Shown here: piece by piece, positions 1 through 64,000 of the stretch
Layout of the letters: each line of letters opens with the position of its first letter
How positions within the stretch are numbered: the stretch's first letter is position 1
NCBI GenBank assembly: GCA_964658305.1
Contig: OZ210885.1
Span: forward strand, 13,392,001 to 13,456,000
Direction: 5' to 3'
DNA: 64,000 bases
From: Leptogorgia sarmentosa
Lineage: Eukaryota
Program-made: the position numbers and the translations under genes
The notes under the pieces: generated by a model
The model's input: only the letters and a program-made list of their open reading frames with translations
Databases searched by the model: none
Told to the model about the DNA's origin: nothing

Positions 1-2051
1 AAATTTGAATGTTAATAAGCTACTTTGGCATGTTTCTAAGGTATTCGTATCACTGAAGTTATTGTACACATAAATATACTCACTCCTCGCAATTGAAATG
101 TAACGTTTTCAAGTGGAAAAGTGTAATTCGAGACTTTCCCCTCACCCCCTGAGGCCATCGTATCACGTGACCAGCCCCAGCCAGGGTCTCTCCTCCCCTT
201 GGGGTGCAATAGGAGAGAGCCTGGGTACGAGGTTGGTTGCTGGCTTATGTTTTTACTCTGCGTTTCACTTTTACACGTTTCGACGTTTACAGTTAACCGC
301 TGGTTTGAAAATACGCAGTCGCTGGAATCCTCAAACCAGCTGTTGCAATTATTGTTTGAAATGAACAATATGTACTTTTGGTGAAGGTTGAGAGGTGCTA
401 CTCAAACAGACGTATCTGGTTTTCCCCAGAAATCATTTTACTACAGCTACGTTGTAAAACTGCTGTTTCTGGCATCAAACACAAAAAGAATTAGTGAACA
501 TGGTCCAATCACACGATACGATACCGTTTGTAAATTTCATAAACCCCCACTCTACCATAGCTACATTGTGGTCAAATTGTATGCATTGTACAGGGCATCC
601 ATACCAGTGGTACTGTTGGTAAAACTTGATAACAGATCGCGAAAGTTATAACCGTGAAGCAAGGGCCATGTATGGCAGTTGGGCTTCGTTCAAAATAATG
701 AAAATATACTTTGTTTTCAAATGTAGTCGATTATGTACACAGGTTACAGGAACGAATTCAGATAAAATGGTTGAAATGTAAGACATATTAAGAACGAGCT
801 CTCTTTCTCTCCAACCCGTTTCCGAAAGTTGAAATACAAATTTTTAATTCTTTTTTTTCACTGAGTATATACCGCACGAAATAAAGACAAACACCATTGA
901 AATCCTAATAAACTGATCTTTCAAACGGTGGGTCGCACACAACAAAAAAAAATTAAAATTGCATGATCGTCGGAAACGTAAGGCATTAGCATCTATCTGA
1001 GAAAAACAGAGTCCAATATGTTGAAATGCATCTCCTTATTTCTCCCTGAAGCAGCATATTCATGAAACCTGTTTTATGTTCGTGTTATTTGCACATATAA
1101 TAACATTTCTACAAGCTTTTTTGCAATTGTCAAAAATTTCCGCACGCGCACGGCATTTACTAAAACAGGATAAATTCGAATAAAACGAATTCGACCTAAA
1201 TTAATATGGCGTTGGAGAGAAAGAGTACTTTTCGTAAGTTATACATTTTTCTAAAATGTATTAACGATTATGCTGTACGAAACTGACGAAATGCTTCTGA
1301 ATTTCACATATTCGCTACGAAGCACAAGTTGAATACATACAGTGAATATTTAACTCATTGTGATGACTGCGTCGCTATTTAGAGTTGACTCCCACTCAAA
1401 TATGGAACGTTACGTGAAACCCAAGAACTGAAACGATATGCATCAATCCGCTTCATAAACGTTCTTGTATTAAAATGTGAAGCCAATTTTTTAGTAAATA
1501 GCGATGTAGACAGTGGCGTAACTACTAGGGGCCCAACCTGGCCGGGGGCCCTGGGAAGAGGTTTCTTCAGGGCCGTGGCTAATGTGAAATTCAAATAATT
1601 TTTATTGAAACTGAAGATGCAAAAAAGTTCGAAGTTAACAAAATGTTTGATATCATTCAGTAGCTAGCTGAAACAACTTTGTTGCCTTTTAAATTGTGCT
1701 TGGATGTTGACAGTATATTAATTGTTGTATATTACAGTCAAACTTTTACTGTTGTCATTGTTTCTGCTTTATAGGAACTTATTTTAGTGTGCTTCTTTTT
1801 ACGGAACGTTTTTGCCTTTTGGGTATAATTGAAGCAGAAGAGATGTTAAATTGCTATAATATGTTCGATAAGAAATAGCAGAATTAAAATCCGTACCCGT
1901 CAGCAAAATCTTATTTCTTATCGAAACTCGCACACTTTAATACTAACTTTTAAGCAGAGCAGAAGTCGAGAAAACGTTTATGCAAATTTTCGTTTACCTA
2001 TTCTGAACAACATTTTCATATCCTTGTTTGATTTGTGTTTAAGATGCTTAC

Positions 2052-5000
2052 CATCGTCTGTTCCAATAAACACTCGCTGATCATCTGCACTGAAATCCAG
2101 GGCATTAACTGCAGTCTCCCCTTGGAACACAAAAAGCTGTTCATAATTATCCATTCTCCTAAAGATGGTTCTTTGGTCCCACGACCCCGACGCTAGTATT
2201 GTTCCACTTTGTGACACAGCCAAACAGCTAACGACGCCAGAATGTCCCTGTAGTTGTTGAACTTCTCTACCTGTTTATAAAATAAGATAGCATGTACATA
2301 AAAGGTGTAATAGATCATTTTTACTCATATCGTTATTCGTTACTACATTGGGAGTATTTTTCAAAACATTGCGGGGATAAAATAAACGATTGAGACAAGT
2401 AACTACATTAACTAACCCATCAGCTACACTCTGTTTACACCGCTAACTTCCATTTATACTATTACGTCCCTATAGAAACTTAAACAGCAATGTAAGCGAT
2501 AGACAAACACCGAAACGATCTTCAATACTAAAAACAAAATAACTGTAATTTTGCGGAATTTACTGTGCCGTGTTTTACAGGCTTGTGTTTTCATTCGTTA
2601 CTTCTTGGGATTTCATAAAAGTATGCCCTCATCTTTGTTGTGCAAGTCCATAGATATATATCGAGCCAACTTGAACGCTTGGGTAAGACTCGCTATACCG
2701 GTCCCTGTTGCCTCGATAACTAAAGTGGTAGAGTAACGGTCAATGCCGAACAGTTTACTGAAACTTATAATATATTTACTGGTGTTTAAAATTTAGTGGC
2801 TGATGTTGGTGGTAGAACAGAAAGTAGATAATTGGAAAGCATGCATGAAGCTATAAACAGGAAATATTCTATACAGCGAATACCAATGATTGCACAGAAA
2901 TGTTGTCCTACTTGTATTTGTAATTACTGAACTTTCACATTTTAAAATTGGCAGATATCATTTATGCACACGATTTCTTAATAATTGTATGTTTTGTTGT
3001 TTAGAAGAAATAATATGTCACTCTGTCCGAATTGATTTTTATACTTTTATTAATATGTTGCAGACAAAAGCATTCCCTCCAGCCATTTGTGAGATTTTTT
3101 TATTTTTTACCCAGTAAACATTGATCCTCAGCCTACCATTTAAAAGCGAAGTGAAATACACCGATCGATTAAAAGCCTGTAAATTGTTGCCTATCAGTTT
3201 CTGGCACGAATATCTGGACTTAACTTTCCTCTTTAAAATGACCAATGGTTTGGTCTCTGTCAACGACATCACACTACCAACAAAGAACCTTAGCCAGGAT
3301 AGAGTAACAAGATCAACAAGAAACCCCGATACCATTGTCTTCCATCACAAAAGGTGCAAAACGATCACATATCAGAAGTCATTCATCAACAGATCAACCA
3401 GGGCATGGAACATCCTACCTGATGAACTTAGAAATCATTCCTTAACATTACAAAGATTTAAAACCCTGCTCTATGAATATTACACTACTGCTTTAGACTT
3501 AAACTATGATCCAGAAAACCCTCGGACATGGAAATCAATATGCTTAAAATGCAATACCGCCCGTAGCCTTGCTACACAATTTTCTTGTTGTTATTGACAT
3601 CTCTGTATTGTTAATGTATTTCAACTTATGTAAGTGTTTATGTGTAGAATTTTTGTTAAAAGGGCCCACAGTAATTGGTATATAGACTGTTGTGGTGACC
3701 CTGCTACTATTTCTGTGGCAAAGTTAAATAAATAAATCCCGTTCAAGAAATGACTGAATTAATTTTTATCCCAGCGTAAATCTGGATACATGTCTCTTCA
3801 AGTATCTAATCCAAATTTCAAATATCATCATATGACGACGACTACCGTACATGATTGGCTAATTTTCTATTGAATTATAAATTACTTTGAGTGTAAACTT
3901 TTGTTCCCTCACCCATATCAACTGCATTTTAACTATATTCTCATTTCAATGAATAACCAAGATTAAAGCTTTTGTTTATTAGCTAACTTGAAAAAGGCAA
4001 GTATATGAATATGTTTAAAATATAGTCATAATATATACGCTATAATTCAATTTATGTGCTTCCAAAACTGAAACTTTTCTCAAAAACCGTGGCAGTAGGT
4101 TACAGGTCTAAAAAATTTGGATAATTATCCGTGTAACGAAATGAGATTTGGATGGCGTAATATTATTAATACTTAGTTATTTGCGCGATATATGACGTAT
4201 GTATACAGGGGTTAATTTTACACTGCATCAATATAGTTTTTTTTAAATTTTATCAAACTGTAACTATCACCAGACGTTTCTGTCTTTCCTAATAGAAAGA
4301 CAACTGCATTGTGGATAAGTTAAAAAATGGTTTCACATTAATTTTGTAGCAGAGGATTGGGGAATTTAAGATCTACGACGTGACCAACTCGACGACGACG
4401 AGCTTTCGAAAAAACAAATTTTAATGCGGAACAAAAACCAAGCATAAACCGTGGTGTCTACGGCTTTTTTGTTATCAACGCAACGTAAAGCTATAAGCAT
4501 TATAACGTCTTCAAAGCAACGGGAAGGTTGATTACAACATGAGAGCTGTAACTTCAAGTTGACTACACAGCAACGATCGCATTGTCTATCTATTTAGTTC
4601 ATTATCAGCGCTAAAAACAAGAATTAAAGCTGAAGGCTCGCAAAAAGTTATTTGAAAAGAATCATTTGCACATCAAAGTTTTGTTAATTAAAATGTTACT
4701 GCAACGATTTTTTTCGACCTCATTTTTTTGCGTTAAATAAATACCCAGGTCGAAAGACGAAATTTGGTGTATAGATGACTTTTGTACGTTGAGAGGAAGT
4801 AGCTAAATTTCGCCTCCGAACTTCGATATCGGATGCGAACAGAACAGCCGCCATCTTGTCACCTTGTGACGTCACAAGTGTAACACGTTTAGCGAAGCTA
4901 CTAGTAAATTCTGTTACGTTAGAGCTATACTCTGTGTTTCTCGTGCTTTTTGGGCCGAAAAAAAATCTTTTCAAACAAAACTTGAACATAGGCATTTTAA

Positions 5001-8000
5001 GACAATATATTTTGCTCATGTCGAGTAACGAGTCTGGCGGGGACCCGCAATCGTGCGAAAGTTCCAGTGAAACTGACCCAGTGTCGGATGGCTCAGTTAA
5101 CTCGGGTCAGTTGGGCGGCTCGTTAGTTCATGTCACATCGCACTGCTTTGCTTACGACGCCGAACCTATATATATAGCAGAACCTTGGGAAACGAGTTGT
5201 GTTCCAGAAGATCCAGATGGATTGTTGCTAGCAACTATTGAACAAAGAAGCGACGGTAGAATAACTCTGGAACAGTGATAAGTGAAGGTTCAAGACTGTT
5301 TAGACTTTAGCCTAATTAAAATAGCCGACGTAGGCTAAATTTAAATTTATATTTCATTGCTTTTATTTAATATTCATCTGTAGTGATATAGCTATTGTTA
5401 ATTTTGATATCAATATCAATATATTGATAACAGTATAATTATTGTTTCCACATTACCGTTTCCACATTCTCATTTTCAATTATTAGATTTGTAAATACTT
5501 AAGCTGTGGCAGAATAAATTCATTCGATTTAATATGGAAAATTCATAGGAAGTTCATTTACCTTGTCTGTATGCTTAGTATTACAGTAGTTAGGGTTATG
5601 AAATTTCATCTGCGTTTGCTTATACGGTATAAACATTCATGTAAATCGTTGGGTGGAAATATTTTATTTTGTTTTTCAAACCAGCGCAGGAAGTGCACGA
5701 ACTACGAGTTGTACAAGTTGTTGTTGTCACATCGGGCATGTCGTCACTGGGCAAGTCAAAGGGTGTATCATCATCAATATCGTGACTTGTCATTGCCATC
5801 TCTTCAACTTTTGCTGGAGAAGACACCAACTTCACTGGCGACAATCTTTCACCGCCACGAATTACCTAAAAATATACGAATAATTTAAATATAAAGTGCT
5901 TCGCATATTAGTAAAATTTACCATGTGCATGGGCGAAGAATGCGCCTTTGCACGCATGATACAATACTCGTGTTATTTACCTGTAATCGTTTTCGCTCTG
6001 TGATCTGCTGTTCGGCCGGTGGTATAATTCCAGCTACATCAATCGTAGGAACAGCATCTTCTTTCAATCTCCTTTTAATATTTAGCGATTTTGCCAACCC
6101 TAGATTCATATCATAGCACGAATCTTGGAGTGGGCTGAACAATACCAAGAGGTCGCAGTAGCGTGAAAGACGTGTCTATGTTTCCGGACAAATTTCACGC
6201 ACTTATTCCGTCTCTGAGCATCTGTTTCTTCATTAGGGAATAGATGCATAGATATTTCTTCAGTTTTGCTATCATTGGCGCAGCTAACTAAGTTAGGACC
6301 GCCAGCAACGCAGAGTTTTCCTCCGCGAGTACCTTTACGTCTATTAGAAATATAGGCCATGCTGAAAATGTGTTACACTTGTGACGTCACACGGCATTAA
6401 TATGGTGGTCGAAAAGTTCGCACGGAAGTAGCCAAAAATTGCAACTTCGAAAGGCCACAAAATCCGTTTGAAAAGAGCAACTGTAATTCTGTTTGCGGTG
6501 AACATATTTGGAGAGTCAGTACTTTAAAATATGCCAAATAAAAAGGGGTCGAAAAATTCGTTGCAGTAACACATTAATAACCAACCAAAATAGTGTGATT
6601 ACGTATCGAATTTTCGGTTTAACCCAGATAGTAGCAATTAACATCCACTGACAGTTCGGTATTAGCCTAGTGGAAATTCAATTCAAATCTATCAAGAGTT
6701 GCAAAACAAAAGCAGTGCAATAGCCAAAACGGGAAAAAGTTCGAGGGTACAATTGTAGAAACTGCCTCTTAAGTCGAGCTGTGTATTGCTGTTAAGAATT
6801 TCAAGAACACTGGTTAATGAGTTTAAGCCCTCTAAAACGTCGCACAAACTACTTACGTTTTTTAGAATAATTAACTTTTCGCATGCTTAATTTAGGCTTG
6901 CATACCTGTCTCTTCGTCTAAGACGCTGATTGAACCATTCTTTAAACCACAAATGGCTAGAGTACAGCCTGCAGCATTGGTCGTGGCTAATGAGGTTACG
7001 GACGTATCAAACGTCTTTCGCGATATCTCAGAGCCTCCGAGATCCAGACACGAAGATTCCGGTAAAAGATAGCAGGTCTTCGTGCCTGTTTCACGGAGTT
7101 GCTCTAATATCGTTTTTATCCTTGGATACTCTTGATACGATAGCAGCCTGCCTGGAAAATAAATATACACAACAGTCTTATGATATATCCTGGCAAAATC
7201 ATAAAATTAGGCCTACATATTATCGTTCTTGCCTTTGCAACTTATTTTTAAAATGGATAGCTTTTTGATAGAAAAAAGTAAAACTGATAAAACAAGTTAT
7301 GATTTACATTATTATACATTTAAAATTTATTCTCGTTCCTGATTGGTCAGAAAGCACCGGCTAATTCTCAGTATTCGGTATTTATTACGCATTTTCCGTC
7401 GATGACGTCATCAGCGTCCAATAATTATTTTTTTGGATCGAACTTGCATCCAAAAAATATATTACCTTATTCGCACTTAATTTCGCGTGCTTTTAATTTC
7501 GCGATTTTCGCGATTGAAAAATAATCGCGAAATTAAAGTCGCGCGAATAAAAATCCTCGCGAAATTTAACCACACGAAATTAAATACATTAGTAAAAAAT
7601 TAGAATTGTTAAATCATTAATTTCTCAATATATATGATCAACAACAACACGTACAGCTCGCATATGAATTACAATAAATGTTAAAATTCAATAAAATTCC
7701 ATTGTTAAAAGTTAAAATTCAATAAATGATGGTTTTGAAAATCTGTATTTCGCGAAAATTAATGCCCTTTTTCTATTTTCGGTCATCAAAATCGCGAAAA
7801 TAAAGTCTCCCTAAATATGACTTCGACAAAATCGCGAAATTAAGTACCCGCGAAATTAAGTACGAATAAGGTATTGGACTCTCTCGTGCCCAAGCCCTAG
7901 CGCTGTCAAAAGCTTGAAGCTAAAAGCCCGCGAAAAAAACAAACAAACAATGGCCTGCAGCAGATTTGCTTCGCTGAATGAAAGTGAACTCTCTTTTAAA

Positions 8001-11000
8001 TGTATAATAAAACAATTATTCGATTCGGCTTTCGCATGATATCAAGAATTATTCAGACCTCGGTCAATGTTATCCGCCTCAGCTTCGCTTCGGCAGATAA
8101 CATTGACCTCGGTCTGAATAATTCTTGATATCATGCTCAGCCTCATCCAATGATTGTTTATTGTATAACAAAATTACGATATTATTTCTTTGAAGAGTTT
8201 TGATTGGTTAAGAGCTGTGTATGAAATGGTTATATCCGTTCGCCAAAAAACGTATATGACATTTGGACGTAATTTTTTCGTATATTGGAAACTCACATAC
8301 GACATTATTTTCAAAAATCTCGTCTATAATGGGAATTGTCTATAATATTATTGAATTCAGCTCTCATAGGACATGCGGAATTATCAGCTCTTTGCGTCTG
8401 CAGATAACACAAATCTCTGCTTCAATAATGAACATTAATAGTAGATGAATTTTCAAAACCTTTCATTTCTAAACGTCGTCGCGATTTAGTGATTTTCACA
8501 TAATGGGGCCATAGGAAAATTCAGAATCGAGTAGATCTCGTGCGAATATCAGAGTTGGCATTTGAAAAATTCCTAATGTACGTTAGACATACATAAATGG
8601 TGTCAGCCCGTTTATTATCTTATAAGCCAACGAGGAATCTCAAACCGTCGAGTCGTTCTTCTCTGCAATCCATAATACCCTTTGAAGTATATTTCTACCG
8701 CACGATTGCTTCACGGAACTGAATTACATCATTACTTGTTCTATTATCGCACAACATGAAACTTCGGTCAAGCTTCGTTGATAGTTTATGGTTGTAGAAA
8801 GCCAGGTTAAGGTGAAGTGATTAGTGCACTCTTTGCCAGACTTGGGCAGATGTTTTCCCTTACCCGAAGATGAGTACAGTATGGAATTCCCATGATTACG
8901 CATTGTTTGTTATTTTATATTCAGTCTGTAACCAAATAATACAGGTTCTGGTTGCGCATGACGGAAAGTAAGACAAGACAAGGGAAGGGAAGGTAAGACA
9001 ACGCAAGAATTGTGCACGTAAGGGAAAATTACGGGGCAAGAAAGGCCAAGAAAGAATATTCCATAGCAAGCTGAGGCATACAATCCTGGACAAAAGTTGT
9101 TTTAAATCCAACTCTTTCCTCCAGAATCCAATGTTGCCACGTGAAATCGCAACAAAACATTGCAGGGCTTTAGCAAACACGACGCGAAGTCAGCGGGAAC
9201 GTGACAATGGCGTGGCATGAGAGATTTTTTACTTCCCGTTTAGACTAGGACGTCGCACATGTTCTGTTGAGGACGGCATCTGGGCTGTTTTCCCCTCCTC
9301 TCCAGAACGTGACATATGAATGCTTGTGTTCAAACATATTTTCCTTGCTAGTTCTGAATTTTATTTTGATTGACAAGCGTACGTCTAAATAACTCAACGG
9401 GTTTTAGCTGCGTTAATTCTTAGCGAACGTTTTAATCGCCATAATAAAATGATCAAATTGTATACGTCGTTAATCGGTTCAATGTTAGTCGTTTTTTACC
9501 AAATGCCACATTTTAGAACACAAAAGTTGGATGAAAACAACCTGACGTTAAAATGAACAAGTAAAAATAGAAATAAGATGAATTTGCACCACTTGAACAG
9601 AAGAAAACAGATTTCATTTTTTTAGCCTTAAAAAACTGTCAATTGATACATATTCAAACACACGACGGAAAAGTTGGACCTAAATATGGATATTGATATC
9701 GAACAGTTTTACTGAACGGAAAATGAAGTATTTAACTTGTAAAAATTACTTGCAGATTTGCGATTTCAAAACCGCGGAAAGACCAATAAAACTGCCTTTT
9801 CCAAAGAAACACATTAAGTGTTACTCAAAAATCTTCAGAAAAATCTTCTTGCTCGATTTTTGCCTAGTTTATGACAAATTTAAAAAGACATAAACTACGC
9901 TTAATCCCTACCCAGATCCCGAAAACCCGAAAAAGAAAAGTCGGGAAAATATTGGGAAAAAAGTTTTAACTTGAAATCACTATAGCACGAATAAGCGTTG
10001 AACCGGGACTGAACTACAGGGTGTCTCAAAAAAAAGGTAATCGAACTTTGCCATGCCATTGTGCGTTAATTACTGAGTGTACGAACGTGATTTTTGCATG
10101 GTCATAAAGATCAAGGTCTTAGCAGTTGAATGACATATTTCTTGTACGATATGGAAGAAAATCAGGCAAATGCGAGCGTGTTGAAAAATCTCGGTGAAAA
10201 ACGCATTCTTTCACCTCTGTGCCTAATTAAAGCAGTGCATAACAAAAGAAAAATGCAATTCATCACGAATGTGTCATGGTAACAAAGATTTTATCAGGAT
10301 TATTAATAATTATGCATAATCAGGTGGATTGTTGAAGGGAAGGTCGTCATCTTCGAGTCCCAGAGGGAGTTTATTTTGAATAAGTTTAGCTGCAATTCTC
10401 AGAGGTGAAAGAATGCGTTTTTCACCGAGATTTTCCAACACGCTCGCATTTGCCTGATTTTCTTCCATATCGTACAACAAATATGTCATTCAACTGCTAA
10501 GACCTTGATCTTTATTTATGACCATGCAAAAATCACGTTCATACACCCAGTAATTAACGCACAATGGCATGCAAAAGTTCAATTACCTTTTTTTTGAGAC
10601 ACCCTGTATAAAATTGCGACAGACACATCGCGCGCCTAACCGTCCGAGCAAATTTCGAGCTCGCTGAAATTCTTCGAATGTTTACGAAAAGGAAATAAGC
10701 AGCGGCGTACAACAACATTGATTTTGGGGGGTGTGGAGTTACAACGCTTTTGTTCAAGATTGAATCTTGGACAAACGTTGTTGTAAACCATCGTCCCCCC
10801 CCCTCCCAATTCAAAGTTGACACGTGAAATCTCCCACCTTGATTTTGGGGCTGTTACAATTTTTTTTCCCACGACTGTAGCATGGGGGAAAGAATGGAAT
10901 GGTAATGATAATGTAAAGGTAAACTAAACTATAGGAAAACTGGATAAAATAAAGTTCATTGTTTTATTACCTAGCAGTTGTGGACAGATTGAATCAGCAT

Positions 11001-14000
11001 TCTTCTCGATAACGTGGGAAGAAAACATTAACGATGATTTGAGGAGTTGGGTTTCCTGTGACAACGAGGCGCCCAAAAAACGAAAATCTGATACTACGGA
11101 GGGTAGGTCAATGTGTTTCACTTTTTGTTGAAGCCAGTTTAAATCGAAGAACAGTTGAAGTAGTTCACCGTGTTGTTCAGAGGAGGAGATGTGATAGGGT
11201 AGGAACTTGAAGTAATAGTCTTTTTGCGCGGTAGTTGAATTTTCATTCCATTCACCGTTGACGCATTGGCCACGAAGTGTCTCCACAAACAAACGCTGAA
11301 CACCAGTTATTGAGCCCGTGACTTTAAGTTTTTTCCGGGCAAAATCCAGCAGTAAATCATGCACACGGTAGCTTGTCTTCTCTTGAAGTTGAGGTCCTGA
11401 AAAAAAGATTTTTGGGACGTCAAGCATCAATCAGTTACTGACATTGGTGCATTGACAAGCGATATCCAACGGACAGTAGGTTTTCGTTTTTCTAAAACTG
11501 ACTAATAAATAGTAATACAAACATAAAAACTGTTTTGCAACTTGACTTCTGACTTAAAGGACAGTTATTCAATGCACGACTTGCGGTTTAGAGTAATTTT
11601 AATGTGAGGAATTACTAAAACATCGCTCGTGTACCTTTTTGAATCATGGATTTTCTTTCAAGAGCATCAAGTATACGTCTTGATTTCCTAGATTCACACG
11701 ATGTTCTACCGGCTCCTTCTGCGGACCAAAACAGCTCCAGTACATCTGAAGGTATATTTGTATCTTCTGGAAATATACCAAAATATAGGAACTTTTCTTG
11801 TTCCCATTGTTCTAAGCGTTCAAAGCTAATATTAATGGCTGTAACGATGTTATCATAAGGATAATTGTCGGTGGCAACCACTGAATGAAGTTCTTCCAAA
11901 TCAGTAGTAAATCCATCTAAAATATCTTGCCAAGCCTGTTCCGACCGATTGCCGTTTAAATTTGAGCCAACAAGCGAGAGGGCCAGCGGCAGGCCTTTGC
12001 ACTGTTTCAATAGTTCTTCAATAATTTGCTGCATTTTTGGACTAAAGCTAGGCAGTTCATCTTGCTTAATCCCAGCACTTTGAAAAAATAGCTCCCGAGA
12101 TTTATCCTGTTCCATTATATCGAGTTCGTAGACAAAACCTTTTGAACCTCGGACAACATTGACATCTCTGGTAGTTATCAATAACTGACATTTTTCAGAC
12201 AAGGTATCAAACACAGCAACGTCGTTAACATTCCAAACATCATCAAGAACTACAAGACATTCTTTATCGCTCTGCAATAGATAGATACTGCATGTAAGAT
12301 ACTGCATGGTCTTTGCTGAGTGTCTTCACACTAGTAGACAGCCTGGAAATGACTTCACCGCAGTGCGACTATACCTTTCAGTTTATTAAAATTTTAGAGA
12401 GAGTTTAAAGGAACGCGCCACGTACATTATTAACTCCTATGCAAATCCGATTAAAGATATATTAAATAGTACTTTTAATTCAAGGGTTACACAGCGGAGC
12501 CAACAACCTCGAACAGCCAAGCGAAACAAGGATTGAATACAGGGCGTGTCAAAAAAAGTTTAGTGTAGGAAATATTCCCTAAACTAACGTGCGTTAACGA
12601 AATCTGTGAAAACGTTGAGTTAACCTATGTACATCTCGCACTGAGTTTATTAAATCTTTTTTCTATCATTTTTGGAGTAGGAAATGTGCTGCTGATGGGC
12701 ATTTTAAAAATGACTTGCGCACAAAAACTAAGCTCTTTTCACGAATTTTGATTCAATCGACTCAAAATATGGAGCATGTTGTACAAGTTATTAAAGTGTT
12801 GTGGAATTTGCTTCCCGCAGTGTTGTCACTGCGAGAACTGGATTTTGCGCTGCTTCCTGCGTGATTACCGATTAATTTAATGCATAATTGGATATTCATT
12901 AATTTTCAATGCAAATTCCAAGCTAATTCCCAAAGGTCTTAATTGCCGGAAGAAATTGCAGGAAATCCACTTTTCGGACATCGCGTGTTCGCCTCAGCGT
13001 GCACCAAACCCATGGATGACCGAGCGGCCTCCAAGACAAGTAACAGGTAAAGTAATACCATATTATTTGAATAATTATATGCATGTACCTTTTATAATAA
13101 TCTAAATAATATGCTAATGATTTAACCTTAACCCGTTTTCCGCTCCATTATTTCGCCAAAGCCGGCGAACAAAATTGACAAGGATATGATGTTTTATATT
13201 CATTCGCCACTGAAGAAATTTGTTCCACTTTTGTAGTTGTTGAAAATGTTCACTGTTGGCGCGAAAGAACGAGGAATTAGATTTCTCGGTGGCAAAATTA
13301 TTCGCCAGCGGCGGCCAAATACGTGAGTGGAAAACGGGCTTTACGCGAGCTTGTCCGGGAAGAATAAAAATAAGGCTTGTTTGAAATTGCTTTCGAACCC
13401 AAAAAATTCGAATGCATACATACTGTGTTCTTTTTAATCCAGTCTTGTGCTTCACGGATAACACTGAAAGGTTTTGCTCCACCAAGAACTTTTATTAAGG
13501 TGTTAATCAGTGCTAAACAGTCAGGAGTTTCCCCAACATCAAGCCATATCACTTGACGTGAAACTGAAACTTCCCATGCGACAGCCAGAGCTAAGATGGT
13601 CTTACCCAGACCCCCCATACCACGGATACCAACGACGTCACCGCTGCGACTTCCCACCACACCAACTTTACTATTTCCCTCCGTAAGTAACTTCAATATC
13701 TCGTTCACTTCTGATGGTCTTCTCACCATGTCACGAGGTAGACTGCGTAAACCATACCAGCCTAAGGTAGGAAATAAACGAGTTATGCTGGTTGAGTACA
13801 ACTGAAGCTAAAAAATCTATAATAAATGAATGGAGATCATTAATTCAAGAGATATCTCTTCTCAGGTTTTTAAACAGTTCAACATGACTTGATATACACA
13901 TGCACCAGAACTACAAAAACAGAAAGTTGTCCTGTATTTAACATCTATTTTGGTAAAATATATCTTTCATGGTGATTATTACAAGAAGTGTCCTAACTTT

Positions 14001-15032
14001 GTTTTTTTTATGACTCATTCGAATACCTCAAGACCATTTGATGCTTCATATAAACAAGCCCCAACAGAAAGCCTTATTTTAGCCGACAACTTATGGACTT
14101 GGCCACGCTACAATATGCAATGGCATTGTATATAGTAACAATGCGTTGCGTGTTAATTTCTCGCTTAATGTATGTTGATTTGCTAATTTTCGGGCCGTAT
14201 TGAAATTTTACATATTCCTTTGTGGTTCCAAAGCCACTGTTCGAATCGTGAAATGATTTTGTTAAGACTGGGTGGGGAGCAGAACTTTTGCTCTTTGTTG
14301 ATGTTGTTTTCTGCTACCGACACTGGCCACAAAATGAAACATATTGTCATGAATTTTAATACATTTATTGTCACAAACCATCCCAGAGATGGACGAGAAA
14401 TATGAACTGCACGGTCCGCAGTTCTTGCCCACAGAAAGTAGTCATTCAATATAGAACAAAAAGCTTGTGCTACGAAGCTTGGATGGATGGAAATTGCGGA
14501 AAACATAAGTGTACACTAGAACACAACGCATAGTACAATTACGCTCTCTCTGTTCCATCAGTTCTCATAATTTGTATATTTGAACTATGAAATCGAGATC
14601 ACATGACAATAAAAATAAACGAATTCGGTATTTTGACATAAATGGAAAAATGAAACTTAAATATCTGACAAAGGAGAAACTGGACGTTCGAATCCAGAAT
14701 TGGAACCAAAATTTTTAACGAATTGACAGATCTAGTTACTCAGAAAGTTAATTTTGCTGCATAACATGTTTTGCATAAATACAGTTTCACTAGTTTCTAG
14801 TCATCAAAACCATACTTTGTTTCTCTGCATAGTCTGAATGCTCCGTCCTGATCTTTTTATGAAGAGATTCGATTTCATCTGTGTTCCGTTCAATTTTCTC
14901 CGCCTGACGTTTAAGCTCCTTTGAATTGTGTTGAAGTTTTTCTGAGTTATCAGCTGCACATCTTTCAACCTCGTCAATTTTGCAAAACAGTCTTGACTTT
15001 AAATTGTCAAGTTCTTCCACCACTTCATCCAT
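2052..15032 (-). CDS. APAF1-like STAND protein: coiled coil + NB-ARC + helical domain + WD40 repeats (multi-exon, 3' end not found in the window)
   Basis: Phase-compatible GT-AG exons: 15032-14816 (coiled coil), 13761-13424 (Walker A GMGGLGKT), 12271-11635 (Walker B LVVLDDVW, LLITTRD, GLPLAL), 11396-10971 (MHD-like VHDLL), 7151-6906, 2270-2052 (WD40: GHSGVVSCLAVSQSGTILASGSWD). The last exon ends on a splice donor, so the gene continues leftwards. Confidence 0.88.
3115..3737 (+). mobile_element. 5'-truncated LINE (CR1/L2-type) 3' end, in an intron
   Basis: ORF 3121-3597 resembles the post-RT C-terminus of CR1/L2 ORF2 (Y.DRL..L.LLP...E.LDL.FLFK; SF.NR..R.WN.LP). Followed by a short 3' UTR ending in (TAAA)n. 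Confidence 0.7.
4692..6573. mobile_element. Internally deleted Kolobok-like DNA transposon (THAP fragment on -, second-gene fragment on +)
   Basis: Imperfect ~33-bp TIRs (TGTTACTGCAACGA...TCGTTGCAGTAACA) with TTAA on both sides (4688-4691, 6574-6577). Frameshifted THAP domain at 6360-5980 (-). Convergent acidic ORF at 5018-5278 (+). Confidence 0.7.
5980..6360 (-). pseudogene. THAP zinc-finger transposase N-terminus, frameshifted
   Basis: CVAGG...SC, HLFP, CSAH, then in another frame LKEDAVPTI (THAP AVPTIF box). Confidence 0.75.
7310..8161. repeat. Unclassified repeat family with ATTATACA..TGTATAAT inverted motif and long terminal hairpin
   Basis: Hairpin at 8035-8135. Related copies at ~28886-29262, ~32370-32510 and, reversed, ~33968-34260. 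Confidence 0.55.
7465..7871. mobile_element. MITE with TA TSD and many (TT)TCGCG/CGCGAAA subterminal repeats
   Basis: TA|CCTTATTCG...CGAATAAGG|TA; nested inside another repeat (7310-8160). Confidence 0.75.
10017..10606. mobile_element. Tc1/mariner-type foldback MITE
   Basis: TA|CAGGGTGTCTCAAAAAAAAGG...CCTTTTTTTTGAGACACCCTG|TA; inverted arms of about 200 bp. Confidence 0.85.
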
Positions 15033-15309
15033 CTGGAAAGATAAAAGTGACATGTCGCATAAATAAGTGATATATCTTTACAATATGAAGTACACAGCTG
15101 CAGTGTTTTATAGGGATTTCGGGCACTGATAAAACTAGTGAAAGTACTAATAATTTCCAGCGTGAAAATTACAGTTTTTCATCTAATGTCATTAGTATGT
15201 AAGCATGCATTTTTCAGTCGCGTATACCCAAAACGATAATTGGGTGCCCCATATTAATATATTCATGTTCTGCGCTATAAAATTTCTATAAAAAAACAAT
15301 TGTCTTTAT

Positions 15310-16689
15310 TAGGCCGTTTGCTGTGACCTCAAAAAGTGCCTAGAAAACTATTTTCATTTCACCTGTCTTGGAACTGAAATATTTTTACCGGAACTAACAC
15401 TTTCGGATACGCTGAGTTCAATTCCGAAAAGTTCCCGCTCCGTAGACCTGCAGTTTTCTCACCAACTGCAATTTTATCTTCACTAATTTTACGACAACTT
15501 TCTTCATTGTTCAACGACACGGATCGATGACGACAAACGATTATGTCACTCAAAAGGACCAATTTCTATTGACCAGTCTTCCTTTTAACAAAAGATCGGT
15601 TTTGCTCGAATCATTTTGAGTCATGTAATATTATGCGTGTTGAACGTAAACAACATATCTTGTCTATAACTTTGGATATGTACAGATAAAGCTTTCTAGA
15701 ATCCTCAGTTCTGGATCTATCTCAATAAAATCACAAGGACGTTAATGTTAAGTCTTTTGGCTATGTCTCTGGGCTGAGAATAACTCTTTTAACACGATCA
15801 AGGAATTTAAAACACAAGTAACGCGAAGCCAACGGAACGGCAAAGACAACACTAAAATGACATATTGTCGACGGGTTGCTGGTAGAAGACTTACGACAGG
15901 TTCACTCTTAAATAATCGTAAACTAGAAGAAATAATGTTCACATCAAATACAAATATCAGTGCCAAAGTATAAAATCTGCTCTGTAAACTTACGAAGAAG
16001 TGGAGAAAGGTGTGCATGAGCTGTTTATTTGGTGATTACAACGTATATGAAAGCCCTCTTTCCAATAATACTCGCTAATCGCACAGAATAACGCCAACTA
16101 TATAATAGTTCAAATGCAATGACAAGTTACCTCTTGAATTACATCTCAAAAACTGTGGTGGAAATTTAAATGCTGATCCATTACATAACTTTACCGTTTT
16201 ACATCGTTGTATAAAACATTTTGATCGCATGTAAAGAATTATTTCTCAGCCCAGAGACATAGCCAAAAAACTAAGCATTAACGTCCTTGTAATTTTATAG
16301 AGATAGAGCCAGAACTGAGGATTTCAGAAAGTTTTATCTGTACATATCCAAAGTTATAGACAAGATATGTTGTTTACGTTCAACACGCATAATATTACAT
16401 GACTCAAAATGATTCGAGCAAAACCAATCTTTTGTTAAAAGGAAGACTGGTCAATAGAAATTTGTCATTTTGAGTGACATAATCGTTTGTCGTCATCGAT
16501 CCGTGTCGTTGAACAATGAAAAAAGTTGAAGATAAAATTGCAGTTTATGAGAAAACTGCAGGTCTACGGAGCGGGAACCTTTCGGAATTGAACTCAGCGT
16601 ATCCGAAAGTGTTAGTTCCCGTAAAAATATTTCAGTTCCAAGATAGGTGAAATGAAAGTGAACGATATTGGAACGCAGCAAACGGCCTA
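15310..16689. mobile_element. Non-autonomous foldback DNA element with TAG..CTA ends and 3-bp TSD (Academ-like)
   Basis: TAT|TAGGCCGTTTGCTG...CAGCAAACGGCCTA|TAT; inverted arms of over 400 bp (about 15355-15785 vs 16238-16653). Confidence 0.75.
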
Positions 16690-18124
16690 TATGGTATGTG
16701 AACACGGGTATAGGAATATGCCCCCATTCCCAATTATCGCTATTGCTACGCCACTGGCGTTTTTAGAGTTTTTTTTCCTCTGTTGTCAATTAGCCTTTTT
16801 TTCTGCTTCAAGTTCTGTCAAAAACTATGAAATGCATGTACAGTACCTCACAGTGAGGACGACATATTGAATGCTTGGTCGACATAGAAGTAAAGTCGAA
16901 TACCAGCTAGAATTAGGTATTGTAATTTAAATGCTGCGAGCAGAACTGGAATCCCAATTGGCTGCATCTTTCGCAGTCGTCTCTTGGTTAGTTGAGTGGT
17001 CGTCATGCCATCAATCGCACTAAACGGTCCACGCACTTACGGTTTTCAGGCGTACTCGATCAAAAGTAAACGGCTGCGTGGTTTCTAGGCGTATTCGGTC
17101 AAAACTAAAACGCTTTCTGGGCGTTATTGATCAGAACTAAAGGGCAGTGGGACTTTCTAGACGAAATTCTGTCAACTGCGTAGGTATAGGCAAAACAAAA
17201 CGACTGCTTAGATATGCATTGCTGGAGGTCGATATGGGCTTTCCCGTGTCGTGAATTTAAAATTGTTTACCAATGGCGTGTACGTAGCCATACTCCATTC
17301 CCTTCGGAAAATGCGCCAGTACAGTTGGCGGAAACCGCAACTTCTCCTCGAGGCCAAACGCTTGGCAAGCGTCTTCTATCACGTTTAAAGAACAATTTCA
17401 GCTATTTGGAATTTTGTATAATTTGGCTGTTTAGTGCATTTCAAGACGAAATACAATATATTTTTAAAAGTAAGCGTTCAATTCGTGGTCTTCTGCGCTG
17501 TTTAATAGAGCCTGAGTTAAGGATCACTTAAAAACACTAGCTTAAAAGTATTTTGAGCGTGTTATCACTAAACATTGTTAGCTACGTAGTTATGTACGTT
17601 TTAAATCGGCTAAAAAACATTCCATCTTTTTATCACGCAATAACGAGCACCGTGCATACAATCAATTACAACTCCTAAACACCTTTGGCAAAAAACAACC
17701 TTTACGAGCTAACCTGTGGAAATAGCTTCATGACTTTTCATGTCCCGGAGGGAGACAAGTTCTCGAAAAGGGGCCAACTTTCCTGTGACACCCGAGTAAA
17801 GCAAAATATGGTCTGCTTGTTGAACGGTTCCATATAATACTAATTTAGCGATTGCTAGGGGGAATATTAGATTTTTCTCAAACCTTTTTGTCTGCTTCAA
17901 ACTGCCAGGTTTCACCACTTCGACGAAGTTCGTCAAGTAATTTTAAGTAACGACCATCAACAAAAACGTCCGAGACTAAGAACGAAAAAGTATATTATTA
18001 AATCAAGCGAATAATACAATAGCACAGGTACCGTATTTGCAGTTATAAGGAATTCCCAGGGTTAGTACTGTTCGGTATGAGAAATTTCCGGTATGGGTAT
18101 TCGTGAAAATTATACTGAAATTAT

Positions 18125-18272
18125 TACTTCAGAATAACGAACAAGAGCAGGAAGGATAATCTCACTACCTAAACGATAAAACTGATTCGACGTATCGTTT
18201 AGGTAATGAGATTATCCTTCCTGCTCTTGTTCGTTATCCTGAAGTGCTACCTACGCTGGCCACGTGTGCTGT
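18125..18272. repeat. Inverted pair of a Penelope/retrozyme-like repeat fragment
   Basis: 18125-18193 and its inverted partner 18194-18272 both match 31670-31766; the turnaround is at GATTCGACGT. Confidence 0.65.
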
Positions 18273-18287
18273 AATTTAAACTGATAC

Positions 18288-18882
18288 CTTTATTCTTCCA
18301 TTCCAGTAGATCATCACACGCCTGTTTTTCAAGATCAGCTGATAAATTAATGCTTTTCATCAATAATTCCATGTCTTGAATTGCATCATTGAACATCACA
18401 TTGGTCCAATTGGAAAAATTACAATGAGCCCACTCATTTCTCACTTTTGACCTTACATTCTTTGCGTACACTGAGGCACCAGATGTTATGAATGGATCTG
18501 CTTCACACATGATAGTCAGTAAAGCAGAAAGATCCATTGTATCGTCAAAACCTGTAAACTTTGCCATGAAGGGTTGAACGAACAACTTTGCCAAAGACAG
18601 AGCATCTTTCACCGCGTAGTCATATGCGGGAGATTTGTGTACATCATTACCGTTGATGTTTTTATATTGTAAAGACAACGTTGATGGTGCCAGCGTTTTA
18701 ATTTGCTTTCCGAAAACTTGTTTGTCAATTTCAACAGGTGGTTTACATAAGTCTTGATACCAGCTCTTCAATTCTGCATCGACAACTTTCCTCAAGGTGG
18801 GAGTGACAACTTTGGTAAGGCAAATACCTGTTACAACCCATCTGGATTCTTCATCTGTTGTGTAACTTGCACCGGTTGCCAT
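18288..18882 (-). CDS. HEPN-like (DZIP3/hRUL138-type) N-terminal exon, probably the 5' part of the NB-ARC/WD40 gene
   Basis: ATG at 18882 just after an acceptor; 198 codons, predicted all-helical, with an RxxxxH motif (VRNEWAH); ends on donor G|GTATCAG. It ends in phase 1 while the 15032 exon starts in phase 0, so a linking exon is needed (candidates near 17714-17855 and 16847-16906) and was not resolved. Confidence 0.65.
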
Positions 18883-19704
18883 GATTCAGGGATCTACACA
18901 TAAAATATACGTGAATTAAGTGTACGCAATTTAACAAGACTTTCAGCTGCAATCAATGAACTTCATAACATTTTCATGCACTCCATATTTAAAATATGCA
19001 GTTAACATCAAACTACGTGGCACTAAAGGCCCATTTACACTACACAAGAATTGGCGCGCCATATATGGCTAAAATTTGGAACGGATGCCGGTTTTTATTG
19101 GCACGGCACCAGGAAATTTCTGTGTGTAAGTTTCTACCCGTGCCGAGACCCAGAACATAGTTGGACAAATGCCGTGCCATACAAAATGATACCAGGTTGC
19201 TTCGATGTACGCATGCTCGGTACGTTTTTCAAAATCGCGGAAAAGAAAGAAGCGGGGGGCAGTTTCGAACGCATTTACTAGAGTGATGCAAAACATCATT
19301 GGGCGAGCCCTGAGGCCATTGTATACCAGTGAGGTTTCCGAGATTATAGCTCAGTCAAACTTGAATTTTGTTAAAACCCTTTTGTTATTAGCGTTAACAA
19401 AAAGAATTAAAGCTTAAAATCAGTAGAAAGCTTTATGACCTGAGAAAATTTTGTACAGTTATAAATTTTGTTAATTAATTAATAGCCATCTAAAATAGTG
19501 TGACCACGTGGCAAACTTCCGGTTTAATCCAGATTGTAGCAATTCTACACATAGGTCGAGGCGAAGTTCTATTCAAATTCATCAAGAGATACAAAACAAA
19601 AGCAGTGCAATAGTCGAAATATAGAATTGTCAAACAATGAATCGAGTACAAGACGGCGGGCGGAAAGTTGTAGTGTGCAATCGTAAAAACTGCCTCAACA
19701 TACG

Positions 19705-19889
19705 CAGGGCCGTCGCTAGAACGTTAATTGGGGGGGGGGTTGCATATTCATATTTTGGCGTTCTGCCGACTGATTTCTTTTGAAATCAGTTGTTTATGAA
19801 TTAATTTCTAAAGAAATCAGTCGGCAGAACGCCAAAATATGAATATGCACCCCCCCCCCCCCCCAATTAACGTTCTAGCGACGGCCCTG
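19705..19889. mobile_element. hAT-type palindromic MITE
   Basis: CAGGGCCGTCGCTAGAACG...CGTTCTAGCGACGGCCCTG with a perfect 8-bp TSD AACATACG (19697-19704, 19890-19897). Confidence 0.9.
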
Positions 19890-22800
19890 AACATACGATA
19901 AAACGTTCATTAAGACATGCGACAAAGCACGACAAAACCCAAAGTGCCTGCACTCATGACAAAAACGACTGAACGTACGTATGAGCACGTCGAAAAAGGT
20001 TTTTCACCGGGTCAGGGCTATTTCAGATACCATGAGGCAGATCGGTCCTTTGGCACGTAATTTTCACAAAATAAACAAGTCCCAAACCATAAATCTAACC
20101 CTAACCGTAGCATTCTAACCCCAACCACTAAAAACAATTCGAGAGAGTAAGAGAAAAATCAAACAATGTTTTCAAAGGCTTTTGGGAGGGTAAGTGGTGC
20201 TTGGCGCACAGTCCCTCGGAAAATATCATCACTTTGGAAATATTACGCCGAATTCCCCTCCCTCCGGGTCTATAAATGATAAATAGCTACTGTATTTCTT
20301 TCGTTATGTGTGTCATTCATTCCGTGCCATTCTAATGCAATAATCGCTCAAAAATACGCTTAACTTTAGGTAAAAAATTGTTCGGCACAATACATAATTT
20401 CCCTCCTGAAATACGCATATAGTACACTGAAGGGCATAACGAACAATCACAAAAACTTCCACTATAATATATACAATTCACTTCGGCATGCTATCAGATT
20501 TAATCTCAGTCTTGTATTAAGTAACAATGGATGTTTTATGTTAGACGCAATCTTTAAACTTTTACTGACTGAAATGTTGGCAATCATATACTATAGTTTT
20601 TAATGAAACTTGTAAACAAACTTGCGTGAGGTATACACTGCTAGTATTGAAGTTTGCTTTCCTATGAATTTGAAGACTTCGTCGCAACCTAATTAGTCAA
20701 GAACAGCAAATTTGCTAACAGCGCTACAGAATGAGCGTTTCTAAGTTGCAGTTATATCGCTGAAAACCTGAAAGCAATAAAGGTCCACCTGTTGTTTGGT
20801 CCCTGGTTATTGCATGCTCAAGTCTGTATTGAATAAGCCCGAAGTGAGGATGGAGGCTGCTTTGTTTGGCAATGCTCAATTCAATTTAGGATTTTCAACA
20901 AATCGTGCCAAGTAGCGCTGTATGCATGACATGTCAGCGATTGAACACGCACCAGTCATATGTATGTTCACCATGATATAACCACACAGGAATCAGTACA
21001 GATAGTAAGGAAAAGCTTAAAAGCATGTATTAAATAATGATTCATGACCCAAGCTTTTATATAAAGATCCAAATCTTGTCTAGTTTTATCAGTATCTTGT
21101 CTGAATAAATCAAGTTCAATTTACAAACATGTACAAACGCTCTTGCATGACCAATATCTTGGATAAACTAAGTGGTGATTTGTGGAGTTTATGTGCAATA
21201 CAAGGCTCACGAGATCACAGATAATTAAAAGTAAGAGCGACATAGAACACCCTCACATAACCTGAAACGATATTACACGAATGGTAGTAGCGTAAAGGCA
21301 TGTTTGTTTGTTATTGTGTTGCAACGTCATCAGATGGATATTGTGCTTTGAAAGGAAATTTGTTATATGGGATTTTGTTACGTTATTGTGCAAACTGGAA
21401 ATAGTTTCAAAACTTTTATTATAGTACTCACCAAATGTTAAATTCGCAAAGATGTTAAAAGGACAAAAGCTTCTGTATTAAACTTTTACGACGTAAATAA
21501 ATGTCGTCACATATTGAGAACGTTCCAGCTTTTGTGTTTGTGGGTTTCACTTGAATGGTGCTGGGTCAAAGAATAATATAAGTCATATGTCACGAGTTGC
21601 GTGGGAGCAAGGAGCAGCATGTATTTACCATGCATCAGACATTGAATATGAGTGCGAATTACAATCGACTCAGACTTGTATAGGGTGCCGGTTCCAAAAA
21701 AGTTTTCTTTATAGAAATCACTCTTTTGTTGTTAATCTCGGGTTATAAATTCACTATAAGTTTAAATTCACTTCTGTTGAACAGCATCATAAATTCGTGT
21801 TGTTTAGCCTCATTTGCCCCAAAAAGATTTATTTGGCAAGTTCCACTTTAACAATTTTTCCTGCATTTATAGTTTTTAATGGACGTGAAACTGCAGAGAC
21901 CTGTCCAAAGTTATACAACAAAGGTTGGATACAGACATAAAGAGCAGACCATCACGTGTTTGCTAAAGCTGCAATAACAACTCAACTGGTCATACGTTAA
22001 GTATGGCGTAGCGTTCGCAGTAATTGTAACTGTCATTCAATAGAAACCTATCACAAAGTCATGGCTAGCTGCTCTATATAGAATTGTAAGGTTAAAAATA
22101 AAATTGTAATCAGCAGGAACCAAACCAGAGTTATTGTGGTAAATATCAAGTGAAGCAATAATAATTGTAATACACGTTAATACACAGGCAGAAAGCTAAA
22201 AACATCATACACTACAGTCATGCTTTGTAGCGGGAAATTCTACCTTTTTACACGTCTCTGCGAGGCAATCATTGCAATTTTCAGGGCACCAGATTATAAC
22301 TTGTACATTTAATATATTTAATGGGGAGCTAGGGCAATCTTTCAAGTTTTAAAGTGCCCAGTTTAATTTGCATGTACATGTGCCAAAATTAACAAAAACG
22401 TCAACAATATATGTCTACAGGTTTGACAGATCAAAAGGAAGTGGCGAAAGGAAAACAATTAAAATATTCCACAGAAACAAAACACTTCACTTATAAAAAC
22501 TCTTTGATATCAATCACACTGATGAATAAAGCAACTTTGTTATTTCACATATAGTTCGGTGCCAGCGAGATATTTGTTATCATTCTTTAGAGAGAGTATA
22601 ATAAAATCGGCAGGATTATCAAACAACGTTTGTATTTTCAACAATATATACCATAATCGATATAATTGAAAAGATTGGGCTACATGTGGTTTGGGATACA
22701 GAGATAAAGAAAGAGATTTAAAAGGTAATCATCAAGCTCGTTATATGCAGTTAGATTTGCAAATCTGAAAGATCATCTGACCATGTCGGTATAATATCTA

Positions 22801-23204
22801 TAATATTCGAACATTAATTGGCTTCTAAGCTATTATTTGTGATTCTATATTTAGTGAGTTTTCCATTTGGCGAGAGTAATAATAAATGACAAAGATTTGT
22901 CATTCGCTTTGCAATTTTAGGCTTTATGGTCTATTTTCCATGTCGCACACTGTAAATAGGCATTCATTGTGTATGCTGCACTTAAACAATAATTCATAAC
23001 TTTCAACATGGTTCTGGTTTCATCCCAATCAGAACCTTTCCATAAATTTGATACGTCTATAGCTACTGGCACAAAGTCAAAATGTGTTTGTTAAAGATGT
23101 GGAAACATAAACATTCGTCACTTTGTGTTTTAGTATTAAGAAAGTATTTGAATGACGTAATCAACACATATGGCAACGAGAAATGTGGCAGTGGGGTTTC
23201 ATTT

Positions 23205-23356
23205 TTTTATTCATGTGGGGCTTCATTTTTTATTTCTTGTGGGGCTTCATTTTTTATTTCTTGTGGGGCTTCATTTTTTATTTTCTGTGGGGTTTATTTT
23301 TAATTTCATCGATGGGCTTCATTTTTCATTTCATGTCGGGCTTTATTTTTTATTTC
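23205..23356. repeat. 24-bp tandem repeat (TGTGGGGCTTCATTTTTTATTTCT), about 6 copies
   Basis: Read directly from the sequence. Confidence 0.8.
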
Positions 23357-23476
23357 AAAGTAGATGTTAATTTGCTGACCATGAATGTGCCAGCATTGTA
23401 ACAGGAGGGGAGAACTAAAGGATATCTGAAAAACATGGATCGGGGCACCGAGATAGGGAATCGTAAAGGGAGTATA

Positions 23477-23698
23477 GGAATCTGTAAGACCCGGAATTTT
23501 AAAACCAGGAGTCTGCGAAATCAAGAATCTGTAAAACCAGGAATCTGTAAAAGCCCGAATTTTATTGCCAGGAATCTGTAAAACCAGGAATCTGTAAAAC
23601 CCGGAATCTTAAAACCAGGAATCTGTAAAATCAGGAATCTAAAAAACCCGGAATCAGTAAAATCAGGAATATGTAAAAGCCGGAGTCTGTAAAATCAG
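23477..23698. repeat. ~16-bp tandem repeat (AAAACCAGGAATCTGT), about 13-14 degenerate copies
   Basis: Read directly from the sequence. Confidence 0.8.
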
Positions 23699-24672
23699 TT
23701 GAACCCTGAGTCAATTACAAATCAATTCATTTCATTTCAAAAATCCTGACCAGTGCACTTTGCCAAAAATTCGCTAGAAATCCAGTAAAATAAAAAAAAC
23801 TTATGCTTCGGCAAAAAATGCTGTAGAAGTCCAAAGTAATTCAGAAAAATTCAGTAGATTTAGAGATCAACAAGAATTCAATAGTACATATATGTTATTT
23901 ACTGGCCTGAAGGTCAGGATAGAAACATATTTTGTCGAGGTCTGAAAAACGGTAAATAACGGATTTACTTTTTTGTCGCGCAATGGTATAATCAAATTCA
24001 TTTGAGATCAGTTGTGTTTGTTTACTTTGTTACTCCATCGCATATATGGCTGCCAAACAGCCAAGGCGCAGTGGAAAAAAAACCTTTCAGTTTTGGTCTC
24101 AATCAAAAAAAGGGAATTTATTCAATTAATTTAATCTTCCATTTCGCGATAGAAAAATGGTTTAAATATGCCGATTACGACCCCAAAATTAAATATTTCT
24201 TCGAAAACGTTTTTACTAAAAATTATTTCTAAAAATATAGAAGATAAATTAACCTTAAACTTATGTAAATTAACTGGTTATCGTATTTTTTAAACATTTA
24301 AATTTAACTTAAGATGAACTGCAAGTTTCCGATATAATTATATTTCATTTTTTTGCCATTAAATCATTGAAACACTTTAACCTTCGGAAATTATATTTTA
24401 TTTTCCACAAATTCGTCTTTGAAATAAAACTACTTTAAGCCAATACGTACTCGTTCGTGTTAGTATTTTGAAATAATAAAAAGCCAGTCTCAATTTACAA
24501 AAGGTGAAACATTTAATATTAAACTGTGAACAGATTTAACGTGGCTAAGCCAGAAATTCATATAAATACGCAAGAATTTTATATCAAAACAATAAACACG
24601 CTTGTCCTGTATTTGAATCCATCTTCGTTTCTCCTGCCTTCTACCTTTGCGAGAACGTATGCGTCCATTACA

Positions 24673-24882
24673 CCCTTACGAAAAATACACATGTGAAACA
24701 CATGTGAAAGTCATGTGGTTCACATGTGAATTTGGAACAATCACATGTGATTCACATTTGATTCACATGTACTCACATGTGAACCACATATACTCACATG
24801 TGAAACACATGTGATTGTTCCAAATTCACATGTGAACCACATGACTTTCACATGTGTTTCACATGTGTATTTTTCATAAGGG
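24673..24882. mobile_element. CMC/EnSpm-like palindromic MITE rich in CACATGTG
   Basis: CA|CCCTTACGAAAAATAC...GTATTTTTCATAAGGG|CA: 2-bp TSD, CCC..GGG ends, near-perfect palindrome. Confidence 0.75.
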
Positions 24883-25389
24883 CAACGCCATTTCTAGCGC
24901 GATGACCTGATTGAATCTTGTTAAGGTTAGCACTGTCACCATTACGTTTAGAGTTAATCGCAGTTGGCTGGGCATTCTCTAGTTATTTTCCAAGTTTTAC
25001 CTGGGATACAAATGGTTTTATAACGTTTGATGTTTGGGTCTATTTCCCTGTTTTCACATTTGGGTTATAGCGAAGGTTTTAATTCTGTTCAAATTTAAAA
25101 GTTCAAAATTTAAGTATGTTGTGAGGGAAGCTGGACTGTAAAAAGCCTAATTTGGTGTGACAAATGTTTGCATCTTACAATGGGGTTAAGACTTTGCCGT
25201 GCTATAAAATTCCAGGTGAAAATTAAGAGTAACATCAACTAGAAGCAAAAAGTTCAACTCACTACTTAAACGTTAATATAACCATAAAAACAGATTTGAT
25301 TTTTCAAACTGTTTCTATTGTTCTGGCAGCAAGTAAGTAGAACTTATAAGTTATTTAACAATTTGGTTTTTTTATTGAAGCTGACAAGA

Positions 25390-28300
25390 ATGGATATCTT
25401 ATACATTGCCTGTGTTGTGCTCCCGTTACCAGCAGGTATTGGCAAAGAAATAGCAGACTGCTTTATAAATTTTTTGTCCGTGTAACTTTAGTGTGTCAAT
25501 GCTTGGAATAGTATGAGAGAGCTAGGAGTTCATCGTCATTATAATTGAACATAGATTTGATTATTCCCGAACAACCTTATTTACAGTGGATGAATTTTTT
25601 TCAACCGTTCCCAATTGAAATTTCGACATGTGTATAATTTCCACCCAAAAATTAAGACATAAGACCAATACACTCATTGATTAAAAATGAAAATATGCGA
25701 TAATGTGAAACTTATTAACGTAACCTATCCTGTTTTTAGTTGTAACAGCGGTTCCAGAGGTAAAACCTAACATAATAACCACTGAAATCAATGACTACTA
25801 TGGTTATATGAAAGACTTTGAAGGCTTCGTATGTCAAGCGACAGGTACCAACCTCAAATACAGCTGGAGACATAACGATATCATTATTGATGGCGACTAT
25901 TTCCTCAAGTTCCAAAAATTGAATGCGTCAACTCTTCAACCTGTTTTGAACGACATCGACAGGTCTTACGAAGGGTTTTATCAATGCTTTGTTGAAAACA
26001 GTATTGGAACAATTTTCGGTCGGAAAGCAGCTGTGAAATTTACAAGTAAGTACCTCATGTACCGGTCAAATGAGGATTACAGTTCAGAAGTTAGAGTTTG
26101 CACTATAGAGTTCGGTCAACTCTCATTCACAAGCATTGATAAGAGGTGACTAGTCAATAGTGTTGATAACTGGTCAAATGGGGACGAAATCTCATCAACT
26201 CCCATTAAAGTTAGAACCAGTTCGAAATCCATGAGAGTGGATGAGCGTTGACAGTGAATCACAAGCGAGAGTTATCAACTCTAGATCTTACGCATTTTAT
26301 AACTGAAAAACAGTAATATACGAACTTTTAATCCAAAAAGATACAATTCGGAATGACTAATTTTAGTGCCATACACTGTCAACAGTCAGATGATTTTTTA
26401 TCTCATTAACGGGCGAGTTTCCTGAAAATTCTTTTATCCAGCCTTATCACTGAAATGATTTTACTTACCAATAACTTTTATCGTTGTTACAATATTTGCT
26501 GCTTTAAAACAGTCAAATAATATCATATTACAAAACATTGATAAGTCTTTATGAAATAAGAAACGTGTTTGAAACTAATTAACAAGCCGAAATCATTTGA
26601 ACTCTATATGTATAATAATGCAGTACCTATATACATGCATTGAAGTACATACGCACAAAAGCTGCATAAATTCGTTGCGATTTTTCGGAGATATTCTTTA
26701 TCTCATAAATCTCATTAACGTAATTCATAAGTAGAAAACTTCACAACTCGATATTGCGAGAACATGATATAATTATGATATCACAAAGCTGAATGCATCT
26801 TCATTTTTTAAAATTAACTTCCATAGATTAATTAGTGACAATCAATCAATTATCTTTATTTCATTGAAAAAAATATATCGTATTTTACACATAAAAGTTT
26901 CTATTTCTATCATAATTATAATTATTTTGAATAACTATTTTAGTATTTCTTGAAATATGAATTGCCAACTGATGTTCTAGGATTGTCAACGGATTCAGAA
27001 AACAGTTTTTACACGTAGTGGTATTCGTGTTTTACTTTGAGATGTGTTCAGTTCCAAGATTGTGCCCAGTATATTTCTTATCTGCGGCAAGGACTCATAA
27101 TCATATAATGAATGGCTCACCAATTTTGTAACCTTGTCAAACATTTATCTCGTTTTCTTTTAACAATAGTTAATTGATACCAATAGTTTGACTAATTTGA
27201 TGTACATGACGCTTTTTAAAGTGATCGAAAAACTGAGTAACACCATAGACATAAGTAGGCCATAACTAAAGCTTGGAATAAATAGTCTATTTCATTCTGA
27301 TTATATCCTTACTTTTGCATAGTCCTTAACAGAAGTCTTGATAGCTACGTTTAAGGATCAATGCTGACCTGGGACTTAAACAAAATTATCTTTTTGCAGT
27401 TATTGGAGATTTTGATGAATACAAATATGGCCCATCGAGAGCAGTCGATGTGGTTGTTGGAAGGCCTTTTCAATTGCATTGCCCAAAACATGCACTGAGC
27501 CAAAATGTTGAATACAACTGGTTATACCAAGATGCCGATATTGTAATGACACTGCCACCCGACGAGAACTACTTCATAGCAAACGATGGCACTTTGTATT
27601 TCTCTGTCATGCGCGACAAGGACATCAAGTTCATTAATGATAATGATGGAATATTTTGTCGGCAACTCGCGCAACCCAAAGTTGCCGCAAGTCATACAAA
27701 ACTGAGCAGTAGATTGATACTTAGAAAAACTATGACAGAAGGTATTGTGTAAGGTTTCTATCAATGGTATTAACAACTAACATGTGTCAGCGTTTCTCAG
27801 ACTACTGTTGTAGTAGGTGGTGAGGAGAAGGGGGGTAATAGTAAAAGCCGATCGAAGTCATCACCTAACGTAAAAAAATTGAAATTTTAAAAGTGCGAAT
27901 ACAATTTTTAGCTGAGCTTTTATGTTATTTACAAGTCCAACTGTCATAAATACTATAGAATTGGACGGCTTTTAACGGACAATAGACAGAAATCATGCAA
28001 CTGTAATTAGCAAGAAGAAAAACAATAATTTTTTTACACAGTAAGAGGGCGCAAAAACCATTGCCAGTGTAATAACTTTCATGTCACCATTTTAGTATAT
28101 TCAAAAACGTTAGGGCAACTATGTCTGAAATTTCTGCAGTAATGATGTATTTTGACATAATTTTGTTTAGCTGTAAAGGATAAAAAGCCAGATATTCTTA
28201 CAAATATACCAAGCATTACTATACCATATTATGGAAGCCAACAGCTATTGAAATGTGCGGCGACAGGATAGTAAGTATATAGTACTAAAGTACTTTAACC

Positions 28301-31300
28301 GAATTATTGGATCTTTTCCCATTTAGACGAACTTTTAAATTTAAATCAAGAAATTTCATTAGCACAGAAAGAGAAGAGCACTATAAATTAAATAAAATTG
28401 TGAAGTTTGGTTACAAAATATCGTAAACTTTGCGAAATACAATCGACATTTAACATTTAAAGTTCGAAAATTTGTCTAAAAGGACAAATTAATCTAAGCT
28501 TCATTGTTGCATGGATATAGACCTTGCTATATATGTACTATCTTCCAAATCCATCACAATTGAAAGTCTATACTTTTAACTCTTTCTTCCTTAGCCCTTT
28601 TCCAAAGTTGAAATGGTATAAAATTGACACATATAATTCGGCTGAGACCGCGATTACAGGAGGAACGGATTACATACTCAGACGTTTCAATCAATATCTG
28701 ATAATCAAAAATATCACTGCTGACAAGGCCGGCAAATATAAATGTGTGGCTACAAACAAAGTAGGATCGGCAGAAGCTATTGGCCGCGTAAGAGTTTCAG
28801 GTACTGTGACGGATTTAGTTTATGCTGCTACGTTTCATATATTACGTCAAATATTAACCAAGCTATAGTGGCAGATATTGCAGATTATTATACATTGTAG
28901 ATGGTAAAAGCAATCTGATTGGCTAAGAGCATACAGTTAAATCGCGCAATCGCGCAATCACGCAACCCACAGGAAATCTAGTTATCTGCTAGCAGATAGC
29001 TGGAGTTATCTGCTAGCAGATAACTAATTATGTACAAAATAAGCCTATGTTTTCATAAATGAAGTTTTTCATGCATTAATACTTTGTTTATTATTCTTCA
29101 AATGTATAATAAAACAATTATTGAATTCGGTTTTGGTGATATGCAAAATTATCAAGGTCTCGGTAAGCGTTATCAGCCTCGCCTTCGGCTCGGCTGATAA
29201 CGCTTACCTCGACCTTGATAATTCCGCATATCAGAAAAACCTCATCCAATAATTGTTAATTATTGTGAAATACTATTTAACTGGATCAAAACCTTTGAGA
29301 TATCTTTTTCAGATAGTTCAGACATAAACCAAGATAGCTTATTGACTGAACAACCACGTTCGAGATATCTTTTTCAGGTAGTTAAGACACACTCCACGAC
29401 ATGTTATTGTAGAATATATATACTACCCCATTGGGCACACGCCGTTGTTTAAACGTTGATATTTGGATGAAACCACGTCGCAACTTCAACAACGTGATGT
29501 CAACGTTGCTTCAACGTTGTTTTCAGGACATTGCATCAATGTTAGAGAAATGACGATGTTTCAACGTGGAATTAGCGTTGATTTTCTAATGCTGCTAAGG
29601 ATAATCAAAATTCAACATTGTTTCAACATTGTTTTTAAGACGTTCCATGAACGCTATATAAATGCATTACACCCTTACACCATCACACCCTAACACCATG
29701 ACCCAAAATGGCGGCGAAATTGCTTTCGACTCCGCTATGCTGCCCTTTACCCGGGTGTAAATAGCCGTGCGGATGTATTACCCTCGCCCCGGGCTAACGC
29801 CCGGACGGCGCGAAGCAAATTGCATGACGATTTTAGATTTTAGAAAATAAGCGGGGGGGGGGGGGGAATTCACCAAGTATTAGTTAAATAATTAAAACAA
29901 TTTAAAAAACAACTCAATGTCAAAATTTCAAAAAATATTAAATTTAAGTAAGCAAAAACAATTAACTCATTTAAATGAAAGTTGGACATGTAATTGTGTC
30001 AAAGAAAAATTAAAAGAGTTGAATCTTTGAGATAAATGCTTAGTTTTGTCGATACCTTCATTGTGTACTCGGGCATTTTTTTAACGAAAAAAACAACACA
30101 AAACATCTCACCTCTCATGTTACAAACAGAAAATTACCCTTTATTACAAAGAATGCTTTTTCCCCATAGAAAACATGATAAACTAAAGAGTTTTTCTATG
30201 CTCAAATCAAAAAACTCCAAAATTAATCGAAGGGGCGGCCCACCTGAAAACAATACCAATGCCCTTGAAGAATGTTATAACTGGAACTTATCATTTGAAG
30301 TATTCTATGGTTTTCCGGGCATAAGTATATCTGATACTCTCTGATATTGAATAATTCAAATTGGCGGTAAATTAAACTATAATCTTTATATAAACCATAT
30401 TTAAATGTTTAATTTGCATATATAGCTATTTATTGGATGTCAAAGTTATAGCTACATTAGACAACTATCAAACCCTCTTTTATTATGATCTTTGTAAAAC
30501 TGTCCGAATATCGCAACCATTACTGAAAAGCAGCCGTCTCACATTGGGGCTTAATAACCTAAAACTTGGGTTCATTTTGACCTTGTCCAATTTCAAATTC
30601 AACCTTGAGCCGGAATTCCAAATATATTCCAAAAGTCAAATACGTTGACCAGTAGGTTTCTTGGTCAATTTGACTCAACTTGCGTCGGGCTCATATTGAC
30701 CAGGATACTGGGTTGGATTTGATCGGAATCGATTGATTGATTTTATTTCCCACCTTTTGCAAAGAATTACGGTGGTATTACAATTAAAAATATTTAAAAT
30801 ATACAACAATTATTCAGGATATATAAAATACTAGATAAAAAGAGCTATTACTATACCTATATATAATTTAAAAAAATGTTATTCGGGTTAAAATTAACCC
30901 GGGTGTTTTTAGAATCACTGGACTTCCACGTTTCAGCTATCTTTTTCAGTAGTTCATTGCGTCGTATTAAAATTTAGAGAATACTAAAACACAGAACAGG
31001 AAGCTTGATATTTTTAATTTCAATGTTGTTTTCCATTCAGATTATCCACAATGGATGCTTGGTGGCGAAATAGAGGATCGTTATGAACCGTTGGGCATTC
31101 GGCTTGAGTGGCCGTGTGGAGCGTTTGGCTGTCCCACTTACAATTGGTTCAGAAACGGCGTTAGAATCCCTCGAAGGTATATAGTAAAACTCACCCTGGT
31201 CCACGAGGATTTAAGCTCCCTAATAGACATAATTTGCGCATATAAGTGTGCGCATGTTCAACGTCGCTTCTAATTTCTTACAGCTCTCCAAATGGCAACG

Positions 31301-34300
31301 TCGTAATACAGAACAAGAACAGTAGGTCATATTTGATCATTAAAAATATCACCCTGGAGTACAACGGCATGTACCAGTGCACTGCGGGGAACGAATTGGA
31401 TATCATATATTCAACGGCACGTCTGCAAATAACAGGTGGGTGCCTATGTAGTATATATGTCGGCAGTGAGGGTAGTCCGGAAAACAACATCAAAAACCAG
31501 CAATCTGAACGCTAGAAATGATTCGACGTTTCGAGCAAAGGCTCTTCGTCGGGAATTATAATCTCGTTGTGGCGTTTAGGTAGTAAGGAGAACTTTTGGT
31601 GATTGTTGATGTATATAGTTATAGCTATTTATGACGGTCAGGTAGAAGGAGGATGAGAGTTGCAAAACAACAGCACACGTCGCCAGCGTAGGTATAGCAC
31701 TTCAGGATGACGAACAAGAGCAGCTAGGATAATCTCACTACCTAAACGATAAAACAGATTCGACGTTTCGACCGAAGGGCATTCGTCGGGAATAAGTAGA
31801 AGGGTTGCAACGAGAGTTGCAACTCCCGTTTGCGTTGAATGCCAAATCCCATCCGCTGTCATCGACCTTGAACTGGTTCAAGAGAGTTGATGAGAGTTCG
31901 TGCTCATTTGATCAGTCATTAACATCAATGACTAGTCAACGCTCATCAACTCTAATTATACCCTCGTTTGGCCCGCGTGAGAGAGTTAACAGAAATCTTG
32001 TACAAACTCTTGCTTATCAACTCTAACAATTCTCATTCTTATTTGATCAGCGCATAAGAGTTGTAGCTACGTCGTATGTAGATACGAATGAGTTTTTAAA
32101 AATTTTATAATTTCAATTAGTATAGGAAATTACACGCTTCGAGAAGTATATTAATGAAAAATTGCACGCGTGTTTGGCGAAATATCATTGTAGTACACGT
32201 TCAATAAACTTTTTTGATCAAAGTTGACAATGTAAATGACAAATTTTAGCGTTGATATTATGACGTCGACTAATTTATGCTCCTTAGATTAAAAGGGCGA
32301 AAAATGCAAGTTTTGTTTATAATATAATGCAACCGTTTATACGCTAAGTCGGATGAAGATACTCATGAAATAATAAAACAATTATTAATTTCGGTTCTCA
32401 CAGGATTCGCTGAATTATTAAGGCCTCAGTTTGTGTTCGGCAATTAACAGAAACCTCGGCCTTAATAAATCCTCATATCCTACTCGACCTCATTCTATAA
32501 TTGTTTATTATACGGATACTGTGTTTACATTGCCATACCATTATCACACTTTCCTTAAGAAATCCTGAACAAAAATAGTTTGTAAATCAGTAAATGCAAA
32601 AGAACACATGGCAGTATAAATATGGCCTAAATCATGTATAATAGTGAGTTCAAATTTACCTAAACTTCGCGTCTGAAATTTATTTTGTTCACCTATATGC
32701 CATAATTGTGCATTAACTTTCAAATTTGAAAAGGACGCGCTCATTCTGTGCTCTCAGCTACTCACGCGTACGCGCAAAGGATCATGGACACTACAAATAT
32801 GGTAAAGCATAGCCACTGATCTCAAATATTAAAGGATTAATTTTTAAAAAACCATTACATAACAGAATACTAACTTCGAGCTGTAACTCGCTACGTCAGT
32901 GTATTTTGTAAGCTATTGACATTATATAGAAAATTATTTCGAAGCTATAAAATACTGAAATAACTATAAAATTACTACATGAGGTCGAGTAGGAGGGAAT
33001 GATCGAGAAAATTTAGCCATTTTTACGTGATCAATATTTATCTAATATTCATATATGTTTGCGTATAATTTATGTTAAGCAAACTTTTATAACAATGTGC
33101 CCAAGTAGGTTAATTAGTTAATAAAATCATTTTGAAAGAGTGCTCAATGGGTAATCAAGGCATTATACATGGAAAACAAAACACAACAAATTCATTACGC
33201 ATATAGCAGAATAAAGGTTTAGTTTAGTTTGGTTTAATCCTCCCTACAACACCGCTCATTTTTGTGACCGTTATTATAAACAAATTTAAAAATCTGTTTA
33301 GATACCCACGAATGTCAAAATACATCAGTTTGTCATCAGAATGCCACCTGCAATATCTATCCTGGATCATACACGTGCACGTGCAATCCCGGCTTATCTG
33401 GAGATGGTAAAGATTCCTGTGTTGGTAAGTTTTGTTTCAAAATTCTGCTCACAAAAAAACCCTTCTGTAAATATAAAAGCTTTTTAGCAATTAGACAACG
33501 AGGCCCCGTTGGCTACGAGAAGATGGTAGAACTCAGAACAACTGAAACAAATCCGAACAAAAGATTTAATTTGCCGTATTCTTATATGGGATAAACCATG
33601 TTCGCTGAGAAACGAGTGTTCTAAGTCCAAAGATATAATGTGCGAAATTTTCAATCTTTTTTTAGATGTCAACGAATGTCAAAATACATCTATTTGCCAT
33701 CAGAATGCCACCTGCGATAATATTCCTGGATCATATACGTGCACGTGCAATCCGGGCTTTTCTGGAGATGGTAAACATTCGTGTATTGGTAAGTTTTGGG
33801 TTAAAATCCTACTCACAAAAATAACTTCGAAAAATATCAAGGCAATTGGAAAATTAAACGACGAGACGCGCGTTGTTTATGAGCAGGTGAGGGCGAATCC
33901 AGAACAACAAGAATAATCGATTCGCCGTATTTTTATAGTGGCACCTTTTTGAGGCAAAACTATATATTTAACAATTATACCATGAGCTCGAGTCGTATAT
34001 GAGCTGATAGCCGACGAGGCGCAGCTGAGTTGGCTATCAGCCATATACGACGAGAGCGAATGGTATAATTGTTTTATTATATAGACAAAGGCGAACATTA
34101 TAAAATTTATTCAAATCATTTATTTGAGGGAAACGCTCAGCCATTTTCAGCCATTTTGTTTTAAGCTCACTTGAGTGAGATAATTAATTCGTCCTACTCA
34201 CTATATATGAAGTAATAGCTAGCGAGTAGCTCAGCCAATCAGATTACAGAATATCTCATATATAGTGCTTGTCTATATAATAAATATATATATACATATT

Positions 34301-37300
34301 CGCGTCGGTCATTTTGGCTTTTATTGCTTTGTTTCCGGTTTCGAAACCGGTTTCAAACCTGTATATTTGAGTGCAATACGGCGAGTGCAATACGGCTGGG
34401 TATCTGCACTCTGTTTTGCCCTTATGGTAAAATGACGTCATTGTCGTATAATAAATATATACCGGGTGGCGCAGAAAAAAGTTTACGCGTTTGATTTGGT
34501 AAAGTGAAGAAAGCATAAGTGCTACATCGTTCAAATAAATGTAGCTGTATTCATAAAAGCCTAACTTAAAGTTTGATGTATAATACATGTATTTTCGTAA
34601 AGTATTACTCAAGATATTAGCATTCCAATTTGCAACTGCATTTTTAAAATGTCCCAAAATTAGCTAAAAGTTTTTATCACCGTTGGTTTACTCGGACAGG
34701 TAACGTGAACGTTACCCTAATAAATTGGCCAACGTCGTATAACCTCTTCAGCATTATTTATGGTAGCATATTGTAAGCAAACCCAAACTCGTTGTTGAAT
34801 GGTTAAACGAGGCATGTTTACAAGCAGAAAGCTTAAATTCCTTCAAAATTCTTGGTCGCAAGCGCGAGTTAAATTCAATTTCCCAAAGGAGAATTTCCCA
34901 AGGGGCAAAATTTACCTTTTTTGAAATTTTGTTTCTTTTTCAATAATAATAAAACAAATAAATATTTAGAGAAAGCTTCGTAACAACGTTTTTAATCAAA
35001 CTGAATTCATACAAGCGACTATGTTTGAGAAAATTCTAAAATTTATGAAAACAGTTAAATGTCCTGTCAATAGACCATTTTTAGCACTATTTTTACATTT
35101 GCCAAAACTCGTTCCAAATTTGATTTGGCCATAATTCAGCCATTTTGGTCCATAAATAAACATGTTATAGCTCAAAATTTAAGTTAGGCTTTTATGAATA
35201 CAGCTACATTTATTTGAACGATGTAGCGCTTATGCTTTCTTCACTTTACTAAATTTGAGTTTGAGACCTCGACAAAATATTTTTCTATCCGGACCTCCCA
35301 GCCGGTAAATAACATATATATATTTTTCACAAAAAATCTATGGCTGACGTTATGATTATGCTAATGTCGATCTTGTTAAGAATTTTCATTTTGAAACTCC
35401 ATTTTAATTTATTCCCATATTATATGTGATATTTTATTGGAAATCTGAAAATATATACCATGAAATAAATGAAAAGGCAGGTTTAGATCGAGTGCACAAG
35501 TGTAATTTTTTCGAAAGCAGTGACAAGGAAATGCTTGAGGCTTTGAAAGTCTTTGTTGCAGCTCGTCTTTAAGCGCCTGTCGTTTATTTTGGAACACTCA
35601 GCATTTTTATTTTTCTCTTGCGGGAAGTGCTCATTGACTTATTATAGCGCGGTTTTTCTTTGAATGCCAAGCCATGCAAGGTGTGGATTTAGAACGGTAG
35701 ATTACGAGGTTTTAATTCTTAAGTAAGTGTTGCACAGTTCGATAAATCAGAGTTTAAACATAGCGACTCAATAAGCCCTCGTAGTCTTCTTACCGAAATT
35801 TTAAAACTATGTTTAGATATCAACGAATGTCAAAATACATCAGTTTGCCATCAGAATGCCACGTGCGATAATATTCCTGGATCATATACGTGCACGTGCA
35901 ATCCGGGCTTATTTGGAGATGGTAAAGATTCTTGTGTTGGTAAGTTTTGTTTCGAAATCCTGATCCCAAAAAAAAACCTTCAGTAAATATCAAAGCTATT
36001 TAACAATTAAAAAATGATACCTCGTTATCGATGAGCAGATGGTGGGCGAGGGAGAATTCAGAACAACAGGAACAAATGCGGACAAAAGATTTGCCGTTTT
36101 CTTATATAGGATTAAACCATGTTAGCTGAGAAACGAGTGTTCTAATTCTAGAGATATAATGTGCGAAATTTTAAAACTTTGTTTAGATGTCAACGAATGT
36201 CAAAATACATCTATTTGCCATCAGAATGCCACCTGCGAGAACATTCCTGGATCATACACGTGCACGTGCAATCCGGGCTTATCTGGAGATGGTAAAGATT
36301 CGTGTGTTGGTAAGTTTTGTTTCAAAATCTTGCTTCCGAAAAAACTTCTGTAGATATCAAGGCAATTGTAAAATTGGGGAAAGAGGCCGCGTTGTCTATG
36401 GGCAGATGGTCGGGTTGGGCGAATCCAGAACAACAGGAACATTCGATTTGCTGTATTCTTATAATAGCTAGGATCAAACGATGTTAGTTTAGAAACGAAA
36501 GTTCTAGGTCTAGAGATATAATGCAACATATTTCATACACAGTTGAAGCAAGTTCTCCGCCAAATCCATCAACATCAAATGTCATCTGCGAAATAGTCGG
36601 AATTGTATAGTCGAAGTTCAGGTTGTAGTGGCTTTAGTGAGACTTTTAATTGTCAAATTTAAAAATCTGTTTAGATGTCAACGAATGTCAAAATACATCT
36701 ATTTGCCATCAGAATGCCACGTGCGATAATATTCCTGGATCATATACGTGCAGGTGCGATCCCGGCTTATCTGGAGATGGTAAAGATTCGTGTGTTGGTA
36801 AGCTTTGTTACAAAATTTTCCTCACAAAAAAAACTTCTGTAGATATAAAGGCAATTGAAAAATTGGGCTAAAACGCCGCGTTGCCTATGAGCAGATGGTA
36901 GCGGAAGGAGAATTCAGAACAACAGGAACAAATGCGGACAATACATTTGCGGTATTCTTATATAGGATTAAACAATGTTAGCTGAGAAACGAGTGTTCTA
37001 ACTTCTGAGTCTAGAGAGATAATGAATAAATTTTAAAACTTTGTTTAGATATCGACGAATGTCAAAATACATCTATTTGCCATCAGAATGCCACCTGCGA
37101 GAACATTCCTGGATCATACACGTGCTCGTGCAATCCGGGCTTATCTGGAGATGGTAATGATTCCTGTATTGGTAAGTTTTGTTACAAAATCTTCCTCACA
37201 AAAAAAACTTCTCTTGATATCAAGGCAGTTCAAAAATTGGGCAACAAGGCCGGGTTGTCTATGAGCAGATGGTCGGGGGGGGGGGGGAGGTGAATCCAGA

Positions 37301-38098
37301 ACAACAGGAACATTCGATTAGCCGTATTCTTATAACGATGTTAGTTGAGAAACGAAAGTTCTAGGTTTAGAGATATAATGCAACATATTTGAGCGAACTT
37401 CTCCGCCTGATCCACAACATCAAATGTCATCTGCGAAATAGTCGGAATTGTATAGTCGAAGTTCAGGTTGTAGTGGCTGTAGTTGTTTTCATAGTTTGCA
37501 TCCTTTGGAAACGAAAATAGGTCGGGCTTGATGCTTCTCAACTTTGGGAAAAATTGAAAAACATCAACTTTAGGGAAGCAATACTGTAATAACATACAGT
37601 TCAGTCAGAGTTTTGACATGGTGGCCCAAAAAAGCCTCGTAGCCCTATATCCTATACTACTTTATTTTAGTGAGACTATTCATTGCCAAATTTAAAAATC
37701 TGTTTAGATATCGACGAATGTCAAAATAAATCTATTTGTCATCAGAATGCCACCTGCGAGAACAATCCCGGATCATATACGTGCACGTGCAATCCGAGCT
37801 TATCTGGAGATGGTAAAGATTCGTGTATTGGTAAGTTTTGCTTCAAAATCCTGCCCACAAAAAACATCTGTAAATGTCAAGGCTAGTTAACAATTGGACA
37901 AAGAGACCACGTTGTCTATGAGCAGATGAGGTGTGGGAGGATTCAGAATTAACCACAGGAACAAATCCGAACAGTCGATTAGCCGTATTCTTATAATAGG
38001 ATTAAACGTTGTTAGCTGAAGATATTAGGTCTAGAGATATAATGCAATATTTTTCATATACAGCTGTAGCAAGTTCTCCGCCTAATCAATCAACATAA
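25390..38098 (+). CDS. Cell-surface or secreted protein: signal peptide + 4 Ig domains (L1/neuroglian/contactin-like) + 7 Ca-binding EGF repeats; TM exon has a premature stop
   Basis: Phase-compatible exons: 25390-25435, 25740-26045, 27400-27741, 28171-28270, 28595-28800, 31041-31176, 31284-31435; seven 123-nt EGF exons (33302-33424, 33666-33788, 35817-35939, 36187-36309, 36675-36797, 37049-37171, 37708-37830); last exon from 38064 with TAA at 38096-38098. The same frame continues through a TM helix ([29 protein letters not shown]) to TGA at 38266. Confidence 0.85.
31521..31556 (-). ncRNA. Minimal type I hammerhead-ribozyme-like motif (U4C core variant)
   Basis: Minus strand reads ATTC-CCGACGA-A-GAGC(CTTT)GCTC-GAAAC-GTC-GAAT: stem I ATTC/GAAT, stem II GAGC/GCTC, palindromic ACGT stem III. 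Confidence 0.55.
31758..31793 (-). ncRNA. Second hammerhead-like motif, 237 nt from the first
   Basis: Minus strand reads ATTC-CCGACGA-AT-GCCC(TTC)GGTC-GAAAC-GTC-GAAT; one mismatch in stem II. Confidence 0.45.
34461..35306. mobile_element. Tc1/mariner-like non-autonomous element with long imperfect inverted arms
   Basis: Starts TACCGGGTGGCGCAGAAAAAA; about 34500-34577 is inverted at about 35172-35250; the right end is degenerate. Confidence 0.55.
36543..36638 (+). pseudogene. Degenerate duplicate of the TM exon
   Basis: Aligns to 38064 onward ([21 protein letters not shown]). A second decayed copy lies at about 37390-37520. Confidence 0.7.
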
Positions 38099-38963
38099 AA
38101 CGACATCGGCGTCATCGTTGGAATCGTAGTCGCGGTTGTGGTTGTTGCGGCAGTAGTTATTTTCATAGTTTGTATCCTCTGGAAACGAAAACAGGCGGAA
38201 ACCAAGAATTGTGAAAATGCTGGTGACGACATCGTTTTATCACCACCCACAGACAGTTCCCATTGATTCAAATGATCAAAGTTTAGAAACATCAAGCACA
38301 GCCTGACAAAGATTTTCAACAGCATACCAGATAAACATGCATGAATAGCAGTAGATGTAGTGATTCTCTCAACGAACCTGGATACTTGACAGTTCCTTAG
38401 TTCCGTGACAGTTCTATGTTCTTTCAAGTTATTCTCATACAGGGGCGTAAATTCAGCTTGATCATTGCGTGGGGTGGGGGTGGTGTGTGATGTGGTCATG
38501 ATATTTTGAGTGTACAGAGTGCATTTCAAACGGGGCGTTGTGTTTTTGAAAATGTGCCGATAAAAGTTAATAAGTAATTTGAATGGTGGAGATGAGGAAT
38601 ATCACGAGGCGCCTCCATGTTTGGCGCCGAACAAGAAAATTTTGGACATTTAGAAACTCTAGATCGGCGGAAGGATTTACGCCCCTGTTCATATGCCAGC
38701 ATACCTCTAGGCCGTTTCCCATTGCATTCGCTTTGCCCGTGTGGACTGAGCAAACATGTTCTAACTTTTCTTGAATATGAAGGTTCTCAGTTTACGTTAT
38801 TCAACTTTCTTGGCGTCCCTGCGAGACTGATTTGTCACAAGATTAAAATAGTTCTCTCGGCCCGAGCGGGCAAAGTGACGGTAATGAAAAACCACCTCTA
38901 CGCAGAAAAATGAATGCTTAACCTTTATATGATCATGAGTTGAGATGTTACTCCATGAATGTT

Positions 38964-39072
38964 GGCTCGAAAGCACAATAGATGGAGCGGGGTTATAGTA
39001 GCCCGAAGATATGAATTCAAAATCTCGTTTGAGACAACGAATTTTTCGTTGTCTTTCTGCAGTTTCAGATTA
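38964..39072 (+). mobile_element. Degenerate tRNA-derived SINE-like repeat flanked by ~31-bp direct repeats
   Basis: GGCTCG start with decayed A/B-box-like segments; ATGATCATGAGTTGAGATGTTACTCCATGAAT occurs on both sides (about 38929-38960 and 39078-39109). Confidence 0.45.
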
Positions 39073-51322: not shown

Positions 51323-54300
51323 TTATTCATTTTCCAATCGAGCATCAAGGATCATTTCAAGTGCTTCACATGCATTCATGAAAAGATGTTTACCATGTTC
51401 GTTATCTTGATCTAACGGATTTACTAATAATACTAATATGGTCATCTCCTCATCTGTGAGAATGACAGTTGATTCAGGTATCTCTACATGATTGACTGTT
51501 CGAATTCCAGGCATTGGACCATCGTCATCAATACCATAGGAATTCACATCCAGGGTTTCTGGGTTTACGACATCTCTCACTGTTTCATAACTGGAGTTGG
51601 CAAATTCATAAAAGCCTTGCACCCATACTTGATACGGACTCCTATTTCTTTCAGTTGAAAGAGGATGGTTGTTCCATTGTGTGGCAAATAGTGTGAGTGC
51701 CCTGTTAATCCGAGGTTTAAAAACATAATGAAGGGCAAATAGCTGGACTTCATCCAATGGATCCAGTAAATCTTGGGATTCCAGATAAAAGAAGAGATTG
51801 CGGAAATAATTGATGACATACGCGTTGACATCTTTCCACAATCGTTCAATTCTCTGATTATGAACAGAAAGGCCAGTTAAAACTGGTTTTGAACCAGGTC
51901 CAAAATGCTGTAGCATCCACCTGGCAACATCAACATTTTCAGTCCCATGATCACTCCGGATTCGACGTGGGCATTTGTATGTAGACATGCTGTTCAGAAA
52001 TAGTTCAAACACTGTTTGGCTTCTGTTGTTACAAGCACAGGCAAGATAAACAACGGCTCTTGAAAATCCGTCAATTCCTCCATGAACAACAAACCTCCAG
52101 TGGATCATTTTGTGATTACCGTCTATGTGCCTAGAATTTAAAAAAATATTGTTCATATTACAACCAAATCATGGTTGTAATATAATACACCCCCCTTTAG
52201 AAATCCTTCATTTACCCTGACAACATGCATAGTTGATAAGGCCTGTTCACACGAGCGATTTCACTGTGATTTCTAGTGCAATTTTTTCCTTTCAATGGAT
52301 TTGAATGAGTAAACCAGTCACGAATGTTCAGGCGAGGAAGCATGCACGTCAGATGAAGTTAAAGGAATTGTATAAACACATAAAAATTCATACCATAATG
52401 CATTAGGTGTTCGAACACTGTATATTCTCCTATGGATGGCAGTTCTTCGACGTAATTCCCTGCTAATAGGATCTATTCTTCCAATAGATTGTCGAACTCT
52501 CTCTCTTTGTACTTTGACACCATACCCATTTAATGCTCCTATGACCATTCTTTCGCCTGAGTTTGGAGAATAGTGCAAGATGCGCTGGACAAATACGTTA
52601 TACCGAAGTTGTCCCCGATATACAACCCTCACGATATATTTGAAAAATAAACAAAAATACAAAATTCACTCCTTTCTCTGTTACGTTCACGCTTACACAC
52701 TTCTACTTTTCTGTCACCCCTATTTTTAGAAGTTTTAATTACGTAATTGTTTTGAGACAGCATTACGTCATTGTCCTACGTTTGTCTCACACTCCCCTAA
52801 CAAATTTTAACGAATTATAAATTTTTACACCAACTAATATTAATGTTTCTTAGTCATCCTTCAATAGTTCTTTCATATTTTCCTTAGCGATTCTTGCCGC
52901 TTTTCGTTCAGGTCTTTTCATCAATTCCTCACTATCACCTTCCTTTGTACTTGCGTTGTGATTTCCATCATGATCTTCTATTACCACGCTTCTAATTTCC
53001 AGTGGACATACCAGTTGAATTGGGCGTTCCAAGTAGTTACCCTTATGAAGAATAATCACCCCTCTAACGACACCGTCCTTTCCTTTCACATGCTTAACCA
53101 CTTTTCCTTTCATCCACCGACCTTTGTTCTTTTCCTCCCCAACTATCAATACAATCTCGCCTATTTCTGGTACTGGTGATGTATTCTTATTCATTCGATG
53201 ATATTCCATTAGCCCGTGAATATACTCATTTTGCCATCTTGACCATGTATGTTGTCTCGCCAGGGCAAGGCGCTTGTGCAATCTGCTCACTTCGTCAATT
53301 TCCATTTCGTCTAACTCTCCCAACGCATAGGAGTCTTGTCCCCAGAGAATTGTATTAGGAGTTAGGATTTGCTCTTCTTCTTGACCGCTTTCTACGTATG
53401 TAAGTGGACGATTATTTAAATGCCGATCGATATCCATTATCACTGTCTCCAATTGGTCATAGAACAGATGTGTCTTTCCCAATGTCTTGTAAAGTGTTGT
53501 TTTAATTTCTTTAATCAACCGCTCATAGAGTCCTCCCCACCATGGGGACTTCGCTAAATTGAATGTCCAATTTATATCCTGATTAGCCAAGTAATCGTGT
53601 AGCCGCTCACTTTTTCTGATTAGTTTTATCCATTTCGCAGTCGCAATGAACGTAGTAGCATTATCTGATATGATACGTCTTGGTCTCGTTTTCCTTGTAA
53701 TAAATGAGTTCAACTTCGCTTGAAACTCTTCTGCAGTTTGCGATTTAGCCAGTTCCAAATGAACCGCTCGCGATGTCGCACACGTGAAAATAATTATGTA
53801 ACATTTTGCCTCTTCTTTCTTCGTTGCTTTGTAAATGAGTGGACCGGCAAAATCCACCCCCGTGGTTTCAAACGGTCGCCCGGGAGTTGTGCGGAATTCT
53901 GGTAGCTGAGCCGTTGCTGTAGCCGTGAACGGTTTTGCCGAGAAAACTTTACAAACGTTACAGCTTCGAATCACCTTCTTAACTTTTGCTCTTAATTGTG
54001 GTATCCACCAGTGTTCTCTTATCAAAGCCATCGTGCTTGCCACTCCTAAATGCATCGTTTCTTCATGTGAATGTCGAATCAGTTTCTCCACGAACTTTCC
54101 TCGATTTAGATAAACTGGTCGATATCTGGAAATTCTTCCTTCGCACCTCAAAATGTCCGTGTTCTCATCTCGCACGAATTTCCATCCTGGACTCTCCAAC
54201 TTTTTGGGAGCTTCATCTTGAACTCGCTTTACCCATTTATTCCTAGCGTTCTCGATTTCCTTCGTCTGAAGTGGTCCTTTCTTTCGCATCAACTTTTGTC

Positions 54301-57300
54301 CCTTGGCTAGACAGTTGTACTTAAATCTGGAACACCAGGCCGTAACTCGCAATGTTCTCCAGTACGAGCTTCTTTCTAATAACAAATCCCATTCATCTGC
54401 TTCTTTGTGTACCACCTGAAACACTACTTCTTTCAAGGGTTTACTTTCCACGTTTACGTCTTTGGTGCTGTTGAGCTTTGGTTGTTCCGGCTGTTTCTCT
54501 TCGTCTATCAGCCAGTCTGGACCGTGAAACCATCCATTACAATCCATTCGATTGATGCTTGCTCCTCTACTACCCAGATCAGCTACATTTTCTTTCGACG
54601 GGCAATATTTCCAGTTGATATTCAGATCACTCGTTATGGCTGCCATTTTCTTCACTCGGTTGGCCACAAATGTCTTCCATGGTTTGGCTGGATTCAATAT
54701 CCAAAACAATGCTACGATGCTGTCCATCCACACAGTCACCGAAACGATGGGTAGCTGTTTCAATGCTTGACACACATTCTTCGCCATGTTTGCAGCCATT
54801 TGTCCACTAATTAGCTCTAATCTTGGGATCGACGTGTTTCTCTTGGAAATTCTTGCTTTAGCTGTCAACAGGCCTCTCACAGTACCCGTAGAATGATCAA
54901 CCACCGCTATAGTTGCACATGAACACGCTATAGCGCTTGCGTCAGCGAAAATGTGGAGATGGATCTCTTTGATTTTTCGAACCCCTTTCGTTATGCTTCT
55001 TGGAATTTTTACATTTCGTAATTGTTTCGTCTATTTTAACCAATCGTGTCTCAAAGGTGGCGATACTTCGGCGTCCCAACTCTTCGTTTCATCACACGCT
55101 TCACGATAAATTCTCTTTCCCTCTGCCATCGTTGGTGAAACTATGCCCAGCGGATCGTAAACTTTTCCAAGGTGGCTTACAATTGATTTCTTCGTAACTT
55201 TAGTTTCTTGTGTATATTCAGGCACCGAGATATACATTACGTCCTCTTTCTTATCCCATGTAAGGCCAAGAATCTTAGATGGATTGGGCATGTTTTCGCT
55301 CTCTAACCCTTCAACGTTGGATTCCCACTTATGTAAGGGTAGTTTGGCACTTTCCAAGATCTCTGTGGCCTCCAACTTGAACCTCTCTAGTTCGGATACG
55401 TCACTACCAGTTTGCATAATATTGTCAACGTATGTGTTATTTTTCAACGCGTTTACCGTTTCTTCGACTTTTGTTGGTTGAAGGTCTAAATGATGCTGAA
55501 CTGTCGCCCCTAGCATAAATGGACTTGACTCAACTCCAAATGGTATTCTTGTAAATCTAAAATGTTCCTCGATTCCATTGACATTAAACAGAAATCTAAA
55601 CGCGTCTCTGTCTTCTTCTTTCAATCCGATTTGTAAGAAAGCCTTCTGTATGTCCGCGAGAATCAGTTGCGGAGCCATTCGCGCTCGTATTAAGATATCC
55701 CAGAGTAATGGTTGGAGTGGTGGGCCCGTGAACATGCAATCATTCACGCTGTTGGAAGTTGGGTTCGGCTTCGCGCTGGCATCGAACACCATCCTTACTT
55801 TTGTACTTGTTGCTTCTTCTCTTACCACGGGCTTGTGGGGCATATAGTACACTCTTTCTCCAGTCGGTTTTTCAGGTGCAGCTTCTATTATACCCGACTC
55901 TAGCTGCTTCTCGATAATCTCTTCGTAATCCTGCCTTAACTTTTCCTCCCGATTAATCTTCTTGTATACGTTAACCAATCGCTTTCGACTTGACTCTAGA
56001 TTGTTGCTTGGTAAGTATTGCCCTGGAATCCACGGCACTTTAACTTCATATCTACCATCATCCGTGCGAATAATGTTCTCTTTAAACTCCTTACAAACAT
56101 CCAATTGATCATTTTCCCCTCTGTCTTCGACTCCCAGTACATCTAGTGTGTACAATTTCTCGTAGTCGCTCGATTCTCTCGTAAACATACATACATCGGT
56201 CGCAATATCTCCACCATGAATAAGCCAACCAAACGAAGTACCTTCCACGATGGGCTCTCCGGCGTTCCCTTTGTAAATCTCTTCCGTCTTTATCTTGCAG
56301 AATGTGCTGTCGCCCAAGATCATATGTATAGGATACTCCCCATTCGTTGTCATGTAAAACCTCTTATCCTTTGTATGTTCGTAATTCCACTTGAGTTTAT
56401 TCATATCCGGTCTTTTGACAGTAGTGAAATCTTGCATTGTTGATCCAGCTATTTCTATGTCCTCTCTGGCTGTACCATCTAGCGACTCAATTGTGAGACT
56501 GTAAATAGGCATAACCTGCTGTTTGGTTCCGTTGACTGTTACGATCTCTTTTGCTTCCTGTCTTGCTGGTGATATTTGAAGTTTCTTGGTTGCATTCTTG
56601 GAAATGAAATTCTTTCCCGATCCAGTGTCCAGGAAGGCCCAAAAAACTTCACCTTGAACTTTAACTGGTATTATGGATGGTAAGGTAACTTCTTCTTTTG
56701 CAGTTGAATAACCGGTGAGTAATGTATTACTGCCTTTCGTGTTTTTCGGATCATGCAGACTAGTATGGTGTTTCTCCCCACAATGATAGCATCCTCGGCT
56801 TCGACATTGCCTGGCCCTGTGTCCTGGGCATCCGCAATTAAAACACAACTTGTTTTCACTGAAATACGTCTTCCTTTGGGCTGTAGTGACACAGGACTTA
56901 CACGTATCACTCCAGTGTTCAGATTTACAGAATATGCAACAAGGAGACCTTTTACCTTTATTGTTGTCGGTATCTCCTCTGGTAAACAAACTACTTTCTT
57001 TCCTTCTCCTTGGGTCTGCTGTCTGCTTGGAATTACTAGTACTGTCCTCGATTTTATTTCTTCTTAACCACTTTTGTAGACTTTCGATTAGCTCGGATAT
57101 TTTCCACTCTTCCCACTCTTCGTCGACCCTTACCAAGTCCGGCTTTATATGGGGCAACTTATTAATAGTACACATCATGAACCCGTCTAATTTTTCATGC
57201 TCACCAAGAGTTTGCAAAGCATCATAATTCTTGCTCAAACTTTCGTAAAAACCCAAAATCTTCTCATAGGATGATCCTTTCACTGTTGGTAAGTTCACCA

Positions 57301-58900
57301 CCTCGTCAATGTGAGCGTTTACAACCAATTTCGTCTGACCATATTCCCTTTTGAGACGTCCCCATGCAGTAGTGTAACCAGTTGAACTCGGCTTAAGATT
57401 CGAGATTTTTTCCCTCACTTTCCCATTGACCATTTCCAGTAAGTAACCGAACTTTTCTTCATCGCTTATAGGCTTAGCATCAACTTGCGTAGCAAACATG
57501 TTTTCAAAACGCACCCAATCTGCTACTGTCCCATTGAATGGCGATATTTTCAACTTGGGAAGTTTGGCCTGAGTTGCTCTCGCGGCCTTTTCCATTTCCA
57601 GCTTTTTCTCTGCAAGTTTAAGCTCTGCTTGCAGCTTCTCTTCCAGGATTTCTCTCTCTTGCTGTCGAATTATTTCTCTATCGCGCACTTCTTCAATACG
57701 TTTCGCTTCTCGTCTCCTGTTCTCTTCTTCAGCCGTTATTATCGCTTGTCTTTTAGCCAAGAAGTCCGATAATTTATTCATCTCGTTGACCCAAGGCAAG
57801 TATTTGTCTCTCACGTCTTTCTTCCATTGTCGAATCGCTCGCGCTGTATCTTTCCCTTGTTCAACCTTCATCTCCTGGGCTATCGAGACGAGATTGTAAA
57901 TTTCATCTAAAATCGCCTTTGTTCGCTTGTTTACCGTTTCAATTTCCCTCACATCGCCATCCTCGATCAGTTCCTCTGTTTGTTCTAAGTAATATTGCAG
58001 TTTTTCGATCTCCTTGTCGATTTTACTTTCGACTTTCTGCTCGTTGGTATTAACACCCGCTTGTACGGTTTGTTGATCTTGTTCTAATTCCGTGTCGCTC
58101 ATTTTAATAATTTCGCACTGTTGTCATTAAATTAGTTCGATTTTCGCATTAAATATCCCTTGTTTATATCCTGGTCACGGCACCACTATATACCGAAGTT
58201 GTCCCCGATATACAACCCTCACGATATATTTGAAAAATAAACAAAAATACAAAATTCACTCCTTTCTCTGTTACGTTCACGCTTACACACTTCTACTTTT
58301 CTGTCACCCCTATTTTTAGAAGTTTTAATTACGTAATTGTTTTGAGACAGCATTACGTCATTGTCCTACGTTTGTCTCAACGTCGAGTTCACCATCATTT
58401 ATTTCACTATAGTTTAATGTCTGACCTACAGTCATTCCAAGTTCACTTCGTCGTCTACGCACTGTTCTCTCCGAAACACCAAGCATGAGAGCTATGTTTT
58501 GCCAGGAAAAATGCAGTGAACGTAAACCTTCAAGCTGCTGCTTTGGGATGAGAAAACGTGGTCGACCTGCACGTCCTCTAACGTTCTCTTCGATCGGGCA
58601 AACATAGTTACAATCGTCATTATCATTGAAGAAATTAAATCGCTCAACAAGTCTCGAGATACGTTCTTGAAACTCCGCAATAACTTCTTGAAAAAGAGGG
58701 AGAACGTCCTCTGGCCACGGCATAGCGTGGTAGAGCAATGATAAACCGCAAACAAATTCCTCACATCTAATTATTACTAACTCAGCAACAGCAACATCGT
58801 CAGTAAATGAATTACGCACCAGTTCATCATAAAGATTAAAACCCTGTCTCAAATAATCGATGACTTCTCTTGCAACTAAAAGTGGTTGTCTTTCCGCCAT
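51323..58900 (-). CDS. DDE (integrase-core, IS3-like) transposase, about 509 aa when reconstructed; interrupted by an LTR retrotransposon
   Basis: Segments 58900-58380 and 52594-52394 (exon 1, split by the insertion) plus 52130-51323 (exon 2) join in frame (1530 nt). [23 protein letters not shown]. Triad: [21 protein letters not shown]. Confidence 0.88.
52599..52789 (-). repeat. 3' LTR
   Basis: Identical to 58189-58379; preceded on the minus strand by a polypurine tract (about 52790-52799). Confidence 0.95.
52850..58102 (-). CDS. Bel/Pao Gag-Pol polyprotein with one in-frame TAG at 55031-55033
   Basis: Three Zn knuckles (CIFC..H..C, CFNC..H..C, CYHC..HH..LH), protease [20 protein letters not shown], RNase H HIFADAS, integrase HHCC + VDFAGP/SDNA/YERL. 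ORFs 55031-58102 and 52850-54904 share a frame. Confidence 0.92.
58168..58185 (-). promoter_or_regulatory. Primer binding site complementary to the tRNA-His 3' end
   Basis: The + strand reads ATCCTGGTCACGGCACCA, matching the eukaryotic tRNA-His 3' end (…TCACGGCA-CCA); 3 nt from the 5' LTR. Confidence 0.8.
58189..58379 (-). repeat. 5' LTR
   Basis: TGAGAC...CGGTATA, followed by the PBS. Confidence 0.95.
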
Positions 58901-58923
58901 GTTTCTATTAGTGGTTTTCCATG

Positions 58924-59290
58924 TCTCTCGCTAAAAATATCGTTTGGCGCGACATTTACTTCGATTGCGTCGCTCTTTCTCCGCCAAAAATGTCGTTTTA
59001 TTTTAGTCAAATGTCGTTTTATTTTAGTCAAATGTTGTTTTATATATTTGACAAATTTCGTTTTATATATATTTGGGAATTATATTATGTTTCGTTTTGA
59101 GTATATCATATATAAATGTCGTTTCATATATGATTGTTTCATTTCATATATTTCTGTTTCGTTGTACGTATATCTGTTATGTTTTTTATATTATAATTTC
59201 GGTTTATAAAAATACATTTGAGATTATATATTTGAATTATATATTATATTTATGCACATAAAGTAATATTGTCCATCTTGGCACGCCATA
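58924..59290 (-). repeat. Right TIR (367 bp)
   Basis: Reverse complement of the left TIR. Confidence 0.92.
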
Positions 59291-60994
59291 GATGGCTGAT
59301 GATATCTTTTTGTTGTAAACTCAAACGATTGTTCATTTCTAATATATAGAAGTTTACCATCCATTAATTAATAGTATTTAAATATGACAAGTTTCGGCGT
59401 CAAATGCACACAATATTTTTGTCCTACTGACCTCCAAGCCGCTGACCGTGCATCCGCCCGGCCTTCAAAGAGGAAATCCAACATCTCCGGCCTCACTGCA
59501 TCCTTCAACTGCCTGAAAGAATTCGTTGTTCTACATTTCCGTGATCTTTTTGGATGGTGGTTAGTCCTTCGTATCATTGTTCACCAGAATGAATGCAGTC
59601 GTGGTGAGGAGTGCGGGTGCGAAATAGCCAATGGAACTGCCAACCAAAATTGCCTTGTTTCGGAAAAATGTTAGGACGTCTCTTGGAAAAAGGCTTGAAT
59701 AGGAATAGTGTTTTCTCGAAACGCGCCTTTCAAGGGATGTCCAAGTACTTTCGTGCTGTCGAGCGACATTTGTCAAAGGATTAAAATAAAAAACACAATC
59801 GTATTGTCCGATATTTAATACGAGTAAATTGTAATGAACTGAAACAATATATACAAATGAAAACAACCTAAGTTCAAAAATAATTTCAACACTAAGTCTA
59901 AATGTGACCTTCCATGGGATTTCATACGTTAACGATTTTTCGTTGAAACGGCAAAACAAACGGTAAACGAACGGATAGCAAACGCTTTGTGTAAACGTTT
60001 CAACGATCTTTCAAAACGTTCGAACGATATCGGCAAAAAAATTTAACGGAAAATCCGAAAAATTAACGGTTTGAAAAACGTTTTCGTGAAGCCATTCAAA
60101 CGGTATACTTTGAAACGTTTATCGACACAGTCATTCAGTCAAACGCTTTTGTGAGCAAGCTTTAAAACTTAAGAATTGCAATTGGCAACAACATTGCCAC
60201 AAAATTTAGCTATATAACTCAGTAGTACTATACCGCCTATATGGCGCCGGAAGTAAATAGTATGCAGAAGTGTGTCCAAGATAGCGCCGGAAGTAAATAG
60301 TATGCAGTGCGCGCCGGAAGTAAATAGTATGCATTAGGAATATAGCGGAAAAAGTAATTAATATGCGCGCCAGTGGTAATTAATATACGGGAGCGAGTAA
60401 TTAGTATCGGTGTATTATTAACATTTTCAAAAAATATTTACAGTTAAATGGAGTGCCAGAGGCATCAAGCCATCCACAGAGTGTAATTTCACCGCACTCA
60501 ATGCAAAAATTGAAAGTTAATCGATTGAATATTTCTTTTACAATGTCTACGGATTTTTTGTGCACATGTGTCCCGCAGCAGTTGGTTAATTGCGGCTCTT
60601 CGTCTTCGTTTTCAAACACAACCAGCATATTCCGTACGTGCTCGCTGTTCGTTCGTGCATCGTTTGGCCTTGATTTTGGCAGCAGTACTCTAACTACTCT
60701 TCGTGTTCGTGCCTGTTTGCGGGGCCCTCTAGGGGGTAACGCTAAGGGGAAGCGATTAAATGGTGCTGAGGAAGCGGCCGACACCATGTTGTTGATTGTG
60801 CCACGTATTAGCCGCTCCCTCAGCTTTTTTTCCAACTTTCCATGTTTATTTATTGCTGTTTCAATTTCGACATCACTGTAACATATGTAATGAGGTTTTT
60901 CCGTCATTCCTGAAATCGAAGAAAAATCAGTGTTATCGTCAATCATTCAATATCAATGTTATAAACACCAAAGCTTCTGAAGCATACAGTCATC

Positions 60995-61370
60995 AGTATG
61001 GTTGGCGTCTTTCTAACTATGCAAATCATGTTGTAGTTAAAAGTTTCTCTGGTGCTACTGTTAATGACACGGAAGATTATTTAAAGCCGGTTCTTCGTAA
61101 AGAGCCAAATAAAATCATTTTGCATGCAGCAACAAAACAGAGTAGCTGAAGGTATTGCAAACCTAGGCACCCAAATTAAAGAAGAATCCCCAACAACCAG
61201 CATTGTGATCTCAAGTATATTACCAAGATCAGATAATGCAGATTTATCAACAAAAGCATTAGAAGTAAATAGACTTACTAAATCAATTTGCTCCAAAAAC
61301 AAATTATTTATATTGAACATAAAACGGTGAACAAATCATGCCTTAATTCACGTGTCTTGCATTTAAATAG
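60995..61370 (+). mobile_element. Decayed SGNH-esterase domain typical of CR1/L2 LINE ORF1
   Basis: VVVKSFSGATVNDTEDYLKPVLRKEPNKIILH, then after a frameshift IVISSILPRSD...EVNR, and a CLHLN remnant. Confidence 0.65.
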
Positions 61371-61545
61371 TTGACCTGCATCTAAGGACGAAAGCGGACT
61401 TATAACCTATTAATTAATATTATTATCGAGACGAAAGCATAAGGAAAATTGCTGATTCTTATTGGTTGCCGCTTCTGAATTTCCATGCTTGAATCAAATT
61501 GTTGGTTGCTATTGGTTGTGACGAAACGGGACGAATTCTGGCCAT

Positions 61546-61688
61546 GGCCTATACTTTATACGTCGCTGTTATGACAAACTTTATAGCGTCAAAGAATGGT
61601 AATTGAGATGTAATACTCTTATTATCCTTGTTTGAATTGCATTTTACACGACGCAAGTTTGACATAACAGCGACGTATAAACTAGGCC
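61546..61688. mobile_element. Small MITE (Harbinger-like GGCC ends)
   Basis: GGCCTATACTTTATACGTCGCTGTTATGACAAACTT...AAGTTTGACATAACAGCGACGTATAAACTAGGCC. Confidence 0.65.
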
Positions 61689-62734
61689 TAAACCATGCGT
61701 ATGATAGCTGCGTTCATATGTCTGCATGTTGGGTATTTCGTGAAGCGGAACTTTCAATCGATCGATTGTACCATAGCTTACCATATAGTTATACCGACTA
61801 ACAATATTCGAAAAAGGTCGTAGACATCGTTGTAGTTACGTTTCAGATAATTTCCAGAGTGAAGGAAATACTTTATTTCAGTGAAGAAAATTTTTCAAAA
61901 CAGAAGTTCTCATATTCAAATTAGCCATAAATTATTGTGTTAGTTGGCAGACCGAATTAATGCATAAAAAAACACAATGACAAGATCATCAAAGTACTTA
62001 GGCTTCAAATATTTAGATTGAGTTATAGCTGAGAACGCCTTATAGTGATCATGGTGAACGAAATTGTTAATTTGAATGTTGTATTTGTTAATCATATCTT
62101 CCAAATTCTGTTTACAATCCTTACCCATATACATTAATATTATTTCCCGAGTTTATGTTCTGAATATCCGGCAAGAGATGTATTCAGCGAATTGGAAAAA
62201 TGCGAACATCTGTTCTGGAGTCCGACAGCCGAAAGTGTGCAACCCTTTAGAGAAATAGTCCAAGATGTTGGCGCTGTAATGTCTTTGTACACAAGGCAAA
62301 GCTAACCCAGAGTCCGGAATAGTACATTCAATGCAAATTGAATGAGATGAACTGCATAAATTTTTTTTGGGATCACTTCGCGGCTTGGTTACCAAGCACT
62401 GATCCAATTCTGAATCTAAACAGAAAATATTGTCTTTTCTTTTTCTTTTGTTTTTCTAATCCAGGCCCAAACAAAAAAATTCTGACCCTAACAACAAAAT
62501 GCTAAGAAAAAAGGCTTGAAAGAAAGCAAACAAAATGACAAAAAACCAACTCGCTGCTGGCGATTCGGGACCATATCCTCTGAGCTAACGAAGCTCGACA
62601 AAATTGCCGGTAAAAACCTTTTATATCAATTGATTTTGCAATACAATATATAAAGTACCCGCAGTTACGAAGCAAGTGATCCCCATTTGCCAATGATTGC
62701 CAACCGCATACGTTTGGTTATCATTTGGCTATGA

Positions 62735-62929
62735 ATGTATCCTGATATTGCAGTGTTAAGTGCATTGTTCATGGTGAATCCAACCACGACAGACAGAGCA
62801 GTCCGTTTTGTTCTACCAATGCTGTGGACTTACTCTAGAAACTTAGATTCCCCTGGCGGAGTAGCGGCAATTGATGGGACCAGACGCGAGATACAACGAC
62901 CTCAAACGGTACCACAGCAGCAGTTCTAT
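62735..62929 (+). pseudogene. PIF/Harbinger transposase fragment
   Basis: VAAIDGTRREIQRPQTVPQQQFY(S) matches the IDGT..I.RP...Q..FYS motif; cut by a hAT MITE. Confidence 0.7.
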
Positions 62930-63249
62930 CAGGGATTATTCTAAGGAAATTTTATCACTGCACAAAAGCACAAAAAAATATAAAAATCTGTGAATATAAA
63001 GTTGTGTTGGAAAATGTCTGACTGCCCAATTCAGAACATCAAACTGTTTCCTATTTTCCTATTTAGCTTTTTGCTAAAATATGTAAAGTTATGAAACTAT
63101 TGCTGTTGTATATGCTTAAAGTCATTCCCAAATTCTAATAAATGATGAATAACATATTTTATTCACTGCACAAAATGTATTTTATCACTGCACAATTCTC
63201 ATTTATCACTGCACAAATTGGTTATCACTGCACCTTAGAATAATCCCTG
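62930..63249. mobile_element. hAT-type MITE
   Basis: CAGGGATTATTCTAAGG...CCTTAGAATAATCCCTG; perfect 8-bp TSD AGTTCTAT; internal TTATCACTGCAC repeats. Confidence 0.9.
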
Positions 63250-64000
63250 AGTTCTATAGTGCCAGCGACATAAATAGAGCGCTTTGCGATTGTTTGTGAA
63301 AAATGTGGCTCTCTAAAAACCAAATTTACCTTAAATATTCCGTCCATTCATGCAGCATTTGCCTAGACGCTAAAGAGTATTTATGATCGGTATGTGTGTA
63401 GGTTCAAAACAGAATACTTGAAACTATATCTGATTTCGTTTGTTTTGTCTCGGGCTTAATAAACGCACAAACCCGTTTTAATACAAGCTACAAATTCTAT
63501 TTTCCTGGGATTGAATGTTTCAACCATTCTGTATGGCAAAGCGTCAAAATATAGTAGATATTCCGTGATCACAATGACACCGCGGGTCCGCGGGCAGTCC
63601 AAACAGTCATGTACAAATGTGTCAGTGCCGACACGCTTTACTTGTAAAGGAAGCTCATATAACTATCAGGCAGTAATCAATGCTTGAAATTATATTATTA
63701 TTGTAATCAACCTTATAACTTAAGATAGCTAACACTAAAACAGAAGAAGATATTTTAGACACAGTCACGAAATATGTTGCTTGAGACGTGATATGTTGCT
63801 ATACAAAGAAAAATCGTTTGCTCTGTTTCGACTTGCTGTTTCATATTTTTTAATATGAACGCCGAACGTGTAAATTTTTCAAACGACTTCATGAAAGCGA
63901 TTAAACGTTTTTTCCTGATCGTTCGAACGGTTTGTCAAGAATTTTATGACGATTTTGTCCGAACGTTTCAACGGCCAAATAGCAGCTCTGAACGATCTGC

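Follow-up and report, generated by a model that had tools for sequence, protein, structure and literature searches.

The window analysed here, a stretch of 64,000 nucleotides of contig OZ210885.1 from Leptogorgia sarmentosa (assembly GCA_964658305.1), carries exons for an APAF1-type NB-ARC and for WD40 repeats and, upstream on the same strand, a helical exon with an RNEWAH motif. This raises the question of whether an APAF1-like receptor of this octocoral is fused to a predicted HEPN RNase, as a preliminary description of the locus had proposed. We addressed in turn whether the head exon belongs to the gene, what kind of domain it encodes, what it replaced and how such a protein might work.

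Head exons and NB-ARC body in one gene model

On the minus strand, eight GT-AG exons in matching phases join to 923 codons that are free of stops and frameshifts. The features of the locus are as follows.

18288..18882, minus strand: exon 1 (aa 1-198), HEPN-like helical head, putatively CXorf38/Swt1-like; ATG at 18882, phase-1 GT donor
18424..18441, minus strand: RNEWAH (R148-N149-x-x-x-H153), predicted HEPN catalytic motif closing helix 136-153 of the AF2 model
17884..17975, minus strand: exon 2 (aa 199-229), 92 bp, phase 1 to 0, bridging head and stalk
16847..16885, minus strand: alternative start, 13-codon open mini-exon with a phase-0 GT donor, outside the preferred model
14816..15032, minus strand: exon 3 (aa 230-301), helical, coiled-coil-like stalk
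13424..13761, minus strand: exon 4 (aa 302-414), N-terminal half of the NB-ARC, Walker A at 13598-13621; Pfam NB-ARC E 1.1e-5
11635..12271, minus strand: exon 5 (aa 415-626), Walker B at 12233-12256, LITTR, GLPLAL and winged helix; Pfam NB-ARC E 2e-22
10971..11396, minus strand: exon 6 (aa 627-768), VHDL (MHD-type) at 11353-11364 and APAF1 helical domain; Pfam APAF1_C E 1.1e-11
6906..7151, minus strand: exon 7 (aa 769-850), linker followed by the first part of the WD40 region
2052..2270, minus strand: exon 8 (aa 851-923), WD40 repeats, phase-1 donor; Pfam WD40 E 9.2e-13

An in-frame TGA lies two codons upstream of the ATG of exon 1. At the other end, a phase-1 donor closes exon 8 at 2052, and the gene therefore continues past window position 1. 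The WD40 part within the window hence comprises the first repeats only, with the C-terminal half of the gene lying outside it, and the homologue P0001 runs about 800 aa beyond the part that matches exon 8. The preliminary range of 10971..18882 had thus captured its features correctly but not the extent of the gene, to which the exons at 7151-6906 and 2270-2052 have to be added.

The preliminary description could not join the head exon to the helical exon at 15032-14816, since the donor of the former is in phase 1 and the latter is in phase 0. We scanned the gap between them (18287-15033, 3.25 kb) for open phase-1-to-0 exons with a YAG acceptor of at least 70% pyrimidines and a donor score of at least 5 of 8, and exactly one candidate, 17975-17884, passed this splice and frame filter. 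In tblastn this exon 2 is matched by P0001 (58%, E 8.5e-6) and P0022 (55%, E 4.4e-6), in both of which its counterpart directly follows the head and is 4 residues longer than in the window. A search among longer proteins with exon 1 returned 21 matches from 565 candidates, two of which, P0001 and P0012, also carry NB-ARC and WD40. Both align colinearly and in a single block over aa 1-923, with 537 of 939 positions identical for P0001 (57%) and 613 of 972 for P0012 (63%); all eight exons are matched by P0001 in tblastn, exon 7 at 52% (57% by P0012). Since the ORFs of P0001 and P0012 are intron-free and nearly fill their contigs (91% and 89%, respectively), both are probably assembled transcripts. 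In P0022 the head is joined to the stalk, after which the sequence diverges and has no NB-ARC. A metagenome scan with exon 5 confirmed one of 86 stretches, a genomic fragment (L001) that backs intron 4 only and has it at the same position, with the same exon 4 donor and exon 5 acceptor. Contigs of one sample (runs X1-X3) cover introns, with none of the listed joints at the modelled splice sites, and are uninformative on splicing. Taken from these homologues, head exons and NB-ARC body are very probably spliced into one mRNA, with exon 2 supplying the link that had been missing from the proposed fusion of an RxxxxH head to an APAF1-type body. A gene start near 16885, named beforehand as the finding that would speak against this fusion, finds no support: the mini-exon is present and open, yet it is matched by none of the 261 fetched proteins.

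The body is of the APAF1 type

All five NB-ARC motifs are intact, namely Walker A GMGGLGKT (aa 349), Walker B LVVLDDVW (420), LITTR (445), GLPLAL (507) and VHDL (638). The Pfam matches to NB-ARC (exons 4 and 5), APAF1_C (exon 6) and WD40 (exon 8) all exceed the cut-offs, and exon 7 scanned alone gave no Pfam match. Against the PDB, the best match of exon 5 is APAF1 (E 2.2e-14), as are all six matches of exon 6. The gene product hence combines the Walker A and B, sensor, GxP and MHD-type motifs of an APAF1-type NB-ARC (AP-ATPase) STAND protein with a subsequent APAF1 helical domain and WD40 repeats. Exons 1-3 are without a death-fold Pfam match, the N-terminal CARD of canonical APAF1 is missing, and tblastn with the N-termini of four DED/Death relatives against the window matched nothing but 13 residues where NB-ARC exon 4 begins. 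The predicted product is an APAF1-type NB-ARC-WD40 protein and not canonical APAF1. In these respects the preliminary reading, an APAF1-type NB-ARC with all core motifs, WD40 exons on the same gene, no CARD or death-fold exon and a helical RNEWAH exon upstream on the same strand, holds.

Between head and NB-ARC, the best heptad register of exon 3 places hydrophobic residues at 62% of the a/d positions, and in the model of P0022 (pLDDT 66.6) the stalk is helical at low confidence (pLDDT about 50-60).

Identity of the N-terminal head

A near-length search with exon 1 returned 300 matches from 352 candidates. For alignment A1 we combined 113 of the best 120 near-length matches with the window exon (114 rows), P0022 and six near-duplicates being excluded; the start methionine of exon 1 is common to 104 of these rows. 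Among 141 homologues, R148 is kept in 138, N149 in 140 and H153 in all, together with the upstream D117 in 140, and R, N and H are present in all four APAF-linker proteins. This conservation discriminates only weakly, as 44 of the 198 head columns are also at least 97% conserved among close homologues. In 20,000 shuffles of exon 1, R[NDH]xxxH arose by chance in 0.56% and RxxxxH in 3.9%. The head thus carries a conserved R-[D/N/H]-x-x-x-H at a helix end, the pattern by which the HEPN motif is defined in the available part of 10.64898/2026.05.28.728550, where HEPN catalysis is also stated to require dimerisation.

Domain searches gave weak matches to HEPN-type families. At E<=0.1, 87 of the 114 A1 rows match HEPN_Swt1 and 39 match DUF4559 (CXorf38), the latter match being absent on the window exon itself; these matches span the motif region (aa 117-181), with scores below the curated cut-offs (17.1 against 27.5 bits for the window, 25.4 against 27 for the best DUF4559 match). 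HEPN_DZIP3 (PF18738) matches neither exon 1 nor any of the 114 A1 rows at this threshold, and the DZIP3-type assignment of the head suggested at the outset is rejected. In the Atlas, the window exon reaches a recognition value of 2037 against a bar of 2300, with only 3 of the 10 best family matches agreeing, compared with 8 of 10 for the paralogue P0019. All families that the Atlas shows are DUF4559, HEPN_DZIP3 or HEPN_Swt1, each on a minority of cluster members (11-39%), and the Atlas gives no family name for the aligned part. Its HEPN_DZIP3 labels may be due to an additional fused domain; in P0010, for example, the DZIP3 HEPN is a second domain, set apart at 263-407.

The AF2 model of the exon 1 head is all-helical (pLDDT 80.5). 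With this model Foldseek retrieved nothing at E<=0.001, and a profile search of the PDB with A1 gave no match at E<=10. In VIA-align, acyl-CoA dehydrogenase, a generic bundle (Z 8.8, rmsd 3.0, 95 aligned), outranks the C-terminal domain of Swt1 (Z 6.7, rmsd 3.2, 113 aligned), which itself stands among unrelated bundles, and the HEPN toxins 5YEP_B (Z 6.6, rmsd 4.4, 99 aligned) and 7AE2_A (Z 6.3, rmsd 4.1, 101 aligned) are tied with or below unrelated bundles. A scan of prokaryote genomes with A1 gave 75 pattern matches, of which none was confirmed, and found no bacterial relative of the head.

We consider it very likely that the head has a HEPN fold. The converging sub-cut-off matches suggest that it is weakly CXorf38 (DUF4559)/Swt1-like, and its D117 may correspond to D134 of CXorf38, judging by spacing. 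The accessible text of PMC3710099 classes CXorf38-family HEPNs as active and the eukaryotic Swt1 HEPN as inactive. Our literature search found no animal CXorf38- or DZIP3-type HEPN with demonstrated RNase activity, human CXorf38 being a prediction only. The head of the window gene is, on balance, predicted to be an active RNase.

Relatives and the adaptor probably replaced

Named homologues come from Dendronephthya gigantea, Paramuricea clavata and Xenia. An NB-ARC search with the corresponding region of P0012 gave 640 matches among 7,992 scored candidates, and of the best 120 of these, two bear the HEPN-like head. The nearest relatives carry APAF1-like names in Dendronephthya, Xenia and Nematostella. 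Those without the HEPN-like head have a tandem DED in P0145 (E 1.6e-10), P0147 (E 2.1e-17) and P0150 of Nematostella (E 4.5e-16), and tandem Death domains in P0148 of Xenia (E 2.6e-35). Two Dendronephthya models among them, P0144 (match below cut-off) and P0146 (E 8.2e-9), are truncated and show part of a DED. The identity of the NB-ARC to that of the nearest DED-type sister proteins is 62-65%.

We inferred an NB-ARC tree by maximum likelihood from 29 rows, comprising all 15 animal and the 14 best other sequences of the 58 with enough coverage; canonical APAF1 is absent among the best 120 of the 640 matches and hence from this tree. The window gene, P0012 and P0001 form a clade (support 100/98) nested in a group with DED and Death proteins (100/100). 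The simplest reading of these relationships is that a cassette of HEPN and stalk replaced the death-fold adaptor of a DED-type APAF1 paralogue, the direction from death fold to HEPN following from the DED of the Nematostella outgroup. The replaced part was most likely the tandem DED or Death pair of such a paralogue and not the CARD of canonical APAF1, so that the label 'APAF1-like without CARD' is right on the absence of a CARD and would need amending as to what the head replaced. The HEPN may have been captured once or twice: the head tree sets P0012 apart from the window gene, P0001 and P0022, yet AU tests reject neither one origin of the head (p 0.132) nor the window gene and P0012 as sisters (p 0.065).

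The same head and stalk occur in an expanded octocoral family of another build, HEPN-like-STAND-TPR-beta-helix-MYND (P0002 and others, automatically annotated as 'uncharacterized'), with which the window gene probably shares its cassette. Their head is 54-65% identical to that of the window gene and their stalk is homologous to exon 3, whereas the sensor is TPR/beta-helix in place of WD40 and the NTPase shares only 23% identity with the window NB-ARC.

Comparison with known receptors

APAF1 and the invertebrate Apaf-1 paralogues share with the window gene the NB-ARC, winged helix, APAF1 helical domain and WD40 repeats. Paralogue heads are CARD pairs, Death, DED and TIR, all of them described as interaction modules in the available part of PMC2246300, whereas the window gene has no CARD, DED or Death and bears a predicted enzyme head and a helical stalk instead. 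Fusions of HEPN to STAND proteins in invertebrates, invoked in the preliminary description, are in print for cnidarians. In passages of PMC3710099, cnidarian fusions of CXorf38-family HEPNs with NACHT and Death domains are described, and RNA degradation in apoptosis or defence is proposed. The window gene resembles these in its RNExxH, its weak DUF4559 match and its cnidarian STAND fusion, and differs from them, as far as those passages go, in its APAF1-type NB-ARC and WD40 in place of NACHT, in having no dsRBD or Death and in scoring below the Pfam cut-off. DZIP3-type HEPN-NACHT/NB-ARC expansions are likewise reported in the available portions of PMC8260672 and PMC10236652. The coral DZIP3-like HEPN-NACHT-WD40 and HEPN-NB-ARC-TPR receptors have the logic of HEPN, STAND and repeat sensor in common with the window gene, but differ in HEPN family and chassis.

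In the tables of PMC10236652, which cover five stony corals and Pfam/InterPro-detectable domains only, 175 of 180 WD40 rows are NACHT proteins, many with a DZIP3-like HEPN, and the remaining 5 are NB-ARC proteins that all have death-fold heads (Additional file 17); none of the 7 APAF rows has a HEPN (Additional file 16). A HEPN-APAF1 fusion is also absent from the available passages of PMC4715348, PMC8195603, PMC11251625 and PMC10192318. HEPN-NACHT-WD40 and HEPN-NB-ARC-TPR proteins are thus already catalogued in corals, and a HEPN on an APAF1-type NB-ARC-WD40 chassis was not found in the freely readable texts searched; paywalled articles, or supplementary tables of PMC3710099, PMC8260672 and PMC8195603, may list it.

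Two bacterial systems offer analogies. RAZR is an oligomerisation-activated HEPN RNase in immunity, as shown in the accessible part of PMC13017515; it would resemble the window gene in working only and, by that text, has no STAND domain. Bacterial Apaf-1-like proteins bear a protease in place of the CARD (passages of PMC13581612), an analogy to the enzyme head predicted for the window gene, the effectors named there being caspase-like proteases. By this analogy, the window gene is expected to work like a sensor-effector STAND.

Proposed mechanism and rival explanations

WD40 propellers hold APAF1-family proteins in an ADP-bound off state, and a ligand triggers nucleotide exchange followed by ring assembly. 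By family resemblance, the propellers of the present receptor would keep it ADP-bound and off until some ligand triggers exchange and assembly; nothing in our sequence analysis supports cytochrome c as this ligand. The stalk of about 100 residues could then let neighbouring heads pair into a composite HEPN active site of two motifs, whose RNA cleavage would lead to translation arrest or cell death without caspases. We regard such an RNase output in place of a caspase, as put forward in the preliminary description, as plausible. An APAF1-like STAND receptor with a predicted HEPN RNase head that cuts RNA upon sensor oligomerisation is the best overall explanation of the locus, and we regard the case for it as evenly poised. 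With slightly less confidence, we tentatively propose an octocoral 'RNase apoptosome', in which a catalytic HEPN cassette was swapped in for the death fold and oligomerisation-triggered RNA cleavage would kill or silence the cell, which would make it the equivalent in animals of the sensor-effector receptors of bacterial abortive infection.

The same fused gene and HEPN fold would also suit a head that is a non-catalytic adaptor or RNA-binding module and pairs with other HEPN-STAND heads, much as the replaced DED/Death pair recruited partners. The head sits in the adaptor position and belongs to a large family (300 near-length matches and 21 longer ones), the eukaryotic Swt1 HEPN is among those listed as inactive in the portion of PMC3710099 cited above, and surface and core residues are conserved across the domain as strongly as the motif. 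Against this stand the complete R-N-x-x-x-H motif, the retained D117 and the listing of the CXorf38 group as active in that same text, and we judge a non-catalytic head unlikely. That an RNase head is instead pre-dimerised through the coiled-coil stalk and autoinhibited, with a ligand freeing it without any apoptosome-like ring, appears quite improbable to us: the intact Walker A/B, GxP and MHD-type motifs together with the APAF1 helical domain suit a nucleotide-switched oligomer, and the stalk is modelled at a pLDDT of only about 50-60.

More fundamental doubts concern the head itself and its place in the gene. Were it another helical effector with an RNxxxH that arose by chance, the sub-threshold Pfam scores, the empty PDB sequence search, the Foldseek result, the mixture of HEPN and unrelated bundles in VIA-align and the missing Atlas name would all be accounted for. 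However, independent weak signals converge on HEPN-type families, the Pfam matches cover the very region of the motif, and the strict motif is rare in shuffled sequence, which makes a non-HEPN head very unlikely. We hold it to be highly improbable that the HEPN exon is separate or unused here and that the NB-ARC gene begins at 16885 or represents a decaying copy. The open phase-0 mini-exon at 16885-16847, the splicing of P0022 to the stalk followed by divergence without an NB-ARC, and a 3' end beyond the window would allow for it, but 923 codons run through without a stop or frameshift, the whole fusion is present in two relatives (P0001 and P0012), and no homologue backs the mini-exon.

The general theme of HEPN-STAND proteins is already known and has been predicted since 2013. 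The present locus would add an effector swap on an APAF1 chassis, and, if the preferred reading of an oligomerisation-triggered RNase holds, animal receptors of the APAF1 type can execute the response as single proteins without a caspase, as bacterial defence STANDs do. The head domain family in octocorals is large and would be missed by Pfam-based immune surveys, because no member scanned reached the cut-off. The close DED and Death sister proteins serve as natural controls, and it is therefore testable whether the hundreds of cnidarian HEPN-STAND proteins are ligand-gated RNases.

Relatives and possible copies of the head exon

The HEPN-like head encoded by exon 1 is shared with a large family of octocoral STAND-TPR-beta-helix-MYND proteins, as the searches with exon 1 revealed (P0002-P0021, P0022-P0141). 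At least 300 near-length matches to the head were obtained, nearly all of which lack a precomputed Pfam label, and in the protein P0010 the head lies N-terminal to a DZIP3-type HEPN domain. Within 18273-18950, the contig depth over exon 1 is several-fold above that of unique intron stretches and contigs carry an in-frame 3-base insertion at 18627, which weakly hints that the genome has additional exons closely similar to the one for the head.

Stalk and NB-ARC comparisons

In the relative P0012, the stalk (residues 260-320) contains an expanded seven-residue repeat, so that stalk length differs among relatives by whole heptads. When the NB-ARC region of P0012 was used as query, the top 13 NB-ARC-WD40 matches were animal-type, and below these most of the matches listed were bacterial or metagenomic sequences with 25-36% identity. 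Vertebrate APAF1 was absent from the 120 matches listed; this absence and the bacterial and metagenomic excess among them may be an effect of the word-based search.

Repeats and neighbouring genes

The following further features were found:

15352-15801 and 16221-16657, inverted repeat pair (451 bp, 92%) within intron 2
5100-6400 (-), ORF fragments in intron 7
7995-8162, 10015-10608, 18126-18272, 19705-19889, 24673-24882 and 43784-44846, palindromic or inverted-repeat elements
25724-37500 (+), exons with immunoglobulin domains and tandem calcium-binding EGF units, divergent to the gene under study
47423-50845 (+), multi-exon gene with a HECT-like domain at its end (E 4.4e-6)
51323-52168, integrase-core (rva_4) ORF
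52599-58379 (-), BEL/Pao-type LTR retrotransposon
58358-58930, ORF

The intron 2 repeat pair probably represents transposon ends, and some contigs jump over about 15274-16690, which suggests an empty allele or a copy without this stretch. The palindromic elements are likely MITE-type repeats, those within 1500-20500 showing very high contig depth. The intron 7 fragments, which we take to resemble a THAP-type zinc-finger gene remnant, gave no match in a Pfam search.

The immunoglobulin/EGF exons belong to a gene or genes of cell-adhesion-like type. The BEL/Pao element, flanked by the integrase-core ORF on one side and the 58358-58930 ORF on the other, has a coding region broken by a stop; it was inserted recently, since its 191-bp end repeats are 100% identical.
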